Shown: one piece after another, positions 1 to 59,846 of the stretch | Layout: the number at the start of each line of letters is the position of its first letter | Position numbering within the stretch: position 1 is the first letter of the stretch | Source of the DNA: a phage | Assembly (NCBI GenBank): GCA_011982905.1 | Contig: GCA_011982905.1_4767.1 | Direction: 5' to 3' (one strand) | Length of the DNA: 59,846 nucleotides | Notes under the pieces: model-generated | What the model was told of the DNA's origin: nothing | Database searches by the model: none | What the model saw: only the letters and a program-made list of their open reading frames with translations | Translations under genes and position numbers: made by a program

Positions 1-321
1 AAAAAAATCGGTGACGCTTCCAGCTTAACCGATGAAGAACTGAAAGCGAAGAGCGAAAAGCTTAGCGATGTGGTTAAAGAGATTGCCCACACTAAGCACG
101 CGCTGGAGCTTGCTATTGCAGACGTTCAAGCGGATCTGGATAAGATTATCGTTGAGCAAGAAAGTCGTCGTCCTAAGTCCGGTCTTACTGCAACTCAGAT
201 GTATCTTGAAGCGCAGAAAAAACGTAAACCTGAAGACATGCTTTCTGACCATCTCTTCCAGAACCCTATTGACGATCCGGTCGCCCGTATGGTTGCGCGT
301 AATATGATGCGTCGAGGTTAA
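1..321 (+). CDS. hypothetical protein, 3' portion (ORF open to the window start)
   Basis: Frame 1 is open from base 1 to TAA at 319-321; it is in phase with the ORF that runs off the window end (59514..59846), so the two may be one gene if the genome is circularly permuted. Confidence 0.5.
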   Translation, partial: KKIGDASSLTDEELKAKSEKLSDVVKEIAHTKHALELAIADVQADLDKIIVEQESRRPKSGLTATQMYLEAQKKRKPEDMLSDHLFQNPIDDPVARMVARNMMRRG

Positions 322-374
322 CCATGGAAATGAGCCATAGACAATATGTGTTGTGGCTCCTCCGACGTAATAGA

Positions 375-404
375 AAACGGCGTCAAGAAGACGCCGTTTC
401 TGTT
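375..404 (+). terminator. intrinsic terminator-like hairpin
   Basis: Perfect 10-bp stem AAACGGCGTC / GACGCCGTTT with 5-nt loop, followed by a TTTCTGTT tract; lies between two plus-strand genes. Confidence 0.5.
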
Positions 405-459
405 CCTGAAGAAGAGCTCCCGCCGCTTATCCCTACAACCATCGCAATGAGGAAGAAAG

Positions 460-966
460 ATGGAGATTCCACTGATAGTTGAAGATGGTACTGGTGTATC
501 GGACGCCAACAGTTATGTGACCATTGAACAAGTCCGCATGTATGCTGCAATGCGAGGTATTGTACTTCCAAGTGAAGATGAAGATCTAAAGACAAAGATC
601 TTCGACGCTATGGATTTTGTGGAAGGATACGGTCAACGGTTTAAGGGTTACAAAATGGACCCACAGCAACCGCTAAATTGGCCACGCTACGGTGTGTTTG
701 TGGATGGGTTCGAGCTACCCCAAAGCCCCTTACCAAAGGCGCTTATAAACGCTGTTTGCCAGCTTACAGCGGACTCAGCTACTGGCGGTCCTCTTAATGG
801 GAAAACTACTGCATATGCAGTCAAAAGAACTAAAGTAGAAGGTCTTGAGATTGAATACGCAACTGGTAGCACAGCACAGTCAGGTCCAGCAAAAACATAT
901 GATAAAGCTATGACGTTTTTATCACCTTTGCTGGGTTATCAAATGGGTAATAGATTGATACGGTGA
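460..966 (+). CDS. head-tail connector/adaptor-like protein
   Basis: 168-aa ORF with GAGGAAG RBS; first of four small genes between the head genes and the tail tube gene; call is by position and size only. Confidence 0.4.
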   Translation: MEIPLIVEDGTGVSDANSYVTIEQVRMYAAMRGIVLPSEDEDLKTKIFDAMDFVEGYGQRFKGYKMDPQQPLNWPRYGVFVDGFELPQSPLPKALINAVCQLTADSATGGPLNGKTTAYAVKRTKVEGLEIEYATGSTAQSGPAKTYDKAMTFLSPLLGYQMGNRLIR

Positions 967-969
967 TTT

Positions 970-1350
970 ATGAGCTTTCCTTACGAGCAGCTAGTTGAAG
1001 CTGCAAAGCAAATGATCAACGATGCTGGTGTTAACTGTACCCTTGTTGTTATGGAGCAAGGGGAAGGTCAAGATGAATGGGACGATCCGAGAGTTGAAAA
1101 ACGATACCCATTCATTGGAGCTTTCCTTTCACCGAGGGAAAAGATGATCGGTGGAAGCCTTGTTGCGGCTGGTGAACTGAAAGTCTTAACATATCCAATG
1201 ACGCCACCATTGACACGCGATAAAGCAATGACTGCACGCATTGAGCGTATGTCTCCTGATGGTGAGTTGGAAGTATGGACCATCAACGAGTTCGTTGATA
1301 CAAGACCTGCTAATGTTTCTGTTCTTTATACTTTCAAGGTGACGCGATAA
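970..1350 (+). CDS. head-tail joining protein, hypothetical
   Basis: 126-aa ORF packed tightly in the head-tail joining module. Confidence 0.35.
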   Translation: MSFPYEQLVEAAKQMINDAGVNCTLVVMEQGEGQDEWDDPRVEKRYPFIGAFLSPREKMIGGSLVAAGELKVLTYPMTPPLTRDKAMTARIERMSPDGELEVWTINEFVDTRPANVSVLYTFKVTR

Positions 1351-1757
1351 TGGGATTTGGGGCGGATATACGGCGTGCAAGTCAAAAGGTGCTTGTCCAG
1401 ACTGGGGAGCAAGCCAAAAAGGTTGTTGTCAAGTTCACGGAGAATGTAATTCAGGATACTCCTGTTAAGACCGGACGTACAAAAGGCGGTTGGCGTTCAT
1501 CCATTGGTGCACCATATGCGACGGAAACTATCCGCCTCGATCCTACTGGGGAATTAGCTAAAGCGGAAGCTAGGGTTATTGTAAGACAGTTGCCAGATGA
1601 TAAAGACTGGACTTTCTACTTTAGCAACTTAACCCCGTATGCTCCGAAACTTGAATATCTTGGTTGGTCGCAGCAAGCGCCAAATGGCATGGTGCGTATT
1701 AACGTAGCGAAGCTTCCAATGTTGATACGCCAAGCTATTGTAGAAGGAAAACTATAA
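1350..1757 (+). CDS. neck/tail completion protein, HK97 gp10-like
   Basis: 135 aa; TGRTKGGWRSSIG ... YAPKLEYLGW pattern recalled from the HK97 gp10 family; TAATG overlap with upstream gene. Confidence 0.5.
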   Translation: MGFGADIRRASQKVLVQTGEQAKKVVVKFTENVIQDTPVKTGRTKGGWRSSIGAPYATETIRLDPTGELAKAEARVIVRQLPDDKDWTFYFSNLTPYAPKLEYLGWSQQAPNGMVRINVAKLPMLIRQAIVEGKL

Positions 1758-2206
1758 TGCTGGGATACGATTTTATCAATGACGCATTTAATAAGATGCT
1801 ACGCGAAGCCGTTGGACCGGATATCGGTATAGCTTGGAAGAACAAGAAGTTCACACCTAAAGCCAACCAGATGTGGTTAAGGGCAATTAATGCTCCCGCT
1901 TCCACTTACTCTGCAACGCTAGGTGATAACGGTCTGAATGAAATTCCTGGTTTCTACCAAATTACAGTATATAGCCCTTTAAACACTGGAACGTCTAAGC
2001 AGAATCAAATCTTGGATTCTATTCGGAAAAAGTTTAAACTGGGCTTGCGTATCCCGTGCCCGGATGACCACACGTTACGGATTGTCAGTTTAGACTTTTC
2101 GCAAGGTGGACAAACTTCGCTGAACGATTTTACCAAAGGCGGGGTTGAAGATAACTGGGACGTTAACTTTATCACAATCTATTGGTCGGCTCGTGAGCCG
2201 AGGTAA
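1757..2206 (+). CDS. tail terminator-like protein
   Basis: 149-aa ORF directly upstream of the tail tube gene; TAATG coupling; call by position. Confidence 0.35.
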   Translation: MLGYDFINDAFNKMLREAVGPDIGIAWKNKKFTPKANQMWLRAINAPASTYSATLGDNGLNEIPGFYQITVYSPLNTGTSKQNQILDSIRKKFKLGLRIPCPDDHTLRIVSLDFSQGGQTSLNDFTKGGVEDNWDVNFITIYWSAREPR

Positions 2207-2220
2207 GAGAGGATCTAAAT

Positions 2221-3144
2221 ATGGCTACAGGTTCACGTTATTCGTGTTACTACGTCAAAGAAGATGTAAGCAACACTACGCCAGCGAGCGCGAAGTTTAC
2301 CCCGTTCCGTGTGACCAGCTCCGGTCTGGACATTAATATTGCAACGCTGGAATCTGAAGAACTGCGCGATGATGCCGAAACTGCGGATTTCCGCCTCGGT
2401 GCCCGCAGTGTTGAAGGCACAGTAACGGGCGAAATGTCCTTCGGCACCTTCGATGATCTTATTGCTGCTGCACTTCGTGGGGAGTGGCAAGACAACGTCC
2501 TTAAAGGCGGTATTGTCCGTCAGTCGTTTACTTTCGTAGACTATAACGCAGATCTGCCGTCAGGTAAATATACAATTTATCGCGGTTGCGAAGTTAATAG
2601 CATGACTTTCTCATTGTCTGCGGAAAACATGACCACAGTGGAATTTGGCATTGTTGGCCGCTCGATGGAGATTGCGGAATCGCTCCCATCTGGTGCAACT
2701 ATCAAAGACCGTACGACTACTTCACCGATGGATGGTTTCTCCGGTCGCTTGCTGGAAAACGACGAAGAAATCAGCGTTATTACGGAAATCGGTCTTACCG
2801 TGGAAAACGATATTGCGCCACGCTTTGTTGTTGGTTCTAAGTTCTCCATTGAACCGTCCGCTGGTCGTCGTGCGGTAACTGGTACAGCTAATGTGTACTT
2901 CCTGGATAACAAGCTGCGTATGAAGTATCTGGATGAAGTGGAAACTTCAATCAAGTTTGATCTGATTGACCCAAGCAATCCGGAACAAAAATACACTGTG
3001 GAAATCCCTCGCGTGAAATTCACTGAAGCTCCGCGTCCTATTGACGGTGAAGGGGATATCATGCTTAATATGGGCTACCGCGGATTGCTGGACCCAACAA
3101 CCGCAAGTTCCATCAAAATTACCCGCGTTGTAGCGGGAGCCTAA
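2221..3144 (+). CDS. major tail (tube) protein
   Basis: 307-aa ORF with strong RBS immediately upstream of the chaperone and tape measure genes; Ser/Thr/Gly-rich beta-type composition. Confidence 0.6.
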   Translation: MATGSRYSCYYVKEDVSNTTPASAKFTPFRVTSSGLDINIATLESEELRDDAETADFRLGARSVEGTVTGEMSFGTFDDLIAAALRGEWQDNVLKGGIVRQSFTFVDYNADLPSGKYTIYRGCEVNSMTFSLSAENMTTVEFGIVGRSMEIAESLPSGATIKDRTTTSPMDGFSGRLLENDEEISVITEIGLTVENDIAPRFVVGSKFSIEPSAGRRAVTGTANVYFLDNKLRMKYLDEVETSIKFDLIDPSNPEQKYTVEIPRVKFTEAPRPIDGEGDIMLNMGYRGLLDPTTASSIKITRVVAGA

Positions 3145-3153
3145 GGATAAGAA

Positions 3154-3561
3154 ATGACCGACACCAAAAAAGCCAAAGTTGCAGTAGCTAAAAGCTTCCG
3201 TGATTTTAAAACTGTGAGCCGGGCTAACGACCCGGCAAACACTAAGCCAATGAATGTGGTTATTCCTGGTGTAGGCGACACCGGCGAAAAACTCTACATT
3301 CGTAGCCGCTACTGCACAGAGTACCGTGATGCCGAACTGAAAGCACAGCGTCAACTGTTGGCGCTTATGCAGGGTAAAGATGGTGAAGTAACGGATGCTA
3401 TGAAGGAAGATATCCTTACCCGTTCACTGTGTAACCTTGTAGCAGGTTGGACTTTTGACGAGCCACCAACTGTTGACAACGTGTTTGAGTTCTTGACGGA
3501 GAACCCAACTGTCCGAGAAGACCTTAACGTATTTGCCGCTAAAGATAGTAATTTTTTCTAA
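3154..3561 (+). CDS. tail assembly chaperone (lambda G-like)
   Basis: 135-aa acidic ORF between tail tube and tape measure genes; ends ...DSNFF* within a T6 run. Confidence 0.65.
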   Translation: MTDTKKAKVAVAKSFRDFKTVSRANDPANTKPMNVVIPGVGDTGEKLYIRSRYCTEYRDAELKAQRQLLALMQGKDGEVTDAMKEDILTRSLCNLVAGWTFDEPPTVDNVFEFLTENPTVREDLNVFAAKDSNFF

Positions 3562-3959
3562 AAGCGCGCAGACAGTTAATTGATAAGAAGATCCTCCAAT
3601 GGGAACTAAATAGTAAAGTCCCCGGCGGGGGATCTTCTTTATTATCGCAACTGCAAAAGGTTGAGGAACAGTCTGGTAAGACGCCACCTAAGCTTAAAGA
3701 ATATCGGGAAAAGGAAATACCGCTTTGCTTCGAATATCTATCTACTTTATTTGATGATATCTACACTGGAGGAGATTTTAGTTATACAGAATTGCACAGC
3801 TATCAAGTGACAATGGGCTTACATCTTCAACCGTACGAATGCGAAATACTGCGGCAGCTATGGCTTGAAAAGCGCGTGTCTGAAGCTGAACAAAATGCTA
3901 AACTCATGGAAAGTCAAATGCAAAATCAGAATAAAGGTAGAAGGAAAAGGAGAAGGTAA
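3154..3959 (+). CDS. tail assembly chaperone -1 frameshift fusion product (G-T-like)
   Basis: Slippery heptamer T_TTT_TTC at 3552-3558; the -1 frame is open for 133 codons from 3558 and ends in TAA at 3957-3959, overlapping the tape measure ATG (TAATG); no in-frame start codon near its 5' end. Confidence 0.55.
3552..3558 (+). promoter_or_regulatory. candidate -1 ribosomal slippery site (T_TTT_TTC)
   Basis: XXXYYYZ heptamer at the 3' end of the chaperone ORF, in the position conserved for G/GT frameshifting in tailed phages. Confidence 0.5.
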
Positions 3960-6900
3960 TGGCCGAAACTGCTTCGCTAGTAATCAGGGTTGACGCGAAA
4001 GGGATTAGCACAGCGGACTCCATGCTGCGTAACCTTGCGCGTACAGGTGACACAGCGGAGCGTTCCGCTCAACGTGTCACATCCAGCTATAAAACATTGT
4101 CTAACACATCTAACGAACTTGCAACTGTCACAAGTCGTTTAGATGCTGCAATTGTAGGAATGATCAGCGTTGACACCATTAACCGTGTTATTTCGCTATC
4201 GGACTCCTGGACTATCCTCACCAACAAACTTGAACTGGCTCGTACTGGTAATGAAACCGTTGCGGATGCACAGCAACGCGTGTTTGATATTGCCCAGCGG
4301 TCACGTACAAGCTTGGAAGCAACTGCAACTCTATATTCCCGTCTCCAGCGTGCAATGAAGAATACTGGTATGACTGGTATGGAGCTTGGACGTATCACTG
4401 AAACAATTAACAAAGCGATGATTGTTTCCGGTGCAACGTCACATGAAGCAAGCGCTGCTCTTATTCAGTTTTCGCAAGCAATGGCATCCGGTGTTTTGCG
4501 CGGGGATGAATTCCGTTCTGTTGCAGAACAAGCCCCGCGCTTAACTCAAATCATGTCCGATGCGTTAGGTGTTACCATTGGACAATTGCGTGAAATGGCT
4601 TACAGCGGCAAGTTGAGCGCCGATGTGGTTATCAAATCGTTGTCTGGTGCTGCGGATACAATTGATAAAGAATTTAACCGCACTATGCCAACGTTCAACC
4701 AACAATGGACGATTGCAACAAACAACCTGACTAAATTTATGGGTGAGTCCCAAAAGACTCAAGGTGCGGTCGCTGCATTGGGACAGACGTTTGTTGCATT
4801 ATCCGAAAACTTAGGAACGGTTGTAACGGTTGGTTCAGCTTTAGCCACAGTGATTACCGCCCGTATCATTACGGCAATGCTTGCTAAGACTAAAGCGTCT
4901 ATAGCTGCTGCAAAAGCATCACAGATGGAAGCTGCACAAACGGCGGCAACTACTGCGGTGATGCAAAGCTCTATTGGCGTTACTGCACAGAAAGCGGCTG
5001 CGGATCGTGCTGCTTCTCTTGCAGCGTTACAGGTTGCTCGCGGGTCATTAGCGGTTGCTAAAGGTACGGCAGCGGAAGCAGGCGCACGTCTTGCGCTTAT
5101 TAATGCTACCCGTGCGCATTCTGCTGCAATTATGGCGGACGTACAAGCGCGGCAAGCGCTCAATGCTGCGCTTAATGCAACTGTACCAGCCGCAAGTCGA
5201 GCCGCTACAGCAATGAGCGTGCTGCGCGGTGCTATGGGGTTAATTGGCGGTCCTGTTGGTGTAGCAATGCTGGCAGCGGGTGCAATTTACTCCTATAAAG
5301 CGTCGCTGGAAGCTGGTCGTGCGGAAAACAATCAGTTTGCGGATAGTGTTGATGCTGTACGCGAAAAACTGATGCAGATGACAGAAGCTCAGTTGGCAGC
5401 CAACGCAGTTAAAGCTAGAGCAATTCTCCCCGAACTTGAAGAGCAAATGAAGCGAGAGCAAACTGCTCTTAAATCTGCAACGGAAACGCAGAAGTTCTAT
5501 GAAGCACAGTTAAAACGTCGTGCTGCGTCCGGTCGTGATACAGCCAGTGCTGAAAAGAACTTACAAGTTGCAACGGATAACGTCAAGCTTGCTGCCGAGC
5601 GTGCTGAAGAAGCTCAACGTCGTTACAACAATGTCTTAGAAATGACAAGCCCTGCTATCGAGAAAATAATTCCGTTAGCTCGTCAGCTTGCTGCTGATAT
5701 GAAGGCTGTTCTTAGCATCAAATCCGGTCCGCTTATTGACGAGAAAGTGCTTGATCGTTTTAAAGGTCAGTTAGGTGACGTTAACCGTGAGATCGACGTT
5801 AACACGGTTAAAGGAGCTGGTAACGCTCGCCAGGCTGCAATCCTTAGTGGGCTGTATCAAACTCTGGGCAAAGATGCAGACACCTACGGAAGTCTAATTC
5901 GCAAAGTAGCTATGGGGCAGGATGTTAGCTCTGAAGCGACAAGCGAGTCCTCAAAAGAACTTGTTAAATATGCACAAGAGTTAGCAGAAGCCTACGGCAA
6001 GAATTATGATCTCGAGGAAGCGGAGAGGAACCGAACTAAAGCGACAAAAGATGCTATTAAGGCAGATCAGCAAAATGCTAAGGTTATTGACGATTTACGC
6101 AACAAGCTTAACGAAGTAACCACAGGGGTTAAGGAAAACGCTAAAGCTAAAGCGCAAGCTGTAGCACTCAATAAGTTAAATGCGTCCGCAACAGCTGCGG
6201 AAAAAGCAGAAGTTGTTAGTCTTGCTGCTGCAATTTACGATGCAGAAGAAGCTCAAAAGAAACTGGACGAGCGTAAGAAGAATCGTAAGTTTGCTCAGGG
6301 TCTGTTAGATGAAGGTATGACAGACTATGAAAAAATCGCGTACGAGCAAAATACAAAGATTGCAGAGCTTAACGCAAAACAGCGAGCCGATGATTTAGCT
6401 TACTATCAGCTTTACGAAGATGCTAAAACCCAAGTGCTGAAAAAAGCAAGCATGGAAAGGGAAAACCTGGATAAAGTTCTTATGAACCGAATGATATCCT
6501 TTTCTCAGGAATCGTTGGGTATTATACTGTCAGGGCTGGAAGAAGGTGTTAGTAAGCAGAACTTTATTTATAAGGCAATGTTTGCCGCACAGAAAGCAAT
6601 GCAAATCCCATCAATCCTTGCTAACACGGAAACCGCGGCATCTGCGGCGCTTGCGTGGGGTACACAGCAAGGCGGTGCTACAATGGGCGCAGCTATGGCT
6701 GGAATTGTTAAAGCTATGGGTTATGCGTCCGCTGCTACTGTGGGTGGCTTAGCAATCGCTGGCATGGCACACGATGGTATTGATAATGTTCCACGCGAAG
6801 GTACATGGTTATTGGATAAAGGTGAACGCGTACTTAATGCTCCGTCTAATGACAAGTTAAACCGCTTCCTGGATAGCCAAGCTTCACAACAAGGTGGCGT

Positions 6901-7075
6901 GAATATGTCTGGTGGTGTTAGCATTGTCCAGTATATCACGGTGCAAGGGAATGGCGATGCTGCACTCACGCAAGCCATGCAGCAAGCGGCTCGTGATGGT
7001 GCGGAGCAGGGATATAATAAAGTTCTTACAGACTTTGCATCCCGAGGAACAATTCGTAGAACTGCAATGGGGTAA
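3959..7075 (+). CDS. tail tape measure protein
   Basis: 1038-aa ORF with Ala/Gln/Lys-rich coiled-coil-like composition, placed between the frameshifted chaperone and the distal tail genes. Confidence 0.85.
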   Translation: MAETASLVIRVDAKGISTADSMLRNLARTGDTAERSAQRVTSSYKTLSNTSNELATVTSRLDAAIVGMISVDTINRVISLSDSWTILTNKLELARTGNETVADAQQRVFDIAQRSRTSLEATATLYSRLQRAMKNTGMTGMELGRITETINKAMIVSGATSHEASAALIQFSQAMASGVLRGDEFRSVAEQAPRLTQIMSDALGVTIGQLREMAYSGKLSADVVIKSLSGAADTIDKEFNRTMPTFNQQWTIATNNLTKFMGESQKTQGAVAALGQTFVALSENLGTVVTVGSALATVITARIITAMLAKTKASIAAAKASQMEAAQTAATTAVMQSSIGVTAQKAAADRAASLAALQVARGSLAVAKGTAAEAGARLALINATRAHSAAIMADVQARQALNAALNATVPAASRAATAMSVLRGAMGLIGGPVGVAMLAAGAIYSYKASLEAGRAENNQFADSVDAVREKLMQMTEAQLAANAVKARAILPELEEQMKREQTALKSATETQKFYEAQLKRRAASGRDTASAEKNLQVATDNVKLAAERAEEAQRRYNNVLEMTSPAIEKIIPLARQLAADMKAVLSIKSGPLIDEKVLDRFKGQLGDVNREIDVNTVKGAGNARQAAILSGLYQTLGKDADTYGSLIRKVAMGQDVSSEATSESSKELVKYAQELAEAYGKNYDLEEAERNRTKATKDAIKADQQNAKVIDDLRNKLNEVTTGVKENAKAKAQAVALNKLNASATAAEKAEVVSLAAAIYDAEEAQKKLDERKKNRKFAQGLLDEGMTDYEKIAYEQNTKIAELNAKQRADDLAYYQLYEDAKTQVLKKASMERENLDKVLMNRMISFSQESLGIILSGLEEGVSKQNFIYKAMFAAQKAMQIPSILANTETAASAALAWGTQQGGATMGAAMAGIVKAMGYASAATVGGLAIAGMAHDGIDNVPREGTWLLDKGERVLNAPSNDKLNRFLDSQASQQGGVNMSGGVSIVQYITVQGNGDAALTQAMQQAARDGAEQGYNKVLTDFASRGTIRRTAMG

Positions 7076-7078
7076 TAT

Positions 7079-7663
7079 ATGCTCACTTGGCCTGAAGAGC
7101 TTAGACCATCGGAAATGGAATGGTATCTAGTTTCAAACGCTGTAGAATTTACAAGCCCCTTCAATGGGGCTTCCCAAACTGTGTCATATCCCGGATCTCG
7201 TTGGGAAGCGACACTGACATTTAGCAACTTAAATGACTGGCAATCCAGAAAGCTTGAATCAACGTTAGCTAAACTTGATGGCAAAGCTGGTCGCATTATG
7301 CTTCAGGATTTTGGTCGCTGGGGTAGGGCTCCAATGGGATTACCTGTGGTTAATGGCGCAAATAACACTGGGACAACTTTATCAACTAAGGGGTGGACTC
7401 CTGACCGTAAGGTACTATGGGAAGGGGACTATATCGCAGTAAACAATGAATTAAAATTGATAACAGAAGATGCTTGGAGTGATTCTTCTGGTAACGTGAT
7501 TTTAAACATTGCCCCAATGTTAAGAAGCATCCCTCCAAACGGTGCGAAGATTGAAACTCAGAAACCACAAGGATCTTTCCGTTTAGCTGAAAACACAAAT
7601 GGAGTTAAACGTCAACCTGCATTTAATAACTCCTTTACTCTAAAATTCTCGGAGGCATTCTAA
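7079..7663 (+). CDS. distal/minor tail protein (lambda M-like)
   Basis: 194-aa ORF directly after the tape measure gene; weak recalled resemblance to lambda gpM. Confidence 0.5.
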   Translation: MLTWPEELRPSEMEWYLVSNAVEFTSPFNGASQTVSYPGSRWEATLTFSNLNDWQSRKLESTLAKLDGKAGRIMLQDFGRWGRAPMGLPVVNGANNTGTTLSTKGWTPDRKVLWEGDYIAVNNELKLITEDAWSDSSGNVILNIAPMLRSIPPNGAKIETQKPQGSFRLAENTNGVKRQPAFNNSFTLKFSEAF

Positions 7664-8247
7664 TGTTATTCAGTCCGTTTAGCGATAGCCTTCTTAGCGC
7701 AATGGAGCAACCAAACGTCGCGCTAGTGTTGGCAGCGGAAATAGACTTCCCTTCCGGTATCACCCGCGTGCATACCGGAACAGGAACTGTTATTATCAAT
7801 GGTCAGACTTTTCTTGGTGTAGGTACTCTAGGGGATGTTGGATCGGTTACAGAAGAAAACAGCACAAGCTCAAGCACTATGTCCATGGCACTTAGCGGTC
7901 TGGATATGAGTCTTGTAGGGGAGACGTTAAACGAAGAAGTTATTGGCCGCAATGTTATTTGCTATCTTGCGGTTATGAACGATCAAGGCGTTGTCACTGG
8001 TGCAAACGTATTATTTGAAGGGTTTATTACAGATACAGCTTTACAAGCAGGACAACAAAATGCTTTGAGCTATGTTATTGCCAATGTCTTTGAGCGTTGG
8101 TCACAAGGTTTACCGGATCGATATACGGATGAAAGTCAACAGCGTTTACATCCAGGCGATCGGTTCTTTAGATATGTCGCACAAATGGCTGAACGTTCGA
8201 TCTTTTGGGGGAGTAAAAAAGATGCGCCAGGATTCACGTATGAGTAA
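7663..8247 (+). CDS. minor tail protein (lambda L-like)
   Basis: 194 aa; GGAGG RBS and TAATG overlap; position between M-like and K-like genes. Confidence 0.5.
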   Translation: MLFSPFSDSLLSAMEQPNVALVLAAEIDFPSGITRVHTGTGTVIINGQTFLGVGTLGDVGSVTEENSTSSSTMSMALSGLDMSLVGETLNEEVIGRNVICYLAVMNDQGVVTGANVLFEGFITDTALQAGQQNALSYVIANVFERWSQGLPDRYTDESQQRLHPGDRFFRYVAQMAERSIFWGSKKDAPGFTYE

Positions 8248-8656
8248 AATGCCAGGATGGCAGACACGTTTATTAACCACAGTAAAGGAGTTGGCATCGA
8301 CTCCTTTTTCTTGGGGCGAAAACGATTGCTGTACGTTTGCCGCTAAATGTGTTGATGCACAATACAACACAAATATTTATAATCAGATAGCAGGTAAATA
8401 TAGCACAGAGCTTGGAAGCAAGAGATTCTCAATTGAAAAAGTCGGGACAGCTTATCTTCCAACCTTGCTTGACGCTTACCTGAGTGAGCGTGTTGATAAG
8501 AACTTTGCACAAAGAGGAGATGTGGTTACATTTGAGGGAGCATTGGGCTTAACTGCTGGCATATTATGGACGGGATATGTATGGGCTATGGGTCCGAACG
8601 GTGTGGAAACATTCCCGCTTAATAAGATCAAAATTACGGATATTTGGAGGGTCTAA
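8222..8656 (+). CDS. tail tip assembly protein (lambda K-like, papain/NlpC-like motif)
   Basis: ATG at 8222 preceded by GGGGGAG; the tracked ORF from 8072 is probably an upstream extension; ENDCCTF motif suggests an NlpC/P60-type fold. Confidence 0.45.
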   Translation: MRQDSRMSKMPGWQTRLLTTVKELASTPFSWGENDCCTFAAKCVDAQYNTNIYNQIAGKYSTELGSKRFSIEKVGTAYLPTLLDAYLSERVDKNFAQRGDVVTFEGALGLTAGILWTGYVWAMGPNGVETFPLNKIKITDIWRV

Positions 8657-11295
8657 TGCCACCAGCAATAATTGGAGCAGCAATAGCTTTAGGTGCTTCC
8701 GCTGCCGCTGCGGCGGGGTGGATTGCTACGGGCGTAGCTTTAGCTATTGGTATGGCTGCAACTGCGGCGGGTGCTCTTTTAACTAAGACACCTAATATGA
8801 ACTTTAATGCTTATAAAGGTCAACAAGATCGTAAACAGGTTTTACGAGCAGCCGCAGCGTCTCGAACAGTAGTGTATGGCACAACGGTCGCTTCCGGAGT
8901 TATGACGTTTGCCGAGGAGCAGCCTGGAGATCAGGACGAAGACGAACTCCTGCATATGGCTCTTGTTGTAGCTTCACATCCATTGGAGGGAATTGGTGAT
9001 ATTTGGCTTGGGGATGACCTTGTACAGACTTTCGAACAGTATGTCACTTGGGAATTCCATAACGACCGTCAGACTGTAGATCCATTCATGTTAAGCAATT
9101 GCCCTTCCTGGAAAGAGGATATGATCGGGAAAGGGATTGCATGGCTTCGTATTAGCTTTAAATTTAATGCGGAAAAATTCCCGTCTGGTTTGCCAAACAT
9201 TAAGCTTCTTAAAAGAGGTCGCCGTGTATATGATCCTCGTTCTGGTTATACCATATTTAGCGATAATGCAGCGTTAGTAATACTTGATTACTTCCGCACG
9301 TATTTAAAGCGCAAAGATGAAGATATTAACTGGGACCAATTCAAAGAAGCCGCTAACATCTGTGATGAATACGTCAATAACGCTGATGGTTCTACAGAGC
9401 GCCGTTATAAAATCAACGGTGAATTTGAAGTAGATGAAGCCCCATCCAAAATTCTGGATGCTATGTTGCAAGCTTGTGGCGGCGAGCTAACGTATGTAGC
9501 GGGTAAACACGGTCTTCTGGTTGGCGCATATTACGGTCCAGCAACAATGACGCTGGACGAAAGTTGTATTGCTGGGGATATTAAAATTGTTCCAGAAACT
9601 TCTTATAAGGAGCGCACCAACACCATCACAGGGACATTTATTGATCCAAAGCAAAACTATGTTGAAGCGGACTTTCCTCCAGTTGTGGTTAAGGAATGGG
9701 TGGAAAAGGACGGCGGTGAAATAACGCAAGACATGGATTTCCGATTTGTAACAAGCGAATATCAAGCCCAACGTTTGTCTAATATTATTCTACGTCGTAA
9801 ACGTGTTGGCCGCACAATTGAAATTCCTTGTAACATGAAGGGTTATAAATTTCGTCCAGGAATGTATGTAAAAGTTACCATCACGCAGATTGGCATGAAG
9901 AATGTTGAAATGCGCGTTACCAAATGGTCTTTTAACCCTAAAGGTGGGGTTAACCTTACCTTACGTCAAGATTTCCTGGAAATGTGGGACGATGCAATTG
10001 GTAAACCTATGGACCGACCGGATCTTGTAGACTTGCCAAGTGGTGGTGTTGCTCAACCTCAAAATCTCCAATACCAGATATTGCAGATTAGCGATGTGGT
10101 ACAGGGGGTATTATCCTGGACCAACATGGGGCAAGTTGCATACAACCGCGTAGCTGTGCGACAGGGAGGCGTTACTATTTGGACCGCACAAGTCCCTGGC
10201 CAAAGCGTTCGTGTCACTGGGTTGCTGCGTGGGGCGTATACTGCGCACGTTCAAGCTGTATCGCACAGTGGAGCAATATCACCGGAAGCTTATTTGGAGT
10301 TTAATATTCAAGCACCACCGCCACCTTCATCTGTTGAGATACAGAACGGTTATTTTTCTTTAACTCTTATACCAAAGATTGCAGAGCTCACTAGTGTTAG
10401 CACACAATTTGATTTCTGGACGTCTGGTGAAACAAAACTGCCGTCTGCTAATACAGATGTTGTTGAGCGCGATGCAACCCGTGAAGGTATGGGAACTATA
10501 TGGCAGAAAAATAACTTACTCAATGACCACACTTATTACTGGTATGTAAGAACTATCAATGCTTTTGGGTCGTCCGCGTTTGTGGAAGTTGAAGCTCGTG
10601 TATGGGCAGAAACTGCACAGATCATAGAAATTATGGATAAAGAGTTTCAAGAAACTGAAACTTTCAAAAACCTCATGGAGACTGTGCAAAAGGTTGATGA
10701 CGGTGTAACGGAATTGTCCAAAGTAGTTGAAGGACAAGCTACAAAAATTGAATCGGTTCAGAGTAGTGTGGGTGATGTTGTTGTTACCGTGCAAGAGCAA
10801 TCGCAAGCACTAGCAGATCTTAATGGCAAACTTTCTGCTCAATGGGGACAAAAGGTTCAAATAGACAATAATGGCAACAAATACGTTGCAGGTATGCAGT
10901 TAGGTATTGAAGGTAGCGGAGGACAATTCCAGTCTTACTTTATGGTGAGCGCTGATAACTTTGCTATTTATAATCCTGTAGCGGGAGCAGCACAGCTTGC
11001 TTTTGCTATTAAAAACGGTCAAAGTTTCTTACAAGAAGCTTTTATTGAAAACGGATCGATTACCAACGCTAAGATTGGTAATGTTATCCAGTCCAATAAC
11101 TGGAATGGTAACGATCAAGGTTGGGCAATTACAAAAGACGGTTATTGCGTATTTAATAACGTAACCGTCAGAGGGACAGTTGTTGCTAACGCTGGTCAAT
11201 TTGGTTTCAATGGAAATGGAGGTATTACAATTGATAGTAATGGTATTCGCGTTCCGTTATCCGGTGGGGGTGTTGTCATAGTAGGACGCTGGTGA
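8644..11295 (+). CDS. tail tip / host specificity protein (lambda J-like, with gpI-like N-terminal segment)
   Basis: 883 aa; Gly/Ala-rich hydrophobic N-terminus like the lambda I C-terminus; C-terminal half carries J-like motifs (YYWYVRTINAFGSSAFVE, KYVAGMQLG, FLQEAFIENGSITNAKI). Confidence 0.8.
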   Translation: MEGLMPPAIIGAAIALGASAAAAAGWIATGVALAIGMAATAAGALLTKTPNMNFNAYKGQQDRKQVLRAAAASRTVVYGTTVASGVMTFAEEQPGDQDEDELLHMALVVASHPLEGIGDIWLGDDLVQTFEQYVTWEFHNDRQTVDPFMLSNCPSWKEDMIGKGIAWLRISFKFNAEKFPSGLPNIKLLKRGRRVYDPRSGYTIFSDNAALVILDYFRTYLKRKDEDINWDQFKEAANICDEYVNNADGSTERRYKINGEFEVDEAPSKILDAMLQACGGELTYVAGKHGLLVGAYYGPATMTLDESCIAGDIKIVPETSYKERTNTITGTFIDPKQNYVEADFPPVVVKEWVEKDGGEITQDMDFRFVTSEYQAQRLSNIILRRKRVGRTIEIPCNMKGYKFRPGMYVKVTITQIGMKNVEMRVTKWSFNPKGGVNLTLRQDFLEMWDDAIGKPMDRPDLVDLPSGGVAQPQNLQYQILQISDVVQGVLSWTNMGQVAYNRVAVRQGGVTIWTAQVPGQSVRVTGLLRGAYTAHVQAVSHSGAISPEAYLEFNIQAPPPPSSVEIQNGYFSLTLIPKIAELTSVSTQFDFWTSGETKLPSANTDVVERDATREGMGTIWQKNNLLNDHTYYWYVRTINAFGSSAFVEVEARVWAETAQIIEIMDKEFQETETFKNLMETVQKVDDGVTELSKVVEGQATKIESVQSSVGDVVVTVQEQSQALADLNGKLSAQWGQKVQIDNNGNKYVAGMQLGIEGSGGQFQSYFMVSADNFAIYNPVAGAAQLAFAIKNGQSFLQEAFIENGSITNAKIGNVIQSNNWNGNDQGWAITKDGYCVFNNVTVRGTVVANAGQFGFNGNGGITIDSNGIRVPLSGGGVVIVGRW

Positions 11296-11304
11296 TCAAA
11301 TAAT

Positions 11305-11326
11305 AAACGGGGCGCATGCCCCGTTT
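11305..11326. terminator. bidirectional intrinsic terminator
   Basis: 9-bp stem AAACGGGGC / GCCCCGTTT with GCAT loop, AT/T-rich on both sides; sits between convergent genes ending at 11295 (+) and 11328 (-). Confidence 0.65.
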
Positions 11327-11327
11327 A

Positions 11328-12293
11328 TTAATACATATTTGGTATAGCTATGAGCGGTGTTGAGATCACCACGTTACGACCGGGCATTTGGAATTGTTGT
11401 CGCGAGTAGTTGCCTACCACGCGGTTTCTTGCAGCACCTACCACGTTATCTGCCATGCGAATCCCGTTCATGCGAATATGATTATAACCTCCGTTGTTCT
11501 CAATAAGCGTACCTGTGTATGCAAGTTGTATTAAGCTGTTACCAATATTTTGCCAGCCTGCGCTAAGATCTACTGTTCCGTTGAATACAAAAGGCTTCTT
11601 AACCGTGGAGAACGTAACCTGTCCCGCGCTGTTTGTCATGGTAATACCATCACCAGGCTGTGGGGGAGTGTTATTAAATATTACTAATTCCATTCCAACA
11701 GAAGCCGCTACGTCATCAATTCCACCATATGCTGCGTTGCGAACAATAATATTCGAACCATCAAAACCTACTGATACGTTAGGGTCGTTCCAGCGAGCAA
11801 ACGGAACACCACCGACAGGTAATGGCATACTGCCGTTAACCCATACGTACTGGGAATACTGACAAGTCATGAGAAAGGCTGCGTTGGATATTGCTGTGAA
11901 GTCCGTGGAGTTAGCCACAAATAGACCCTCGTTTCGCGTTCCTACCGGTAGCAGTTCCATAATCACCCCTGCCCATTGCGGCAGTCCGCTATAGGCACCC
12001 AGTCCGTCCGCACCTCGCAACGTCACCCCACCGTTACCGTTTCGAGTTACAGACGTTACATACATTGGATCAGGGATAACTAGCGTCTGATCAAATACTT
12101 CCAGTACTTCAACTGGGTTAGTCATAATAACGACATGCTGCGATCCTGGCGTCAGAGGTGTATTGATGGTTAGTGTTTTGTCAGATTGACATCGCTGATT
12201 GAAGTTAGCGCAAAAAGACGGGGCTCTCAATCCTGCTGTTATTTGCATTGCAGGTCTACCGTCATTGTAGTTTATATAAATACCCTCTGGCAT
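11328..12293 (-). CDS. hypothetical beta-rich protein encoded antisense within the tail module
   Basis: ATG at 12293 preceded by GGAG; 321 aa, Gly/Asn/Thr/Val-rich; own divergent promoter region and convergent terminator. Confidence 0.5.
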   Translation of the reverse strand: MPEGIYINYNDGRPAMQITAGLRAPSFCANFNQRCQSDKTLTINTPLTPGSQHVVIMTNPVEVLEVFDQTLVIPDPMYVTSVTRNGNGGVTLRGADGLGAYSGLPQWAGVIMELLPVGTRNEGLFVANSTDFTAISNAAFLMTCQYSQYVWVNGSMPLPVGGVPFARWNDPNVSVGFDGSNIIVRNAAYGGIDDVAASVGMELVIFNNTPPQPGDGITMTNSAGQVTFSTVKKPFVFNGTVDLSAGWQNIGNSLIQLAYTGTLIENNGGYNHIRMNGIRMADNVVGAARNRVVGNYSRQQFQMPGRNVVISTPLIAIPNMY

Positions 12294-12417
12294 AATTACT
12301 CCAACAATGTGGTTAAAGATGATAGACAATATTGTTTTATATTCTAATTTAATTTACCATATTTATATGCCATAGTGCATCCATTAATTGATCAACTCTG
12401 CGAAACAAGAGGTAAAA

Positions 12418-14526
12418 ATGGCAACTCGTTTATATGGTATTCTGAAGGATGGTTTAAATAAACCGATTGTTAACGCTACCGTCGCCCTTTTAGCAAAAGG
12501 GAACACAATTACCGTTCTTAATGGTAGTGAGGCTGTATTTCGTACAGACGGAGAAGGTTCCTATAATGTAACTGTGCAAGCAGGGCATTACAAAGTGATC
12601 ATTGGACCACAGGGTCTTGAGCCTTATAAAGCTGGTGAGATAGTTATTTATTCCGACAGCCCTGAAGGTTCGCTAAACGGATATTTAATCAACTGGGCTC
12701 CGGAAGAATTAACTCCGGACGTTATCAAACAAGTCCAGCAACTTGTGGCTAACTCTGAAGAATATGCTCTGCAAGCTGGTCGCTCTGCTGCCGCAGCAAA
12801 CGCAGATGCTACGGACGCTCGCAATAGTAAGGCTTCCGCTGCTCAATCTGCTTCGGATGCACTTGTCTATAAAAATGATGCCAAAGCTAGCGAAGACGCT
12901 GCTAAACAAGCACAAGCTGGAGCTGCTGGTTCTGCTAACACTGCGACCCAAGCTGTAACCACAATTCAAGGTCTTAAATCTGACGTTGAGCAGTTAAAAA
13001 CAGATACACAGGGTATTAAGAATAGCGCAGTAACGGAAACTACCGCGCTAAAAGACGCTGCTGCTGCTTCAGCTACGCAAGCAAGTAATAGTGCTACCGA
13101 AGCAGGACAACAAGCTGGTAACGCGGCTGGTAGCGCAAATAGCGCTAAGGGCGACGCGGACCGTGCAAAGGCAGAAGCAGACCGTGCGGAAGTTGCAGCT
13201 AACAGGGCCCCGGATCTTCAACCTTTCCCTGACGTATGGATTCCATTTAATGACTCGCTTGATATGCTTGCAGGTTACTCGCCAGGGTATAAGAAAATAA
13301 CAGTTGGTGAAGATGTTATTACAATGCCTTCTGATAAGGTTGTTAGTTTCTCGCGTGCGTCAAATGCAACATACATAAATAAGCATGGTGAATTTTGCAT
13401 TGCTAATATCGATGAACCTAGATTTGAAAAGCAAGGACTCTTGATTGAAGGCCAGAGGACAAACCACATAACTTACAGCAATGACCCAGCGTCATTGAAT
13501 AGTGATAAGCATCGTAGCGACGTTACCTACGGTATCGATAAATATGGATTTACCTATAGTACCGCAACCGCAAATGAAAACGGTCAAGGTGATACACCTT
13601 CACTATTTTATTGCGAATACAATAACAACATATATTGTGAACAGAACGAATACGCAACCTTATCTATTAGAGTAAAAGCGAGTAATATTTCCATAATTCC
13701 TCAATTCTATGCGTTAGGAGAAGATAATGCCCTTATTCTTGTTGTAAGATCTATAGTGTCGTGCGACACAGGGGAGGTGACATCTACACTCGAAGCTAGA
13801 GGAACCGTAACACACAGAATTATCAAAGAAGATAACGGATGGCTGAAGGTTGAAATAATATGTAAATTTTCCGATATTGCAGGTGCTATGATTGGGAGTA
13901 TTAACTATGCCCGCGGCTCTAACGGGGATAACGTGCAAGTTGGGGATACAATATCATTTTGTACTCCGCAATTTGAAAAGGGTTTTTGTGCATCCTCCTT
14001 CATTATTACGGGAAGCACGCCTGCAACAAGGGCTCTGGATTATGTTACTATACCTGCAAGAAATAATTTCTCAGGAACGAATATTTCATTCCTTGCTGAG
14101 GTAAGTATTAACTGGGATAGCTTTGAATTAGTTAATACATACCCGATGATAATGGATAACAGTAAATATAATATAGCAGGGGAATCTTTTGTATCGGAGA
14201 TGTTTATGGCTACAAGAGTGCCTAGCGTTTACTTTTTAAATAAGGAAACTGGACGTTCTACAGGCTCAAACGGAGCTTCATTTAGTGGTGTTGGCATCCC
14301 CTCCGTATGGGGTTTTATACATACAAAAAACGGGGATGTAACATCGTTTTTGAATGGTTTTAAGAATATAACATCCTCCGGTTCAACGTGGGAAGGACTA
14401 TCTCCGGATTCCTTGCTGGAGATAGGCGGTAGACCTTCCGATTCAACTAAATTATATGGACACATACGAAACCTTAGAATATGGAATCGAGTATTAACGG
14501 ATAGTCAAATGAGGGAGAAAGTTTAA
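12418..14526 (+). CDS. side tail fibre (lambda Stf-like N-terminus, LamG-like C-terminal domain)
   Basis: ATG at 12418 with AAGAGG RBS; N-terminal ~90 aa resemble the lambda Stf N-terminus (GILKDG..KP..N.T); Ala/Ser-rich collar; C-terminus ends LRIWNRVLTDSQM, typical of a concanavalin/LamG-like jelly roll. Confidence 0.8.
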   Translation: MATRLYGILKDGLNKPIVNATVALLAKGNTITVLNGSEAVFRTDGEGSYNVTVQAGHYKVIIGPQGLEPYKAGEIVIYSDSPEGSLNGYLINWAPEELTPDVIKQVQQLVANSEEYALQAGRSAAAANADATDARNSKASAAQSASDALVYKNDAKASEDAAKQAQAGAAGSANTATQAVTTIQGLKSDVEQLKTDTQGIKNSAVTETTALKDAAAASATQASNSATEAGQQAGNAAGSANSAKGDADRAKAEADRAEVAANRAPDLQPFPDVWIPFNDSLDMLAGYSPGYKKITVGEDVITMPSDKVVSFSRASNATYINKHGEFCIANIDEPRFEKQGLLIEGQRTNHITYSNDPASLNSDKHRSDVTYGIDKYGFTYSTATANENGQGDTPSLFYCEYNNNIYCEQNEYATLSIRVKASNISIIPQFYALGEDNALILVVRSIVSCDTGEVTSTLEARGTVTHRIIKEDNGWLKVEIICKFSDIAGAMIGSINYARGSNGDNVQVGDTISFCTPQFEKGFCASSFIITGSTPATRALDYVTIPARNNFSGTNISFLAEVSINWDSFELVNTYPMIMDNSKYNIAGESFVSEMFMATRVPSVYFLNKETGRSTGSNGASFSGVGIPSVWGFIHTKNGDVTSFLNGFKNITSSGSTWEGLSPDSLLEIGGRPSDSTKLYGHIRNLRIWNRVLTDSQMREKV

Positions 14527-14527
14527 A

Positions 14528-14794
14528 ATGAAAGATATTAATTTGCAATTTAAAGACGAAAAACATTATCGGGATGTTGTCATTAATAGTAACTGGCTTA
14601 AGACAAACTACGGTAAAGTGTTTGTAGATGAAATTGGTTTTGTCCTCATAGTAGATGACCCGAAAAGCAAGACGCCAGTTGTTATTGGTAAAGAAGGTTA
14701 TTATATAGATATAAGAATAATAGGAGACAATGTAGACTTGTCGGAACTTGAACAATTTATTATTAAGAATCCCTGTGTACGTAAATGGGCATAA
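14528..14794 (+). CDS. hypothetical protein (possible fibre accessory protein)
   Basis: 88-aa ORF with GAGGGAG RBS between two fibre genes. Confidence 0.4.
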   Translation: MKDINLQFKDEKHYRDVVINSNWLKTNYGKVFVDEIGFVLIVDDPKSKTPVVIGKEGYYIDIRIIGDNVDLSELEQFIIKNPCVRKWA

Positions 14795-14804
14795 GAGGTG
14801 ATCA

Positions 14805-16565
14805 ATGACTACTTATACTAATATTCCTCAGGACATTACAAAGCTTAAATTCGAAAAGATGGATAAAAGTAATAACTTATCTGATCTTGCGGACCGTGCC
14901 GCTGCGTGGTTAAACGTTCGACCAATTGGGTCTACACCCTTAGCTGGGGACCCCGTTAGCGATTATGATGCAACAACTAAACGTTGGGTAGAGAACCTGA
15001 TTAACACAGGTACAGTTGGTCCAACAATGAACGGGGTGATGAATTACGGGGTAGGGGATTTCCATCTTCGGGATAGTCGTGCATATATACAACCGTATGA
15101 AGTGGTCGCTGACGGTCAATTGCTTAATCGCGCTGACTGGCCTGAATTATGGAATTACGCTCAAATGGTGGGCGCTATAGATGATTCTGAATGGCTAGCT
15201 GATAAATTCCAGCGCGGCAAATATTCTAAGGGTGACGGAGCAACAACTTTTCGTGTCCCCGATAAAAACGGTGTTCAAGAAGGATCAGTCAGAGCGCTTT
15301 ATGGTCGTGGTGATGGCGGCGCTAGTAGTGCAAACGGACAAATATTCGAATCCGCTGCGCCTAATATTACAGGTTTTTTCACCACATATTCAGCTCAAAC
15401 CTATGGCCAGGTATTAGGTCAAACTGGTGGTTGTTTTAACGCAAACAATAATGCTTTCCCTGAAGGAAAAGGCGATGGAATCCCTCCAGGGACTACAGCT
15501 CTTGCTGGACGTTACAACACCTGTGACTTCAATGCTTCAATTTCAAGTCCAATTTACGGCGCATCCACTGATGAAATCCTTACGCGCAACTTTGTCGGTG
15601 TGTGGGTAATCCGTGCGTCAGGTGGGTTTGTTGCGGCAAATACATCATGGAGTGTAATAAACGCTGATGCTGTCAAACCTTCTTCTGGAACAATTGTAAG
15701 AGGGGGTAGTGTAAAATCAGAATACAAGATAGGTACGACTACCACACATCAAGCGTATTTGCAATCTTACGGAAAGATTGATGGATTGAGCAGCGAATCA
15801 GGGGCGGTGTTATCAAATGGTGTTCAGGAATGGGCGTTCAGTCAAGATGGTACATTACGCCTTCCAAACGCAGAATTTCAGATCGGGACATTGAGAACTG
15901 ATGGAGCGCTACAGGTTGACGCATACATACGAGCAAAAGACTTCGTTGCACAGCCGTTAAACTCTGTCGGCGTTTCTGCTATAGAAAGAAACGCCATGAG
16001 GATGATAAACTATGCAAATGTTGGTGAAGGGTATTTTATAAACTCTATAAGTGGCGATTGGTACGATGGAAGCTGGATTCTTGGTGGGATTCGCTCTGGT
16101 AGCACGTTGTTAGATAGGGCACAGCTTAATGTCTACGGAGGAAATGGATCAGCTGGGTCTTATCTTTTTGGGTCGGACGGTATAGCAAAATGTCAAGAAT
16201 GGAGAAGCTTATCTGATAAACGAATTAAAAGCAATATTGAGCGTATAGATAACCCACTATCTAAGATGAGAAACATCAAAGGCGTTAAATGGACATTGGA
16301 AACAAATGGGTCAGTTGGGTATGGATTTATTGCTCAGGATGTAGAGAAGGATTTCCCTGAAGCAGTATCCGAAACAAAGTCCTCTCCTGTTACCTTACGC
16401 AATGGTTCATCCGTGACTGATGTAAAGTCTGTAAACACTTCCGGTATAGCCGCAGCGCTACATCATGAAGCAATTCTTGCTTTGATGCAAAAAGTGGAGA
16501 ACCTAGAAGCGGAATTAGCTGCACTAAAAGAAGCGAATGGTTCACAGCAAACTAACCTTCCATAA
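14805..16565 (+). CDS. tail fibre with C-terminal intramolecular chaperone (peptidase S74-like) domain
   Basis: 586 aa; C-terminal SDKRIKSNIERIDNPL...VKWTL...GFIAQDVE motif typical of the autoproteolytic chaperone domain of phage fibres, followed by a coiled coil. Confidence 0.75.
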   Translation: MTTYTNIPQDITKLKFEKMDKSNNLSDLADRAAAWLNVRPIGSTPLAGDPVSDYDATTKRWVENLINTGTVGPTMNGVMNYGVGDFHLRDSRAYIQPYEVVADGQLLNRADWPELWNYAQMVGAIDDSEWLADKFQRGKYSKGDGATTFRVPDKNGVQEGSVRALYGRGDGGASSANGQIFESAAPNITGFFTTYSAQTYGQVLGQTGGCFNANNNAFPEGKGDGIPPGTTALAGRYNTCDFNASISSPIYGASTDEILTRNFVGVWVIRASGGFVAANTSWSVINADAVKPSSGTIVRGGSVKSEYKIGTTTTHQAYLQSYGKIDGLSSESGAVLSNGVQEWAFSQDGTLRLPNAEFQIGTLRTDGALQVDAYIRAKDFVAQPLNSVGVSAIERNAMRMINYANVGEGYFINSISGDWYDGSWILGGIRSGSTLLDRAQLNVYGGNGSAGSYLFGSDGIAKCQEWRSLSDKRIKSNIERIDNPLSKMRNIKGVKWTLETNGSVGYGFIAQDVEKDFPEAVSETKSSPVTLRNGSSVTDVKSVNTSGIAAALHHEAILALMQKVENLEAELAALKEANGSQQTNLP

Positions 16566-16581
16566 CCACATCTAACTTCTC

Positions 16582-16606
16582 AGCGCGTCTTCGGGCGCGC
16601 TTTTTA
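16582..16606 (+). terminator. intrinsic terminator
   Basis: GC-rich stem AGCGCGTC / GGCGCGCT closed by a TTCG tetraloop, followed by T5. Confidence 0.7.
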
Positions 16607-16684
16607 TTGACTGTCAATCCCAATTTACAAAATCTTTACATTTGGATCATTGTAAAAAGCATGTTAAGGGGTATGCTTTACTTC

Positions 16685-16700
16685 GTAACCAGTTGGTTAC
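16685..16700 (+). promoter_or_regulatory. operator-like palindrome GTAACCA-GT-TGGTTAC
   Basis: Perfect 7-bp inverted repeat with 2-bp spacer, 35 bp upstream of the ATG at 16735, in an AT-rich promoter-like gap. Confidence 0.35.
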
Positions 16701-16734
16701 ATCCGCTTAACAATCCATATATGGAGATCTTCCT

Positions 16735-16998
16735 ATGTCTGACATGACTCTTTTACCTACTAATCTCGGTGGCGACGGTTTCGGCGGTGAAGCTGGTGCG
16801 GCTGGTATCGGTGGCGCGATCGGTGGCTTAATTGGTTCCTGGATCGGTAATGGTTGGGGTGGCAATGGTGGTTGGGGTGGTCGCGGTAACTTCGCCGGTC
16901 CGGTGGAAGTGCAAGCTTCTATTGACACCAACGCAATTCTGCAAGCTATCAACAACGGTACTCTTCAGACCATTCAGGGCAGAACGGTACTAACCTGA
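16735..16998 (+). CDS. glycine-rich small protein with possible double-glycine leader (MSDMTLLPTNLGG)
   Basis: 87-aa ORF with GGAGA RBS; residues 12-52 are Gly/Ala/Trp-rich (GGDGFGGEAGAAGIGGAIGGLIGSWIGNGWGGNGGWGG); flanked by promoter-like region and terminator-like hairpin. Confidence 0.45.
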   Translation: MSDMTLLPTNLGGDGFGGEAGAAGIGGAIGGLIGSWIGNGWGGNGGWGGRGNFAGPVEVQASIDTNAILQAINNGTLQTIQGRTVLT

Positions 16999-17120
16999 CT
17001 GTTGAGCGCTCCGCTGCTTCTACCTATAACGGTATTACTCAGCAGAACACTCAAAACCTACTGGCTTCCGTTCAGGGCTTTGCTGGTCTGAACACGCAGA
17101 TCCAGGGTGGCACCAGCCAA

Positions 17121-17441
17121 GTGCTCGCGGCTCTGTGTAACAACGAAGCAGCTAACATTACCCGTTCCTTCCAGGCGCAGCTAGAAGCTCAGAAGTGTTG
17201 CTGCGAAACCAACCTGAACATCGAGCGTCAAGCAGAAGCTACTCGTGCGCTCCTGCGCGATCAGCACGCACAGGCGCAAGCAGTTCTGATCTGTGACCTG
17301 AAATCTCAGTTGCAGGAAGCTCGCTTTGCAAACTCTCAGTTGGCACAAACGGCTGGTCTTACTTGTAAGATCAATCAGGTTGAGCAGTTAGTTAACTTTA
17401 AACTGCCAACTCCTCCGACTCCTCCGACTGGCTGCTGCTAA
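17121..17441 (+). CDS. Cys-containing Gln-rich ORF (GTG start; possibly continuous with upstream ORF)
   Basis: This frame is open from 16926, overlapping the 3' end of the 16735 ORF in the -1 frame, with no ATG before the GTG at 17121; contains CCC and C-terminal PTPPTPPTGCC. Confidence 0.35.
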   Translation: MLAALCNNEAANITRSFQAQLEAQKCCCETNLNIERQAEATRALLRDQHAQAQAVLICDLKSQLQEARFANSQLAQTAGLTCKINQVEQLVNFKLPTPPTPPTGCC

Positions 17442-17463
17442 TCGTTGAAGTGTGGTTAAACTA

Positions 17464-17498
17464 AAGCGCCTTTCGCTCCTCCGCTTGGGGCGCTTTTA
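17464..17498 (+). terminator. terminator-like hairpin
   Basis: AAAGCGCC ... GGCGCTTTT with an 18-nt loop, followed by T-tract, then the RBS of the next gene. Confidence 0.4.
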
Positions 17499-17512
17499 AC
17501 AGAGGTACTATC

Positions 17513-17881
17513 ATGAGCCACATTAAAATTGCAACGATGGGAATGCCACGGGTCAAATTGCCTAAGGTTGCTTTACCTTGCATTAGCGTAGGTGAGCACC
17601 ACCATGAACATAAGAAAGAGGAATATAAACATGCTCACTCTTATGCTCGAGATCATGAACATATGGCAGCTATGTCAAATGTTCTTGACCGGATGGAAGA
17701 ACCTCCGCATACGTGGGCGGCGTACCACGACAAGCCCGGTGGTATGATGTCCATTGTTGAAATGGAATACCGCGAATTAATGGAGTGTAAGAAAGAAGGC
17801 GACCGCGCAGGGATCATGAAAGAGTTGACTGATCTTGCCGCAGCTTGTACTTGTGCTCTTCAAAAAATGAAAGATATGTAA
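17513..17881 (+). CDS. hypothetical protein, His-rich N-terminus, MazG-like NTP pyrophosphohydrolase motifs
   Basis: 122 aa; EMEYRE ... KELTDL spacing resembles the EExxE...ExxD pattern of all-alpha NTP pyrophosphatases; N-terminal HHHEH..H cluster. Confidence 0.3.
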   Translation: MSHIKIATMGMPRVKLPKVALPCISVGEHHHEHKKEEYKHAHSYARDHEHMAAMSNVLDRMEEPPHTWAAYHDKPGGMMSIVEMEYRELMECKKEGDRAGIMKELTDLAAACTCALQKMKDM

Positions 17882-17896
17882 GAATAGGAAGCCGAC

Positions 17897-18427
17897 ATGC
17901 AAAACGTAAACGCAGGAATGGGCGTAACCCAGTTCAACGGGATGAAACCGAAAAACTCCATCAACATGGGCGGTGTTGATTGGACGTTACGTCGGGACGC
18001 TACCGATTCAACTACCATGTTCCCACACCAGAAGGTAAGCTGGCTTAATGCTGGCTGTGAACCTATGGGTGATGGAAGGGTTCATTACTGTTGGATTATG
18101 GGAGTGATACCGCCTACGCCGGGCACTATCGAACGACCCGTGAATGTGATGTATGTCGGCTTCCACCAGTTCAAGATCACAATTGCTCCAAACTCCATTA
18201 GTCAGTCAGATCTTGATCGTATGCATGTTTACGTCAGCGATGGTACAGACTTCGCAGGGGATTTTATTAGTAAGTTTCTTGGTATGCAACCAGAGCAGCC
18301 TGTAGAAGCACGCGAGCATATTAGCCCGTGGCCACCCATGATTGATCAGGAAGTGCTGCAACCAAAGACCGCTCAAACGGTCCCTCAGAAACCGGAGCAG
18401 AAGGTGAAACCAAATGACGAAGAATGA
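17897..18427 (+). CDS. hypothetical protein
   Basis: 176-aa ORF with AGGAAG RBS. Confidence 0.45.
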   Translation: MQNVNAGMGVTQFNGMKPKNSINMGGVDWTLRRDATDSTTMFPHQKVSWLNAGCEPMGDGRVHYCWIMGVIPPTPGTIERPVNVMYVGFHQFKITIAPNSISQSDLDRMHVYVSDGTDFAGDFISKFLGMQPEQPVEAREHISPWPPMIDQEVLQPKTAQTVPQKPEQKVKPNDEE

Positions 18428-18698
18428 AGGTATTGATAAAGTCGTTGAAGGGCTTTCTATTCGTGCCCATGTTATAGCAGACGAAGGTCATGATCAACTT
18501 ACAATTATGAAATCTGCATTCAGCGATTTTAAGTCTCTTGGAAACTTAAGCGGGTTAATGACTGTGGTGTCGACCGGAAAATTAACCCAGCAGCAAATCA
18601 GTCTAGCTCAGCGTATTGCTGTTAAAGTTATTGCGGTACTTGGGATGATTGAAGCTGAAAAGCCCAGTTCCAAGCAGGATAACGAAAGCGACCTTTAA
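18414..18698 (+). CDS. hypothetical protein
   Basis: 94-aa ORF overlapping the upstream stop. Confidence 0.4.
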   Translation: MTKNEGIDKVVEGLSIRAHVIADEGHDQLTIMKSAFSDFKSLGNLSGLMTVVSTGKLTQQQISLAQRIAVKVIAVLGMIEAEKPSSKQDNESDL

Positions 18699-18709
18699 GG
18701 AGGTCTACT

Positions 18710-18913
18710 ATGTGTGGTAATACTAACCGTTGCTGTCTAGGCAGTCCTGCAACACAAGTAGGTATACTTCAGGGGCAATTGGCTCAAGCAGCGTGTAATT
18801 GCAAAACTTTTCAACCAGTAGCGCCAACTCCTGTGTTTGTGAATGCTTTTGCACCGCCTGTTTTCAATACTTTTGGCGTATACCCATACGGTGCTTTCTT
18901 TCGTATATTCTAA
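18710..18913 (+). CDS. small Cys-rich protein with aromatic C-terminus
   Basis: 67 aa; strong TAAGGAGGT RBS; shares a QLAQ.A..CK...PTP segment with the 17121 ORF. Confidence 0.45.
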   Translation: MCGNTNRCCLGSPATQVGILQGQLAQAACNCKTFQPVAPTPVFVNAFAPPVFNTFGVYPYGAFFRIF

Positions 18914-18920
18914 GAAGAGA

Positions 18921-18942
18921 AAAAGGGGCGTTTGCCCCTTTC
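18921..18942. terminator. bidirectional intrinsic terminator at strand switch
   Basis: Stem AAGGGGC / GCCCCTT with GTTT loop, A/T tracts on both sides; between convergent blocks. Confidence 0.65.
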
Positions 18943-18943
18943 T

Positions 18944-19225
18944 TTAACGCTTATGAAAAGCTGACAGGATTGCAAGTGTTACAGCACCCAATCCAACGAC
19001 GGTAGCATAAGTGAGTTGGTGTTGAACTTTAACAAAGCCATAATAGGTGCTAGGGATGTCTACAATCCCAAACGCCATAGCAAAGCTGGTCCCAAGTAGT
19101 GCTACAGCAAGGGCGCGTAATAACGCCCTGCTCATTGCTGTAAAGCCCTTCTCATTACTATCTCCGGTCATTATAACAACAATGATTAGAAATAGCGAAA
19201 CGACAACTAATAGATATTCCATCAT
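18944..19225 (-). CDS. small membrane protein (about 3 TM segments)
   Basis: 93 aa; AGGAG RBS; hydrophobic stretches LLVVVSLFLIIVVIM, ALAVALLGTSFAMAFGIV, VVGLGAVTLAIL. Confidence 0.5.
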   Translation of the reverse strand: MMEYLLVVVSLFLIIVVIMTGDSNEKGFTAMSRALLRALAVALLGTSFAMAFGIVDIPSTYYGFVKVQHQLTYATVVGLGAVTLAILSAFHKR

Positions 19226-19428
19226 TTGCGTCTCCTGTACATGTATTGATCATACGCGGTCGCAATAATAGTGACTGGCCAGCAAGCGAGTATACATAGA
19301 AGACTTACAATCTTCTCCCAACGTTTCTTATGGGCTAGCGCATAATCATAGTTATTCCAACAAAAGAAATAAGTCATTGCTGCAATAACTGCACCAATTA
19401 CAAAATACATAACCACATATTCATGCAT
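19222..19428 (-). CDS. small membrane protein (2 TM segments)
   Basis: 68 aa; GGGAG RBS; two hydrophobic helices; basic C-terminus. Confidence 0.5.
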   Translation of the reverse strand: MHEYVVMYFVIGAVIAAMTYFFCWNNYDYALAHKKRWEKIVSLLCILACWPVTIIATAYDQYMYRRRK

Positions 19429-19609
19429 CGGTAAACTCCCAAATCAGATTATAATTATTTCCCGCTGGTACATATCGCCCTGGACGTGGATCGAAGCTTT
19501 TCACTGAAAACTCCAGCGTTCCGGCGCTATATAGTTGCACCTTTTGTCCGTCCCACGGTCCACCTATCAATTTAAAAGTCTGTCGATAACCTTTTGCAGC
19601 TTTAGCCAT
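19421..19609 (-). CDS. hypothetical small protein
   Basis: 62 aa; AAGGAG RBS. Confidence 0.45.
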   Translation of the reverse strand: MAKAAKGYRQTFKLIGGPWDGQKVQLYSAGTLEFSVKSFDPRPGRYVPAGNNYNLIWEFTDA

Positions 19610-19651
19610 GCTCGCTCCTTAAATACCCGCGCGAACGCGGGTATTATTTTA

Positions 19652-19858
19652 TTACGCTTCCGGTGTTTCCGGTGATGGTTCATCAGGAACAACAATAACA
19701 TCGGCTAAAACTTTCAACGCTTCTTGTTGCTCCGCTGTCATATTATTCCAGTAATAGACGTGAATGTAAACTACTGGTTTGTCACCATGTTGCCACGGTT
19801 CGCGACTTACTACATCCGCAGCTAAATCGCTTGCTACGCTCTTTTCTTTACCAGCCAT
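19652..19858 (-). CDS. hypothetical small acidic protein
   Basis: 68 aa; AAGGGG RBS. Confidence 0.45.
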   Translation of the reverse strand: MAGKEKSVASDLAADVVSREPWQHGDKPVVYIHVYYWNNMTAEQQEALKVLADVIVVPDEPSPETPEA

Positions 19859-20036
19859 GCTAATGTACCCCTTTAAGGTTTTACACGCGGCTAACCCCCA
19901 AAAGTACCCATATGATCAAGGGTTCTAATGCGCTGCTCCAGCCAACGTGCGTTCTTTTCAAAATGTTTATTGGTACGCGCTGCTTTGCACGCATCAATAA
20001 TACCTAACTCACATCCAAGCTGCGTTTGTCCCATCA

Positions 20037-20183
20037 CTAAGAATGGGTTAACATGCTGGATACAAGCTCTTCACATTGTAACTTAATAGGATGGTCTTGG
20101 CATAGTTTCTTTGCTGCATCTTTTAAATCCACAGCTTGGACACCAGGCGCTATCAGCAAAGTTACGAGTAATAAACGTTTCAT
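20037..20183 (-). CDS. small secreted protein (signal peptide, two Cys)
   Basis: 48-codon ORF not in the supplied track (below its size cut-off); MKRLLLVTLLIAPGVQA signal-like N-terminus; AAGGGA RBS; TAATG overlap with the upstream gene. Confidence 0.35.
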   Translation of the reverse strand: MKRLLLVTLLIAPGVQAVDLKDAAKKLCQDHPIKLQCEELVSSMLTHS

Positions 20184-20467
20184 TATGCTTTCCCTTTACG
20201 ACATAAGGCTTGAAGTTCCAGAAGCGCATCAATGTCTTCCTGTGGAGTTACACCAACGTGAATTGGATATTTAGCGCGGCATTCGTTGCCAACTTCAACA
20301 GTGTGGTTAATGTAGCCGTAAACACATCCACCAATAACAGTGAAGATAAGCGCAACAATCATTGTAAGGTACTTACCTTGTTTGCGTTCTTCATTTTGTT
20401 TATTAAGCTGACGGTTAAGTTCCACCGCGTCAATTTTACCTTTATTGTAATCGTCTACTAAGCTCAT
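20183..20467 (-). CDS. membrane-anchored protein (single TM)
   Basis: ATG at 20467 preceded by GAGGAG; 94 aa; central TM segment YLTMIVALIFTVIGGCVYGYI. Confidence 0.45.
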   Translation of the reverse strand: MSLVDDYNKGKIDAVELNRQLNKQNEERKQGKYLTMIVALIFTVIGGCVYGYINHTVEVGNECRAKYPIHVGVTPQEDIDALLELQALCRKGKA

Positions 20468-20531
20468 TTTGTATCTCCTCTTGTTGTATGTATATATTAA
20501 AACAGACCCGCGAAGGGTCTGCAAGTAGAAT

Positions 20532-22517
20532 TTAGGCGTATCCCATGTCTTCGAGATACTTCTCTGCTTTAGCTATATAAGCATCATAATCTATGTCGTC
20601 CGGTACTTTATCCGGTAGCGTCATGATCGGGACACCTCCCGCGCTACCAGCTACACGGTTGCCCGAGTTAGCATAGATTATTTCAGGTGTTTCTTCATTA
20701 GTGCTTAAGTACCAGCGTACAACCTTACCCAAAAATTCGCCATTCCATACCGCGCCGCCTTTTACCGCACGTAGGATAATGAATTTTCTAATATCGTTGC
20801 AATTGCGTATAGTACGAGAAACAGGCGTACCGTGGGCCAAACATTCACATACAGCTTCCATAATAATCTCACCAGTACAGTTCTTTTGAAGACCTGTCTT
20901 TGCGAACCACCCTTTACGCTTAATTTCAACATTTCCTTCCTCGTCAGGTTCTTTTACTGCAACATAGTTATTGACGTTAGCACTGTACAGCTTGTCATAG
21001 TAGTTGGATTCCATTTCAAAACCTGTTACGGATTCCCACCACTTGATCATATTATCAACGAAGTCCTGCATATGGTCCGGATACTTAACCACAATACCAT
21101 CCGTGTTAGCTGAAATTACTTTAACTCCGTTCAGCTCAAACGCTTCAATAAGCATTAACAGCGATAACTGTCCAGTTAATGTAACTTGTATCAATAATTG
21201 CGGAGCGTACAGTACGGACCACATAGACCCCAGCTTACCGAACGATCCGTTGATTACGATCTTCAGAGTATTGGCTGTGTTCTTGTCCCCTGAGTGTTTA
21301 GCTGCAATACGGCGGTCTACAATGCTTTTATAAACACGAAGAAACGCTGGTCCCAACTGCTCAGGGTATAAACCCTGATTAAGAATAATTGAAGGGTAAT
21401 AAGACGTTACGTCAATGTCCCGCTTCTTAATACCCGGCTCTTTACCGTGCCCAGCACACTCTTCTGAGCTATGCAAACCACCAATACCCATACGGTAGAC
21501 ACCGTCCGCAATCTTGATTTCAAGACCTGTTAACGCTGGGGGTAAGCTAACGCCACCGTTATCGCTAACAACAAAACGGCAGTCCCGAACAATATCCAAA
21601 ACACTATTCATCAGAGGTGTTTGAAAACGAATAAAGTCCGGTATGTTATATGCATACTTTGTTCCAGGATAAACTTGTGGGCGCTGCGGACGCACACCAG
21701 TTAACGCTTGAATTTCGTGTTTAATTACGTCTTCTGCAATCTGCGCATCAGAACGTGAACGCAGATCCACACCGTATTCTTGCGACATAATTTCACGAAG
21801 GTGCAAAGGTTCTTGTAATGCAATAAAACATTCTTCTGTCTGTACAAGGTCGTTAATACAGTACCAGCGTACAATTAACATCTGGTCCTGCGTCAACATG
21901 GTATTTGGTTTGAACGGTAAATCCTGCATACGACGAGTATGTACTCGTCCGCCGTATTGTTTCAAACCGCCGGACCCAGGCAGCACTTCCATAATATCGA
22001 TGTGGTTAACGTTCTGCATACGCTTGAGACGGTAACTCTTCAATACATCCGAAGGACGCCAGTCTTCAACGATTATTTTATCGGTCGCGTCTTTAAGCTG
22101 TGCATTAGAACAGCCGTTAAGCGCTAGCGTAGCAATGGGCATATCGTACCCGTTACCGTTAAAGCTCACGATAAGGAAGTTTGTCATTACCCAGTTAAGT
22201 AGCAAACAATTCAAACTACAACCATGATACATTTCGAAGTAGACAACTTTCTTAGTCCTTACTCCGCGGAATGCGATCAAGAAGTAGTTTGGATAACATT
22301 CGATATCGTATACAAGCGGTTCGCGGTTAATCCATGCTTGAATAAGTTCGTCCTGTGTGTACAGGTTGTATTGGAAGTTCCGCGCTTCCTCAAGGTTAGG
22401 CAAATAATCCGGGCGCTCCCAAGTGCGCTCCGGCGGTAAACGTTTAACCTTTTCTTTCTTTGCTTTTGGCTCAGGCGGTAAGTCCTGCCAAAAGAAACCA
22501 ATAGCATCTGTCCGCAT
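20532..22517 (-). CDS. DNA polymerase, family B
   Basis: ATG at 22517 overlaps the upstream stop (TAATG); exonuclease motif YDIECY; polymerase motifs DVTSYYPSII (motif A), KIVINGSFGKLG (motif B) and NTDG (motif C). Confidence 0.85.
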   Translation of the reverse strand: MRTDAIGFFWQDLPPEPKAKKEKVKRLPPERTWERPDYLPNLEEARNFQYNLYTQDELIQAWINREPLVYDIECYPNYFLIAFRGVRTKKVVYFEMYHGCSLNCLLLNWVMTNFLIVSFNGNGYDMPIATLALNGCSNAQLKDATDKIIVEDWRPSDVLKSYRLKRMQNVNHIDIMEVLPGSGGLKQYGGRVHTRRMQDLPFKPNTMLTQDQMLIVRWYCINDLVQTEECFIALQEPLHLREIMSQEYGVDLRSRSDAQIAEDVIKHEIQALTGVRPQRPQVYPGTKYAYNIPDFIRFQTPLMNSVLDIVRDCRFVVSDNGGVSLPPALTGLEIKIADGVYRMGIGGLHSSEECAGHGKEPGIKKRDIDVTSYYPSIILNQGLYPEQLGPAFLRVYKSIVDRRIAAKHSGDKNTANTLKIVINGSFGKLGSMWSVLYAPQLLIQVTLTGQLSLLMLIEAFELNGVKVISANTDGIVVKYPDHMQDFVDNMIKWWESVTGFEMESNYYDKLYSANVNNYVAVKEPDEEGNVEIKRKGWFAKTGLQKNCTGEIIMEAVCECLAHGTPVSRTIRNCNDIRKFIILRAVKGGAVWNGEFLGKVVRWYLSTNEETPEIIYANSGNRVAGSAGGVPIMTLPDKVPDDIDYDAYIAKAEKYLEDMGYA

Positions 22518-23470
22518 TAGACACGTTCTCCAATTAATACACCGCGAAGATTTTCCCCAAAGAATGCGCAAGGTTGCGGATATAAACTAAAGTCCGCAGT
22601 CTTAACCACATTCTCGAGTAATAACAGGATGTCGATATTGTAAACTCCCGTTATTGATCTGTCCTGCAATACGAAGCTTGCACCTTCTGCATCATCGTAA
22701 TGAGTACGCGCTAGACCGTTTTCAATATATACGCGAGGACGATCTTCCGCAAAAGGTTTGATTTTATGCAAGCCCTCAAAAAGACCTGGATCAACAGGAT
22801 GTGCATTGCATTGAACATTTAAAATACGACGTATATCGGGCCACTCCGCATCAATAAGCTGTGTCCGCAACCAGCGACCTTCCGGATAATGAAACGTTAC
22901 ATTATTCTTACTAACCTGAATATGTGTCGGGTTAGCCTTAATGCGCAATATTTCTTTAATTGCAACGGAAGGTATTATGCAGTCTATAGGGAACTGATTG
23001 CCGAACCAGTATTCCGCAATGGTGACGTTATTTGTAGCAAACAGGCTACCGTTATTAATTAGGATGCCACAAGCCCACGCACGAGATGCATCCGAGCCTA
23101 CAAACGGAGCAACGGACTTCACACCATGAACGAAGCGAGCACCGTCTATTTCGTACAAATCGCCTTCAGGGAATACATGCGGAGTTTCTTTATCGATGCA
23201 GCGTATAGCAACACGAAACGGGCCTGACTTAATATTCAGCTTACCGTTAGCCATCATTGTTAGCTGCACTGTTTCATCGCAGTTTGAAATAGCCTTGATC
23301 ATTGGACCCGCTTCGGGCTTACAATCAATATCCAGCTCAATAGGGCTACCCAGTGCAATAACACCGTTAAAGCCTTGTACCTGCCCGTCACGAATAAGAA
23401 AACTGGTAAGCCCTTCTACCAGTTCTTTCTTTGCTACTGAGCCTTGAACAAATTTAAGAGCGTCTAACAT
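22517..23470 (-). CDS. DnaN-like sliding clamp homologue (putative processivity factor)
   Basis: 317 aa; LIDAEWPDIRRIL matches the conserved VDGRFPDYRRVLP segment of bacterial beta clamps as recalled; lies immediately upstream of the polymerase. Confidence 0.5.
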   Translation of the reverse strand: MLDALKFVQGSVAKKELVEGLTSFLIRDGQVQGFNGVIALGSPIELDIDCKPEAGPMIKAISNCDETVQLTMMANGKLNIKSGPFRVAIRCIDKETPHVFPEGDLYEIDGARFVHGVKSVAPFVGSDASRAWACGILINNGSLFATNNVTIAEYWFGNQFPIDCIIPSVAIKEILRIKANPTHIQVSKNNVTFHYPEGRWLRTQLIDAEWPDIRRILNVQCNAHPVDPGLFEGLHKIKPFAEDRPRVYIENGLARTHYDDAEGASFVLQDRSITGVYNIDILLLLENVVKTADFSLYPQPCAFFGENLRGVLIGERV

Positions 23471-23697
23471 TAGCGATCCTCGATTGCTCTAATTGTGGTT
23501 AAGTCTAATTCACAGGTTGGAGGTGATCCATAAAGCCCTATTTGTCTTCCTTGCGCATTAAACCATGTACCGGACTGATCTTTCCATTGCTTAGGGGTCT
23601 TGTGGAGGAATACAACTCTGTTTTCACCGTAGTAATTAATTCTCACTCCTTTGTGAGTGTATTTACGTTTACCTTTTGGTCTTCTTAAGTTAGCCAT
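23470..23697 (-). CDS. hypothetical small basic protein
   Basis: 75 aa, between clamp-like gene and dpdA. Confidence 0.4.
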   Translation of the reverse strand: MANLRRPKGKRKYTHKGVRINYYGENRVVFLHKTPKQWKDQSGTWFNAQGRQIGLYGSPPTCELDLTTIRAIEDR

Positions 23698-24617
23698 CAG
23701 AACAACTCCATTACACGATCACGGAACGTGCCGTCATGGGTAGCATTAATATTTGCAGCAATTACACCATACGCCCATAAATTGAAGGCAGCACGTGATT
23801 CATAGATTGTTGATAACCGTTCGTAAGTAAAACCGTTTTGCTCAAGGTATTTAAGGACAGCATCCTGTTCAATTTCAGTTAGCGTTGAAACATGCTTACC
23901 AAAATGATGGCGGTCTGGTGACTTATCGGACACGCGCATTGGGCCCCACGGAGGAGTAACCACACTTCCAAACGCTGCCGCTTGAATCCAGGAGGATGAG
24001 TCACAGCTATACCACGGATAACGCTCCATGATGGTAGTGGACGTAATACCAAATGCATGAAGCTTAATCTTAGGACGACCGCTACCGTCGCAAATGTATT
24101 TGTCCCACATGCGGTCCAGCCAAGTTTTAAGCGTGCCCGTTGAACGCCCTACCATGCCCCCGATCGTGATATATTCGTAGTTCTTCATGTAATATTCAAG
24201 ATAGCGGAAGTCCTCACCAAAGTGAAAGCACGGTAACGGTTTAGCACCGCGTGCTTCCATTTCAAGCTGATTACGGTATGTTTGCAGCGGATCACCAATA
24301 CCGTCGAGCACCGACGCCATTACAGCACCATCTTCTACCCGCAAAATGTCTTTATTACGCTTGATGTACTCGCAGTATTCAACAATATCAATGTGAGCAC
24401 CCAAAGAGTGCGCAGAGAATGCACCGGAGTCGAGAAACACTTTAGCGCCATCTGCACGCATTTGATCAACATACTTCTGACGCCCAACGTAGTGGTATGA
24501 TTCCAAAATATTTGGAAGGCTATTAACAATGTCTTTTTCCCGATCGTTTAACTTTTCATATCGTTGTTGACCAGCTTTATAGCCGTTGGTATATACTGCC
24601 GCTACATATAACTTCAT
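23697..24617 (-). CDS. dpdA: DpdA, tRNA-guanine transglycosylase-like DNA 7-deazaguanine transglycosylase
   Basis: 306 aa; TGT-like fold motifs (FLDSGAF, ITIGGMVG); clustered with folE-queD-queC-queE. Confidence 0.7.
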   Translation of the reverse strand: MKLYVAAVYTNGYKAGQQRYEKLNDREKDIVNSLPNILESYHYVGRQKYVDQMRADGAKVFLDSGAFSAHSLGAHIDIVEYCEYIKRNKDILRVEDGAVMASVLDGIGDPLQTYRNQLEMEARGAKPLPCFHFGEDFRYLEYYMKNYEYITIGGMVGRSTGTLKTWLDRMWDKYICDGSGRPKIKLHAFGITSTTIMERYPWYSCDSSSWIQAAAFGSVVTPPWGPMRVSDKSPDRHHFGKHVSTLTEIEQDAVLKYLEQNGFTYERLSTIYESRAAFNLWAYGVIAANINATHDGTFRDRVMELF

Positions 24618-24696
24618 ATCTTAAATAAACCTCCAATGACTAAAAAGCCCATACCAGTATTATGACCGATATGGGCTTGATCTGTAAAGCTATCTA

Positions 24697-25335
24697 TTAT
24701 TTACAAGCTTCAAGGAACTCACGGCGCCATTCTTTACCAATATCGCTACCATGCTCCAGTTCTGTAGCGCCCCGGAATGCTTTGGTAATAGTACTCGAGC
24801 CACAAACCTGCTTGATTCCTCTTGACTCCATGCACATATGTTTGGCGTCAATATAAACACATACAGCTTTCGGATTTAAATGCTCTTCAATAGCGTCAGC
24901 AATCTGGTTAGTTAGACGCTCTTGCACTTGCAAGCGACGGCTAAAAGCATCCACAACGCGAGACAGCTTACTGAGCCCCACGATGCGACCGTTAGGAACA
25001 TACCCCACGACAGCGCGACCGATAATAGGGGCCATATGGTGTTCACAATGACTGTAAACAGGAATATCACGGACAATGACCATTTCATTGGTGTTTTCCG
25101 CCCCGTCTTCAAAGGTCTTAAATAACCCAGCAATATCTACATTGTAACCGCCGAACCATGTAGCATAGGCTTTAGCGACACGGTCTGGAGTCTCTGCTAA
25201 TCCTGGACGTAATTTAGTGCAATCTTCAATCTGAGTTAGTAAACTATGCACCGCGCGAGCAATACGAAATTGAGTACCTTCGTTATCAATAGTAAATTTT
25301 GACATGGTTTGCAGTTTCCTTGTTAATGTGGTCAT
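24697..25335 (-). CDS. folE: GTP cyclohydrolase I
   Basis: 212 aa; SHCEHHMAPI and surrounding segment match the FolE active-site region. Confidence 0.85.
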   Translation of the reverse strand: MTTLTRKLQTMSKFTIDNEGTQFRIARAVHSLLTQIEDCTKLRPGLAETPDRVAKAYATWFGGYNVDIAGLFKTFEDGAENTNEMVIVRDIPVYSHCEHHMAPIIGRAVVGYVPNGRIVGLSKLSRVVDAFSRRLQVQERLTNQIADAIEEHLNPKAVCVYIDAKHMCMESRGIKQVCGSSTITKAFRGATELEHGSDIGKEWRREFLEACK

Positions 25336-25336
25336 A

Positions 25337-25840
25337 TTACAGGCTATAGTTTACGTGACATTTCGAAGTTTCTTCGATGGTGCATTCTACAAGTTGAACA
25401 CCATGTTCGTCAAGCAGTTGCGGACCAATTACGTTTACCATGTATGCAGCCAGGTTTTCCGCGGTTGGGTTGAATGGTAAAGATACCATAGAATCCAGAA
25501 AATTTATTTGTTCTTTAGCTGAAATAAACTCCCCACAATCGTCCGCAAAACCAACAACGGACTTTAAACCTTCTATTAAAACATCCTTTTCCCAGTGCAA
25601 AAACTTATGATCCCAATTATTTTCCAACCACTGACAGAGCGTAGTTTTAACCACACTGAAGTCGATAACCCGTCCAACGTCGTCCAGCAAAATACTATTC
25701 ATTTCTTGCGACCCTTTTTTCGGTGCAACCTTAAAGTGAAACTTATAGTTGTGACCATGAAGGTGACGACACTTGCTTTCATGCCCTACAACACGATGTC
25801 CAGCGCAAATTTCATGTGAACGAATTACTGTATAGCTCAT
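25337..25840 (-). CDS. queD: 6-carboxy-5,6,7,8-tetrahydropterin synthase
   Basis: 167 aa; CxxHGHxY motif (CRHLHGHNYKF) typical of QueD/PTPS. Confidence 0.8.
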   Translation of the reverse strand: MSYTVIRSHEICAGHRVVGHESKCRHLHGHNYKFHFKVAPKKGSQEMNSILLDDVGRVIDFSVVKTTLCQWLENNWDHKFLHWEKDVLIEGLKSVVGFADDCGEFISAKEQINFLDSMVSLPFNPTAENLAAYMVNVIGPQLLDEHGVQLVECTIEETSKCHVNYSL

Positions 25841-26382
25841 TTTAATACCTCTTTAGACTGTTCGATTTCTAACGCACGCTGTGCGGATGCAATAATATCT
25901 TTCAAGTCTTCTACCAGACTTTTATGACCGCGTTCGCCAGGCTGCAACGCCTTTTTAATCAAATGTTGTAAAGCTGGGTTAGTTGTCTTCCAAGCTTCCA
26001 AGACATCATACACGTCCACGATGCATTTTACAACATTGCCTTTTTGATCTTTACCATAAATAACTTTCTGATATTTATTCATGGGAATTTTAGATGGTTC
26101 GCATTTCATAAAAATTGCGGTTTTGTCGGTTCGCCAATTGGGCAAACTCCCTTCAATAGCTTGGTTGACGTAATCTTCCGCAACAATATAACGCCAGGCT
26201 ATGATATCCCGAGAACGCACTTCTTCAGGATGTCCTGGGTTTATATCCCAATCCCATCCGTTAAATTGATTCTTAACGTGTGTGCCGTCGCGCAAACGAA
26301 CTTCAAACTTTTCATTGCGAAGAAAGATAGGCATTCCTTTCCCATCGTGCAGGTGCCAGATTTTATTAAGATTATCTTTCAT
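25837..26382 (-). CDS. hypothetical protein inside the 7-deazaguanine cluster
   Basis: ATG at 26382 immediately after the upstream stop; the tracked start at 26427 is TTG; no family recognised. Confidence 0.45.
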   Translation of the reverse strand: MKDNLNKIWHLHDGKGMPIFLRNEKFEVRLRDGTHVKNQFNGWDWDINPGHPEEVRSRDIIAWRYIVAEDYVNQAIEGSLPNWRTDKTAIFMKCEPSKIPMNKYQKVIYGKDQKGNVVKCIVDVYDVLEAWKTTNPALQHLIKKALQPGERGHKSLVEDLKDIIASAQRALEIEQSKEVLK

Positions 26383-26384
26383 TT

Positions 26385-26864
26385 TTACGCTCTCGCTGTA
26401 CGTGAATGAACTTCGTAAACAATCCAAAGGATAGCGGACGCTGTGAACTTACTTAAGCTCATTGCTACCATAGATCCCGGATTAACAATACCTATAATAC
26501 TTAAGAACACAATGGAGTCAATCGGTACAGCTACCAAAGAGCTAATAAATACACGTTGATGAAACGGCTTCTTAGTAATCGTGTATACTACATAGTCCGC
26601 AAACTCACTAAGCGCAAAAGACGCAACGGATGCAACTACAACCGCAGGATTACCGAACACCCAGCTAAGGATGCAACCAACAATCATTGCAGGGATGACG
26701 CCTTTGCCAGCGTTACGCTGTGCGTAATCACGCAGAACAAAGATAAGGCCTACAAAGAAAGCCATCATGGGGACTACGCCAAGTGGCGTATTAAGCATCG
26801 GAAGGTAGGAAAAGCCCAGGTTTACGAATGTAATTGCAGCCAGATAAGCAACGATAAATTTCAT
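26385..26864 (-). CDS. polytopic membrane protein (possible 7-deazapurine precursor transporter)
   Basis: 159 aa with 4-5 hydrophobic segments; sits between queD and queC; transporter role inferred from context only. Confidence 0.45.
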   Translation of the reverse strand: MKFIVAYLAAITFVNLGFSYLPMLNTPLGVVPMMAFFVGLIFVLRDYAQRNAGKGVIPAMIVGCILSWVFGNPAVVVASVASFALSEFADYVVYTITKKPFHQRVFISSLVAVPIDSIVFLSIIGIVNPGSMVAMSLSKFTASAILWIVYEVHSRTARA

Positions 26865-26984
26865 ACTTTTGTTCTCCAGTTTTAACAGCGTTATTCGCTG
26901 GTTGTTGGGTTTAAAAGCTTTAGTAGTATAGTTGGGTTACCGCACCCTAAACAATGCGCTAGCGGTGCGGTTTTCGCGGTAAGA

Positions 26985-27692
26985 TCAAGCTTTGCTAATA
27001 AATTCGCTGTACCCTTTAGCACGAAGTTTACACGCTGGACATTCCCCGCAACCGTATCCCCAGTCATGCAGAGTACGACGGACGCCATTATAGCACGTAT
27101 GGGACTGCTCAATTACTGTGGTTAAGAAACCAACCTTATCCGCCAGCTCAAACGTTTCCGCTTTGTTTAAACGCATAAGCGGAGTAACAAAATGGATATC
27201 TGTTTCATATCCAACGTTTAACGTAGCTTCAAGCAAATCTACAAACTGCTGGCGGCAATCCGGATAACCGCTATAGTCCGTTTCACAGACGCCCGTAACC
27301 ACATATCGCGCGCCAACCTTCTGCGCGTAGGCGTGCGCGGTAGTCAGGAAAAGAGCATTACGGTTGGGCACAAAGCTTGCCGGAAGGTTGTTGTGCTGTT
27401 CGTGATGTTCGTTAACATCACCTTCGTTCCCGATTAAAGCGCTATTGCCAATTTGTTTCAAAGCAGGTAATTCAAAGACAACAAACGGGACATCGTGCTC
27501 TTTACAAATTTGATTAGCACAAGCCAGCTCAATGTTATGACGTTGACCGTATGCAAAACCAATAGCGTAGACCTTATCATAGTTATTAAGTGCAAGACCT
27601 AGGCATGTTACGCTGTCCTGGCCGCCAGACAGGACCACAACGGCGGAGTTGTGATTTTTTACAGGGAATACCAGTTTATCTAGTTTGTTCAT
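26985..27692 (-). CDS. queC: 7-cyano-7-deazaguanine synthase
   Basis: 235 aa; PP-loop VVLSGGQDS; C-terminal Cys cluster CYNG...CGECPAC. Confidence 0.85.
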   Translation of the reverse strand: MNKLDKLVFPVKNHNSAVVVLSGGQDSVTCLGLALNNYDKVYAIGFAYGQRHNIELACANQICKEHDVPFVVFELPALKQIGNSALIGNEGDVNEHHEQHNNLPASFVPNRNALFLTTAHAYAQKVGARYVVTGVCETDYSGYPDCRQQFVDLLEATLNVGYETDIHFVTPLMRLNKAETFELADKVGFLTTVIEQSHTCYNGVRRTLHDWGYGCGECPACKLRAKGYSEFISKA

Positions 27693-27693
27693 T

Positions 27694-27882
27694 TTAGAAA
27701 CCTTTAAGACTAATATTGAGGTTAATGACTACTTGTTCAACTACATCTTCAGAGGTCATCTGACGCTTATGAATTTCAAGCTCCGAGTGTATTTTCTTAG
27801 ATGCAGCACGGCAAATAGCGTCATTCAACTCGTCCTGTAAACGTTGAATCTTCTGCATAAGGATTACAGTCTCTTCATTCAT
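27694..27882 (-). CDS. hypothetical small protein
   Basis: 62 aa between queC and queE; helical charged composition. Confidence 0.4.
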   Translation of the reverse strand: MNEETVILMQKIQRLQDELNDAICRAASKKIHSELEIHKRQMTSEDVVEQVVINLNISLKGF

Positions 27883-28087
27883 CTTCTACACCTTTAATAT
27901 AGCAAGGGTTGATTGTTACGTTTGACATCACAATTGGATGATTGCGCGCCCCGATTGTACTAACATGATTAATATCTAATTCAACATGCACGCCCTGCAT
28001 AGTAGCGTGAGCAATTGCAGAATTAAGTTTTTCTACCAGCTCAGTGATCATTTCCTGATGCTGTTTCGCTTCTTCCAAAGTGATCAT
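27875..28087 (-). CDS. hypothetical small protein
   Basis: 70 aa between queC and queE. Confidence 0.4.
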   Translation of the reverse strand: MITLEEAKQHQEMITELVEKLNSAIAHATMQGVHVELDINHVSTIGARNHPIVMSNVTINPCYIKGVEDE

Positions 28088-28794
28088 TATTCCACCCCAA
28101 TATATTTGTGAACCTGAAGCTGTAACGTGTACCCATGTTTCATACAGCTTTGGACAACTGCTTGGATGTTACTGTGGTTAAGGTCTTTATCCTGCTCGTC
28201 CATTGGCTGTAAATATATCTTACCCTTGAACCCCTTCGGAGGTCTAGCAATAAATGGGGTAGCCTGATGATCTAATGCCTGAAGCGGTAAACCGTCTTCC
28301 ACGTTTACACAGCACGCTTTAAGCACATATTTAAATGCGTTTGCGCGGTACAGCACAGTAGGATGAATTTTTGTAGTCTTAGGACTGCATACAATGACAG
28401 GTAGCTGGGAAAAGTTTTTAGGTAAAGGCATAGACCCATTCGTTTCAATTTGTACAACATACCCGCGCGATAACAGTTGTTCGACAAATGGGTTAATTTG
28501 CTGGCGGAATGGTTCACCCCCAGTAATAACCACAAGTGAGGTGCTATTGCCAGACTCTAGTTTACGGCTTTCAATCAAGCGCATGATATCAACAATGTGA
28601 TAAAGAGAACGACCAACAGTATAATCCGTATCACATCCTGGGCATTGCAGGTTACACCCAGCAAGACGCACAAATACAGCAGGCTGGCCGCAGAATGGAC
28701 CTTCACCCTGAATGGTAGAGAATACCGAATGCACGTCTAAATACATATCATTTTCTTTAGAACGAGACTCGGGAGCTTGTTGATTAATATTCAT
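28087..28794 (-). CDS. queE: 7-carboxy-7-deazaguanine synthase (radical SAM)
   Basis: 235 aa; QGEGPFCGQPAVFVRLAGCNLQCPGCDT contains the CxxxCxxC radical-SAM motif; AGAGGA RBS. Confidence 0.85.
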   Translation of the reverse strand: MNINQQAPESRSKENDMYLDVHSVFSTIQGEGPFCGQPAVFVRLAGCNLQCPGCDTDYTVGRSLYHIVDIMRLIESRKLESGNSTSLVVITGGEPFRQQINPFVEQLLSRGYVVQIETNGSMPLPKNFSQLPVIVCSPKTTKIHPTVLYRANAFKYVLKACCVNVEDGLPLQALDHQATPFIARPPKGFKGKIYLQPMDEQDKDLNHSNIQAVVQSCMKHGYTLQLQVHKYIGVE

Positions 28795-28816
28795 CTTAAA
28801 TCCTCTAGTGAAAAAG

Positions 28817-28838
28817 AAAGCGCCTCATTGGGCGCTTT
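28817..28838 (-). terminator. intrinsic terminator (minus strand)
   Basis: Stem AAAGCGCC / GGCGCTTT with 6-nt loop, followed on the minus strand by CTTTTT; located just upstream of the queE RBS. Confidence 0.55.
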
Positions 28839-28863
28839 CATTATAACGTGGTATGTTTTGATA

Positions 28864-29664
28864 TTACAAGCCGTTCAGGGCTTCCGGTACTGGTACAGGT
28901 ACGCGACCAGTCACACCATTAAATTTCTTCCAGCGTGCATACTGGGTTTTAACGGTATCTTCGTTCAGCTCGTGACGAGCAGCGAGGTTCAGAACATAAG
29001 AGATCGGAGCAGGCTGACCCAGCGTAGCACTAATCTGATCCATCAGAGCCCATGCGTGACCGCAGGAAGTTTCCGGCTGAGGACGACGAACACCATTCTG
29101 TTCCGGCATACGGTTAGCTTCTTTTTCCTTCTCGCGAAGCTCTTTAGCGCGGGCTTTTTCTGCTTCTTTTTCTGCCTGTTTTGCAGCGCGGATCTTATCT
29201 TTGAAGCCTTTAATAGTAGCTTCCAGACCATCGATCAGGGCTTGAGCAGAAGTTACAGCACCGGACAGGTCTTCACCTTTAGACTTCTTAACGACAGCTT
29301 TCAGCTCTTTTAGAGCTTCTTTAATGGTCTTCAGGTTTGCAGATCCCTGAGTTTCCGCTGCGGTAAGCTGTTCAACAGTGCTTTCGTCGGTAATGGTAGC
29401 CAAAGCGTTTTTCAGACCTTCAGCAGCATTAGCAATCGCATTAAATTTGTTTTCCGCTTCTGTGCGAATCTCAGCTTGTTTCTTTTCAGCGGCAGCTTTT
29501 TTCTCTGCTTCTTTTTTCTCTTTTGCTACGCGTGCAGCTTCAGCAGCAGCGGCTTTCTTAGCTTCTGCATCATTCACAGTAGCTTCTTTCTTTGCAGGTT
29601 TAGCGGATTTTGCAGCGGCAGCGGCGGCTGCGGCAGCGGCTTTTTTATCTTCAATGTTGCTCAT
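28864..29664 (-). CDS. Lys/Ala-rich low-complexity protein (histone H1-like N-terminus)
   Basis: ATG at 29664 with GGAG RBS (the tracked start at 29673 is GTG); N-terminal KAAAAAAAAAAKSAKPAKKE repeats; globular C-terminal ~80 aa. Confidence 0.5.
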   Translation of the reverse strand: MSNIEDKKAAAAAAAAAAKSAKPAKKEATVNDAEAKKAAAAEAARVAKEKKEAEKKAAAEKKQAEIRTEAENKFNAIANAAEGLKNALATITDESTVEQLTAAETQGSANLKTIKEALKELKAVVKKSKGEDLSGAVTSAQALIDGLEATIKGFKDKIRAAKQAEKEAEKARAKELREKEKEANRMPEQNGVRRPQPETSCGHAWALMDQISATLGQPAPISYVLNLAARHELNEDTVKTQYARWKKFNGVTGRVPVPVPEALNGL

Positions 29665-29792
29665 TCTCTTCACTCCGAATTGTTATGGGGTTCGTTTGTT
29701 ACCAACGGGGTTAAATGTACCAAAGGATTTTGTGACACGCAACCCCTTATCTGAATATTTTTAAAAATATTTTTGATCAAGCTTAGAACTTA

Positions 29793-30287
29793 CTAGCTCT
29801 TTGCCCCTCTGCCCGGCGCCCATGCGGCTTGCAATGCGGGTTGCTCACAAACGACCCTGGCACCGGAAATAATACCACCCTCCCGTTCAGCATCGTATTT
29901 AACACGGGCAGGTTTCCAAAGTCCTTCATCCATTGACGGAACGTATTGCCCAAGTTGAGGTGAGCAATAGCCTTGGATATCGTATTCCACACAGAATTCG
30001 GCTTGTGCGCTGATTTGGGCGTGATCCAGGATTGTTTCTGGAAGTTGCGTAAAGTAATCAAACAAAATGCGCTCAACGATTTCCCGTTCATAAGGTGCAG
30101 CTCCTAAATTTTCTGTCAAGTTAATATAAAGCATTTGAAGATCAACATCTTCAAGATCGTGTAAATCGTCTACTGGTGTTACCAGTGTTGACTCAGGGCA
30201 ACAAATAATTCCAAGTTGGTGTAGTGTCAGCCAATTGGGATGCTTTGCCAAGAGTTCAAATTTATCTGTATCAATTAGGACGTACAT
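29793..30287 (-). CDS. hypothetical protein
   Basis: 164-aa acidic ORF. Confidence 0.45.
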   Translation of the reverse strand: MYVLIDTDKFELLAKHPNWLTLHQLGIICCPESTLVTPVDDLHDLEDVDLQMLYINLTENLGAAPYEREIVERILFDYFTQLPETILDHAQISAQAEFCVEYDIQGYCSPQLGQYVPSMDEGLWKPARVKYDAEREGGIISGARVVCEQPALQAAWAPGRGAKS

Positions 30288-30346
30288 TGCAATCCCCTAT
30301 AAATAAGTAATGCCCCAATAGTAGGGGCATTAGATGTTGAAGTCAA

Positions 30347-32329
30347 TTAGAACGGAACGTAATCCGGATCATCTACTTGCACAGGATTAACCACATTGTT
30401 CACCGTTATACCTTGCGTATTCTGCGAAACAATATCGTCCCAGCTCACATCATCGTTATAGCTCGGACCTTCGGTTGTTCCATCCTGCCCGTATACTTTA
30501 ACCTGAACAGCTTCATCCTCCTGTGGTGCTTCAAACTTACCGAAACACGTACCATCATAATCATAGTTCAATATCTCAGGCCATTTCTTATTGGTATGAA
30601 CTTTGATGTACTTTGGTGTTTTGAGCATTGAAGCAACTTCAAGAGCTTCTTCAATAGTTTGTGGTAAAGGAAGATGCGTCCTTTTCTTCCACCATGCAAC
30701 CGCTTTACGACCTGCCCAGTCGCCATGAAGCAGAGCTACCCATTCGCTGAATATTTTACTACCGCAATAATAAGTCACCTTCATTGTTGGAGGTTTGGAG
30801 CTGTCATTGCGTTTAGTGTGCTTCGCATAAGTAACATGCGTAACTTTAAAGTCTTCAACTACCGGAATGTCCTGCTTGATCAATGCTTCGGTACTTGCTG
30901 CCTTTTTAAGTTTGGTCTGGAACTTAAACTCATGACCGCAAAATCCTTCTTTAACATAATCCCTTCCACGTAGTCTGAAGCCCTTCAAATATAATTGTTG
31001 AACTTGTTCCTGTGTAACGCTGTCCATTGGGATTGGTGCAAAGCCGCCGCAATAGCGAGCAGATGCATGATTATACGACCCGCACACATCGCATTCTTTA
31101 ACCGGAGCAGTGCCAGCACCTTTTTCACCCGGGCGCTTGGGTTTAACAGGGTCGTTAATAGGGCCCAAACGGCGCGTATTACCGCTGAAATCCAGTACAA
31201 GGCAGTTTTGCTTGGGGCTTGCTGCAATAGCTTGCAAACGGCCTTCCTGCGTAGAAAGATCAAAGCCCTCCGCGTACACCGGACGCGTACCGCGACCCAG
31301 CATCTGAACCCATAGCATCGCCGACGCAGTGGGGCGAAGCATAATAATCAGATCGAGCATTGGATGGTCGAAACCTGTGGTTAAGACGTTGTTGTTCGTC
31401 AGCGCTCGAAACTCTCCACGCTTGAACTTTTCAATAATTTCATCACGCTCTTTTGCATCGAGCTTTGAGTGAATACATCCACAACTAATACCCATATCGT
31501 TCAGCATATCACACGCATCTTTAGCGTGTTCAATACCAGAACAAAATATAAGCCAGCTTTGACGGTCTTCACCACATTCAATGGCTTCCTCAAGTGCGCG
31601 GAGTGTTGCGTCGTCGCGGTTCACCGCACTTTGCAGCTCGCTCTGGATAAACTCACCGCCACGTTTTCCTACCCCATTGAGGTCCAGTTCCATCTTTGTA
31701 CGTTTTGGCACAACCGGAAGCAGATACCCTTGCTCCAGGAACCAGTTAAAAGCTTCAGGAGTGGTTGCATCAAACGTTACTTTATCAAATAAAGCGTCAT
31801 CGTCTTCGTTTTCCTTGACAATTGAACCATAGCCCAGTCGATAAGGTGTAGCGGTAAGACCGATGATTTTTAAATACGGGTTAACTTCACGCAATGCTGC
31901 AAAGAACTTCTTATACATTGTTGCATCACGTGGACTAATAAGGTGCGCTTCATCCACAAAGATTAGATCAACCTTACCGAACTTTTTGGGATGTTTGGCA
32001 ACGGAAGCAATCCCTGCGAAGGTGATAAGATTGTAAACTTCTTTACGCTTCAAACCTGCGCTGTAAATACCCGCTGGCGCTTCAGGCCAGACTTTCATTA
32101 ATTTATCATAGTTTTGCGCGATCAACTCTTTGACGTGAGTTAACATCATTACGCGCTGGTTTGGATACCATTTATAGAGCAGATCGAGGAACCCCGCGAT
32201 AACGAGCGATTTTCCTGTCCCTGTTGGTAACAGGATCAAAGGGTTCCCCGCGTTACCCTTTTCAGCATCAAAATAGCGAAATACGCTATAAACTGCTTCC
32301 TGTTGATAATCGCGGAGATGCATAATCAA
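30347..32329 (-). CDS. superfamily-2 DNA helicase (DEAH-type)
   Basis: 660 aa; Walker A LPTGTGKS; DEAH box FVDEAH; motif III TATP; C-terminal Cys pair CDVCG. Confidence 0.75.
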   Translation of the reverse strand: MIMHLRDYQQEAVYSVFRYFDAEKGNAGNPLILLPTGTGKSLVIAGFLDLLYKWYPNQRVMMLTHVKELIAQNYDKLMKVWPEAPAGIYSAGLKRKEVYNLITFAGIASVAKHPKKFGKVDLIFVDEAHLISPRDATMYKKFFAALREVNPYLKIIGLTATPYRLGYGSIVKENEDDDALFDKVTFDATTPEAFNWFLEQGYLLPVVPKRTKMELDLNGVGKRGGEFIQSELQSAVNRDDATLRALEEAIECGEDRQSWLIFCSGIEHAKDACDMLNDMGISCGCIHSKLDAKERDEIIEKFKRGEFRALTNNNVLTTGFDHPMLDLIIMLRPTASAMLWVQMLGRGTRPVYAEGFDLSTQEGRLQAIAASPKQNCLVLDFSGNTRRLGPINDPVKPKRPGEKGAGTAPVKECDVCGSYNHASARYCGGFAPIPMDSVTQEQVQQLYLKGFRLRGRDYVKEGFCGHEFKFQTKLKKAASTEALIKQDIPVVEDFKVTHVTYAKHTKRNDSSKPPTMKVTYYCGSKIFSEWVALLHGDWAGRKAVAWWKKRTHLPLPQTIEEALEVASMLKTPKYIKVHTNKKWPEILNYDYDGTCFGKFEAPQEDEAVQVKVYGQDGTTEGPSYNDDVSWDDIVSQNTQGITVNNVVNPVQVDDPDYVPF

Positions 32330-33234
32330 TCTTTCCCGTAATAGTTAGCTACTTGATAGTTTTGACAACCAACTTTTTGACCCTGCGTATCTACTGCAAC
32401 GGAATGAAAATTGCAATACCATGTTCCATCATCTTTTGGCTCAAGAAATTGACATGTGCGACAGTTTACTTCCGGCATAGTTTTACGCCAGCACAATGAG
32501 GAGTGATCGCACCATTTGCATTCGAAGAATGTAGAGTCTTTAAAAGCACGGTCAGGAATATCCGTAGCAATAGCAATCTGCACACCACGATCAATATACA
32601 TGTCCGCAGTGACAGGATCAAATGGAATAATTTCTGCGTAAACTTCATCATCGTTCTTGTTTACAGCAAGATATAACGCTGCACCAAGTCCAAGCTTTCG
32701 CATGTACACGTTCATCTGCACATAGTGCTCAGGTTTAGCTTCTTTGACACCTTTAGCTTTCAGCTTCTTGAAAGACTTATCGTTGTGTGTCTTCATTTCA
32801 GTAAGCACAGGCATTCCAGGCTGAACGTCCGGACAACCTATAACCACACCATCGCAGGAACCGCCAAAGTGTCCGCCAGCTTCGCTGATACGGAACTGGT
32901 GTCCGTTTTCATCCTGCTGGTAGACCTGCATACCTGCCGCAAGAAGCATAGCAATGAAACGCGCTTCTTCCAGATGTCCGCGATTAAATAAGCGGAGCTG
33001 GCGTCCATCGAACTCTTTGTGCGTAGCCCAGCGATACCCGTAGAACAGCTTGCGAGCACATTGCTGTCCAATAAGGGAAGCGCCTAAGTGACTGCGGTTT
33101 CCGCTTTCAGGGCGGTACGCGTCTTCAATTGTGGGAATAACTACGCCAAGATATTTACGGTAAGTCCCACCCTGATCTTTTTGCACACCGTCATTGATCG
33201 CTTGAAGTGTTTTTTCTGCAATATAAATAGCCAT
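32326..33234 (-). CDS. PD-(D/E)xK nuclease (Cas4/RecB-like exonuclease with C-terminal Cys cluster)
   Basis: 302 aa; CDGVV...LTEMKTH fits the D...E.K core; C-terminal CKWC..C...C..C. Confidence 0.55.
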   Translation of the reverse strand: MAIYIAEKTLQAINDGVQKDQGGTYRKYLGVVIPTIEDAYRPESGNRSHLGASLIGQQCARKLFYGYRWATHKEFDGRQLRLFNRGHLEEARFIAMLLAAGMQVYQQDENGHQFRISEAGGHFGGSCDGVVIGCPDVQPGMPVLTEMKTHNDKSFKKLKAKGVKEAKPEHYVQMNVYMRKLGLGAALYLAVNKNDDEVYAEIIPFDPVTADMYIDRGVQIAIATDIPDRAFKDSTFFECKWCDHSSLCWRKTMPEVNCRTCQFLEPKDDGTWYCNFHSVAVDTQGQKVGCQNYQVANYYGKD

Positions 33235-33299
33235 TGGAATACCTTAGAAAAATAAGCCGTCTTTCGACGGCTTAGGGACACTACGGAGGGATGGTTAAC

Positions 33300-34181
33300 T
33301 TACTGCTGCCACGGCGGGACTGCTGCTTGTGCCGGATGCGGTTCAGCTTGCTGCTGTGGCTGCGCTTGCTGCTGCGGTGCTGCTGCCTGGCCCGGCTGTG
33401 CTACCTGCTGCGCCCACGGCTGCTGAGCTGCTTCCTGTGCTACTGGCTGTTGTACCGGAGCTTGCTGAACTGGCTGCTGCGGCGCTGCGTTTTGAGCAGG
33501 ATTATCCCACGGCTGCGGTGCGGCGTTCTGCCACGGTTGAGCTGCTGCGCCCTGCTGTGGTGCTGGTTGCTGTACAGGCTGCTGAACTGGCTGCTGTTGC
33601 TGTACCGGAGCTTGCTGCTGTACAGGTGCTTGCTGTTGCTGAGCAAACGGGTTAGCTGCTGGTTGCTGTGGTGCTGCACCCGGGAAAGTCGGCTGCTGTG
33701 CTGGAGCACCTGCACCGAACGGGTTAGCTACTGCTGGAGCACCCATTGATGGAGCCTCTGCTGCTTTTTCTGCATACTTAACCGGATCGTTGATGTTAGC
33801 GTAACCGTTAGGCTCGTTGCTGTCTTCATAACCTTCCTGAGAACGAACTTTCAGACGCAGGTTTAGCGGAATGTTATGCAGTTGAGCAGGAGTATCCCAG
33901 CGAATTACCCCTACTGCGTGGGAAAGCGCGCCCAGTTGCTCGTAAGCGATACGCACAGTATCTTCATTGTCGTTGATGACATTGTAACGAGCAAAGATTT
34001 TGCGACCTTTAGCAAAACCGTCAATAATGCTAAACGTTACCTGGATCGCCATACCGCCATTTTTGGTCGGTTTAAATTCAGATACTTCAATTACCGCTTT
34101 ATACCAACCTTTCGGCAATGCGCCGTAAGAAGGTGCTTGATAGCTGCTCGCGTCAAAGTGGAAATTAGTTGGCATAGTCAT
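33300..34181 (-). CDS. SSB-like protein (DUF669-type N-terminal domain) with Gln/Pro/Ala-rich C-terminal tail
   Basis: 293 aa; N-terminal ~130 aa globular; C-terminal ~150 aa low complexity (QQPVQQQAPVQQ...); adjacent to Sak4-like ATPase. Confidence 0.5.
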   Translation of the reverse strand: MTMPTNFHFDASSYQAPSYGALPKGWYKAVIEVSEFKPTKNGGMAIQVTFSIIDGFAKGRKIFARYNVINDNEDTVRIAYEQLGALSHAVGVIRWDTPAQLHNIPLNLRLKVRSQEGYEDSNEPNGYANINDPVKYAEKAAEAPSMGAPAVANPFGAGAPAQQPTFPGAAPQQPAANPFAQQQQAPVQQQAPVQQQQPVQQPVQQPAPQQGAAAQPWQNAAPQPWDNPAQNAAPQQPVQQAPVQQPVAQEAAQQPWAQQVAQPGQAAAPQQQAQPQQQAEPHPAQAAVPPWQQ

Positions 34182-34909
34182 TAGTTGATACCTTTCATTT
34201 TGTTGATAACAGAACCTAAGTGTGGGACTTCAACCGCATCTAAACGTCCCGAACGATCCTTAGCGATTGTATTAAAGTCCGGTTGAGTTTGCAAGTAACG
34301 ATATGAGTTACCTTGTTGATCCTTATTTACATTCAAACGAAATACTTCGTCGAAGAAATAGGGGAGCATTTGCCCCAATTTGGACCCAGGCATAGATGGA
34401 GCATACGCGGTAACACCGGAGACTTCATCTTTGTCTTTACCCATTTTAGCAGACATATAAACATGTTTGCCAGGAATATCGCGAAATTTACGGATCAGAT
34501 CTTGCATCTTTTCAAGCAAAGTACTATAAGCTTGACGAGGATCTTTCGTTCCCTTTTTCGCGTTGTTTAAACATTGTTCAGCAATTTCGCTCAAGCTGTC
34601 AAGCGCAATAGAATCGAAATACTGCTGGTTAGCTGGAGTTACGCACCACTGATAAGCCGCTTCAACGTCTTCCAGACATTTCACTTCAATTACCGGAATA
34701 TCGTAAACGATGGGCAAACCCATGTTACCATAAACACGGTTAAGGTTTTCCGCTGCAATAGACAACAGACCGGATTCTGCGCTGATTAAAATTGGTTTAG
34801 GTAGTGTGGCTACAAGGCTGGTTTTACCCATACCTGCTTCACCGTAAACCAGAATTTTAACACCTGTGTCCTGCACAACTTGTGAAGACATTTTAATTTC
34901 AATGGCCAT
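34181..34909 (-). CDS. RecA-like ATPase (Sak4/AAA_24-type recombination protein)
   Basis: 242 aa; Walker A GEAGMGKTS near the N-terminus; size and context typical of phage Sak4-like proteins. Confidence 0.65.
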   Translation of the reverse strand: MAIEIKMSSQVVQDTGVKILVYGEAGMGKTSLVATLPKPILISAESGLLSIAAENLNRVYGNMGLPIVYDIPVIEVKCLEDVEAAYQWCVTPANQQYFDSIALDSLSEIAEQCLNNAKKGTKDPRQAYSTLLEKMQDLIRKFRDIPGKHVYMSAKMGKDKDEVSGVTAYAPSMPGSKLGQMLPYFFDEVFRLNVNKDQQGNSYRYLQTQPDFNTIAKDRSGRLDAVEVPHLGSVINKMKGIN

Positions 34910-34974
34910 TTAACGCCTCTCTTTTAAGTTCGCGCTCATTGTAACGTAATATACTTTGAACCCTCAATTACTTT

Positions 34975-35889
34975 TTAATCTAAAGCCTGATCACTTTCAT
35001 CGCGGAAATGCATAAAGTTTGCAAAACGCGGTTTATCTTTCACGCCATGAGGGAAGTGTTTATATGAAATAGTCCGACCTTTAATTTTGTCAGGGTTATT
35101 CCAATAATAAATCTTATCCTCTTGCGTTAGTTTACCAGGACTAACGTTGATTGTATTGCCCGTCTTAACGTCTTTACAAACCAACGTCCCGATCATACCG
35201 TTAGGAACTTTATTTTCCTGATGCGAAGATCGTGTAGTCCTGCCCAGCTCGTTAACAGTAGCTTCATTAAGGTTAGTTTCGCCCTCAATAATATCAAGGA
35301 CAATAGCGTCTTCCTGAATAAAGCGTTTAATACGAAGATATCCACCTTCACGAACTGTGCCGCGCCCATGTTTATAAGGCTTGTCAGGATCACGGATAAT
35401 AATACCTTCATAACCCATATCAAGCCAGATATTTTCCCAGTAGAGCAGCTCTTGTAAAGACTTAACCACATACATTGGCACAACTTGCAGGTCGAGCAAT
35501 TCACCTTTCGCGTGCTGTGTGGTTATAAAATCTTTCATCATGTTGTAGCGGGCTTCATAGCCCAGCTCTGCAACACTCTCAGCGCACAGATCAAAGATGT
35601 GCCATTTCAGGAACGGTTCACCTTCAATTGTGTTTACCGCACTGGTTGTTTTACGACACAGGTCTGGATCTGTTTCCACCCCTGCCGCAAGCTCACCGTC
35701 ATAGCCCATGTATTGAGAACCGCTGAAAATTGCGCTGGTATGGCGGTTTTTAAACAGCTTTAAGCTTCGCCCTACTATCTGCCCGTCCGGATTTAAACCG
35801 CGTACACCGTCGATTTTAGGCAGTATACAGCACGGAAACTTAATCTTTTCTTCAACCGCGTCAGTCGCTAAATGTGGTTTAAATGCCAT
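34975..35889 (-). CDS. ATP-dependent DNA ligase
   Basis: ATG at 35889 with GAGG RBS; adenylation motif PKIDGVRG (KxDG). Confidence 0.7.
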   Translation of the reverse strand: MAFKPHLATDAVEEKIKFPCCILPKIDGVRGLNPDGQIVGRSLKLFKNRHTSAIFSGSQYMGYDGELAAGVETDPDLCRKTTSAVNTIEGEPFLKWHIFDLCAESVAELGYEARYNMMKDFITTQHAKGELLDLQVVPMYVVKSLQELLYWENIWLDMGYEGIIIRDPDKPYKHGRGTVREGGYLRIKRFIQEDAIVLDIIEGETNLNEATVNELGRTTRSSHQENKVPNGMIGTLVCKDVKTGNTINVSPGKLTQEDKIYYWNNPDKIKGRTISYKHFPHGVKDKPRFANFMHFRDESDQALD

Positions 35890-35897
35890 TGTTAACC

Positions 35898-36521
35898 TCA
35901 TTCATAATAATCATGTTGATGAGAACTGCCACGTATACCGCAACGTTCTAAAAGTATTGCAGCTTTTTGAGCTTTCTCTTTCATACGGGTATTACGGCGT
36001 AAATGTCCGCTACCCTTTTTAGGTCTATTTTCCTTTTTCTTTGCTTCGGAAATAAGCTCTTTGCATTCCTGCAAACGGATTTTGCTTCTTTCCAATCGCA
36101 TAGCAGAACGCGCACGTTCATCGCAAAATCTTTGTGCTTTACTACGCTTGTCTTGCGTACTTGTATGACCTTTAACGTGGCGGAACTCAATAGTTAGATT
36201 ATATTTACGCAATTGATCGTTCAACCATTTGAAAGCTACACCTTCCTGTTCGCTTTTCCAGCTTGCTTCTTTATACACTTTAATAGCAGTTGAACAATCT
36301 GTTTGCACAATTAAATGATCGCCTGGATGGATTAATTTAGCCTTCATTCCCTCCCAAATAACATTACAGATTGCCATTGTTTCAGCTGCATTATTATCAG
36401 GAGCTCCACGTAACGGTCCACCGTTAGCGTTATTTCCACGGTTACACACTACCCATCCACCGTATCCCGCGGCTTTTGTATTTGGACAAAAACTTGCATC
36501 GGATATAATTGTTACTCGCAT
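35898..36521 (-). CDS. ribonuclease H
   Basis: ATG at 36521 with AGGAG RBS (the tracked ORF extends upstream); motifs ISDASF, NNAAETMAI, VQTDCSTAI, HVKGHTS typical of RNase HI. Confidence 0.7.
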   Translation of the reverse strand: MRVTIISDASFCPNTKAAGYGGWVVCNRGNNANGGPLRGAPDNNAAETMAICNVIWEGMKAKLIHPGDHLIVQTDCSTAIKVYKEASWKSEQEGVAFKWLNDQLRKYNLTIEFRHVKGHTSTQDKRSKAQRFCDERARSAMRLERSKIRLQECKELISEAKKKENRPKKGSGHLRRNTRMKEKAQKAAILLERCGIRGSSHQHDYYE

Positions 36522-36535
36522 AATAACTCCTGTTA

Positions 36536-36559
36536 AAAAGGGGTCTACTAACCCCTTTA
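36536..36559 (-). terminator. intrinsic terminator-like hairpin (minus strand)
   Basis: Stem AAAGGGGT / ACCCCTTT with 6-nt loop, followed by T-run; between the 263-aa gene and the RNase H gene. Confidence 0.5.
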
Positions 36560-36564
36560 GTTTA

Positions 36565-37356
36565 TTACAGTTTGTCTTTGAACTCTTCGATATATTGCTC
36601 GATCGGATACTGCTTACGCTTGAAACGATCAAACAAGATTTTAGCTGCGGTTACGTCTTCTTTATTCTCCTTATTTGCGCCAGGAGCCATAAAATCACGC
36701 CACGTGAAACCGTTCAAAGTATTCATGTTTGCAATGTGTTTATTGTAACGACTTTCCCAGTCCACACGCGGACCTTCCATCTTGCGCAAACCGCGTCCAA
36801 GAACTTGTACATATAAATCTTTCTGATGTTGTACAGCTTCGCTATTATAAGGTCCGGTTTTAAACTCAACAACACTACCGTTAAGATCTACACCATCCGC
36901 AAAGTTGTGTAGCATAGTTTCAATAACGTCATTCAATGTTGGAACCATCACTTTGCCCTGGGCAATACCTGCCAAATAACAGACATTTTCTTCACCGTAC
37001 AACTCGATCAGTTCTTTCTTGGTTGTTTCTGCTTCTTTGTTTGCGGACAAAGCCAACATCTGTTGTTCGAACATGTGTTCCTGTTCCAGGAAGTGAGCAT
37101 AGCGCTCTTCGTCTACTTTGCACACAATCCATTTATATTCAACATCCTTGCTGAAGTCCGGATACTGATCTACTTCTACTACTTCCGTAGTAAAGAACTT
37201 GCCGTTATATTGAATAACAACTGTATCGCCCGGCTGCAATTCGTCACTTTCCAGAGCACGGTAGGTATAAAGACGGCCACCCGCTTCAAACTTAACTTTG
37301 ACAGTTACAACGCCTTTTAACAGAGCATGATAAGCTTTCTGAAATTCTTTACGCAT
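36565..37356 (-). CDS. hypothetical protein
   Basis: 263-aa ORF; no family recognised. Confidence 0.5.
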   Translation of the reverse strand: MRKEFQKAYHALLKGVVTVKVKFEAGGRLYTYRALESDELQPGDTVVIQYNGKFFTTEVVEVDQYPDFSKDVEYKWIVCKVDEERYAHFLEQEHMFEQQMLALSANKEAETTKKELIELYGEENVCYLAGIAQGKVMVPTLNDVIETMLHNFADGVDLNGSVVEFKTGPYNSEAVQHQKDLYVQVLGRGLRKMEGPRVDWESRYNKHIANMNTLNGFTWRDFMAPGANKENKEDVTAAKILFDRFKRKQYPIEQYIEEFKDKL

Positions 37357-37398
37357 TTTTAGTTTCCTCTTGGGCGGATTGACCGCCCGTTAATGTGG

Positions 37399-37809
37399 TT
37401 AGGCTTTATTCGGCACAATTTCCAGAGACGCGGAACCAACTTTCGATTCAACGCACTGGTTAAAGACTGCGGCTTGCTCCGCTGTAAGTTTACGCCAAGC
37501 CGCAACTTTCAACACAGGTTTATTTTCCACAAGCTGATCAACGTTAACACCAACTTTAATCAGATCGCCCAGGATTCCGTTAAGGCTTGGAAGATCAATC
37601 TTGCGATCAATCTTGTGGGTCATTTTCATAACTCCGCCAGTAATTTCAACTTTATTAGTCCCCTCAGATGGCGCTGGGAAATATGACTTAATAATCTTTT
37701 CGCGTAGTGCTCGCTCGCGAGCTTGAAGCTTTTGTAATTCTGCTTTGGTTTTATACCACTCAATAACATCTGCTTCGGTTGCTTGTACTGCTTTATCTGC
37801 GTCGAACAT
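37399..37809 (-). CDS. hypothetical protein
   Basis: ATG at 37809 with AGAGGA RBS; 136 aa. Confidence 0.45.
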   Translation of the reverse strand: MFDADKAVQATEADVIEWYKTKAELQKLQARERALREKIIKSYFPAPSEGTNKVEITGGVMKMTHKIDRKIDLPSLNGILGDLIKVGVNVDQLVENKPVLKVAAWRKLTAEQAAVFNQCVESKVGSASLEIVPNKA

Positions 37810-38051
37810 TTTTTCTATCCTCTGTTGTGTTTCGATGTATGTATAATAGCACATCCATGTGACAGGGCAAGACTCAATTCGTATCAATTAATCTTTTTAA
37901 ACGGATTAGTAATCTAGCAACCTTCCTCCATTCCGCATCCTCCATTAATGGTGAAGGCTTATACGCTTCAGGTATCGGACAAGGTATATATGGCTCCATG
38001 TCAGATATTACTTGCTTTGATAACTTTTTCTTCCGTTTACCCATAAATGGC

Positions 38052-38639
38052 CTATTTCAAATAGCGGGAAGTCATAATTGGATGCAAAGACACTTCTTCC
38101 TCAGATGTAACCACATTAGCAGACGTACCAGTGGACCCAAATCCATTGGCACCGCGCTCAGTGGTCTTAAGCTCGTCCACTTCTACCAGTTGCACGCAAG
38201 GCACCTTAATAAGCATAGCTTGCGCAATACGATCACCATGACTAACGGTGAAACTACCATCATGATCAATAGTAAGCTTAACTTTAACTTCGCCAGTGTA
38301 GTCGCTATCAATGACACCTACGCAGTTAGCCAAACGAACGTCATTTTTGAATCCATGTCCACTCCGGGAATAGACCATAAGCGCATATCCTTTAGGGATA
38401 TCAAATGCTAACCCTGTACGGAATACGTGTTCGTAGGAGAAAATGATTTGTTCACAACCGTCTTCACTTTTGAGATCCGCGTGCAGGTCAAAGCAAGCTG
38501 CCCCGGCAGTGGCGAACGCTGGTAGAATTGCGGTGTCGGTTAAGCGCTTCACACCGACCGGAATTGTGCTTAATGATGCAGCAAATTTTTCAACATCAAT
38601 TGCAAAAGAATTTTTTGTGATATTTAATACGTCAGTCAT
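38052..38639 (-). CDS. dut: dUTP pyrophosphatase
   Basis: 195 aa; all five dUTPase motifs visible (AGAACFDL, RSGHG, GVIDSDYTGE, GDRIAQ, RGANGFGSTG). Confidence 0.85.
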   Translation of the reverse strand: MTDVLNITKNSFAIDVEKFAASLSTIPVGVKRLTDTAILPAFATAGAACFDLHADLKSEDGCEQIIFSYEHVFRTGLAFDIPKGYALMVYSRSGHGFKNDVRLANCVGVIDSDYTGEVKVKLTIDHDGSFTVSHGDRIAQAMLIKVPCVQLVEVDELKTTERGANGFGSTGTSANVVTSEEEVSLHPIMTSRYLK

Positions 38640-38648
38640 AATTTCACC

Positions 38649-39116
38649 TTATTGGATTGAGCCGCGATCAATTAACCATTGTTTCGCGTGCGCTTTAAAA
38701 ATAATGCGGTAATCATCAAGACTAATTTCCGCGCGGATGGAATCTTTAACTTCATACCACTGCCATTCGCCATTACTGAAGACAACTGGATTGAGCGGTA
38801 GAACAACCTTCCATCCTTTACGTTCTATTTTATACATCAGAACTGGATATCTGCCAAGCTCTTTAGCAGATTGAACAGTCTGCTTCCACCATGTGTTCAC
38901 CTGTGGCGTAGCATGGTTTTTTACTTCAACCGCATGGTGGCATGTATTGCTAATGTCGCAACCACCGACCGCACTTTGATTCTGGTTGCGCTGAGCAATA
39001 GGTTTTTCCGGTAACTGCATCCCCAGCTCTGCGTAAATTTCCGCATAAATTGCATTAAAGAAATCACATACTTCCCGCTCACCGCGTTGACCTTTAGCGC
39101 GAATATTTACTGCCAT
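38649..39116 (-). CDS. Hjc-like PD-(D/E)xK nuclease (putative Holliday junction resolvase)
   Basis: ATG at 39116 with GGAGA RBS; AKGQRGEREV ... D ... EVK pattern recalled from archaeal-type Hjc resolvases. Confidence 0.45.
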   Translation of the reverse strand: MAVNIRAKGQRGEREVCDFFNAIYAEIYAELGMQLPEKPIAQRNQNQSAVGGCDISNTCHHAVEVKNHATPQVNTWWKQTVQSAKELGRYPVLMYKIERKGWKVVLPLNPVVFSNGEWQWYEVKDSIRAEISLDDYRIIFKAHAKQWLIDRGSIQ

Positions 39117-39190
39117 GTTTGTCTCCATAACTTTAATGTAAAACACTTCATAAAGAATTTTATATTGAAGTTATGTTGATCGCAAGGAAC

Positions 39191-39222
39191 AAAAAAAGCC
39201 CAGGTATAAGGATTCCTGGGCT
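39191..39222 (-). terminator. intrinsic terminator (minus strand)
   Basis: 8-bp stem AGCCCAGG / CCTGGGCT with 10-nt loop, followed on the minus strand by T6-7. Confidence 0.65.
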
Positions 39223-39333
39223 CTCTTGATTGTCGGATAGCTTACTTTGACTGCCGTCTTCGTCTATCCTGGCCTACTTGTACAGCCTCGCCAAAGGCTG
39301 GTGACGGTTTGGTACATCTGGCGCCGTCGCGTT

Positions 39334-39472
39334 AAACATCGTTCACATCGTTCAGTAAGTTGCGGGTTTACCCTGTCCGCTCCAGGAAGCCCAGCGAAAG
39401 TAGTTGCTGTAAGGAGGTACAGCTACCGCTTTCAAGGGCTTGAGTTAAGCATCGTTCACTAAGTTAATGTTG
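39334..39472. repeat. direct repeats ATCGTTCA(C/G)TAAGTT in a noncoding gap
   Basis: ATCGTTCA occurs at about 39339, 39346 and 39451, twice followed by (C/G)TAAGTT; lies in a ~385-bp gap with no convincing ORF. Confidence 0.4.
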
Positions 39473-39534
39473 TTAAATTGTTAAACCTCGTTAACTGTGA
39501 TTATCTTAAAGGATGCAGTCTTGAATGGCAAGCT

Positions 39535-39882
39535 TCAATTTTGCGCGGTTTCCTTTGCCGCTTTTGGTGCTAAAGTACCATCATTTAACATCAACTCAAA
39601 ACCTGTTACTTGATCGGTTGGAACAATAGGGTAATTCATAATAGCCATGTGGATACGATGTCCTCCGTCACATTCATCGATGTATTCATTACCCCAATAG
39701 TATAAATGTCCATCTCTTCGAATATTCATTGCTGTTGGGAAATCTACAAGAATTCTTTTAATTTCTTTTCGTCCTTCTTTATGAAGATTAGTTTCAATAC
39801 GGATAAGCTCCGCATAAATTGCTTCACAGATAGTGTTTACAATTCCCATCACCAGTCCGCCTTTTCTGTTTCGTTGATACAT
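39535..39882 (-). CDS. hypothetical protein
   Basis: 115-aa ORF. Confidence 0.45.
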   Translation of the reverse strand: MYQRNRKGGLVMGIVNTICEAIYAELIRIETNLHKEGRKEIKRILVDFPTAMNIRRDGHLYYWGNEYIDECDGGHRIHMAIMNYPIVPTDQVTGFELMLNDGTLAPKAAKETAQN

Positions 39883-39901
39883 TGTATAAGTTGATCAATA
39901 C

Positions 39902-40156
39902 TTACAGCTTAAACTTGACTACTCTTCTATATCTAAAAAGCTGTCCAATACATTTATCCAATTCACTTATACGACGTTTAATCCTGAGCCTTTTGCTCAA
40001 TTGTCCAATATTATTAATTTTCAGTTTTTCTAACTCTTTTGTTAAACGGTCACGAAGATTTAATTGGTAATCTAAGATAAACCCTATGATAAAATATGTG
40101 CTAGCAGTCTTAGGTGGCATCACTCTAGGCAACACAGGAAAATCTTTAATGTTCAT
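39902..40156 (-). CDS. hypothetical small basic protein
   Basis: Internal ATG (residue 59 of the tracked ORF) taken as start; the upstream part of the tracked ORF looks non-coding. Confidence 0.35.
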   Translation of the reverse strand: MNIKDFPVLPRVMPPKTASTYFIIGFILDYQLNLRDRLTKELEKLKINNIGQLSKRLRIKRRISELDKCIGQLFRYRRVVKFKL

Positions 40157-40397
40157 CTTACACCTCACAGAATATACATAAACCAGAAATAACCAGCTAC
40201 GAAAATAGCACCTGCAAATAATTTTAAAAGCTCGAACATTGTTCCCTCCGTTAACTTTATGCTGTAAGTATAGCAGGACTTGCGATGTACGCAACAACTT
40301 TAGACTTGAAATACATCTATAAAATAGCACGATTTGCCTTTACCTCTAATCCGTCTAGCTGTACTATTAACTCATAAACAGAGCGGAGGATTACAAA

Positions 40398-40622
40398 ATG
40401 GTCATGCTGAATAAAGTATATAGCACAATGGGCGCGGATTATAAAGTTGTACGTCACCCGCGTACTGGTAAATTTGAAGCATATATCCGTCCAATGGGTG
40501 AAGGTTGGATGTATTACGGTACTTATGATGACGCTGAGCAAGCTTATAAAGAAGCGGAAAGTGCGGCGGAAGCATCCGAAATTATGGCAACGTACGACGT
40601 CGATGATTACTACCTTAACTAA
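40398..40622 (+). CDS. hypothetical small protein encoded on the plus strand inside the minus-strand block
   Basis: 74 aa; strong GGAGGA RBS 8 nt before the ATG; followed by a convergent terminator. Confidence 0.5.
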   Translation: MVMLNKVYSTMGADYKVVRHPRTGKFEAYIRPMGEGWMYYGTYDDAEQAYKEAESAAEASEIMATYDVDDYYLN

Positions 40623-40626
40623 CAAT

Positions 40627-40646
40627 AAAGGGCCAAATGGCCCTTT
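40627..40646. terminator. bidirectional intrinsic terminator
   Basis: Stem AAAGGGCC / GGCCCTTT with AAAT loop, T/A-rich on both sides; sits between convergent genes. Confidence 0.65.
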
Positions 40647-40648
40647 AT

Positions 40649-42991
40649 TTATTCCTCTTCTCCTAAGTTTGCCATAATACCTTCAACATCTTGCGTAATG
40701 TGCCAAGCTGCGCCAGTGAATCCCAGTTTGATAGTCTCCTCCCGTGTTACCGGAACAAGAGCACCCATAGCAACCATCTCTTTGATCGTAGACTCAATTG
40801 CTGCGGACAATCCGTGGTGATAGTTTTTAAACGCGGACTTACTTGCAAGACGAGTAGTAATATCGCCCCGCGTGATAATACCTTCTTTACGCAGATCTAC
40901 ACGTTTAACTTTCACCCAATCTTTAGTTAGATAATTCACACAAACCTGGCACATAGTACGGATACGAGCTTCGTCATTAGTACCGATACCCCCACTATGC
41001 CATTCCTTCATAATGATATCCTGTCCATGACGCACAAAGTCTAAGGCCCATTGTACATGATAGGTCTGCACAACCGGATTGATCCAGTTTTCTCCCACAG
41101 CTAGCAGGGCGGATAGACGTAATACCTTCAGGTGCGCACGGTTCCAGGGCTGACGGATTGCTTCGTCTTTGGTTGCGTTAATATTACGGTCACATTCGTC
41201 GTTAAACTGATCACATAATGCTTCCGCTTCCGGACTAAACTGCACTTCAATACTTTGATGCTTTGCCATTGCGACTAAGGTGTGGTTAACAAGATGGCAC
41301 ACCATATCCCGCAAATGCTGATCCATTGTAGTCTGCTGGTTCTTGTTTAAAGGTGGTCGATCCCCTTCATAGCGGACAACATGGAAACGGGATAAGAAAC
41401 CATCCTCCATCATTTCACGGGTTAACGCTTCAAAGAAAGTGTCCGGTGTCGTTTCGCCCATGATGCTATAGGCCACACCTTGTTGAGCTTCCGTATTATT
41501 AGCCTTATCAGAATAAGACATACCACCAACAATAGACATCTGACCGGACTTTTGATAAACATCGGTAAGGTCATTCTTGAAGCTTTGCATTGGTGAACCT
41601 GCTGGCGCCGTTGCCATTGCTTTAATAATCTTACCAAACTCACCGTTCAAGTTGATAAAAGATTGTTTGTCCGCAAAAGATTTACGCAGTGCGGAGCCGG
41701 AAGCGCATCGGTCAAAAGATACAAAGCTATGAATCTGCGGAAACGGTTCCTGAAGCTGGCTAACTATATTAGATAGCCCACTGTTCAACGTTTCTTTACC
41801 AACACCAGAACGAGCAATAAGGACGAAATATCCATTAAGACCCGATTGCGGAATCTGCCAGACCTTCCCGCATACCCCAGCCATAAAGCCTAGCGCTGTC
41901 ACAATAGAAATTTCTTTCACTGGTCGGACGGATGCTTTATAGATGTATTTCGCAAGCTCCCCAGCAAGCCCCGGCGGCCAGTCAATAGCGGTTGCATCAA
42001 TAGATGTACTTTCTGCAACTACGGTCTGCCCCTGTGTTGTTTCAACAGTTACGGGCATTTCCGCTACCTGTTGCATTGCACTGTGTGCCGCTTGCATACG
42101 GGCAGCATAATCCCGCGCCAGCGCCGCTACGTTTTCCTGGGCGATGCGCTCACGCTCCATGCGACCGCGACACATACGCAAGCAACGGTCAATATGAACA
42201 TTGTTCTTATTAGCCTTCTCACGTTTGCCCAGCGCACTATAACGGAACAGACGGCGACATTGCTCATTACTTTCCGTGTAGAATGCATACATAGAAATAA
42301 GGGCAAGGTCTGCTTCAGACTGGGAAGGGAATCCCATTTCAACCCATTCACCGTTAAATAACCGTGCATACTTATCGCCGTTATCTGCTTCAAGCGCACG
42401 CTGATGAATAGTTGCATCATCTTCTACCGGATCTTTTTCTACCAGTTCAATTTCATATGTCTTGCGCTGAAGATCTATTTCATTCACAAGCATAGTAAGG
42501 TAATGATCACGTTCTGCAACTGGTTTGTTATATACAGGATTGCCCGTGCAGATAATAAAACGCTCCTGACTATAAACCTCGACACCATCACGTCGACGAC
42601 CTTTACCGATGTTACCTCTTAACCACAGGTGAACACCCAAGCCTGAGCGGCTCACTTCGGTGTAAGTATCGAACGCAGTCATGATCTGTTCGAAGCGGCG
42701 CAACTGCTCCGGCGTCGTGTGCTTCTTGGGATCTGTTTCATTGGTTGCATTCTTCACATCCAGGTCGATGCAGGTGAACGGGTCTTGTGCAGTAAGCACG
42801 AAGCCAATATAAGGTTTATTGAAATGAGCGGCGCAACCTTTGGCAGATTCAAACGTCATAAGCATATCCGGATCAGTAACGTCCGCCGCCATCAAACGTC
42901 CAATATCGTTATCCCATACGAGCGGCTTTTTATCCGCATCGGCGACCGCCCATTGTGGGAAAGCTTTAATTTCAGCGGGAAACAGTTCCAT
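40649..42991 (-). CDS. primase-helicase (AEP-type primase domain plus P-loop helicase domain)
   Basis: 780 aa; N-terminal CIDLD and SRSGLGVHLWL motifs typical of archaeo-eukaryotic primase-like domains; central Walker A ARSGVGKET. Confidence 0.7.
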   Translation of the reverse strand: MELFPAEIKAFPQWAVADADKKPLVWDNDIGRLMAADVTDPDMLMTFESAKGCAAHFNKPYIGFVLTAQDPFTCIDLDVKNATNETDPKKHTTPEQLRRFEQIMTAFDTYTEVSRSGLGVHLWLRGNIGKGRRRDGVEVYSQERFIICTGNPVYNKPVAERDHYLTMLVNEIDLQRKTYEIELVEKDPVEDDATIHQRALEADNGDKYARLFNGEWVEMGFPSQSEADLALISMYAFYTESNEQCRRLFRYSALGKREKANKNNVHIDRCLRMCRGRMERERIAQENVAALARDYAARMQAAHSAMQQVAEMPVTVETTQGQTVVAESTSIDATAIDWPPGLAGELAKYIYKASVRPVKEISIVTALGFMAGVCGKVWQIPQSGLNGYFVLIARSGVGKETLNSGLSNIVSQLQEPFPQIHSFVSFDRCASGSALRKSFADKQSFINLNGEFGKIIKAMATAPAGSPMQSFKNDLTDVYQKSGQMSIVGGMSYSDKANNTEAQQGVAYSIMGETTPDTFFEALTREMMEDGFLSRFHVVRYEGDRPPLNKNQQTTMDQHLRDMVCHLVNHTLVAMAKHQSIEVQFSPEAEALCDQFNDECDRNINATKDEAIRQPWNRAHLKVLRLSALLAVGENWINPVVQTYHVQWALDFVRHGQDIIMKEWHSGGIGTNDEARIRTMCQVCVNYLTKDWVKVKRVDLRKEGIITRGDITTRLASKSAFKNYHHGLSAAIESTIKEMVAMGALVPVTREETIKLGFTGAAWHITQDVEGIMANLGEEE

Positions 42992-42997
42992 ATTAAA

Positions 42998-43201
42998 TTA
43001 AGACCTCCGACGCTTATCGCCTTGCATTGCTATAAGTGCTGGCTCAGCAATTTCGCGCACGTATACAAATACGTTAGCGATACGAACAGCTCCAGGAAGT
43101 ATATCTCGATTGCGGCACAACTTATAACGACTAACCCCGAACCGGGCTTCAATCTCTGATGTGGTTATATATTTAGCATCAAACTCGTCTTGTGCAGTCA
43201 T
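42998..43201 (-). CDS. small helix-turn-helix DNA-binding protein (AlpA/excisionase-like)
   Basis: 67 aa; ITTSEIEARFGVSRYKL resembles an HTH_17-type motif. Confidence 0.45.
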   Translation of the reverse strand: MTAQDEFDAKYITTSEIEARFGVSRYKLCRNRDILPGAVRIANVFVYVREIAEPALIAMQGDKRRRS

Positions 43202-43262
43202 AGCTCCTCCTTTGTCCGCACACTATACACAGATAAGAGGAGCGATTGCAACCAAATTTGCA

Positions 43263-44045
43263 TTATTGCGCAGCAAAGTTCGCATATCCCATAACGCATT
43301 CATATACCTCTTCAGGAGTGCGACCTTCCCGTAGATTTATCATCCATTCGTCCAATTGTCCAAGGCGTTGCTGAGCTTTCGTGATGTCATGAAACGCTTG
43401 CCATGGAAAAAAGTTTCCACCAGCTAGTGCAACCTCTATGCCCGTAGCGGCGTTGCCATATGCCTTGAGCTTGCAAACAGGCCAACGTCCACGATTATCC
43501 CAAATTGCGGGTTCCACGTTTTTATCCGGTCGCGAATACCATCTATTTTTAAGCGATGTGATTTCTTTTTCTGTTAACTGCTCACCCTTCGCACGCTCAT
43601 TCTTGGCAAGCCAAACTTTAAACGCGGACTCATTATTTTTATCCTTTGTTTGGCAAACCTTAAAAGCATTCTCATATGGTGCTTGCGGCCCAAACCGTTT
43701 GTAGTAGTCAAACTTGCCGCGGAACTTTGCAACTTCTTTAGTTGTAAGTTCACGATTTTCTTTTTCCTTTATTTGTTCGCGCACCCATGCCATAAACTTA
43801 TCACGCTCAGGGTTTTCTTTTTTTGCAGCAGCTTTTCCATGTTTAACTTTAGGCGTCACATCTTGTTCGCTATCAAAATAATCCTCAACCATCTTAAGAG
43901 CCTGCTCTTTAGTTACCTTTCCGCGGATACGGGAGCACGCTTGCACGACCCAGGCCGCGAAGCACAAATCCTTAACCACATTGGGGTGAGTGCTGGTCGG
44001 CTGTTCTTCCGCCACCGCGTTATTGTTAGTCAGCTCTGTATTCAT
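43263..44045 (-). CDS. hypothetical protein adjacent to the iteron array
   Basis: ATG at 44045 with GGAGG RBS (the tracked ORF extends into the repeat region); 260 aa; no family recognised. Confidence 0.45.
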   Translation of the reverse strand: MNTELTNNNAVAEEQPTSTHPNVVKDLCFAAWVVQACSRIRGKVTKEQALKMVEDYFDSEQDVTPKVKHGKAAAKKENPERDKFMAWVREQIKEKENRELTTKEVAKFRGKFDYYKRFGPQAPYENAFKVCQTKDKNNESAFKVWLAKNERAKGEQLTEKEITSLKNRWYSRPDKNVEPAIWDNRGRWPVCKLKAYGNAATGIEVALAGGNFFPWQAFHDITKAQQRLGQLDEWMINLREGRTPEEVYECVMGYANFAAQ

Positions 44046-44049
44046 ATAG

Positions 44050-44340
44050 CCTCCGATAGGGTATTGTCTTAACCCTATGGTAAGACCCTCCCTATTAAAT
44101 TGCAAGAGTTATTGTAAAACAATAGGTATAGGGTGCAATACAGGGTTCATATAGGGTAACCCTATAAACACCCTATAAAATACCCTCCCTATGCAGCTTT
44201 CTAAATTTATAGTTTTAGTTTACCCCTTGCGCTCCCGCAGAAAAACTAAAGATAGGGGTACTAGGGTATAACAATGGCAAATACCCTATACCCTACTCCC
44301 TATACTATGATTCTAAAAAATTTGGTGTATACCCCTATAA
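44050..44340. repeat. iteron-like array of CCCTATA / TATAGGG motifs, including a 17-bp perfect palindrome
   Basis: About 14 copies of the CCTAT core in both orientations within ~300 bp; perfect palindrome TATAGGGTAACCCTATA at 44150-44166. Confidence 0.6.
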
Positions 44341-44480
44341 ACTTATAAACTTTCAGTCAACTAACTAAAATAAAACTAATTAAACTAATATTAATAATAA
44401 CTATAAATATATATAAAATAAGGATTTATTATTATTGTATATAGTACCTATTGGTATTATGTGATGAGTTTATAGTCACT
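44341..44480. other. AT-rich tract adjacent to the iterons (candidate DNA unwinding element)
   Basis: Roughly 140 bp of very AT-rich sequence (TAAAATAAAACTAATTAAACTAATATTAATAATAACTATAAATATATATAAAATAAGG...). Confidence 0.45.
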
Positions 44481-44682
44481 AAATAAACTCTATAAATTTT
44501 AATAAACCTGAACGGATGCAGATCAAAAACGAGAAGTCAAGTGCTTTTGAGGGAAATTTATTGAACTATTGTGATCGGATGGTATATCAAGCTATAATGC
44601 GCTTAATCGCGGGATATTGGAGGAGGACTTTATTACGCGGTTAACCGGACCAGTAGGAGGGCTGGCCCGGAGAAGTTAGAAT

Positions 44683-44868
44683 TTATTTGCGGACGAATAC
44701 AGAGCCGACAAATAATGTTGATTGAGTAGCAGCTTGCTCGATTAATTCGCCAACAAGCTGGGACTGCGTTAGAGGTTTAAGGCCTTCTTTGGCCCGTGCT
44801 TCATTTACACGGCGCTGAAGGTCTTTTAGGTATTGAGTTGAGAAGCTATCTAATTGCATTTTCGTCAC
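44683..44868 (-). CDS. hypothetical small protein (possible DNA-binding regulator)
   Basis: 61 aa; AGGAG RBS; helical charged composition. Confidence 0.45.
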   Translation of the reverse strand: MTKMQLDSFSTQYLKDLQRRVNEARAKEGLKPLTQSQLVGELIEQAATQSTLFVGSVFVRK

Positions 44869-45030
44869 TCCTAGGGCTCCCGCAGAAGCCCGTTGGTTGA
44901 TGTGGTTATAGATTATACCAGTGAGTACCTTGCTTTTAATTTTTGGTTTGCTGCGATAATTTTACATACAGGTATAACAACCAAAAGATCATTATAGTCC
45001 AGCCAGAATTGAATAAGCGCCTGCATTTAA

Positions 45031-45645
45031 TTAACCCTCCAGTCCGTTGTATTTGCGCCAGGCGTAGAACTGAATAGCAACCGTCGTCCCGTTGTAAGAA
45101 GGCATTGCAGCTTTCATTTCTTTCAGCTCCGGCGTGCGACCCAGTTTGGATAAAAGTTTGTCGCCCATTGTCCACACTTCGGCAGTTTTTCCTTTCAGAG
45201 GCTTGCGAGCGCCATTTTTGAAATCACAGCGAGCGGCTTTTGCATTCTGTTTTGGCGCGGCAGCTTTTGGCTCTTCAATTTTGATTTCAGAAACCTGCGT
45301 GGCAGCTTTTGCATGTTTCATATCTTTCTCTTCCTCCTGCTCCAGAGCTTCAAGGCAGCTTTTGACGATTTCCGGATTTACCATCGGGCGCAGTACCAAG
45401 ACGCTGGCAGCTGGCGCGGCGGTCGGTGCCGGGACTTTCTGCTCCGGTTGTTGCGCTTTTTTATGGTCGCGCAGTAACTGAAGCACTTCCTTTTCGACGA
45501 TGTAAAAACCAATCTCGTCCTGATGGATAAGCTGTTCGTGTGCATCGCGTGCAACCTGGCCCCAGCGGGTCTTCAGGGCGCGGCGTGCATTCGTTTTCAT
45601 GGTGTAACGCATTTTGTCCTGTTCGCGGTGAGTTACTTTAGTCAT
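45031..45645 (-). CDS. hypothetical protein
   Basis: ATG at 45645 with AGGAG RBS; 204 aa, Lys/Ala/Glu-rich. Confidence 0.5.
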   Translation of the reverse strand: MTKVTHREQDKMRYTMKTNARRALKTRWGQVARDAHEQLIHQDEIGFYIVEKEVLQLLRDHKKAQQPEQKVPAPTAAPAASVLVLRPMVNPEIVKSCLEALEQEEEKDMKHAKAATQVSEIKIEEPKAAAPKQNAKAARCDFKNGARKPLKGKTAEVWTMGDKLLSKLGRTPELKEMKAAMPSYNGTTVAIQFYAWRKYNGLEG

Positions 45646-45718
45646 GGTATAGCTCCTTTCGTTAATATTAGTTTGCTTATTACTGCCCACCGTAATGATG
45701 AGCAGTGTATAAGAAAAC

Positions 45719-45967
45719 TTATTGCACGATTGCTACGAAATCGGCGGTTGCGATATCCATGCTTGCGAAAGCAACAATGCTATAGTCGGTGTCGTTGTCC
45801 GCGTTAAAAGCTTTGAGGAACTGCTGCACCGCTGCTTTATGGTTAAGAGTTACGTCGATAGCATAGTCCCAGCTATAGACTTTGCGCTTGCCAAAACCTT
45901 TAACTGCAATGCGAGTGCTTTTAGTGTTGGTTGGTGCCAAAAATTTGGTGACGATAGAAGTAGCCAT
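45719..45967 (-). CDS. hypothetical small protein
   Basis: 82-aa ORF. Confidence 0.45.
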   Translation of the reverse strand: MATSIVTKFLAPTNTKSTRIAVKGFGKRKVYSWDYAIDVTLNHKAAVQQFLKAFNADNDTDYSIVAFASMDIATADFVAIVQ

Positions 45968-46035
45968 AATGTAATCCTCGTTTTGTTTAAGTTGACTTAT
46001 TATTGCCCAGTCGGATCAACTAGGCAAGATATAAA

Positions 46036-46188
46036 TCACTTGATTTGTACTAAATCGTATTCCTTGTAAATGTCGCTAATGTACATATCGAACTGTCCCA
46101 TTAAGAAGATTTCAGCCTCCTCCCAGCTTGGGGCAGATACATAACCAGCTATTTTACCGGACGCGAGTTCCACTAATTTGAATTCCAT
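46036..46188 (-). CDS. hypothetical small protein
   Basis: ATG at 46188 (weak AAGGG RBS); first gene of the minus-strand block next to the divergent promoter region. Confidence 0.35.
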   Translation of the reverse strand: MEFKLVELASGKIAGYVSAPSWEEAEIFLMGQFDMYISDIYKEYDLVQIK

Positions 46189-46433
46189 GATGCAACCCTT
46201 AATGTGGTTAAGCAGTATTGCTTTGTTGAAGTAATAATAGCGATGCATCGTGATATTGAATAGGCCAAAAGTGCTCTTTTAGAATTGTTTTGCATCTAGT
46301 GAAAATTATGCTTGCCTTGCATGTTTAGCACAAATGGCCTAACTAACATCACATGAATTGCACTATACGCGCGGGCACGCACACATACATATAAAGCTGC
46401 CAAAATATTTTTATAAAAAGATGCAAAAAGGTG

Positions 46434-46462
46434 TAGACATATGATCAGTCTAGCGCTACTAT
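46434..46462 (+). promoter_or_regulatory. sigma70-like promoter candidate (TAGACA-17-TACTAT)
   Basis: Near-consensus -35 and -10 hexamers with 17-bp spacer in the AT-rich divergent intergenic region, ~50 bp upstream of the 46512 gene. Confidence 0.4.
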
Positions 46463-46511
46463 ATACACATACCGCAAGGGTACTACAAATTAACTTAAAG
46501 GGGTTTACATC

Positions 46512-46913
46512 ATGTCCAGCACATTACTTACTTGCATTCTGGTAGCACGCGAAGGTCACGGTTTCGTACAGGGTAACGAATACACCTTGGACCATAAATC
46601 ATTCACAATTACCAACGAAAAAGGTCGTCGTTGGCTCGCAACGGTCCATCCTACTGGTCTGGTATATGTGTACGATGGGTCGAGGACGATTGCATCGCCA
46701 TTTTCGAAGGTAAATAAGCTAACTTATACAATGGGCATTAATACAGTGCCCATTAATAAGCTAACTAATTATATTGAGGTATTAACATGTCACGCAAATA
46801 CACGCTTACACGCGCACAGCACGCGCTATTATTGCAGGTTATGCGCATGGAATGGGAAGAAACCAACTGGTCCCAAGCCATGCAAACTGGGCGCGAGTTC
46901 TACGCGCAACTAA
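46512..46913 (+). CDS. hypothetical protein (3' end uncertain)
   Basis: AAGGGG RBS; the N-terminal ~75 aa look protein-like; a second small ORF with its own GAGGT RBS (about 46788-46931) overlaps the 3' part in another frame. Confidence 0.4.
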   Translation: MSSTLLTCILVAREGHGFVQGNEYTLDHKSFTITNEKGRRWLATVHPTGLVYVYDGSRTIASPFSKVNKLTYTMGINTVPINKLTNYIEVLTCHANTRLHAHSTRYYCRLCAWNGKKPTGPKPCKLGASSTRN

Positions 46914-46992
46914 TAGCACAAAATGCCTAGACAACATGATCGGTCTGGTGGATACTACACACATCAACCAAACAACAACGGAGTAAAACAAA

Positions 46993-47207
46993 TGAAACTA
47001 ACTAAACAAGAGATTGTCAAACGCATCCAGGAATCTACTGGCAGATATGTTGGCAATGGTTTAATTGTTAAAGTTGTGGATTACTCCAATAACCCTTTGG
47101 CTCCGGAGCCAATAGCCTATAAACTGTCTTGGATATGCATGTTTTCAGGTAAACGCGAACGCTGTATGTACTATCCAAACACCGTTGGACTTCAGTCCTG
47201 CAAATAA
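46993..47207 (+). CDS. hypothetical small protein
   Basis: Internal ATG of the tracked ORF preceded by GGAGT. Confidence 0.4.
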
Positions 47208-47287
47208 CTACAATATAACGCACACAGCGCCACGCTAGCGAGCTAATGCACAAAGGTAATGGTAATGCATTAGATCGGGCGAAACAG

Positions 47288-47334
47288 GCGCACAGCGTCG
47301 CGCACAGCTCGCACAGCTCGCACAGCGCACACAG
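47288..47334. repeat. GC-rich short tandem repeat (GCACAGC x4 plus one degenerate copy)
   Basis: Copies at about 47290, 47302, 47311, 47320 and a GCACACAG variant; local GC content far above the window average. Confidence 0.6.
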
Positions 47335-47683
47335 ACCCACGCAGGCCCAGCCGCGCGACCCAACCCATCCTTTTCCAGGTACTTGGATCGCCGGGGCGTG
47401 CCCTGTCCATCCTGATAGTATCCTTGTTTGAAAATCTAACTCGTCAACTATGTTGTTGCCGACATACACACCCATCACTTTACTATCCACCACATCCATG
47501 ACCCCACCTACCTTCTTTTTGAATATATTGCGCTCATCCTTTCTAAATATATGGATTTTGGTAGTAAATTCTGAGTCGTCAACGTATAATTCGTCTTGTA
47601 GCTGCTCCATAGCTATCATCTTTAAGCGGATGCAACCAATTTCTATGAATTCACACCCGTTTTAGAGCATCAAGGAGGTATTT

Positions 47684-47935
47684 ATGTGCGACACCAGTGC
47701 AAGCGCTACACCCAGCACCTCCAGCAATGTGGTTACAGAGGTAAATGCAATGCGATTAGGTCCATATCGCGGCTATTACGGTCGTGCTGCATGGAATGAC
47801 GCTACTCAACGTTTTGAAGGCTGGATTATCTGCCCGGAACGTGTTAAATTTCACTCCGTAAAAGAGAAAAATATCGTTCTTAATTTTCAAAAATGTGTCA
47901 CTAAATATGTAGAGGAGCAAGAAGAATGCGTGTAA
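47684..47935 (+). CDS. hypothetical small protein
   Basis: 83 aa; strong AAGGAGG RBS. Confidence 0.5.
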   Translation: MCDTSASATPSTSSNVVTEVNAMRLGPYRGYYGRAAWNDATQRFEGWIICPERVKFHSVKEKNIVLNFQKCVTKYVEEQEECV

Positions 47936-48147
47936 AAGACGAGCAAAAGACAGTCGAATACTTCGGAATGCAAATTGTTGTTCCGGAATGGGTTAAATGG
48001 CTTGCTGTCGATGGTGACGGCAGATGGCCACATGCAGTTATTGTTACCTTCGGTAAAGATGGATATGTGGATCTTGACGGCGAAGATGACGCTTACGAAG
48101 TTGCTTATACAGGTCTTGTAAGCCCAATTTTCCTGGAAGAAGTATAA
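47926..48147 (+). CDS. hypothetical small acidic protein (paralogue of 48199..48501)
   Basis: 73 aa; VPEWVKWLAVDGDGRW segment parallels VPVEPWANFIAVDADGKV in the next gene. Confidence 0.45.
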   Translation: MRVKDEQKTVEYFGMQIVVPEWVKWLAVDGDGRWPHAVIVTFGKDGYVDLDGEDDAYEVAYTGLVSPIFLEEV

Positions 48148-48198
48148 TTATCAATCTATAATGGGCTCTACGGAGCCCTTAATTATCTGGAGGTTGTT

Positions 48199-48501
48199 AT
48201 GCTGTATTTAGGAATGGACGAAACTGGACACGCAATTCCTTCTGTTAACAAAGAGACGCAAGTATTTACAGACTATTACGGGTCTGATGTTCCTGTTGAG
48301 CCCTGGGCAAACTTTATCGCTGTAGACGCAGACGGTAAAGTTCATTGCTATGACGCCAAACCTTCTTGCTATGAATCTGGTAAGCAATGGATGATTGGCG
48401 TATACGGATTACATGTGCGCTACTGCGGTGAAGTTGACATTGAAGGTGCGGACTGGCGCGATACGCTAATGGAGATTAAAGAATATCGGCTTAACCCATG
48501 A
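48199..48501 (+). CDS. hypothetical small acidic protein (paralogue of 47926..48147)
   Basis: 100 aa; shared P.W...AVD.DG motif with the preceding gene. Confidence 0.45.
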   Translation: MLYLGMDETGHAIPSVNKETQVFTDYYGSDVPVEPWANFIAVDADGKVHCYDAKPSCYESGKQWMIGVYGLHVRYCGEVDIEGADWRDTLMEIKEYRLNP

Positions 48502-48722
48502 AAATATTCATGATACTAGGCGTTATACTTGCCGCTTTCGTTGTATTTGCAATTGTAGACTCCAAAGAAATGGAGCGGCAAAACTGCCAACGTACTGGTA
48601 ACAGCCGGGATGATATCATTTGGCAATATATCTACGATGCAAAAGGTAACGTTATGTCAATGTATCCTCAGGTTATTACTGAGTATGAATATAAATGTGA
48701 TGACCGTAACAGGTGGAGATAA
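48498..48722 (+). CDS. small membrane-anchored protein
   Basis: 74 aa; N-terminal hydrophobic helix IFMILGVILAAFVVFAIV. Confidence 0.45.
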   Translation: MKIFMILGVILAAFVVFAIVDSKEMERQNCQRTGNSRDDIIWQYIYDAKGNVMSMYPQVITEYEYKCDDRNRWR

Positions 48723-48997
48723 TAATGGAAGTTACTGAAGCTGCTAAACGCATGGTGAAATTCTATGTTAGTTCTGATTCACCTTTAATTCGCGCTTTTG
48801 GTCAGGAGCTTTATGTTTTCCAGGGTGATCGAGAGGAGGCTGAAGAGGTTGCTCAGAAGATTCTTGATTTACAAGAAAAAGCTAAACGGGCGGATGCCCT
48901 GGAAGCTGTAGCAAAGGACTTCCTGCGTCGTAACGCTAACGGTCCTTTGTTCTATCGTGATTTGTATAACCGTTTTAAGGAGGTTATTGGTGATTGA
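48713..48997 (+). CDS. hypothetical protein
   Basis: 94-aa ORF. Confidence 0.45.
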   Translation: MEIIMEVTEAAKRMVKFYVSSDSPLIRAFGQELYVFQGDREEAEEVAQKILDLQEKAKRADALEAVAKDFLRRNANGPLFYRDLYNRFKEVIGD

Positions 48998-49060
48998 AGA
49001 AAACATCAAGTATTGGAAAGAATTCATTGACGAAATGTTGAAACCATTGGAGAAGAAATA

Positions 49061-49453
49061 ATGCTATTAGTCGTCACCGGAGGTCGAGATTTTAAGCATG
49101 TGGGGTATATTTACTCTCAACTGGATAAGCTACATATGCAAAGAAGGATAACCACACTTCGCCACGGTGACGCTGACGGTGTTGACCGGATTTGCGCACA
49201 TTGGGCGGAGCGCAACGGTATTAAGACAGAAGCTTTCCCTGCCCCGTGGGGCAATCTTTCCTTACCGAATACCAAGATACGGTATAACGCCAAAGGTGCT
49301 TATAATGCACAAGCTGGCGCTTACCGCAACCAATTAATGCTGGATACTGATCCTAAACCAGATCACGCTATCGTGTTTCCTGGCGGAGCTGGTACTATGG
49401 ATATGTACAGACGGATTAAAGCATCCGGTATCCCTTACACATTAGCGGAGTAA
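49061..49453 (+). CDS. DprA/SLOG-like Rossmann-fold protein (DUF2493-type)
   Basis: 130 aa; LLVVTGGRDF ... RHGDADGVDR ... YRNQ ... FPGGAGT pattern recalled from the DUF2493/SLOG family. Confidence 0.4.
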   Translation: MLLVVTGGRDFKHVGYIYSQLDKLHMQRRITTLRHGDADGVDRICAHWAERNGIKTEAFPAPWGNLSLPNTKIRYNAKGAYNAQAGAYRNQLMLDTDPKPDHAIVFPGGAGTMDMYRRIKASGIPYTLAE

Positions 49454-49456
49454 ATA

Positions 49457-49927
49457 ATGACTGACGTTAAAACTATTGTTGATGCAATGGACGAATCCAA
49501 AGACTGCCAACTGAAGAAGTCGTTTGAAGTAAAACAGGTTACAGAGACTCAGTTGGTCTGTAATTTTGCGCGTTATTGTGGACTGGGGCGCGGGAAAGAC
49601 TGGAACGGGCTTATTATTATGCCCACATCACAGATTCTTGTCTATGTCCGTAATGTTGTAGAAGATCTTTTGCGTCTTCAAATTGATATTGGCGACGTAG
49701 AAATTAACATGACCGCGAGCTCTACCATTGTGGTTAAATGGCAGTCGGGCGAGACACTGCGTTTGGAGGCGTGCCATTGTGCTAAGAGCTTGCACCACCT
49801 GCGCGGCTGTCATTATCAGTTCGTTGGGTTTGTACATCCGCAAGGGTTAAGCGAGCGTACGGCGCTGGTAGCGCGTTTGCTGCTGCGTCCTTATAATAAC
49901 GAGCCGGAAGTCATATACGAGGCATAA
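49457..49927 (+). CDS. hypothetical protein with Cys/His cluster
   Basis: 156 aa; CHCAKSLHHLRGCH near the C-terminus. Confidence 0.45.
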   Translation: MTDVKTIVDAMDESKDCQLKKSFEVKQVTETQLVCNFARYCGLGRGKDWNGLIIMPTSQILVYVRNVVEDLLRLQIDIGDVEINMTASSTIVVKWQSGETLRLEACHCAKSLHHLRGCHYQFVGFVHPQGLSERTALVARLLLRPYNNEPEVIYEA

Positions 49928-49928
49928 A

Positions 49929-50354
49929 ATGTCAGTAAATTTTGTCAAACAGCCAACTTTAAATACATGCGTTTCTGCGTGTTTGGCAATGATCCTTAAT
50001 AAACCTGTTGAGAAGGTCATTGAGGAATTTCATAGTCGTTATTATAACAACTGGGAAATCACTATCAGCGAATATTTGACTAAGAACGGCGTCCAGCATC
50101 ATTGTTCAGAAGGTGGGGGGCGTGAAACTTTGCATATGGGAGGTTTGTTCCTGTGCACGGTGCCAAGTCTTAATATTCCGGGCGCATTGCACCAGATTGT
50201 GATTGATATGACAGATCACAAGTTTATTGTGCATGATCCAATTAAAGGATGGGAAGGTAAGAAGTTCTATGTTGGTCCGGATCAAGATCCTGAAGAGCCT
50301 GGAGCTTTTATCATTCACACTTGGGTCAAAGACGTTGAAATCCTGCCTTATTAA
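49929..50354 (+). CDS. papain-like cysteine peptidase, C39-like
   Basis: 141 aa; N-terminal QPTLNTCVSACLAMIL matches the Q-x5-C-x2-A-x-L-A-M-I-L signature of bacteriocin-processing C39 peptidases; downstream His (IVHDP) and Asp (GPDQD) at the expected spacing. Confidence 0.55.
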   Translation: MSVNFVKQPTLNTCVSACLAMILNKPVEKVIEEFHSRYYNNWEITISEYLTKNGVQHHCSEGGGRETLHMGGLFLCTVPSLNIPGALHQIVIDMTDHKFIVHDPIKGWEGKKFYVGPDQDPEEPGAFIIHTWVKDVEILPY

Positions 50355-50416
50355 TTTTCTTGCTATCACATAACCCTTCATTGTATTGTGTACCCATCGA
50401 ATAAGAGGGGTACACA

Positions 50417-50602
50417 ATGACCAAACTATACGCCGGATTGTTTTTATTTGCGACGTTAATGTTCGCTGGGCTTTATACCTATACAGTAGTCGAACAACCT
50501 TCCACGGTTATCCGAATCTTTGCAAGTACAGGGCTTTGCATCTGTCTTATTCTATTTGTTTTATGTATTGTTATTATCCAAGACCAAAGGAAAGTTAAAT
50601 GA
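50417..50602 (+). CDS. small membrane protein (2 TM)
   Basis: 61 aa, two hydrophobic helices. Confidence 0.4.
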   Translation: MTKLYAGLFLFATLMFAGLYTYTVVEQPSTVIRIFASTGLCICLILFVLCIVIIQDQRKVK

Positions 50603-51069
50603 CTGAAGAATGGAAAACAATACCTTTATTTCCAAAGTATGAGGTTTCCACTTTAGGTAGAGTTAGGAGGGCTAACAACCACAAAATATTGACCGGATGC
50701 ATATTAGATGGTCGTAGACGTTATACTTTGCGTCACAATGGTAAGAAATACGGTGTTGATGCTGCAAGATTGATGTGTTACGCATTTCGTGGTCTTGTCG
50801 ACGGTTATGAGAAACTAGATGCACGACATCTTGATGGCAATCCTTTGAATAATGTATTATCTAACGTAGATTGGGGTACACGTAAGGATAACATGGTGGA
50901 CATGGTCCATCATGGTAACGCTTGTCATTCGTTTACAAAGGAAGAAGTTCTAAGTATCCAGCAAAGAGCAGATGCTGGGGAAAGTCAACACGCTATAGCA
51001 AGAAGTATTGGCAGAAGCGTATCCGTTGTTAACTGTATTGTATTAAGAAAGACTTATAACGAATATTAA
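50599..51069 (+). CDS. HNH homing endonuclease
   Basis: 156 aa; N-terminal EWKTIPLFPKYEVSTLGRVRR (NUMOD4-like) and HNH core ARHLDGNPLNNVLSNVDWGTRKDN. Confidence 0.7.
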   Translation: MTEEWKTIPLFPKYEVSTLGRVRRANNHKILTGCILDGRRRYTLRHNGKKYGVDAARLMCYAFRGLVDGYEKLDARHLDGNPLNNVLSNVDWGTRKDNMVDMVHHGNACHSFTKEEVLSIQQRADAGESQHAIARSIGRSVSVVNCIVLRKTYNEY

Positions 51070-51085
51070 TGGGGGGTGGGTTATC

Positions 51086-51547
51086 ACTACTATTGCGTTT
51101 GATGGAAAAGTATTAGCTGCGGACCGTGGCGTTATGCGCGGGGAAGCTGTGACTGCTTATAAGAAAGTTCATAGCGTGAATGGACATCGTGGACGGTTTT
51201 TACTGGGCTTGTGCGGCCTTACAGCATTTACCGATCAGGTGTTGCGTTACTTTAATAGCGCGGAACCTGTTAAGTTCCCAGATATTAAACTTTACAGCAA
51301 AGATGATAATTACGGGCAAACTTGCGGTCTTGCGGTTACTCCGGAAGGTACTTGCCATTTTATTTATAATGATGGTACTTTGAGCGAGCCCATGCTGGAT
51401 GGATGGGGGTCTGAGGGTAGCGGTTGTGTGTTTGCTGCTGGCGCGTTAGCTGCTGGTGCAAGTGCGAGCGAAGCTATTGAGTTGGCAATTAAACACACCA
51501 CATGCGCATTCCTGGGAGTTGATACAATATCATTTGAGGGTTTTTAA
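51086..51547 (+). CDS. HslV/proteasome-like Ntn-hydrolase homologue (translation start unresolved)
   Basis: The frame open from 51047 encodes TTIAFDGKVLAADRG...KKV...GSEGSGCVFAAGALAA, paralleling the HslV N-terminus (TTIV...GDGQ...KKV...GSGG); the first in-frame ATG is at 51134, after the catalytic-type Thr; an ATG at 51069 is out of frame by one base across a G6 run. Confidence 0.45.
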   Translation, partial: TTIAFDGKVLAADRGVMRGEAVTAYKKVHSVNGHRGRFLLGLCGLTAFTDQVLRYFNSAEPVKFPDIKLYSKDDNYGQTCGLAVTPEGTCHFIYNDGTLSEPMLDGWGSEGSGCVFAAGALAAGASASEAIELAIKHTTCAFLGVDTISFEGF

Positions 51548-51808
51548 ATGACTACATTCAGTCACCTGATCCCACCTGCTTATCATAGTAAGGTAGTTGA
51601 CCACGGGACGCATGTTGTAATTGGTGGCGAAATCTTTATCACAGATAACGAGGAAATCGCCATTGCAATTATTGACAGCACTCAGCATGACTTTATGGTT
51701 ATCCTGCAACACGAACCAGATAACTTCACTTTTTACTCCAGCTACGGGGTCGATAAAGGTGGAAAAAGTCTTGTTGCTTTCTACATTAACGACTGGTTTG
51801 ACGGGTAA
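51548..51808 (+). CDS. hypothetical protein
   Basis: 86 aa; GAGGG RBS; immediately after the HslV-like ORF stop. Confidence 0.45.
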   Translation: MTTFSHLIPPAYHSKVVDHGTHVVIGGEIFITDNEEIAIAIIDSTQHDFMVILQHEPDNFTFYSSYGVDKGGKSLVAFYINDWFDG

Positions 51809-51890
51809 TCTCCTTAGATCAATTCTCCTTGTGCCGTATCAAGTTTCTCTGTTACCCTTGAGTGGTTCATGTCAAGCGGAGGAACTCGAT

Positions 51891-52328
51891 ATGGCACTTC
51901 AACCTCGTGGTATTCGTAATAACAATCCAGGCAATATTCGCTGGGGTGACAATTGGCAGGGCTTAGTTCCTGCTGATAAGCGAACCGATAAATCTTTTGC
52001 GCAATTCACGCAACCGATTTACGGCATTCGTGCACTAGCGAAAATCCTCACAAACTACACCAAACGTGAAGGCTTACCCAATGTGGGTAAGAAAAACATC
52101 GACACTGTACGTGAAATTATCGCTCGCTGGGCACCGCCTAACGAAAACGATACGGAAGCGTATATTCGCTCTGTTGCCAAAGCAATTGGTGTTCAACCTA
52201 ACGATCCAATTAATGTCTTCGACAAGGCAATTATGTCAGGATTGGTGAAAGCAATCATTCGTCATGAAAATGGCATGATGCCCTATACCGACGACGTAAT
52301 TAACCGCGCTATTGCAATGGTACTTTGA
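51891..52328 (+). CDS. putative endolysin (catalytic family not assigned)
   Basis: ATG at 51891 with GGAGG RBS (the tracked ORF extends upstream); 145 aa with RGIRNNNPGNIRW motif; sits directly upstream of holin and spanin genes. Confidence 0.45.
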   Translation: MALQPRGIRNNNPGNIRWGDNWQGLVPADKRTDKSFAQFTQPIYGIRALAKILTNYTKREGLPNVGKKNIDTVREIIARWAPPNENDTEAYIRSVAKAIGVQPNDPINVFDKAIMSGLVKAIIRHENGMMPYTDDVINRAIAMVL

Positions 52329-52364
52329 CTGACGGGGCGTTAGCCCCTTTTATTTGGAGGGAAC

Positions 52365-52709
52365 ATGTTCAATTCACCCAACGAACATTGGGCAGTTCTA
52401 GCGGGGTTTGCGTTTATCTCCCTCATTGGGGGAGCTCTCGGTTATGTCATGCGTACAATAGACGCTGGTAAGAAAGTACGGGCAAGCATTGCATTTCTTG
52501 AAGGCTTATCCGCCGCTTTCTTTGGCGTTATAATGTATGCAATCTACAGGGAGTTTAACATCAGCCTTTGGTTCGCTTTTGGCCTTGCTGGCCTATTTGC
52601 TTGGGCAGGTTCACGTGCTACGCTAAAAGCCCTAACGTCGCTTATAGCTTCACGGACAGGGATCAAACTCGATTCAGGGGACTGCAAACATGAAAACGAT
52701 TCTAAATAA
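52365..52709 (+). CDS. holin-like membrane protein (3 TM)
   Basis: 114 aa; three hydrophobic segments and a charged C-terminus; located between the putative endolysin and the spanins. Confidence 0.55.
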   Translation: MFNSPNEHWAVLAGFAFISLIGGALGYVMRTIDAGKKVRASIAFLEGLSAAFFGVIMYAIYREFNISLWFAFGLAGLFAWAGSRATLKALTSLIASRTGIKLDSGDCKHENDSK

Positions 52710-53166
52710 CTTCTTCGGTTTTATAAAAACTAAACCGCGTCTGTTTATCGAGTATTTGATGATCGGCGCGGTTGTGTTTTTATGCGGGGTGGCTGCATAC
52801 TTGTGGTCACAGAACGAGCTCAGCAAAACTAATTTAAATCATGCTGAGCAAAGACTAACCGTTGTAGAACGGGACAATGCAAAGCTGGGCGAAGCTGTTG
52901 TATTTCTTGCATCCCAACGGGAGAAGGATACTGAATCCTATCGAAAATTGGCTTCAGCAATTGAAAGTGAGCAACATAACCACAGGTTGCTTCAGGACAA
53001 ATTAAAAGCACTGGAGAAAAGCAATGCCGACGTCAAAGCTTATCTTAATGAGCGTGTTCCTGATGATTTGCGCAGGCTGCTCGACGGAGATACAACCTCC
53101 ACCACCGCCGCAGATAGTGAAGATAAAACTTCCGGCCCATCTGTTGGTAGAATGTCGGGAAGTTGA
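52690..53166 (+). CDS. i-spanin (Rz-like)
   Basis: 158 aa; N-terminal TM helix then a coiled-coil-like periplasmic region; contains the o-spanin start in another frame. Confidence 0.6.
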   Translation: MKTILNNFFGFIKTKPRLFIEYLMIGAVVFLCGVAAYLWSQNELSKTNLNHAEQRLTVVERDNAKLGEAVVFLASQREKDTESYRKLASAIESEQHNHRLLQDKLKALEKSNADVKAYLNERVPDDLRRLLDGDTTSTTAADSEDKTSGPSVGRMSGS

Positions 53167-53329
53167 TAAATATCCTTTGGTTTATACAAGGGACATTATC
53201 CAACGTTTGCAGGATACAGAAACAGCTCTGACTGAATGTAAACTGAGGGTTAAGGAAATCATACGCTATGAAGCTGAAAATGTTTCGCTTGATTTTGTAG
53301 GATCAAGCAATTATATTCAGCCTAAATAG
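53024..53329 (+). CDS. o-spanin (Rz1-like lipoprotein), overlapped with the i-spanin
   Basis: 101 aa; signal sequence ending LMICAGCS (lipobox-like) followed by a PPPPP tract; starts inside the i-spanin in a different frame and extends beyond it. Confidence 0.6.
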   Translation: MPTSKLILMSVFLMICAGCSTEIQPPPPPQIVKIKLPAHLLVECREVDKYPLVYTRDIIQRLQDTETALTECKLRVKEIIRYEAENVSLDFVGSSNYIQPK

Positions 53330-53349
53330 CAATAAGAAAGGGGGCTTCC

Positions 53350-53907
53350 ATGAACGGGGCAAGTCAAGAGCAATATGATCGTGACTGGACGAATTACATC
53401 CAGTATGCAAATAGCTTGTCCGCTGAAGAGATGGCAATACGTGACAAAGTTGTTGCTGAGTACATGTTCGACTACAATTGGACTAACGCTTGCATGAGAT
53501 GCGGGTTCAATGCTATGTTTGCACAGGAGCTTGGCCAACGCTTTGCCACGGACTGTTATGTTCGATGGAAGCTCAAGGAGATTGAAAGATCCCGTGTTCA
53601 ACGTACTTCTGAGCAAGCTAACATTGAAGCAGACCTTGAGCGTCAGCATATCATTGAAGCATTAAAACGTGAAGCTCATTATACAGGACCGGGATCTTCT
53701 CAAGCTGCTAGAGTCGCCGCATTGGGCAAGCTTGCACAAATTTATGATTTGGATGCTCCCAAGAAGGCTAAGATTGATGTTACTAACAGAGGCGGCGTAA
53801 TGATAGTCCCTGCTGTAGCAAATATTGACGAATGGGAAAAAACTGCATCCGAGTCTCAACAACGACTAGTTAAAGAGACTGAAGATGGAGCTAAACCAAC
53901 AACCTGA
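53350..53907 (+). CDS. terminase small subunit (putative)
   Basis: 185-aa ORF with AAGGGGG RBS immediately upstream of the large terminase gene; call by position. Confidence 0.5.
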   Translation: MNGASQEQYDRDWTNYIQYANSLSAEEMAIRDKVVAEYMFDYNWTNACMRCGFNAMFAQELGQRFATDCYVRWKLKEIERSRVQRTSEQANIEADLERQHIIEALKREAHYTGPGSSQAARVAALGKLAQIYDLDAPKKAKIDVTNRGGVMIVPAVANIDEWEKTASESQQRLVKETEDGAKPTT

Positions 53908-55444
53908 TAACATGCCGCGAGTCGTCTGGAAACCACATCCAGGTTCACAGACACTCGCTCTATCCTGCCCCGCTGATATCATCCTATACCACGGAACTCG
54001 CGGTCCTGGAAAAACGGACTGCCAGCTTATGCGTTTCCGTAAGAATGTTGGTGTAGGGTACGGTAAATTTTGGAAGGGTATTATATTCGACCGTGAATAT
54101 AAAAACCTTGATGACCTTGTAACTAAATCCCAGCGTTGGTTTCCTGAATTTAAAGACGGGGCTAAATTCCTTAGCTCTAAGTCTGATTATAAATGGGTTT
54201 GGCCTACTGGTGAAGAGCTACTGTTCCGTGTTGCTTGTAAAGAAAAGGATTACTGGTCTTATCACGGTCACGAATACCCATTTATCGGATGGAACGAATT
54301 AACAAAATATCCGGACGGGCGTTTGTTTGAAGCTATGATGTCCTGTAACCGTTCATCTTTCTTACCAGAAGATAACCCAATTATTAATCCAGATGGTACG
54401 GTCACATATTTACCGGATATCCCTCTTGAAGTGTTTGCTACCAGTAACCCGTTTGGTGCGGGGCATAACTGGGTTAAGAAACGCTTCATTGATGCTGCAC
54501 CGATGGGTAAAATACTCAGGAAGACTACGCGAGTGTTTAACCCGCGGACGCAGAAAGAGGAAGATGTGGTTACGACGCAATGTCATATCTTCGGATCTTA
54601 CCGCGAGAACAAAAACCTGAGCCCGAAATATATTGCAGAGCTTATGTCCATCACAGACCCGAACAAACGAGCTGCATGGTTAGGCGGTAGCTGGGATATC
54701 ACCTCCGGCGGTATGTTCGATGATCTGTGGCGTAGCACTGTTCATAAAATACGCCCATTCCCAATCCCATCAAGCTGGAAAATTACACGTTCTTTCGACT
54801 GGGGTTCTTCAAAACCTTTCTCTGTCGGTTGGTGGGCTATTAGTGATGGTTCGGATGTTGTGCGTGAAGACGGAACTACATTCTCTACTGTACGCGGCGA
54901 CTTGTTCCGTATTAACGAATGGTACGGCACTAACGGTAAAACAAACGAAGGTTTACATTTGCTGGACTCAGAGATTGCAAGCGGTATACTGGAGCGGGAA
55001 TTGGCCTGGGGTATACACGACCGTGTAGTTCCTGGACCTGCGGATAACTCTATTTGGGATCTGGAGAACAATAACTCTACCGCTGCAACAATGGCGAAGA
55101 AAATCCGTCTTAACGGCAAGCTGTATAACGGTATCCATTGGAAGAGAAGTGATAAATCTGCTGGGTCGCGTAAACGCGGATGGCAGAAAATGCGTGAGTT
55201 TCTTAAAGCTGCATTGCGGGAAGATGCAAACGGTAAACCTTTGCCGGGACCACGTGAAAATCCAGCAATGTATGTTTTCGATAACTGCAATTATTTCTTT
55301 GAACTGGTTCCAAGTCTCCCGCGCGATGAAGTAGATCAGGACGACGTTGATACGGAATGTGAAGACCATATGGGCGATGAAGTACGTTATATGGTTCTGG
55401 ATCAAGCTGTTTATACAGGTGTTGGTAAAACTATCGGTATTTAA
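53885..55444 (+). CDS. terL: terminase large subunit
   Basis: 519 aa; Walker A-like HGTRGPGKT near the N-terminus; acidic nuclease-type C-terminal half; directly upstream of the portal gene. The start could instead be the ATG at 53912. Confidence 0.8.
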   Translation: MELNQQPDNMPRVVWKPHPGSQTLALSCPADIILYHGTRGPGKTDCQLMRFRKNVGVGYGKFWKGIIFDREYKNLDDLVTKSQRWFPEFKDGAKFLSSKSDYKWVWPTGEELLFRVACKEKDYWSYHGHEYPFIGWNELTKYPDGRLFEAMMSCNRSSFLPEDNPIINPDGTVTYLPDIPLEVFATSNPFGAGHNWVKKRFIDAAPMGKILRKTTRVFNPRTQKEEDVVTTQCHIFGSYRENKNLSPKYIAELMSITDPNKRAAWLGGSWDITSGGMFDDLWRSTVHKIRPFPIPSSWKITRSFDWGSSKPFSVGWWAISDGSDVVREDGTTFSTVRGDLFRINEWYGTNGKTNEGLHLLDSEIASGILERELAWGIHDRVVPGPADNSIWDLENNNSTAATMAKKIRLNGKLYNGIHWKRSDKSAGSRKRGWQKMREFLKAALREDANGKPLPGPRENPAMYVFDNCNYFFELVPSLPRDEVDQDDVDTECEDHMGDEVRYMVLDQAVYTGVGKTIGI

Positions 55445-55455
55445 CTGGAGGGTAT

Positions 55456-56952
55456 ATGGGTATTGATGCAACTCACCCGCTATATGACAAGTGGAAGGAT
55501 GCATGGGTTAAGTGCAACGACTGCTATGAGGGTGAAGATAAAATTAAGGAAGAAGGTGTTAAATATCTACCACCTTTAGCTTCCATGATTATTGATGGGA
55601 TGAATAACCCTAATGATTTGGGCTTTCAACGTTGGCTCGCTTATCGTTTGCGTGCTAACTTCCCTGACGATTATTCAAGTGCTGTCACAAACAATTTAGG
55701 TCTGTTGCACCAGAAGCCACCTACAATCCAGCTTCCTCCTGAAATGGAGTACATGAGGGAGCTGTGTACTGCGGATGGTGAAGACATTATTGCTCTGCTA
55801 CGTCGCATCAACGAAATGCAGTTAAAAAATGGACGTTTGGGTCTGCTGCTAGACTTGCCGAAAGGTGAGGATGTAAATAACAGACCTTATATTAGCGTTT
55901 ATGATGCTTTATCCATCATCAACTGGGATGATGGTAAAGATGAACTGGGTAATATCAACTTGAACATGGTTGTACTGGATGAAAGCGGTCCTGTACGTGT
56001 CAATCAGTTTGACTGGAAAGAAGAGAAGCGTTATCGCGTTCTGCAATTAGGTCCGATGGACACAGATGAAGTTGCAGGTGGGGCGGTCTACTCCCAGCAT
56101 TTATTCATCAACAATACCAATTATGATGAAGGGCAAATGATTGCTCCTTATTATAAAGGTAACAAACTGGACGAAATACCTTTCCAGTTTGTTAATACAA
56201 CAGATATCACCCCAGCACCGGAAGCGCCTCCATTGTTGGGGTTAGCTAACATCTGTTTAAGCATGTACCGAAGTGACGCTGATTACCGTCAAAGTCTGCA
56301 TATGCAGGGTCAGGACACGTTAGTTGTTGTTGGTGGTTCGGGTGAGAATGGAGATAAAGCCCCTCAACGTATTGGTCCTGGAGCGGTCATTAACGTTGCT
56401 CTTGGGGGTGACGCTAAATATGTAGGCGTTAGCGGTGATGGTTTGTCCGAACAACGCCTTGCATTGGCAGCGGATAAGCAGGAAGCTCAGATTAAAGCTG
56501 GGCAGATGGTAAACAACACCAAGAGCACGCAGGAATCAGGCGAAGCTATGAAAACGCGTATTGCTGCGCGTACCGCTAGCCTGATTCGAATTGCGTATAC
56601 TGGTGCGGCAGGTTTGGAAAACTTGCTGAAGGTCTGCGCTAAATGGATGGGTGCTGATCCAGAGAAAGTTGTGGTTAAGCCTAATCTTGAATTTACCAAG
56701 AGCATGTTTAACGGTCAGGACTTTGTTCAAATTATTACTGCACGCAACCTTAAAGCTCCGATCAGCTTGCAGTCTATTCATGGCTGGCTCGTTGATCAAG
56801 GCTTAACCACACTAAGCTTTGAAGAAGAAATGGCAATTCTTGAAGAAGAGCTTAAGAAGTGGCCTCTGCCCGATGATGCTAAAGCTGATTTAAACGCAGA
56901 GCAGCAAGTAAACAAAGATCCTAAGGAAGACGACGCTTCCAATAAAGAATAG
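55456..56952 (+). CDS. portal protein
   Basis: 498-aa ORF with GGAGGG RBS between terminase and scaffold/capsid genes. Confidence 0.7.
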   Translation: MGIDATHPLYDKWKDAWVKCNDCYEGEDKIKEEGVKYLPPLASMIIDGMNNPNDLGFQRWLAYRLRANFPDDYSSAVTNNLGLLHQKPPTIQLPPEMEYMRELCTADGEDIIALLRRINEMQLKNGRLGLLLDLPKGEDVNNRPYISVYDALSIINWDDGKDELGNINLNMVVLDESGPVRVNQFDWKEEKRYRVLQLGPMDTDEVAGGAVYSQHLFINNTNYDEGQMIAPYYKGNKLDEIPFQFVNTTDITPAPEAPPLLGLANICLSMYRSDADYRQSLHMQGQDTLVVVGGSGENGDKAPQRIGPGAVINVALGGDAKYVGVSGDGLSEQRLALAADKQEAQIKAGQMVNNTKSTQESGEAMKTRIAARTASLIRIAYTGAAGLENLLKVCAKWMGADPEKVVVKPNLEFTKSMFNGQDFVQIITARNLKAPISLQSIHGWLVDQGLTTLSFEEEMAILEEELKKWPLPDDAKADLNAEQQVNKDPKEDDASNKE

Positions 56953-56955
56953 TTG

Positions 56956-56969
56956 CAACTTGCAAGTTG
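56956..56969. promoter_or_regulatory. perfect 14-bp palindrome CAACTTGCAAGTTG
   Basis: Located in the short gap between portal and scaffold genes. Confidence 0.35.
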
Positions 56970-57047
56970 ATCGGTTTATATTAACGAACACGGGGCTGGG
57001 ACGGCTCAGCTCCAAAAACGTCACACGGGTGACAACGGAGATAAGAA

Positions 57048-57920
57048 ATGAAAAAGAGTTCTGTAGCTATTAATGTTGGTATGGCTTTAATTAATCCACG
57101 CGCTCGCGGTGAAGGTGATGTGGAACTGGAATATGAATATGCATCTGCGGAAGAAATCCCGGCAGAGTTTGCTGCTCTTTACGCAGAGCAGGGCGGTAAA
57201 TACGTTCTTGCAAAAGTTAAAGGTGTAGCCCCTGCTGATAGTGTTCGTCGTCTGGAAAGTGCGTTAGCTAAAGAACGTAACGACCATCGTCAGGTGAAGC
57301 AACAGATTAGCGCACTTGGGCGTCCGGTTGAAGAAGTCCTTGCGGACCTTGATCGTATCCCTCAACTGGAAGCTGCCGCTAACGGTAAAGGTACTCCGGA
57401 AGACATCGAAAAGATGGTTAAAGCCCGTCTTGCTCCGCTCGAGCGTCAATTGCAAACTGTAGCAGCTGAACGCGATTCCGTTAAACAGGAAATTGAAGGC
57501 TACCGCACTCGCGAAACTAAAGCGAAGATTAAAGATGCAGTTATTGCCGCTGCTTCTGGTGCTAAATTGCGTCCATCTGCTATCGAAGACGCTGTAACTT
57601 ATGCACAGTTGCAGATGACCGTCGACGAGAACGGCAATGTGGTTACGAAAGATGGTGCTGGTGTTACCCCGTATCTAACTCCGGCGGATTGGCTTAACGA
57701 AATCCTTCCGAAGCGTCCGCACTGGGTTGAAGGATCTGCTGGTGGCGGTGCATCTGGTCCTGGCGCTGGCGGCCATCACGGTGAAGACCCATACAGTCAC
57801 GACGGCTGGAACATTTCTAAGCAGATGAATCTCTGGAAAACTAATCAATCTTTAGCTAAACGCTTAGCTGAAAAGAATGGCGTAGACCCGCTGAAGCCTG
57901 TACGTCCTGCTAAGAAATAA
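57048..57920 (+). CDS. scaffolding protein (putative)
   Basis: 290 aa; Ala/Glu/Lys-rich coiled-coil-like composition; between portal and major capsid genes. Confidence 0.55.
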   Translation: MKKSSVAINVGMALINPRARGEGDVELEYEYASAEEIPAEFAALYAEQGGKYVLAKVKGVAPADSVRRLESALAKERNDHRQVKQQISALGRPVEEVLADLDRIPQLEAAANGKGTPEDIEKMVKARLAPLERQLQTVAAERDSVKQEIEGYRTRETKAKIKDAVIAAASGAKLRPSAIEDAVTYAQLQMTVDENGNVVTKDGAGVTPYLTPADWLNEILPKRPHWVEGSAGGGASGPGAGGHHGEDPYSHDGWNISKQMNLWKTNQSLAKRLAEKNGVDPLKPVRPAKK

Positions 57921-57921
57921 G

Positions 57922-57967
57922 TTGACATCCCGACGTCCCTGATGTTAAGTTTCAACACATCAGGGAC
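57922..57967 (+). promoter_or_regulatory. promoter-like TTGACA-17-TTAAGT overlapped by a 10-bp inverted repeat
   Basis: Consensus -35 hexamer at 57922-57927; inverted repeat GTCCCTGATG / CATCAGGGAC at 57935-57967, upstream of the major capsid gene. Confidence 0.35.
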
Positions 57968-58042
57968 ACGGGTTCCTAAACAGCCTTCCACGGGGAAAGG
58001 CTACCAACAGTAAACAAATCAATCCTTTTCCTGGAGACAAGT

Positions 58043-59104
58043 ATGTCTAAATCTAAAATTATTCTACCCTTTGGTCGTGGTGAAACTGACCTGACTCGTT
58101 TGAAGGATGTCATTGTCCCTGAGATCTTCACTGGTTATGTGCAGACGCAGACCGCCGAACTTTCTGCTCTGATCCAATCCGGTGCGGTTGTAATGGACGA
58201 GCGTTTATCTGCTAACCTTGCTGGTGCAGGTCTGACTTTTAACGAGCCGTTCTATAACGACCTGAAAGATGAAGACGAAGATATCGCTGTTGATAAAGGC
58301 GATCCGTCCAAACCTTCTAACATCACTACCGGATCTGAAGTTCAGGTTCGTATGAGTCGTTCAAAATCCTGGGGTTCTGCGGATCTGGTATCTGCTTTGA
58401 TTGGTAACGACCCAATGACCGCTATCGGTAATCGCGTGTCTGCGTGGTGGGTTCGCCGTCTGCAAGCTGCATACATTGCAACCTGGAAAGGTGTATTTGC
58501 TAATGCGAAGAAATCCCATAACGACGATTTGACTTTCGATATTTCTGGCGAGTCCTTTACGAATAACCAGACCAACTTTACCGCGTCTAACTTCATCAAC
58601 GCAACGGCAACGATGGGTGATGCTGCTCGCGGTCTGACCATGATTATGGTACACTCTACCGTTCGTAACCGTATGCGTCAGTTGAACCTGATCGACTTCA
58701 TTCCAGATGCTCGCGGTGAAACTCAGTTTGAGTATTATCAGGGTCTGCGTATTATTGAAGACGACTCCATGCCGCACGATCCGCGTACTGGTATCTTTGA
58801 AAGCTGGCTGTTCGGCCCGGGCGCGACTGCAATGGGTGCTGGTTCACCGAAAGTGCCGACTGCGGTTGTTCGTGACGAAGCTGCTAACCAAGGCGCTGGT
58901 GAAGAAGTTCTTCACAACCGTGTTGAATGGATTCTTCATCCTGTTGGCCATGCTTGGGCTGCTGCTCAAACTGCTAAAGGTGGTCCGTCTAACGCTGCAA
59001 CTACTAACAACCTGGCCCATGCAGATTCCTGGCGTCGTGCGTTCCCTGAGCGCAAGCAGCTTAAAGTTGCTCGCCTGATCACTCGTGAGTATCAGGGTTC
59101 CTAA
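58043..59104 (+). CDS. major capsid protein
   Basis: 353-aa ORF with GGAG RBS after the scaffold gene, followed by a strong terminator. Confidence 0.75.
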   Translation: MSKSKIILPFGRGETDLTRLKDVIVPEIFTGYVQTQTAELSALIQSGAVVMDERLSANLAGAGLTFNEPFYNDLKDEDEDIAVDKGDPSKPSNITTGSEVQVRMSRSKSWGSADLVSALIGNDPMTAIGNRVSAWWVRRLQAAYIATWKGVFANAKKSHNDDLTFDISGESFTNNQTNFTASNFINATATMGDAARGLTMIMVHSTVRNRMRQLNLIDFIPDARGETQFEYYQGLRIIEDDSMPHDPRTGIFESWLFGPGATAMGAGSPKVPTAVVRDEAANQGAGEEVLHNRVEWILHPVGHAWAAAQTAKGGPSNAATTNNLAHADSWRRAFPERKQLKVARLITREYQGS

Positions 59105-59135
59105 GGCTTTACTCAACGCCGCGCTGTAGTATTTT

Positions 59136-59161
59136 GGGGACATTTATGTCCCCTCTTTTTT
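59136..59161 (+). terminator. intrinsic terminator
   Basis: Stem GGGGACA / TGTCCCC with TTTA loop, followed by TCTTTTTT. Confidence 0.7.
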
Positions 59162-59173
59162 AGGAGAACAACC

Positions 59174-59497
59174 ATGCGTTATCAACGTTATGAACGACAT
59201 AACTTGATGGAAAAATCGTTGCAGGTGGAGCCAATTTCGATTACTCTCGATCCTGCTAAGATTGACACCACAACTTCAGAAGTAAAAACGGTTACTGTTA
59301 AAATAAACTTTGTCCCAGGCGGAACTACAAACAAAGCGTATAGTGCGTCAGTTGACGGTTCCTCTGCTACAATTAAAGACAACGGGGACGGTACAATTAC
59401 CGTGACCACAACCGCAAGCAGTGGTACTTCAAACTTGACAGTAACGTCCAAGGCAAAGGATAGTGTTACTGGTACATGTGTTATTAATGTGACCTAA
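59174..59497 (+). CDS. head-associated protein with Ig-like (Big_2-type) domain, possible decoration protein
   Basis: 107 aa; AGGAG RBS; Thr/Ser/Val-rich beta-strand pattern (TVTVKINFVPGG...TITVTTTASSGTSNLTVTSKA). Confidence 0.45.
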   Translation: MRYQRYERHNLMEKSLQVEPISITLDPAKIDTTTSEVKTVTVKINFVPGGTTNKAYSASVDGSSATIKDNGDGTITVTTTASSGTSNLTVTSKAKDSVTGTCVINVT

Positions 59498-59513
59498 AAA
59501 TAAGGATTAAACA

Positions 59514-59846
59514 ATGAAGACATTAATTGAAGCATTGTTAGAACTTGATCCGGATAACCCGAATCATTGGACTAGCGACGGTCTACCTAAAGTGGATGCT
59601 TTGCGTTTCGCTACCGCTAACCCATCTTTAACCCGCGACGATATTACAACTGCTGCTCCACTGTTTACCCGCGATAACCGCGTGCTGGAAGAGCCAGAGC
59701 CAGTGGAACCTGTTAAATCTGCTGATCCAGTTTTACATGAAGCTGTTAAACAGGAGAAAGCTCATGAAGAACAAAAGAAAGTCGCGGTTGCAACGATGCA
59801 AATTGAAGTTAAGATTAGCGAAGCACTGCGTGCTCTTCTGGAGCCG
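59514..59846 (+). CDS. hypothetical protein, 5' portion (ORF runs off the window end)
   Basis: ATG at 59514 with AAGGAT RBS; open through the last complete codon at 59844-59846; in phase with the ORF open at base 1. Confidence 0.5.
   Translation, partial: MKTLIEALLELDPDNPNHWTSDGLPKVDALRFATANPSLTRDDITTAAPLFTRDNRVLEEPEPVEPVKSADPVLHEAVKQEKAHEEQKKVAVATMQIEVKISEALRALLEP

What the first reader, a model, noticed from the sequence alone, without database searches (positions are those of the whole stretch)
3154..3959. Programmed -1 frameshift in the tail assembly chaperone gene
The chaperone ORF ends ...AAT TTT TTC TAA. The heptamer T_TTT_TTC (3552-3558) is a textbook XXXYYYZ slippery site, and the -1 frame is then open for 133 codons with no start codon of its own, ending in a TAA that overlaps the tape measure ATG. 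This is the conserved G/GT arrangement of long-tailed phages; read directly from the sequence, it would escape annotation from ORF calls alone.
Basis: partly seen in the sequence, partly recalled or inferred. Interest (0 to 1): 0.5.

Follow-up and report, generated by a model that had tools for sequence, protein, structure and literature searches.

The report
Known tail-chaperone −1 frameshift, confirmed
This is the ordinary programmed −1 ribosomal frameshift that long-tailed phages use to make a small amount of an extended tail-assembly chaperone, and the same fused protein is already annotated in the GenBank record of the sister phage Seurat.

Summary
The window is a Seuratvirus (Queuovirinae) coliphage. 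Gene G (3154-3561, 135 aa) ends AAT TTT TTC TAA. T_TTT_TTC (3552-3558) is in the X_XXY_YYZ register. The −1 frame opens exactly at 3552, after TAG TAA, and runs to TAA 3957-3959, which overlaps the tape-measure ATG at 3959. The only place a −1 shift can happen is this heptamer.

The −1 ORF is protein-coding: 36 of 48 variable sites are third positions, and synonymous to non-synonymous changes are 73:15. It matches Pfam Phage_TAC_18. Its first canonical start codon is 80 codons in. Gene order is tail terminator, tube, G/T, tape measure.

About 90 non-identical relatives, down to about 21% identity and up to about 66% G+C, keep the −1 arrangement and an in-register slippery site at the same spot. 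That site is T_TTT_TTC, T_TTT_TTA, A_AAT_TTT or A_AAA_AAG.

It is not new. The deposited Seurat fusion is 267/268 identical to my predicted fusion, with the same junction.

Corrections: the fusion is 268 aa and 30.9 kDa. The "GC hairpin" is part of a larger stem-loop (about 3581-3645) that starts 22 nt after the heptamer, too far for a canonical stimulator. Its role is unexplained.

The parts
1757..2206 (+). Tail terminator gene (synteny context)
   Evidence: PHROG 179 'tail terminator', E = 4e-29.
2221..3144 (+). Tail tube (major tail) protein gene, immediately upstream of G
   Evidence: Pfam PF18906 Phage_tube_2, E = 5e-41. PHROG 290.
3154..3561 (+). Gene G: tail assembly (tape measure) chaperone, 135 aa, 15.2 kDa. 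This is the zero-frame product, ending ...DSNFF*.
   Evidence: PHROG 313 'tail assembly chaperone', E = 3e-11. PHROG 569 profile positions 11-126. Weak Pfam Phage_TAC_4 match in 12 of 14 family members. The same 135-aa protein is named 'tape measure chaperone' in several GenBank records.
3546..3551 (+). Two -1-frame stop codons (TAG TAA) that close the -1 frame right up to the heptamer
   Evidence: the -1 frame opens at 3552.
3552..3558 (+). Slippery heptamer T_TTT_TTC (U_UUU_UUC). Both tRNA-Phe can re-pair on UUU UUU in the -1 frame.
   Evidence: Register read from the sequence. Conserved or replaced by another efficient heptamer in relatives. H_HH.U_UU.Y is listed among the most efficient motifs in E. 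coli (PMC4066793).
3559..3561 (+). Zero-frame stop TAA directly 3' of the heptamer. It is a possible 'shifty stop' contribution to the shift.
   Evidence: The adjacency holds only in Seuratvirus- and Nonagvirus-like relatives, not in the whole family.
3558..3959 (+). T extension: 133 codons in the -1 frame (LKARRQ...RKRRR) plus stop. It is expressed only as the C-terminal half of the 268-aa GT fusion, join(3154..3558, 3558..3959).
   Evidence: Open frame. Coding signal: 36 of 48 variable sites at third position; synonymous to non-synonymous 73:15 against 9:79 and 8:80 in the other frames. In the start-less part 3558-3791, 22 of 27 variable sites are at third position. Pfam PF23812 Phage_TAC_18, E = 1e-9, above its cut-off, and matched in 14 of 14 relatives. 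PHROG 569 profile positions 129-256. 267/268 identity to the deposited Seurat fusion.
3581..3645 (+). Long imperfect RNA stem-loop inside the T coding region. Core arms are AAGAAGAUCCUCC and GGGGGAUCUUCUU. Role unknown.
   Evidence: MFE -33.7 kcal/mol, z = -4.3. Rank 1 by MFE and rank 2 by z among 537 windows of 80 nt in 460-11200. The 13-bp core arms, the 4-bp inner stem and 2 of the 3 innermost pairs are unchanged in STP-SP5 (73.5% nt identity over the T region), whose other changes here lie in loops, the bulge and the AU-rich stem base. Relatives have a stable hairpin at about the same place but in different pairing registers. A terminator-like match was also reported.
3959..7075 (+). Tape measure protein gene. 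Its ATG overlaps the T stop (TAATG), and an AAGGAG Shine-Dalgarno-like motif precedes it.
   Evidence: Pfam TMP_3, E = 6.5e-60. PHROG 339, E = 4e-177. Sequence.

Best explanation
Genes G and T of this Seuratvirus phage are expressed as in phage lambda.

Most ribosomes translate G (3154-3561) and terminate at TAA 3559-3561. This gives the 15-kDa chaperone gpG.

A minority slip back one nucleotide on U_UUU_UUC (3552-3558). The two tRNA-Phe in the P and A sites re-pair with UUU UUU, which are also Phe codons, so pairing stays cognate. The next codon read is then CUA (3558-3560), and translation continues in the -1 frame to TAA 3957-3959. The product is a 268-aa, 30.9-kDa fusion, gpGT, with the junction ...AAKDSNFF-LKARRQ...

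By analogy with lambda, the G part binds the tape measure protein and the T part recruits the tube protein. Both products act in tail assembly and are absent from virions.

What is shown here: the anatomy, the coding constraint on the -1 frame, the family assignments, and the conservation or substitution of the slippery site.

What is inferred: that the shift happens, its efficiency, and the protein interactions.

The likely stimulators in this phage are the intrinsically efficient heptamer and the adjacent zero-frame stop. The large hairpin 22 nt downstream is probably not a canonical stimulator.
For: 1. Anatomy. The heptamer is in register. The -1 frame opens exactly at it and the zero frame closes directly after it. 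The T stop overlaps the tape-measure ATG.

2. The -1 ORF is a real coding region with no start of its own. Among close relatives, 36 of 48 variable sites fall at its third codon positions. Synonymous to non-synonymous changes are 73:15, against 9:79 and 8:80 in the other frames. The same bias (22 of 27) holds in the 3558-3791 stretch, which has no ATG, GTG or TTG. In STP-SP5 the three changed codons within the first ten -1-frame codons after the heptamer are all synonymous (CAG>CAA, TTA>CTC, ATT>ATA).

3. Identity. Tube protein upstream and tape measure downstream. T matches Pfam Phage_TAC_18 above its cut-off here and in 14 of 14 relatives. G matches PHROG 313 'tail assembly chaperone'. One PHROG profile (569, 256 positions) covers G and then T contiguously.

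4. Comparative. All 17 relatives fetched from GenBank, from 9g to Pseudomonas and Xanthomonas phages at 21-28% identity, have the -1 T ORF and T_TTT_TTC or T_TTT_TTA in register. Among 79 unique IMG/VR overlap sequences, the same site is T_TTT_TTC or T_TTT_TTT (41), A_AAT_TTT (17), A_AAA_AAG (6) or T_TTT_TTA with T_TTA_AAG/C (4). A few have only a U_UUU tetramer. The canonical heptamers belong to the class reported as most efficient in E. coli, except T_TTT_TTA, which in EC151-like phages is overlapped by U_UUA_AAG from that class (PMC4066793).

5. Independent annotators reached the same join. The Seurat and SA80RD records carry a two-piece joined 'tape measure chaperone' CDS, with the slippage note on the paired G entry (Seurat position 10236 = window 3555). 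The deposited Seurat 268-aa fusion is 267/268 identical, with the same junction.

6. The lambda paradigm: a G to GT ratio of about 30:1, with both products needed for tail assembly (review PMC5009743).
Against: - There is no experimental evidence for this genus. No paper in the searched library reports a fusion peptide or a reporter assay.
- No RNA structure lies at the canonical 5-9-nt spacing. The first 45 nt downstream fold no better than shuffled sequence (z = +1.7).
- G matches Pfam Phage_TAC_4 only below its cut-off.
- No solved structure is detectable by sequence.
- Several deposited genomes annotate the distal part of T as a separate small ORF from an internal start.
Confidence: 0.93

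Rival explanations
1. Transcriptional slippage. RNA polymerase adds an extra U in the T6 run, so a fraction of mRNAs carry G and T in one frame and ribosomes translate GT without shifting.
For: The site is a homopolymeric T6 run here and T7 in 9g-like phages. The resulting protein would be the same or nearly the same. Only a few percent of GT is needed (lambda ratio of about 30:1; PMC5009743).
Against: Relatives keep the function with A_AAT_TTT (A3T4) or with only U_UUU. These are too short for polymerase slippage but are good ribosomal motifs. In every relative the site sits in the X_XXY_YYZ register of the G frame, which matters only for tRNA re-pairing. From my own knowledge, appreciable slippage by E. 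coli RNA polymerase needs longer runs, about 8-9 or more.
Confidence: 0.04
2. T is made as a separate protein by independent initiation or termination-reinitiation. The start would be an internal codon (TTG 3792, GTG 3807, ATG 3813) or a non-canonical codon near the G stop, as several database records annotate.
For: The GottfriedDienst, STP-SP5, 9g, Vid5, EC151 and PaMx11 records call a separate downstream ORF.
Against: The first canonical start is 80 codons into the ORF. It lies after the Phage_TAC_18 match begins and after the most conserved motifs (G25, K39, GKTP). Third-position bias (22 of 27) and amino-acid conservation begin at the heptamer. The only near-cognate candidate, ATT 3579, is ATA in STP-SP5. 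No Shine-Dalgarno motif is visible by eye before the internal starts. The called internal starts differ from record to record.
Confidence: 0.02
3. Artefact or pseudogene. G and T are one gene split by a homopolymer sequencing error or a recent frameshift mutation.
For: Homopolymer runs are error-prone, and Seurat was sequenced by 454 (PMC4342423).
Against: The same arrangement is found in 35 closely related genomes from different laboratories and in about 90 non-identical distant relatives. The -1 frame carries two stops immediately 5' of the run and the zero frame carries a stop immediately 3'. This is a designed overlap, not an accidental break.
Confidence: 0.01

Closest known systems
Phage lambda gpG/gpGT programmed -1 frameshift (Levin, Hendrix and Casjens 1993; conserved across long-tailed phages, Xu, Hendrix and Duda 2004; reviewed in PMC5009743)
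   Same: Two overlapping ORFs between the major tail gene and the tape-measure gene. The second ORF is in the -1 frame with no start of its own. There is an X_XXY_YYZ heptamer in the overlap. The sizes are similar: about 15 kDa for G and about 31 kDa for GT.
   Different: The heptamer is U_UUU_UUC, not lambda's G_GGA_AAG. The overlap is reduced to the 7-nt heptamer, flanked by stops in both frames. No sequence similarity to lambda G or T was tested or seen here. T belongs to Pfam Phage_TAC_18.
Escherichia phage Seurat 'tape measure chaperone' CPT_Seurat13/14 (KM236243.1; AIW03877.1 and AIW03876.1); also SA80RD and SA126VB
   Same: This is the same gene pair. The fusion is 267/268 identical, with the same junction and the same slippage position.
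   Different: None of substance. That annotation is itself computational. The genome announcement only lists the gene (PMC4342423).
Bacterial -1 frameshift signals with a close downstream stimulator (dnaX, IS911, IS3)
   Same: A slippery heptamer of the efficient E. coli class. A stable RNA structure lies downstream.
   Different: In those signals the stimulator lies about 5-9 nt from the heptamer. Here the stem-loop base is at +22 and its GC core at +26. No upstream Shine-Dalgarno-like stimulator is visible.

Membership tests
G/GT tail assembly chaperone frameshift of long-tailed phages (Xu et al. 2004 definition) | Two ORFs located between the major tail (tube) gene and the tape measure gene | tested here: met
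   Tube gene 2221-3144 (PF18906), G 3154-3561, T to 3959, tape measure 3959-7075 (TMP_3).
G/GT tail assembly chaperone frameshift of long-tailed phages (Xu et al. 2004 definition) | The second ORF overlaps the 3' end of the first in another frame and lacks its own start or ribosome binding site | tested here: met
   The -1 frame is open from 3552. The first ATG, GTG or TTG is at 3792. Coding constraint starts at the heptamer.
G/GT tail assembly chaperone frameshift of long-tailed phages (Xu et al. 2004 definition) | A slippery sequence in the overlap, in the register of the upstream frame | tested here: met
   T_TTT_TTC at 3552-3558, the only possible position. Chance is about 0.35% per position.
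G/GT tail assembly chaperone frameshift of long-tailed phages (Xu et al. 2004 definition) | The arrangement is conserved in relatives even where the sequence has diverged | tested here: met
   17 GenBank relatives and 79 unique IMG/VR overlaps keep the -1 arrangement. The heptamer is conserved or swapped for another efficient one.
G/GT tail assembly chaperone frameshift of long-tailed phages (Xu et al. 2004 definition) | A fusion protein GT is made at a low, fixed ratio to G and is required for tail assembly | not testable with these tools
   This needs mass spectrometry, western blotting, a reporter assay or genetics. No report was found for this genus.
Pfam tail assembly chaperone families | Profile match above the curated cut-off | tested here: met
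   The T part matches PF23812 Phage_TAC_18 at 38.8 bits against a cut-off of 27, and 14 of 14 relatives match. The G part matches PF08748 Phage_TAC_4 only below its cut-off (14.3 against 21.1 bits), although 12 of 14 relatives match weakly. The G part also matches PHROG 313 'tail assembly chaperone' at E = 3e-11.
Canonical bacterial -1 PRF signal (heptamer plus 3' stimulatory structure) | A stable stem-loop or pseudoknot starting about 5-9 nt 3' of the heptamer | tested here: not met
   The first 45 nt downstream fold at -1.5 kcal/mol, z = +1.7. The best hairpin starting at +3 to +11 is only -5.8 kcal/mol. The strong stem-loop starts at +22. This feature is not required for the G/GT class.

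The most novel reading that the evidence does not exclude
The conserved, unusually stable stem-loop 22-35 nt downstream of the heptamer in Seuratvirus-, Nonagvirus-, Vid5- and EC151-like phages may be a functional RNA element tied to the recoding site. It would act at a non-canonical distance. One possibility is that it stalls the rare frameshifted ribosome so that the next ribosome queues on the heptamer. Another is that it acts as an mRNA-stabilising or attenuating boundary between the heavily translated G and the sparsely translated T region. Either way it would help set the G:GT:tape-measure ratio.
Probability: 0.15. Interest if true: 0.45.

Novelty: already known. Interest (0 to 1): 0.12.

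Why it matters
For biology, little is new. This is another instance of the conserved G/GT recoding that sets the chaperone ratio for tail assembly, and it is already annotated for the type phage of the genus.

The practical value is for annotation:
- Most relatives' records (9g, STP-SP5, the BASEL phages, Vid5, EC151, PaMx11, Ab18 and others) split or omit the T part.
- RefSeq and PHROG 569 label G and GT as 'tail length tape measure protein'.
- The family-wide survey gives a simple rule for fixing these records: for Phage_TAC_18 chaperones, join at the in-register U_UUU_UUC, A_AAU_UUU or A_AAA_AAG site.

The downstream stem-loop at a non-canonical distance is the only part that might repay an experiment.

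Tried and rejected
- RNAalifold on 18 in-register sequences (heptamer plus 113 nt) found no consensus structure. The hairpins of different lineages use different pairing registers, with column sums of 117, 119, 122 and 137. Classical covariation across the whole family therefore cannot be claimed. Only within the 9g/Kpn2-P2 group do 2 of 8 pairs show compensatory change.
- Synonymous-site suppression in the hairpin was tested between the window and STP-SP5. 4 of 19 codons changed, against 30 of 71 elsewhere. Fisher p = 0.11, not significant.
- Rfam gave only sub-threshold generic hairpin (miRNA-precursor) matches at 3568-3665.
- The hairpin as an intrinsic terminator: a terminator-like match exists in the window, but 9g- and Kpn2-like hairpins lack a U-tract. 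I do not adopt this reading.
- I looked for a trade-off in which a close hairpin is present only when the G stop is far from the heptamer. The trend exists (median -17 against -9.6 kcal/mol) but is confounded by G+C content.
- A pseudoknot between the loop AUAGUAAAG and CUUUAUUAU, found by eye, is not conserved in STP-SP5 and was dropped.
- The five '+1' cases in the first IMG/VR tally were artefacts of open frames in high-GC sequence or of truncated contigs.
- PDB searches by sequence profile gave no credible relatives.
- The first attempt to seed a collection scan with the full 14-sequence alignment failed for lack of a conserved block. One structure-scan script timed out.
- Structure prediction and the large protein searches were not run. 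The chaperone identity did not depend on them.
- Literature searches found no experimental work on this frameshift in Queuovirinae.

Full report
**What the window is.** Megablast of 2200-4400 against GenBank phages gives 35 records at 80-98% identity over the full length. Nearly all are Escherichia phages of the genus Seuratvirus (Queuovirinae): slur01 at 97.8%, CAjan at 97.2% and Seurat at 93.7%. The local gene order is tail terminator (1757-2206, PHROG 179), tail tube protein (2221-3144, Pfam Phage_tube_2, E = 5e-41), the two ORFs in question, tape measure protein (3959-7075, Pfam TMP_3, E = 6.5e-60), distal tail protein, tail protein and central fibre. This is the standard lambda-like tail module.

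**Checking the observation.** The sequence reads ...GAT AGT AAT TTT TTC TAA in the frame of the 135-codon ORF 3154-3561. T_TTT_TTC therefore lies at 3552-3558 in the X_XXY_YYZ register. The -1 frame reads ...TAG TAA TTT TTT CTA AAA... It is closed until 3551, opens exactly at the first base of the heptamer, and stays open to TAA 3957-3959. That stop shares an A with the tape-measure ATG at 3959. The +1 frame closes after seven codons. The overlap of the two frames is just the heptamer, so a -1 shift can only occur there.

In-register heptamers of this kind occupy 0.35% of codon positions in long ORFs of the window. Those of the efficient E. coli class occupy 0.07%. The coincidence is therefore unlikely by chance, even before relatives are considered.

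- The -1 ORF does contain in-frame TTG 3792, GTG 3807 and ATG 3813, but only after 80 codons.
- The fusion is 268 aa and 30.9 kDa; G alone is 15.2 kDa.
- The GC hairpin is part of a larger structure (see below).

**Is the -1 ORF translated, and from where?** Among seven non-identical close relatives, 36 of 48 variable sites in 3552-3959 fall on third positions of the -1 frame. Substitutions are 73 synonymous to 15 non-synonymous in that frame, against 9:79 and 8:80 in the other two frames. In the part that has no start codon (3558-3791), 22 of 27 variable sites are third positions. In Salmonella phage STP-SP5 (73.5% nucleotide identity over T), the three changed codons just after the heptamer are all synonymous in the -1 frame: CAG>CAA, TTA>CTC and ATT>ATA. 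The last change also removes the only near-cognate start candidate.

The translated extension matches Pfam Phage_TAC_18 above its cut-off (E = 1e-9), as do all 14 diverse relatives (best E = 1e-22). G matches PHROG 313 'tail assembly chaperone' (E = 3e-11). It matches Pfam Phage_TAC_4 only weakly, as do most relatives (12 of 14). One PHROG profile (569, 256 positions) is matched by G at positions 11-126 and by T at 129-256, so it was built from fused proteins. T is therefore a protein-coding continuation of G that is read in the -1 frame from the heptamer.

**Comparative evidence.** A tblastn search with the predicted fusion finds 119 phage records. In most, the match is split into two pieces in different frames. 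I fetched 17 of them. They ranged from Seuratvirus through Nonagvirus (9g), Vid5, EC151 and Providencia PSTCR4 to Klebsiella, Pseudomonas (PaMx11, PaMx74, Ab18, PSA28) and Xanthomonas phages, down to 21-28% identity and up to about 66% G+C downstream of the site.

Every one has T in the -1 frame. Every one has T_TTT_TTC in register at the aligned position. EC151 instead has T_TTT_TTA overlapping T_TTA_AAG. The two phenylalanines are the only invariant residues at the end of G and at the start of T.

Two scans of IMG/VR seeded with T-domain alignments added 125 loci with 79 distinct overlap sequences. All interpretable ones have the -1 arrangement. Five apparent '+1' cases were artefacts. The site is:
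- T_TTT_TTC or T_TTT_TTT in 41;
- A_AAT_TTT in 17;
- A_AAA_AAG in 6;
- T_TTT_TTA plus T_TTA_AAG/C in 4;
- only a U_UUU tetramer in a few.

In the systematic E. coli study of all 64 heptamers, H_HH.U_UU.Y, V_VV.A_AA.R and U_UU.A_AA.G are listed among the most efficient motifs. The rule given there is that the A-site tRNA must re-pair cognately (PMC4066793). That holds here, because UUC to UUU keeps tRNA-Phe cognate. One efficient slippery motif replacing another at a fixed place in a diverging protein family is the classic comparative signature of programmed frameshifting.

**Mechanism.** The best-supported model is tandem -1 slippage of the two tRNA-Phe on U_UUU_UUC. After the slip, CUA is read as the next codon, giving ...DSNFF-LKARRQ... 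A single P-site slip while the ribosome waits at the adjacent UAA (a 'shifty stop') would give the same protein, so the two cannot be separated computationally.

The stop directly abuts the heptamer only in Seuratvirus- and Nonagvirus-like phages. Elsewhere it lies 1-39 codons further on. It can therefore be at most a lineage-specific enhancer.

The function of the two products is taken from lambda (review PMC5009743) and is not tested here. In lambda, G coats the tape measure, the T domain of GT recruits the tube protein, the ratio is about 30:1, and neither product is in virions.

**The hairpin.** The minimum-energy fold of 3552-3660 places it inside an imperfect stem-loop of about 24 bp spanning about 3581-3645 (-33.7 kcal/mol, z = -4.3). 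Among 537 windows of 80 nt across 460-11200, it has the lowest energy and the second-lowest z. Its 13-bp core arms, the 4-bp inner stem and two of the three innermost pairs are unchanged in STP-SP5. STP-SP5's other differences within 3581-3645 fall in loops, at the bulge and at the AU-rich base of the stem.

Relatives in other genera also fold into a stable hairpin starting 26-35 nt after the heptamer, but with different arm sequences. In 16 diverse loci, the window just 3' of the heptamer is the most structured of about 60 windows in 6 loci, and in the top three in 10.

The evidence has limits:
- The hairpins use different pairing registers, so RNAalifold finds no consensus.
- Within the 9g/Kpn2-P2 group, only 2 of 8 pairs show compensatory change.
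- Synonymous-site suppression against STP-SP5 is not significant (p = 0.11).
- Rfam has nothing matching.

Most importantly, the stem base is 22 nt from the heptamer and the core is 26 nt away. Canonical bacterial stimulators sit about 5-9 nt away. The first 45 nt downstream of the heptamer are unstructured (z = +1.7). I therefore do not accept the hairpin as the stimulator and leave its role open. In the high-GC Pseudomonas and Xanthomonas relatives, a GGUCGAGC...GCUCGACC stem does begin 6-8 nt after the heptamer, but G+C content confounds that comparison.

**Rivals.**
- Transcriptional slippage on the T6 run would give the same product. However, relatives manage with A3T4 or with U4 only, and the register is always that required for tRNA re-pairing.
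- Independent initiation of T is what several records annotate. It is contradicted by coding constraint and conservation that start at the heptamer, 80 codons before any start codon.
- A sequencing error or pseudogene is excluded by recurrence in dozens of independent genomes.

**Comparison with what is known, and novelty.** This is the lambda G/GT arrangement in a family whose T domain is Pfam Phage_TAC_18. It has a different heptamer and a minimal 7-nt overlap. It is not new for this genus:
- The Seurat GenBank record (KM236243.1) carries a two-piece joined CDS 'tape measure chaperone' (CPT_Seurat14). The paired G entry (CPT_Seurat13) is noted 'ribosomal slippage (10236)', which corresponds to window 3555.
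- SA80RD carries the same join and SA126VB deposits the same 268-aa fusion.
- The deposited Seurat fusion AIW03876.1 is 267/268 identical to my prediction, with the same junction.

The genome announcement only lists the gene (PMC4342423). I found no experimental confirmation for any Queuovirinae phage.

**Verdict.** The novelty class is 'already known', and interest is low. The residual points of interest are the widespread mis-annotation in relatives and the unexplained stem-loop at a non-canonical distance.

Noticed in passing
window 3581-3645 (and the aligned place in L004, L005, L007, L008, L009, L038, L039): An unusually stable imperfect stem-loop lies inside the T coding region, 22-35 nt 3' of the slippery heptamer. 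It recurs in several genera with different arm sequences and pairing registers. That is too far for a canonical frameshift stimulator, and its role is unknown.
   Followed up: partly
L013, L015, L017, L091 and other high-GC relatives, +6 to +55 nt after their heptamer: Pseudomonas and Xanthomonas relatives have a GGUCGAGC...GCUCGACC stem that begins 6-8 nt after T_TTT_TTC and ends at the G stop codon. The spacing is canonical for a stimulator. G+C content confounds the comparison with the enteric group.
   Followed up: partly
Public records of relatives; PHROG 569: Annotation is inconsistent. RefSeq and PHROG 569 call G and GT 'tail length tape measure protein'. Many records (9g, STP-SP5, GottfriedDienst, Vid5, EC151, PaMx11, Ab18, Kokobel2) annotate T as a separate ORF from differing internal starts, or omit it. 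Only Seurat, SA80RD and SA126VB were seen here to carry the joined or 268-aa fusion.
   Followed up: yes
window 7079-7663, 7663-8247, 8072-8656: Three consecutive mechanical ORFs of exactly 194 aa. They are unrelated: distal tail protein PHROG 1302, tail protein PHROG 2048 and PHROG 2134. The third probably starts near 8246, since its profile match covers residues 59-194. The equal lengths are a coincidence.
   Followed up: yes
L045, L046, L047, L052, L058 (IMG/VR contigs): A subgroup of distant relatives has no full X_XXY_YYZ heptamer at the homologous site, only a U_UUU tetramer (for example GCC AAT TTT ATC, or GCG GTT TTT ACC). This suggests that A-site-only slippage of tRNA-Phe may suffice there.
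   Followed up: no
MH230177.1 (hits H24 and H26): A record named Aeromonas phage SD04 (host Aeromonas schubertii) matches the query fusion at 100% over the 262 aligned residues (98% of it) and is about 94% identical in nucleotide sequence to E. coli Seuratvirus phages. That is an unexpected host label for this genus.
   Followed up: no
window 1-59846: ARAGORN finds no tRNA genes in the window, so decoding at the slip site relies on host tRNA-Phe.
   Followed up: yes

What the first reader, a model, noticed from the sequence alone, without database searches (positions are those of the whole stretch)
11328..16565. Three distinct fibre genes plus an antisense gene embedded in the tail module
Besides the J-like tip protein, the phage encodes a lambda Stf-like fibre with a LamG-type C-terminal domain and a second fibre with a C-terminal intramolecular chaperone (S74-like) domain, suggesting two receptor-binding specificities. 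Between J and Stf, a 321-aa Gly/Asn/Thr-rich gene (11328..12293) is transcribed in the opposite direction with its own divergent promoter region and a convergent terminator, which is atypical for a tail operon. It may be a moron such as a superinfection-exclusion or receptor-modifying protein, or an extra receptor-binding protein.
Basis: partly seen in the sequence, partly recalled or inferred. Interest (0 to 1): 0.5.

Follow-up and report, generated by a model that had tools for sequence, protein, structure and literature searches.

The report
Known LptD-binding receptor protein gene
The backwards-facing gene inside this phage's tail module is the phage's main receptor-binding protein, a close relative of one already shown by cryo-EM to grip the bacterial LptD outer-membrane channel, so the layout is the normal, published one for this phage group rather than an oddity.

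Summary
The window is a complete, circularly permuted Seuratvirus (Queuovirinae) coliphage genome. It encodes a J-like tip protein (8656-11295), a convergent 321-aa gene (11328-12293, minus strand), and two lateral fibre genes: a 702-aa Stf-like protein and a 586-aa fibre with an S74 chaperone.

The antisense gene is not a moron or an exclusion gene. It is a full-length DUF6453 protein (E 4e-131). It is 76% identical, without gaps, to the Oekolampad (Bas18) receptor-binding protein solved in complex with LptDE (PDB 9RPT). It is 94% identical to the orthologue of ChristophMerian (Bas19), a phage shown experimentally to depend on LptD.

The convergent position directly after gpJ is the standard arrangement in Drexlerviridae, Dhillonvirus and Queuovirinae, and a 2026 preprint calls it typical of Queuovirinae. 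Comparison with Dru_SM1 delimits a swappable receptor cassette at 11178-12417. It holds the last ~39 J codons, a bidirectional terminator, the RBP gene and a 124-bp AT-rich divergent spacer.

The two-fibre module is shared, at 82% nucleotide identity, with T5-like O157 phages.

One feature is not described in the papers I read: the Rtp45-type superinfection-exclusion lipoprotein that accompanies this RBP in other phage groups has no detectable homologue anywhere in this genome.

Verdict: already known, low interest.

The parts
8656..11295 (+). J-like central tail tip protein (879 aa). It is the scaffold that carries the RBP.
   Evidence: Pfam Phage_Tail_Tip, Ig_J_second, Phage-tail_3 and Ig_J; phrog_31 'central tail fiber J'. 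The start at 8656 follows from identity of length and sequence to the SA126VB and VogelGryff J proteins.
11178..11292 (+). Last ~39 codons of J: an LptD-type J tip. It marks the left edge of the exchangeable receptor cassette and is the inferred docking site for the RBP.
   Evidence: Dru_SM1 is 96.8% identical to the window up to 11177 and then unrelated until 12418. The last 40 aa are 58% identical to Dhillonvirus Pandora71 J, against 25% for the J body, and 32-48% identical to Queuovirinae with other cassettes. The tip aligns to the very C-terminus of PDB 23gd_D, 'J-like tail tip protein gp24'. Receptor-specific GpJ C-terminal domains are reported in bioRxiv 10.64898/2026.04.02.716166, Fig S12.
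11301..11330 (.). Bidirectional rho-independent terminator hairpin between the convergent J and RBP genes.
   Evidence: 13-bp perfect stem, 4-nt loop, dG -20.5 kcal/mol on both strands. SA126VB annotates terminators on both strands at the homologous place. The simple scan missed it because its T-run rule was not met.
11328..12293 (-). Terminal receptor-binding protein (321 aa, DUF6453), predicted to bind the LptD/LptE outer-membrane LPS translocon.
   Evidence: DUF6453 E 3.9e-131. PDB 9RPT/9RPW/9RQI chain C E 8.5e-164, with 245/321 identical and no gaps. Identity is 99.1% to SA126VB, 94.4% to ChristophMerian (Bas19), 66.7% to VogelGryff (Bas25), 75.7% to Pandora71 and 34.6% to AugustePiccard. 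Gln299, which contacts LptD Ser350 in the published complex, is conserved.
12294..12417 (.). AT-rich divergent spacer (27% GC). It is the right-hand part of the cassette and must hold the promoters of the RBP gene and of the lateral-fibre operon.
   Evidence: Sequence and composition. The spacer is conserved among LptD-type Queuovirinae and unrelated in Bas21, Dru_SM1 and BRET up to the LTF ribosome-binding site. SA126VB annotates a + strand promoter here. The consensus scan found no strong minus-strand promoter.
12418..14526 (+). Lateral tail fibre protein 1 (702 aa). It has a lambda Stf-type N-terminal tail anchor, an Ala-rich shaft, and a C-terminal beta region with ConA/LamG-type jelly-roll folds.
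   Evidence: phage_tail_N E 2.8e-23; Laminin_G_3 26.0 bits; NCBIfam GTA_spike_fiber E 6e-15. The N-terminal 91 aa match PDB 9e7m_Ta 'Tail fiber protein'. Many homologues carry PF13385. The AF2 model is all-beta (pLDDT 64 overall, 70-92 in the core) and hits LamG, galectin and phage baseplate fibre folds. Residues 112-702 are 69% identical to T5-like FFH1 gp080.
14528..14794 (+). 88-aa protein of unknown role that travels with the fibre module (possible adaptor or assembly factor).
   Evidence: phrog_1361, E 2.4e-27, no Pfam match. An equivalent small gene sits between the two fibre genes in SA126VB, BRET, Dru_SM1, VogelGryff and T5-like FFH1.
14805..16565 (+). Lateral tail fibre protein 2 (586 aa). 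It has no tail-anchor domain, a collar-like N-terminal half, and a C-terminal S74 intramolecular chaperone.
   Evidence: Peptidase_S74 E 8.9e-13 at residues 470-521. The LSDKRIK motif gives S470 and K475. Residues 16-314 match DT57C LtfA residues 528-828, PDB 8hqz_d, E 1e-124. The protein is 88% identical to FFH1 gp082.
16582..16611 (+). Rho-independent terminator that ends the lateral-fibre operon.
   Evidence: 8-bp GC-rich stem followed by TTTTATT. SA126VB annotates a terminator at the homologous position.

Best explanation
The region is the host-recognition module of a Seuratvirus-type (Queuovirinae) siphophage, in its standard published layout.

**The antisense gene.** It encodes the phage's dedicated terminal receptor-binding protein.
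- The protein most likely docks non-covalently on the C-terminal tip of the J-like central fibre. This step is inferred.
- It then inserts into the extracellular face of the LptD/LptE lipopolysaccharide translocon, which commits the phage to irreversible adsorption and DNA ejection. Binding is shown by cryo-EM for a 76%-identical homologue. LptD dependence is shown genetically for a phage whose orthologue is 94% identical.

**The cassette.** The gene sits in a 1.24-kb exchangeable cassette (11178-12417). The cassette holds the matching J tip, a bidirectional terminator, the RBP gene and its own AT-rich promoter spacer. Recombination swaps this unit between phages to change the receptor.

**The lateral fibres.** The downstream operon encodes a two-protein lateral fibre.
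- Protein 1 anchors to the tail through a lambda Stf-type N-terminal domain and ends in lectin-like jelly-roll domains.
- Protein 2 has no anchor. It presumably rides on protein 1, perhaps through the 88-aa protein, and trimerises using a self-cleaving S74 chaperone.
- Together they probably give reversible binding to O-antigen glycans before the RBP finds LptD. This is inferred by analogy with other small siphophages and with T5-like phages.
For: **RBP identity.**
- DUF6453 E 3.9e-131.
- Full-length, gap-free match to PDB 9RPT chain C, E 8.5e-164, 76% identity, with Gln299 conserved.
- PMC12685063 shows that this protein binds an open state of LptDE, and that LptD point mutations abolish both binding and infection.
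- PMC8594841 shows that Bas19, Bas20 and Bas25 (Queuovirinae) require LptD and that the locus downstream of gpJ tracks receptor specificity. The window protein is 94.4% identical to the Bas19 orthologue and 66.7% to the Bas25 orthologue.
- The same convergent layout occurs in Dhillonvirus and Drexlerviridae and is called typical of Queuovirinae.

**Cassette boundaries and J tip.** Boundaries and co-variation of the J tip with the cassette type come, in agreement.

**Transcription signals.**

**Fibres.**. The branched LtfA/LtfB precedent is in PMC4728585 and PMC10713586.
Against: - No experiment on this particular phage exists: receptor use, virion incorporation and transcription are all inferred from homologues.
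- The RBP differs from the solved homologue at 24% of positions. Divergence is highest in the C-terminal third (70% identity), which includes a known LptD contact, so altered specificity cannot be fully excluded.
- No promoter for the antisense gene was detected by consensus.
- The RBP lacks the partner superinfection-exclusion lipoprotein found with it in other phage groups.
- How fibre 2 attaches, and whether the LamG-type domains bind glycans, is untested. The AF2 model is only of moderate confidence (pLDDT 64).
Confidence: 0.9

Rival explanations
1. The antisense gene is a moron expressed for the benefit of the infected cell: a superinfection-exclusion or receptor-modifying membrane protein.
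For: phrog_1265 is labelled 'membrane protein' in the category 'moron, auxiliary metabolic gene and host takeover'. Several GenBank records call homologues 'membrane protein'. The gene has its own transcription unit on the opposite strand. In sister phages Bas21 and Dru_SM1 the same slot does hold an antisense lipoprotein.
Against: [quoted passage not shown] It has no signal peptide, lipobox or hydrophobic segment (sequence; lipobox scan). The known exclusion proteins of this system are unrelated ~75-aa lipoproteins.
Confidence: 0.02
2. It is a receptor-binding protein of the DUF6453 family but has drifted to a receptor other than LptD, or needs a co-receptor.
For: Identity to the solved RBP is only 70% in the C-terminal third. 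VogelGryff, with an identical J, has an RBP only 66.7% identical, so the gene evolves fast. Bas01 needs NupG in addition to LptD.
Against: Every DUF6453-type locus tested so far matches LptD dependence 'without exception', across proteins only 33% identical to one another. The 94%-identical Bas19 orthologue goes with LptD dependence. The NupG requirement of Bas01 maps to a GpJ domain, not to this protein.
Confidence: 0.06
3. The two downstream fibre genes encode independent, alternative lateral fibres that each attach separately to the tail, rather than one composite or branched fibre.
For: Each has its own putative binding domain: LamG-type jelly rolls in one, a divergent tip followed by an S74 chaperone in the other.
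Against: Fibre 2 has no phage_tail_N domain or other anchor domain. Its N-terminal half is homologous to an internal stretch (residues 528-828) of DT57C LtfA. The C-terminal part of fibre 1, the 88-aa gene and fibre 2 move together as one block between Queuovirinae and T5-like phages, while the N-terminal anchor is family-specific. DT57C sets a precedent for a fibre attached through another fibre.
Confidence: 0.2

Closest known systems
RBP of Escherichia phage Oekolampad (Bas18, Dhillonvirus), PDB 9RPT/9RPW/9RQI chain C (Dunbar et al., PNAS 2025, PMC12685063)
   Same: Same family (DUF6453) and the same length of 321 aa, with 76% gap-free identity. Both are encoded convergently, immediately downstream of gpJ. 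Both phages have a similar J C-terminal tip. The Gln299 contact residue is conserved.
   Different: The host phage is a Queuovirinae with an otherwise unrelated J body (25% identity). There is no upstream superinfection-exclusion lipoprotein gene. The C-terminal third is the most diverged part.
Orthologous genes bas19_0020 (ChristophMerian), bas25_0021 (VogelGryff) and SA126VB_21, all annotated 'hypothetical protein'
   Same: Same gene, same position and same orientation, at 94.4%, 66.7% and 99.1% identity. Bas19 and Bas25 are experimentally LptD-dependent.
   Different: Nothing structural. Only the lateral-fibre module downstream differs between these phages.
Rtp44/Rtp45 of phage Rtp and the AugustePiccard (Bas01) locus (Drexlerviridae)
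   Same: A DUF6453 RBP convergent to gpJ, with predicted or demonstrated LptD targeting.
   Different: Only ~35% identity. These loci carry the Rtp45-type lipoprotein directly upstream of the RBP in the same operon, which is absent here.
Phage T5 pb5 (Oad) with Llp
   Same: The same working principle: a dedicated monomeric RBP carried at the tip of the central fibre binds an outer-membrane protein, and in the other small siphophages a small lipoprotein excludes superinfection.
   Different: Not homologous. The receptor is FhuA rather than LptD, and exclusion works allosterically rather than sterically. This is an analogy, not membership.
Branched LtfA/LtfB lateral fibres of T5-like phage DT57C, and the gp080-gp081-gp082 locus of T5-like FFH1
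   Same: Fibre 2 residues 16-314 match LtfA residues 528-828 (E 1e-124). Both have S74 chaperone ends. FFH1 shares the whole block at 82% nucleotide identity: fibre 1 is 69% identical over the shared region and fibre 2 is 88% identical.
   Different: The anchor is a lambda Stf-type N-terminal domain instead of a T5 pb1-type N-terminus. Fibre 1 ends in LamG-type domains rather than an S74 chaperone. The physical arrangement (branched or serial) is not known here.
Lambda J plus Stf/Tfa
   Same: J-family central fibre domains, and a phage_tail_N anchor on the side fibre.
   Different: Lambda J binds LamB directly through its own C-terminal domain, whereas here J is short and carries a separate RBP. 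No Tfa-type assembly gene is present. The fibre tip is LamG-type.

Membership tests
LptD-targeting receptor-binding proteins of small siphophages (Pfam DUF6453; RBP_Oeko / Rtp44 family) | Full-length match to the family profile, with a length of ~310-321 aa | tested here: met
   PF20051 E 3.9e-131, residues 4-297 against profile positions 1-290 of 291; the protein is 321 aa. The literature uses an ORF length of 930-960 bp as a criterion; this ORF is 966 bp including the stop codon.
LptD-targeting receptor-binding proteins of small siphophages (Pfam DUF6453; RBP_Oeko / Rtp44 family) | Sequence homology to a member with a solved LptDE complex | tested here: met
   PDB 9RPT_C E 8.5e-164; 245/321 identical with no gaps; Gln299 conserved.
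LptD-targeting receptor-binding proteins of small siphophages (Pfam DUF6453; RBP_Oeko / Rtp44 family) | Encoded in the hypervariable locus directly downstream of gpJ | tested here: met
   32 nt separate the two stop codons, and the genes are convergent, as in Pandora71, AugustePiccard, G8, SA126VB, Bas19 and Bas25.
LptD-targeting receptor-binding proteins of small siphophages (Pfam DUF6453; RBP_Oeko / Rtp44 family) | Matching receptor-type-specific C-terminal tip on GpJ | tested here: met
   The last 40 aa of J are 58% identical to the LptD-type Dhillonvirus J, against 25% for the body, and 32-48% identical to Queuovirinae with other cassettes. The concept is described.
LptD-targeting receptor-binding proteins of small siphophages (Pfam DUF6453; RBP_Oeko / Rtp44 family) | Adjacent cognate superinfection-exclusion lipoprotein (Rtp45 / SE_Oeko type). 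This is a feature of the locus in Dhillonvirus and Drexlerviridae, not of the RBP itself. | tested here: not met
   Only 124 bp lie upstream of the RBP, with no ORF. tblastn with three SE proteins finds nothing in the window or in SA126VB. None of 60 evenly sampled records among 328 SE hits has a Queuovirinae-sized genome.
LptD-targeting receptor-binding proteins of small siphophages (Pfam DUF6453; RBP_Oeko / Rtp44 family) | Physical binding to LptDE, and infection that depends on LptD | not testable with these tools
   Shown for homologues only.
Lambda Stf-type side tail fibres | N-terminal 'prophage tail fibre N-terminal' anchor domain | tested here: met
   PF08400 E 2.8e-23 over the full profile. 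PDB 9e7m_Ta E 4.9e-15, residues 1-91.
Lambda Stf-type side tail fibres | Downstream Tfa-type tail fibre assembly chaperone | tested here: not met
   The next gene is an 88-aa protein in phrog_1361 with no Pfam or NCBIfam match.
LamG / ConA-like lectin fold (C-terminus of fibre 1) | Profile match above the curated cut-off, or a fold match | tested here: inconclusive
   PF13385 scores 26.0 bits against a 27.6-bit cut-off, although many homologues carry PF13385. The AF2 model (pLDDT 64) gives Foldseek hits to phage baseplate fibre proteins (E 3e-6) and to neurexin LNS, laminin LG and galectin domains. Whole-model TM-scores are low (0.2-0.3) and single-domain target TM-scores are 0.5-0.6.
Fibres with a C-terminal S74 intramolecular chaperone (K1F endosialidase, T5 pb1, DT57C LtfA/LtfB) | Peptidase_S74 domain above the cut-off | tested here: met
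   PF13884 E 8.9e-13, 48.8 bits against a cut-off of 22, residues 470-521.
Fibres with a C-terminal S74 intramolecular chaperone (K1F endosialidase, T5 pb1, DT57C LtfA/LtfB) | Ser-x4-Lys catalytic dyad at the cleavage site. The motif is known from the endosialidase and T5 pb1 work (my own knowledge); a conserved cleavage motif is mentioned. | tested here: met
   LSDKRIK, with S470 and K475, lies at the start of the Pfam match (sequence). Cleavage itself is not testable here.

The most novel reading that the evidence does not exclude
Queuovirinae that use the DUF6453 LptD-binding protein have no dedicated superinfection-exclusion factor for LptD, or use an unrelated and so far unrecognised one. 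In Dhillonvirus and Drexlerviridae the same RBP type always travels with an Rtp45-type lipoprotein. Sister Queuovirinae with other receptor cassettes keep an antisense lipoprotein in this very slot. If true, exclusion at an essential receptor would be dispensable, or solved differently, in this lineage.
Probability: 0.4. Interest if true: 0.3.

Novelty: already known. Interest (0 to 1): 0.12.

Why it matters
It matters little as a discovery.

**What is already in the literature.** The gene family, its receptor (LptD/LptE), its structure in complex, its position after gpJ and its presence in Queuovirinae were all published between 2021 and 2026.

**What the result is good for.**
- It corrects an annotation. 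The gene is labelled 'hypothetical protein' or 'membrane protein / moron' in GenBank and PHROGs and should be called an LptD-type receptor-binding protein.
- It allows the terminal receptor of this phage to be predicted from sequence.
- It fixes precise cassette boundaries (11178-12417), which would help anyone retargeting the receptor by engineering.

**What is still open.** The missing exclusion lipoprotein is a small, testable question.

Tried and rejected
- **Sigma-70 and terminator consensus scan of 11100-12600.** It found fewer promoter-like sites than shuffled sequence gives, and it missed the real hairpin because of its T-run rule. I folded the hairpin directly instead.
- **Search for an exclusion lipoprotein.**
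  - tblastn with the Pandora71, Bas01 and G8 lipoproteins against the window and against the rebuilt SA126VB genome gave only chance hits, all with E above 0.1. These fell inside the terminase gene, an Ig-like protein gene and the fibre genes.
  - A lipobox regular-expression scan found no credible candidate.
- **Search for PDB code 23GD in the literature.** Only unrelated papers came up, so the composition of that entry is unknown to me. The RBP search found no RBP homologue in it.
- **Citrobacter phage HCF1 match to the first 34 RBP residues.** I considered it as evidence for a conserved docking peptide. I rejected it because it is a truncated remnant in a record flagged UNVERIFIED_ASMBLY.
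- **Structure prediction of the RBP.** I did not run it, because a 76%-identical experimental structure is stronger evidence than a model.
- **Moron / membrane-protein reading (PHROG label).** Rejected; see the rival explanations.
- **The 122-aa ORF at 11494-11862 (+ strand, antisense to the RBP gene).** It has nothing to support it and I treated it as a shadow ORF.


Full report
**What the window is.** The region 8600-16700 is 95% identical at the nucleotide level to Escherichia phage vB_EcoS_SA126VB and 94% to phiG7, both Seuratvirus (Queuovirinae). Mapping the whole window onto SA126VB shows that it is a complete genome in a different circular permutation. Window 2-53342 corresponds to SA126VB 6508-61753, and window 53344-59846 to SA126VB 3-6506.

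**Checking the observation.**
- The J-like protein is 879 aa from the ATG at 8656. It carries Phage_Tail_Tip and J Ig-like domains.
- The antisense ORF at 11328-12293 has an ATG preceded by GGAG. GC skew turns negative across it.
- Between the stop codons of J and the antisense gene lies a perfect 13-bp hairpin at 11301-11330, with dG -20.5 kcal/mol on either strand. SA126VB annotates it as a terminator on both strands.
- Upstream of the antisense gene is a 124-bp spacer of 27% GC, reaching to the start codon of the next plus-strand gene. A consensus scan found no clear sigma-70 promoter there, so the promoter is inferred.
- The Stf-like gene really starts at 12418 (702 aa), judged from its homologues and its ribosome-binding site.
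- It is followed by an 88-aa gene, a 586-aa fibre gene and a terminator at 16582-16611.

**What the antisense gene is.**
- It is a full-length member of Pfam DUF6453 (E 3.9e-131).
- A search of solved structures gave a single, decisive hit: chain C of PDB 9RPT, 9RPW and 9RQI, E 8.5e-164, aligned from residue 2 to residue 321 without gaps. Identity is 245/321, or 76%.
- Those entries come from Dunbar et al., PNAS 2025 (PMC12685063). [quoted passage not shown] LptD point mutations that confer resistance abolish binding in vitro.
- Gln299 of that protein hydrogen-bonds to LptD Ser350. It is conserved in the window protein.
- The BASEL study (PMC8594841) had already shown that ChristophMerian (Bas19), FritzHoffmann (Bas20) and VogelGryff (Bas25), all Queuovirinae, require LptD. 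It also showed that the 'bona fide RBP locus' downstream of gpJ matches receptor specificity without exception.
- The window protein is 94.4% identical to the Bas19 orthologue, 66.7% to the Bas25 orthologue and 99.1% to the SA126VB orthologue.
- Black et al. (PMC13035648) used the same positional and length criteria to pick LptD-RBPs, including one from a Nonagvirus.
- A 2026 preprint (10.64898/2026.05.19.726188) states that J, a lateral tail fibre, and a non-conserved RBP homologous to the Bas18 LptD binder form the organisation typical of Queuovirinae.
- The antisense orientation is not unusual either. In Dhillonvirus (Pandora71) and Drexlerviridae (AugustePiccard, G8) the RBP gene is likewise convergent with gpJ.

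**Anatomy of the cassette.**
- Dru_SM1, a Seuratvirus with a different receptor module, is 96.8% identical to the window up to position 11177. It then shares nothing until 12418, the start codon of the lateral fibre gene.
- The exchangeable unit is therefore 11178-12417. It holds the last ~39 codons of J, the bidirectional terminator, the RBP gene and the divergent spacer.
- The spacer is conserved among LptD-type Queuovirinae and unrelated in Bas21, Dru_SM1 and BRET.
- The J tip co-varies with the cassette. The last 40 residues are 58% identical to the J of an LptD-type Dhillonvirus whose J body is only 25% identical. They are only 32-48% identical to Queuovirinae with other cassettes.
- The tip aligns to the extreme C-terminus of PDB 23gd_D, 'J-like tail tip protein gp24'.
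- Receptor-specific GpJ C-termini have been reported independently.
- I infer that the J tip is the docking site for the RBP. This is not shown.
- In the same slot, Bas21 and Dru_SM1 carry a longer J plus an antisense 77-aa lipoprotein, and BRET carries two other antisense genes.

**The one departure from the published picture.**
- In Dhillonvirus and Drexlerviridae the RBP gene is preceded, in the same operon, by a ~75-aa lipoprotein of the Rtp45/SE_Oeko type. Rtp45 is shown to be a superinfection-exclusion factor that binds LptD.
- Here there is no room for such a gene.
- tblastn with three such lipoproteins finds nothing in this complete genome or in SA126VB, and a lipobox scan finds no credible candidate.
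- A database search with the Oekolampad-type lipoprotein returned 328 phage records. None of 60 evenly sampled rows had a Queuovirinae-sized genome.
- I did not find this absence mentioned in the papers I read. The 2026 preprint says only that accessory proteins are 'frequently' co-localised.

**The lateral fibres.**
- *Fibre 1* has the lambda Stf-type N-terminal anchor (PF08400, E 2.8e-23; PDB 9e7m_Ta), followed by an Ala-rich shaft and a 430-aa C-terminal beta region.
  - That region matches NCBIfam GTA_spike_fiber and, just under the cut-off, Laminin_G_3.
  - Its homologues are abundant in E. coli prophage side fibres, and many carry PF13385.
  - An AlphaFold2 model built on 28 sequences is all-beta, with moderate confidence: pLDDT 64 overall, 70-92 in the core.
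  - Its best structural matches are Pseudomonas phage baseplate fibre proteins and tandem LamG, galectin and neurexin-LNS domains.
- *Fibre 2* has a clear S74 chaperone domain with an S470/K475 dyad motif.
  - It has no anchor domain.
  - Its N-terminal half matches residues 528-828 of DT57C LtfA (E 1e-124).
- *The shared block.* The window from 12976 to 16551 is 82% identical at the nucleotide level to the fibre locus of T5-like phage FFH1. This block covers the C-terminal three-quarters of fibre 1, the 88-aa gene and fibre 2.
  - At the protein level fibre 1 is 69% identical (over residues 112-702) and fibre 2 is 88% identical.
  - The N-terminal anchor is family-specific.
- *Reading.* This pattern, together with the DT57C precedent of one fibre protein attached through another, favours a composite fibre over two independent ones. 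That is an inference.

**Verdict.**
- The feature is an already known, structurally characterised kind of gene in its usual place.
- The missing exclusion lipoprotein is a small open point.

Noticed in passing
window 1-59846: The window is a complete Seuratvirus genome, circularly permuted relative to SA126VB. Window 2-53342 corresponds to SA126VB 6508-61753, and window 53344-59846 to SA126VB 3-6506.
   Followed up: yes
window 16735-17441 (indel at ~16977): A 1-nt deletion in a run of four G (GGGG to GGG), relative to SA126VB, splits the homologue of SA126VB_25 into 87-aa and 106-aa ORFs. SA126VB_25 is a 235-aa protein with a Gly-rich N-terminus and a Cys-rich C-terminus ending PTPPTPPTGCC. 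This is either a homopolymer sequencing error or a real pseudogene.
   Followed up: partly
whole window; cassette 11178-12417: No Rtp45/SE_Oeko-type superinfection-exclusion lipoprotein is detectable anywhere in the genome. The same RBP type always has one next to it in Dhillonvirus and Drexlerviridae, and sister Queuovirinae with other cassettes keep an antisense lipoprotein in this slot.
   Followed up: partly
phage records of 75-79 kb listed (ECBP2, NJ01, ES17, Bas91 LorandFenyves and others); SU7: Homologues of the LptD-type exclusion lipoprotein (31-43% identity) occur in 75-79 kb podophages. DUF6453 gives a weak hit (23% identity, E 4e-6) in podophage SU7. An LptD-type recognition and exclusion module may therefore exist outside siphophages.
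   Followed up: no
L013 (Citrobacter phage HCF1) 2501-2602: Only the first 34 codons of the RBP (82% identical) survive, abutting the 3' end of the J gene, in a record flagged UNVERIFIED_ASMBLY. This is probably a deletion remnant or a misassembly.
   Followed up: partly
L002 (VogelGryff) 3057-6695 compared with window 8656-12293: The J proteins are essentially identical, yet the RBPs are only 66.7% identical. The RBP gene diverges or recombines much faster than the fibre that carries it.
   Followed up: partly
window 14528-14794: An 88-aa protein (phrog_1361, no Pfam match) always sits between the two lateral fibre genes, in both Queuovirinae and T5-like phages. Its role (adaptor or assembly factor) is unknown.
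   Followed up: no

Follow-up and report, generated by a model that had tools for sequence, protein, structure and literature searches.

The window, a stretch of 59,846 nucleotides, is a complete CAjan-like Seuratvirus genome. Between its lateral tail-fibre gene and a gene for a MazG-like pyrophosphatase lies a short unit that carries its own putative promoter, two overlapping reading frames and a terminator-like hairpin. The sequence features that the earlier note had listed here were all found where it had placed them. The elements of the unit and of the genes that follow it are:

16582–16606, plus strand: intrinsic terminator of the lateral tail-fibre gene (14805–16565), an 8-bp GC-rich stem (16582–16601) followed by a T run
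16650–16677, plus strand: putative sigma-70-like promoter, TTGTAA (16650–16655), a 16-nt spacer and TATGCT (16672–16677)
16685–16700, plus strand: hairpin or palindrome GTAACCAGTTGGTTAC, GTAACC-AGTT-GGTTAC, at the predicted transcript +1
16723–16726, plus strand: Shine–Dalgarno sequence GGAG, read from the sequence, 8 nt 5′ of the ATG at 16735
16735–16998, plus strand: ORF1, 87 residues, of which 1–82 are the authentic N-terminal part of gene X, followed by five out-of-frame residues and TGA
16977–16979, plus strand: the lesion, GGG in place of the GGGG (or GGGC) of intact relatives, a deletion of nucleotide 243 of the CAjan coding sequence
16977–17441, plus strand: C-terminal part of gene X in the −1 frame, 153 codons for the helical region, the invariant CCC, conserved cysteines and the PTPPTPPTGCC tail
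17463–17499, plus strand: terminator-like hairpin AAAGCGCC...GGCGCTTT and T run (stem 17463–17496 plus UUUU)
17513–17881, plus strand: MazG/PRA-PH-like pyrophosphatase, 122 residues, downstream of X and second gene of the cassette
17897–18427, plus strand: 176-residue protein, third gene of the cassette
18414–18698, plus strand: 94-residue protein, fourth gene of the cassette

Judged by their sequence, ORF1 and the frame that succeeds it in the −1 register are the halves of a single conserved phage gene, here called gene X, with a product of about 235 residues when intact. In a profile search ORF1 matches positions 1–81 of PHROG 9288 (E = 1.9e-38) and the second frame positions 79–233 (E = 4.3e-81), while the frame-repaired gene covers profile positions 1–233 of 234 with an E-value of 1e-129. 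The motifs of this family (M-x-x-M-x-L-x-P, a glycine zipper, QGFAGLN, CCC and LICDLK) are all encoded in the window across both frames; the authentic part of ORF1 comprises the conserved MSDMTLLP motif, the glycine zipper and the beginning of the first helix. When nine genomes are compared, 16 of the 17 variable sites 5′ of the lesion and 44 of the 52 that lie 3′ of it are third codon positions, the frame being one and the same on either side. A 708-nt coding sequence runs without a break in CAjan, SA126VB, slur01, RCIP0359, a genome from IMG/VR and two metagenome contigs from ENA, and the window is one G short of it, which bears out an earlier suspicion that an indel had split one gene. With one G lost from the GGGG run, translation stops after 82 authentic and five foreign residues. 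The unit is thus one monocistronic gene, rather than a peptide gene plus a second ORF.

The second frame stays open between 16926 and its TAA stop at 17439–17441. Its sole start codon is a GTG at 17121, which has no obvious ribosome-binding site, so the C-terminal codons are probably untranslated here. The C-terminal two thirds of the protein are probably, if not almost certainly, not made from the window allele. A 73-nt overlap of the frames and the presence of two independent truncating lesions close together, at codons 81–83 of the gene, could both speak for programmed −1 frameshifting, or some other recoding, that would give the 87-residue and the full-length product from the same allele. 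We consider this very improbable. As had been noted before, the overlap (16926–16998), when read directly, contains no slippery heptamer of the X XXY YYZ type; the relatives encode X in a single frame; and the other of the two lesions is an amber codon that changes no frame. A conserved recoding site in gene X is rejected because N-terminal fragments of the gene in metagenomes break off at scattered positions.

The frameshift allele is probably real. Its 87-residue product is identical to that of NCBI entry HAG6100097.1 (a TPA assembly) and recurs in SRR5886101 as assembled by Logan; another Logan contig has this frameshift as well, and its product differs by I63V. A sequencing or assembly error in a phage that carries an intact gene X is conceivable, given that the lesion sits in a short homopolymer and that another one-nucleotide deletion splits a different conserved gene elsewhere in the window. 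This explanation appears quite unlikely, since SRR5886101 gave the identical sequence with two assemblers, the I63V contig is a separate one, the second deletion of the window lies outside any homopolymer, and natural null alleles of gene X are common.

Such alleles take several forms. Skure and SeppeHuegi share an amber codon at Q83 (CAG to TAG), one codon downstream of the window lesion. In VogelGryff everything is gone from about codon 182 through the entire cassette, KurtStettler carries a fibre-S74::X fusion, and the T5-like phage polluks has a decayed copy. Scans of IMG/VR and of JGI/ENA metagenomes returned intact alleles only, with very few Seuratvirus contigs among them. Taken together, these alleles show that gene X is frequently disrupted and is dispensable in culture; it would be dispensable for lytic growth too, which would let null and truncated alleles like that of the window circulate. 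The truncated glycine-zipper peptide of 82–87 residues could instead be selected and functional in some lineages, as a small membrane-active peptide that does without the C-terminal domain. The two lesions nearest to each other, the deletion of G243 and the change of CAG to TAG at codon 83, are independent, lie 4 nt apart and each occur in two diverged genomes, which fits this proposal; against it, the sample is small, the lesions of VogelGryff, KurtStettler and polluks fall elsewhere in the gene, and the databases are dominated by the full-length form. We therefore hold it to be unlikely.

Gene X is set apart from the fibre gene by signals at both ends. The fibre-gene terminator has a predicted stability of −14.1 kcal/mol (z = −3.1), and the SA126VB annotation has a terminator at the equivalent site. 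The putative promoter matches the consensus at 8 of 12 positions, which is under the threshold of the promoter scanner, and 7 nt separate its −10 hexamer from the hairpin. Most of the lineages checked have a −35/−10 pair equally far from the hairpin (TTGTGA-16-TATGCT, TTGGCA-17-TATTCT, TTGTCA-16-TAGAAT); it is weaker in Sashavirus and L032, with 3 of 6 matches at −35, and was not recovered at this position in vojen, L029 and PY100. At the 3′ end, the terminator-like hairpin has a predicted stability of −18.8 kcal/mol but a weak z-score of −0.7, and the SA126VB equivalent is annotated as a rho-independent terminator.

The hairpin at the predicted transcript start had been described as a perfect palindrome. 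It is present, but only near-perfect, because its 7-nt arms flank a non-complementary 2-nt centre. It is unique in the window, where 0.02 copies are expected by chance, and 13 lineages have a hairpin at this position; 92% of cells are paired, and four of the six pairs have changed on both sides. None of 500 shuffles was as good and all slid controls were worse, in a test for which the hairpins were picked by eye and in which a palindromic operator would show the same covariation. The element may accordingly be read in either of two ways, as a 5′-terminal stem-loop of the mRNA or else as an operator. A search of Rfam found no family within 16500–17600.

The family to which gene X belongs is catalogued as PHROG 9288 and pVOG VOG6476, with no assigned function; CAjan gp21 (AJT60506.1), SA126VB_25 and vojen gp58 are examples. 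It counts 177 phage records, to which thousands of distant relatives can be added. Alignments of 37 and 32 homologues and two AlphaFold2 models give a layout that holds throughout: a short acidic N-terminus, a glycine zipper (in distant members a plainly hydrophobic helix instead), an extended helical region in which CCC is invariant, and a Pro/Thr- or Cys-rich tail. In X itself the glycine-zipper segment is AGAAGIGGAIGGLIGSWIGNGWGG; it is followed by about 160 residues of long α-helix with the CCC and further conserved cysteines, and by a Pro/Thr-rich tail that ends in GCC. The two AlphaFold2 runs predict long helices only, at a confidence that is low to moderate (pLDDT 56 and 64). The helices are modelled at residues 65–95 and 104–222 of X and, with pLDDT values of up to 91, at 102–190 of a distant member. 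Foldseek searches of the models against the PDB and BFVD returned nothing with an E-value below 0.3. Scans of X and its neighbours against Pfam, NCBIfam and PHROG gave only PHROGs of unknown function and a sub-threshold PRA-PH/MazG match, and X has no match to a Pfam glycine zipper. The window copy resembles the other members of PHROG 9288 in its N-terminal motif, glycine zipper, CCC, PTPPTPP tail, promoter–hairpin layout and downstream cassette. It differs from them in the one-nucleotide deletion: only the first 82 residues are encoded in frame, and the uninterrupted frame of about 230 residues is absent.

The distant relatives form PHROG 16490, a set of over 7,700 unnamed proteins from uncultivated phages (probably of Firmicutes or the gut) and prophages. 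Like X they have an acidic N-terminus, a hydrophobic segment with a Gly-rich stretch after it, a long helix that contains QQCCCETNRNID, and a C-terminal tail rich in Cys. Unlike X, with which they share only about 30% identity, they carry true hydrophobic helices of the WFMWIIVLFALM type in place of the glycine zipper, while the Gly-rich flank, the CCC and the Cys-rich tail are kept; their neighbours (BclA_C-like, DUF7841 and rubrerythrin-like proteins) also differ from those of X. The maximum Kyte–Doolittle score over 19 residues is 1.27, within a span of 1.1–1.3, in the subfamily of the window and 1.5–2.1 (mean 1.69) in the distant members, the usual threshold for a transmembrane segment being about 1.6. 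The N-terminus of X lacks positive charges, which makes its topology, and even its insertion into a membrane, uncertain. With this reservation, we infer that X is a non-essential membrane-associated accessory protein.

The order X, MazG-like protein, 176-residue protein and 94-residue protein is kept in about 40 loci of Queuovirinae, Drexlerviridae, Sashavirus, PY100-like and eiAU-like phages. In four groups (Seuratvirus, Hanrivervirus, Epseptimavirus and eiAU) gene X lies directly 3′ of the lateral tail-fibre gene, and this position would also suit a virion component, either a trimeric coiled coil of a fibre-associated or whisker-like kind or a tail accessory protein that penetrates membranes, which on rough K-12 hosts would be as dispensable as lateral fibres are. 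Several further observations agree with it: distant members adjoin BclA_C (C1q-like) proteins, the long helices of the models suggest a coiled coil, a weak resemblance (E ~0.03) links X to the fusion peptide and helix A of HA2, and the losses of gene X occur in phages isolated on K-12. The genomic context points the other way. X has a promoter and a terminator of its own, apart from the fibre operon; its constant partner is the MazG-like cassette and not the fibre gene; in PY100 it sits with the cassette among non-structural genes of the dam/ssb type, distant from the tail genes; and it is kept across phages with unrelated fibre types. The BASEL, 9g, SLUR coliphage and PY100-related papers contain neither a mention of gene X nor a proteomic detection of its product. 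A place in the virion is, on balance, rather improbable. Retention of X across phages that differ in fibres and receptors also makes a role in receptor-specific superinfection exclusion unlikely.

The reading that we prefer, and consider likely to be right, is that gene X is one gene cut by a one-base deletion, with an intact product that is a non-structural, membrane-associated accessory protein and not a bacteriocin or microcin precursor. The gene would be transcribed from its own sigma-70-type promoter, with the transcript predicted to start at the conserved 6-bp hairpin, and would be translated from a good ribosome-binding site, the terminator-like hairpin lying 3′. Intact X, probably non-structural, may be anchored in or inserted into a membrane via its glycine-zipper segment, and the helical region may form an oligomeric coiled-coil domain whose cysteines engage in disulfides or bind metal. 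X is the first of the four genes of a conserved, presumably accessory cassette, with the MazG-like pyrophosphatase and two proteins of unknown function.

Gene X offers a clean case of a null allele that segregates in a phage accessory gene both conserved and dispensable, and draws attention to a very widespread uncharacterised family (177 phage records and more than 7,700 distant relatives) that combines a glycine zipper or hydrophobic helix with CCC and a Cys-rich tail, as well as to a hairpin that covaries between lineages at the predicted transcript start. Once known, the function of the X–MazG cassette would close an annotation gap in Queuovirinae, Drexlerviridae and related therapeutic coliphages. 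A bolder proposal, which we rate as a long shot, is that X and its thousands of relatives constitute an unrecognised class of membrane-active phage proteins, built from a glycine-zipper or hydrophobic N-terminus that resembles a fusion peptide, a coiled coil that oligomerises and a Cys cluster, in which the two independent truncations directly after residue 82 would reflect selection for a stand-alone glycine-zipper peptide of 82–87 residues against the host membrane and the hairpin at +1 would be a gene-specific switch.

Of the known systems to which X can be compared, class II microcins and colicin V are those that the earlier note had favoured. Its account of one gene broken by an indel, with no recoding signal, stands; its microcin and colicin reading does not. 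According to that reading, ORF1 is a self-contained precursor of the class II microcin or colicin V type, with a 13-residue leader that a C39 peptidase or ABC exporter removes and a Gly-rich, envelope-active core; a microcin carried by a phage would have been unusual. The Gly/Ala/Trp-rich composition, which resembles that of ColV-type microcins, the GG at residues 12–13 and the truncated 82–87-residue forms in four genomes are what it has in its favour. Double-glycine leaders are 15–30 residues long, have conserved hydrophobic positions (−4, −7, −12, −15) and end in GG or GA. The supposed leader of ORF1 has 13 residues, among them Asn (−4), Pro (−6) and Ser (−12) at sites that call for hydrophobic residues, and its cleavage-site GG is unconserved: ‘NLGG’ lies in an indel-variable stretch and is missing from most homologues (e.g. 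MSDMTLVPTG----GFGGE). The ancestral and predominant form of X is 235 residues long. No exporter or immunity gene is annotated, the close relative SeppeHuegi has no annotated ABC exporter, and the supposed C39-like peptidase at 49929–50354 reaches only 14.3 bits in a 23-residue match, short of the 22-bit cutoff. Profile searches for microcin, bacteriocin and colicin families gave no Pfam or NCBIfam match at E ≤ 10, and pairwise BLASTP against the precursors of ColV and MccH47 gave E-values of 5.1 and 1.3. Nor is a colicin-like Gly-rich translocation domain supported: colicins have a Tol/Ton box, a receptor-binding domain and a cytotoxic domain, whereas in X there is no Pfam colicin domain, a DGSGW-type box is not seen in the sequence, and X has only 235 residues. 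The bacteriocin reading has next to no chance of being correct. What X shares with these precursors is its richness in Gly and Ala and a GG close to the N-terminus, without homology, a conserved leader, or exporter and immunity genes; at the level of sequence, its likeness to class II microcins, ColV and colicins is one of amino-acid composition only.

Two other systems resemble X in layout. Rz-type i-spanins have an N-terminal membrane anchor, a periplasmic coiled coil and intermolecular disulfides, and X shares this general layout, with a putative hydrophobic segment at the N-terminus ahead of a predicted coiled coil that bears cysteines, but it lies outside the lysis cassette and no homology to i-spanins was detected. 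In SeppeHuegi the annotated i-spanin and o-spanin adjoin the holin and endolysin, with equivalents in the window at 52690–53166; because the lysis cassette is thus complete elsewhere in the genome, a spanin role for X was rejected. The second system is influenza HA2, a class I fusion protein. The glycine zipper and first helix of the X profile align with HA2 residues 4–62 (GAIAGFLEGGWEG...), and in both a long helix follows. HA2 is the sole PDB sequence match of the family profile, at insignificant E-values of 0.026–0.15 that are probably compositional, and Foldseek gave no fold-level support for it; we take the likeness as an analogy and a lead only. For the N-terminal segment itself, the repeated small-xxx-small pattern AGAAGIGGAIGGLIGSWIG is presumably comparable to transmembrane glycine-zipper segments (GxxxGxxxG) or to the weakly hydrophobic anchors of the SAR type, from which X differs in an N-terminus free of positive charges.

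The two reading frames that follow the fibre gene, ORF1 and ORF2, are parts of a single gene, X, which in the window is truncated by a one-nucleotide deletion and is dispensable. The region is laid out as follows:

11328–12329, minus strand: DUF6453 protein, fibre/receptor-binding locus
12388–14526: 712-aa protein with a prophage tail-fibre N-terminal domain and a Laminin_G_3 domain, same locus
between the 712-aa protein and the 586-aa fibre: small ORF, same locus
14805–16565: 586-aa fibre with a Peptidase_S74 intramolecular chaperone, same locus
16582–16601: fibre-gene terminator
16650–16677: weak sigma-70-like promoter, TTGTAA-16 nt-TATGCT
16685–16700: palindrome GTAACCAGTTGGTTAC
16735–16998: ORF1, 87 aa, N-terminal part of X
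16926–17441: ORF2, open in the -1 frame, C-terminal part of X
17463–17499: terminator-like hairpin, then a U run
within 17513–18913: 122-aa MazG/PRA-PH-like, 176-aa and 94-aa proteins

X is monocistronic, and its expression signals are conserved. Its Shine-Dalgarno sequence (GGAG) lies 8 nt 5' of the ATG, and the site in SA126VB equivalent to the distal hairpin carries a terminator annotation. All the features that the earlier note described are present, except that the palindrome, which occurs once only in the window genome, is not perfect: its 7-nt arms flank a mismatched 2-nt centre. The fibre locus is of the SA126VB type; CAjan instead has a single 1,027-aa fibre.

Over 1.1 kb around X, the window is 96–98% identical to Seuratvirus coliphages (CAjan, SA126VB, SeppeHuegi, slur01 and others; Queuovirinae). 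CAjan has one coding sequence of 708 nt (235 aa) here, and a three-way alignment shows that the window lacks one G of a GGGG run, corresponding to coding nt 243 (window 16977–16979). ORF1 matches positions 1–81 and ORF2 positions 79–233 of the protein family PHROG 9288; once repaired, the protein aligns with the family over its whole length (E = 1e-129). When nine genomes are compared, 16 of 17 variable sites before the lesion and 44 of 52 after it occupy the third codon position of one and the same frame. The earlier suspicion of one gene split by an indel was therefore right, as was the remark that the overlap holds no slippery heptamer. The sole start codon of ORF2 is a GTG at 17121; as it has neither an ATG nor a recognisable ribosome-binding site, the C-terminal part is most probably untranslated in the window.

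One SeppeHuegi ORF spans both ends of the window when mapped, and the window is therefore a complete, circularly permuted genome. The 87-aa product is identical to NCBI HAG6100097.1, a record drawn from someone else's (third-party) assembly of an E. coli isolate; the Logan assembly of run SRR5886101 has it too, on a contig of 59,876 bp. The reads that yielded this virulent-type Seuratvirus genome came from whole-genome sequencing of an E. coli isolate. For phage 9g, a relative, carrier or pseudolysogenic associations have been described (PMC4276943), and the recovery of the window phage would fit an association of this type.

Two different assemblers gave the same sequence from run SRR5886101, and a separate 43.7-kb Logan contig yields the frameshifted 87-aa product again, differing by I63V; together these argue that the allele is heritable. 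One reservation is a second one-nucleotide deletion in the window, CACGTAAG to CAC-TAAG at ~20038 when compared with SeppeHuegi, CAjan and SA126VB. This deletion lies outside any homopolymer and breaks a conserved 97-aa hypothetical gene (19894–20183, minus strand) into two frames, a split also found in the Logan assembly. Both deletions are of a G on the plus strand; 7-deazaguanine partly replaces G residues in this phage.

X is broken in other phages as well. In Skure (Denmark) and SeppeHuegi (Switzerland), whose X genes differ at five other sites, codon 83 is changed from CAG to TAG. VogelGryff has lost everything from ~codon 182 through the entire downstream cassette, KurtStettler (L003 1624–3156) has a tail-fibre S74 chaperone domain fused in frame to X residue 19, and the copy in the T5-like phage polluks is decayed. 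In the BASEL phages KurtStettler and VogelGryff (L092 343–2270), the annotation 'putative lateral tail fiber chaperone' covers a tail-fibre S74 domain. X is intact in SA126VB, CAjan, slur01, RCIP0359, IMG/VR genomes and two metagenome contigs, and is therefore conserved yet dispensable in culture. The deleted G and the CAG to TAG change are independent truncating lesions only 4 nt apart (window 16977–16982), each in two diverged genomes; this clustering at codons 81–83 may be a coincidence, mark a mutational hot spot or result from selection in favour of a short N-terminal peptide.

The earlier note likened ORF1 to class II microcin or colicin V precursors, and a bacteriocin reading is almost certainly wrong. 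The 13-residue 'leader' does not have hydrophobic residues where double-glycine leaders have them, and a Pro stands at -6; in alignments of homologues the supposed cleavage site, 'NLGG', proves to be an insertion confined to a few lineages. Pfam and NCBIfam searches matched no microcin, bacteriocin or colicin family, and comparisons with ColV and MccH47 were at chance level. The C39-like peptidase named as a processing enzyme (49929–50354) is a 141-aa protein with a sub-threshold 14-bit match over 23 residues, and no ABC exporter is annotated in the close relative SeppeHuegi. The likeness of ORF1 to bacteriocins is compositional. The neighbouring ORF (49061–49453) encodes a YspA/SLOG (YAcAr) family protein (E = 5e-17).

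In most of the lineages examined X is preceded by a -10-like hexamer (TATGCT, CATACT, TATACT or TAGAAT), 6–7 nt, a 5–7-bp hairpin, 25–35 nt and the Shine-Dalgarno sequence. The stems vary by lineage with complementarity kept (GTAACC/GGTTAC, GTAAC/GTTAC, GTAGC/GCTAC, GTGGC/GCCAC, GTAGTC/GACTAC); one, GTAACA/TGTTGC, contains a G-U pair. In a 13-lineage alignment, for which hairpins were picked by eye, a source of bias, 92% of cells pair and four of six pairs change on both sides; none of 500 shuffles did as well, and slid controls were all worse. The element is gene-specific, with no recurrence elsewhere in the window, and matches no Rfam family. It is either a 5'-terminal mRNA stem-loop or a palindromic operator; its predicted +1 position and the G-U pair favour the stem-loop. 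The same arrangement stands at equivalent positions in loci L004, L006, L007, L014, L017, L025, L026, L029, L032, L033 and L037, from several phage families. A promoter scan of X upstream regions recovered no matching -35/-10 pair for vojen, PY100 or L029.

X is always followed by genes for a MazG/PRA-PH-like protein (~120 aa; the Pfam match of the window protein is sub-threshold), a ~170-aa protein and a ~90-aa protein, in an order kept in ~40 loci. In Seuratvirus a 67-aa Cys-rich ORF (MCGNTNRCCLGS...) comes after the 94-aa gene. The cassette usually sits between the lateral tail-fibre gene and DNA-metabolism genes; in PY100 it lies among dam/ssb-type genes, away from tail genes. That X is a virion or fibre-accessory protein seems to us unlikely. 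Nor is X the spanin that its layout might suggest, since Seuratviruses encode i-spanin and o-spanin, with endolysin and holin, away from X.

The window gene is a disrupted member of a catalogued, uncharacterised phage protein family, and is therefore ordinary in kind, with a few features that merit follow-up. Homologues of ~230 aa are found in 177 phage records, among them Seuratvirus, Nonagvirus, Sashavirus, Hanrivervirus and other Drexlerviridae, PY100-like myoviruses, eiAU and remnants in T5-like Epseptimavirus; an exhaustive profile search gave 121 clusters at the 50% identity level. Alignments reveal a conserved N-terminus (M-x-x-M-x-L-x-P), a glycine zipper (LGGAxGGLIGSWFGNGxGGWG), the elements QGFAGLNT, an invariant CCC, TRxL, LICDLK and SQxAQT, and a variable Pro/Thr-rich or Cys-rich tail. 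Homologues that lose the cysteine of LxCKIN also lose the terminal GCC. In the AlphaFold2 model (pLDDT 56) the first 64 residues are disordered and helices span residues 65–95 and 104–222. Intact X would be a non-structural, membrane-associated accessory protein, whose N-terminal glycine-zipper or hydrophobic segment would insert in the membrane, whose coiled-coil domain would oligomerise and whose cysteine cluster may serve disulfides or metal binding. We give membrane association roughly even to slightly better than even chances; candidate roles may include superinfection exclusion, envelope remodelling and anti-defence.

Distant relatives form PHROG 16490, with >7,700 proteins, all without a name. 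They have a plainly hydrophobic helix (e.g. WFMWIIVLFALM) in place of the glycine zipper and retain the Gly-rich flank, QQCCCETNRNID and the Cys-rich tail; in a model of one, a short helix covers the hydrophobic segment, and there is an 89-residue helix in which pLDDT reaches 91. In IMG/VR contigs (L053–L089) their neighbourhood is unlike that of X: a ~150-aa Q/N/M-rich protein, a ~80-aa protein, the X relative, BclA_C (C1q-like), and DUF7841 or a rubrerythrin-like protein, with an NAGPA endolysin nearby at one locus. These genes together call to mind proteins of the spore-coat or exosporium type. Fold and PDB searches with the X family gave no significant match, and the only sequence lead is a sub-threshold alignment (E ~0.03) of the glycine zipper and first helix of X to the fusion peptide and helix A of influenza HA2.
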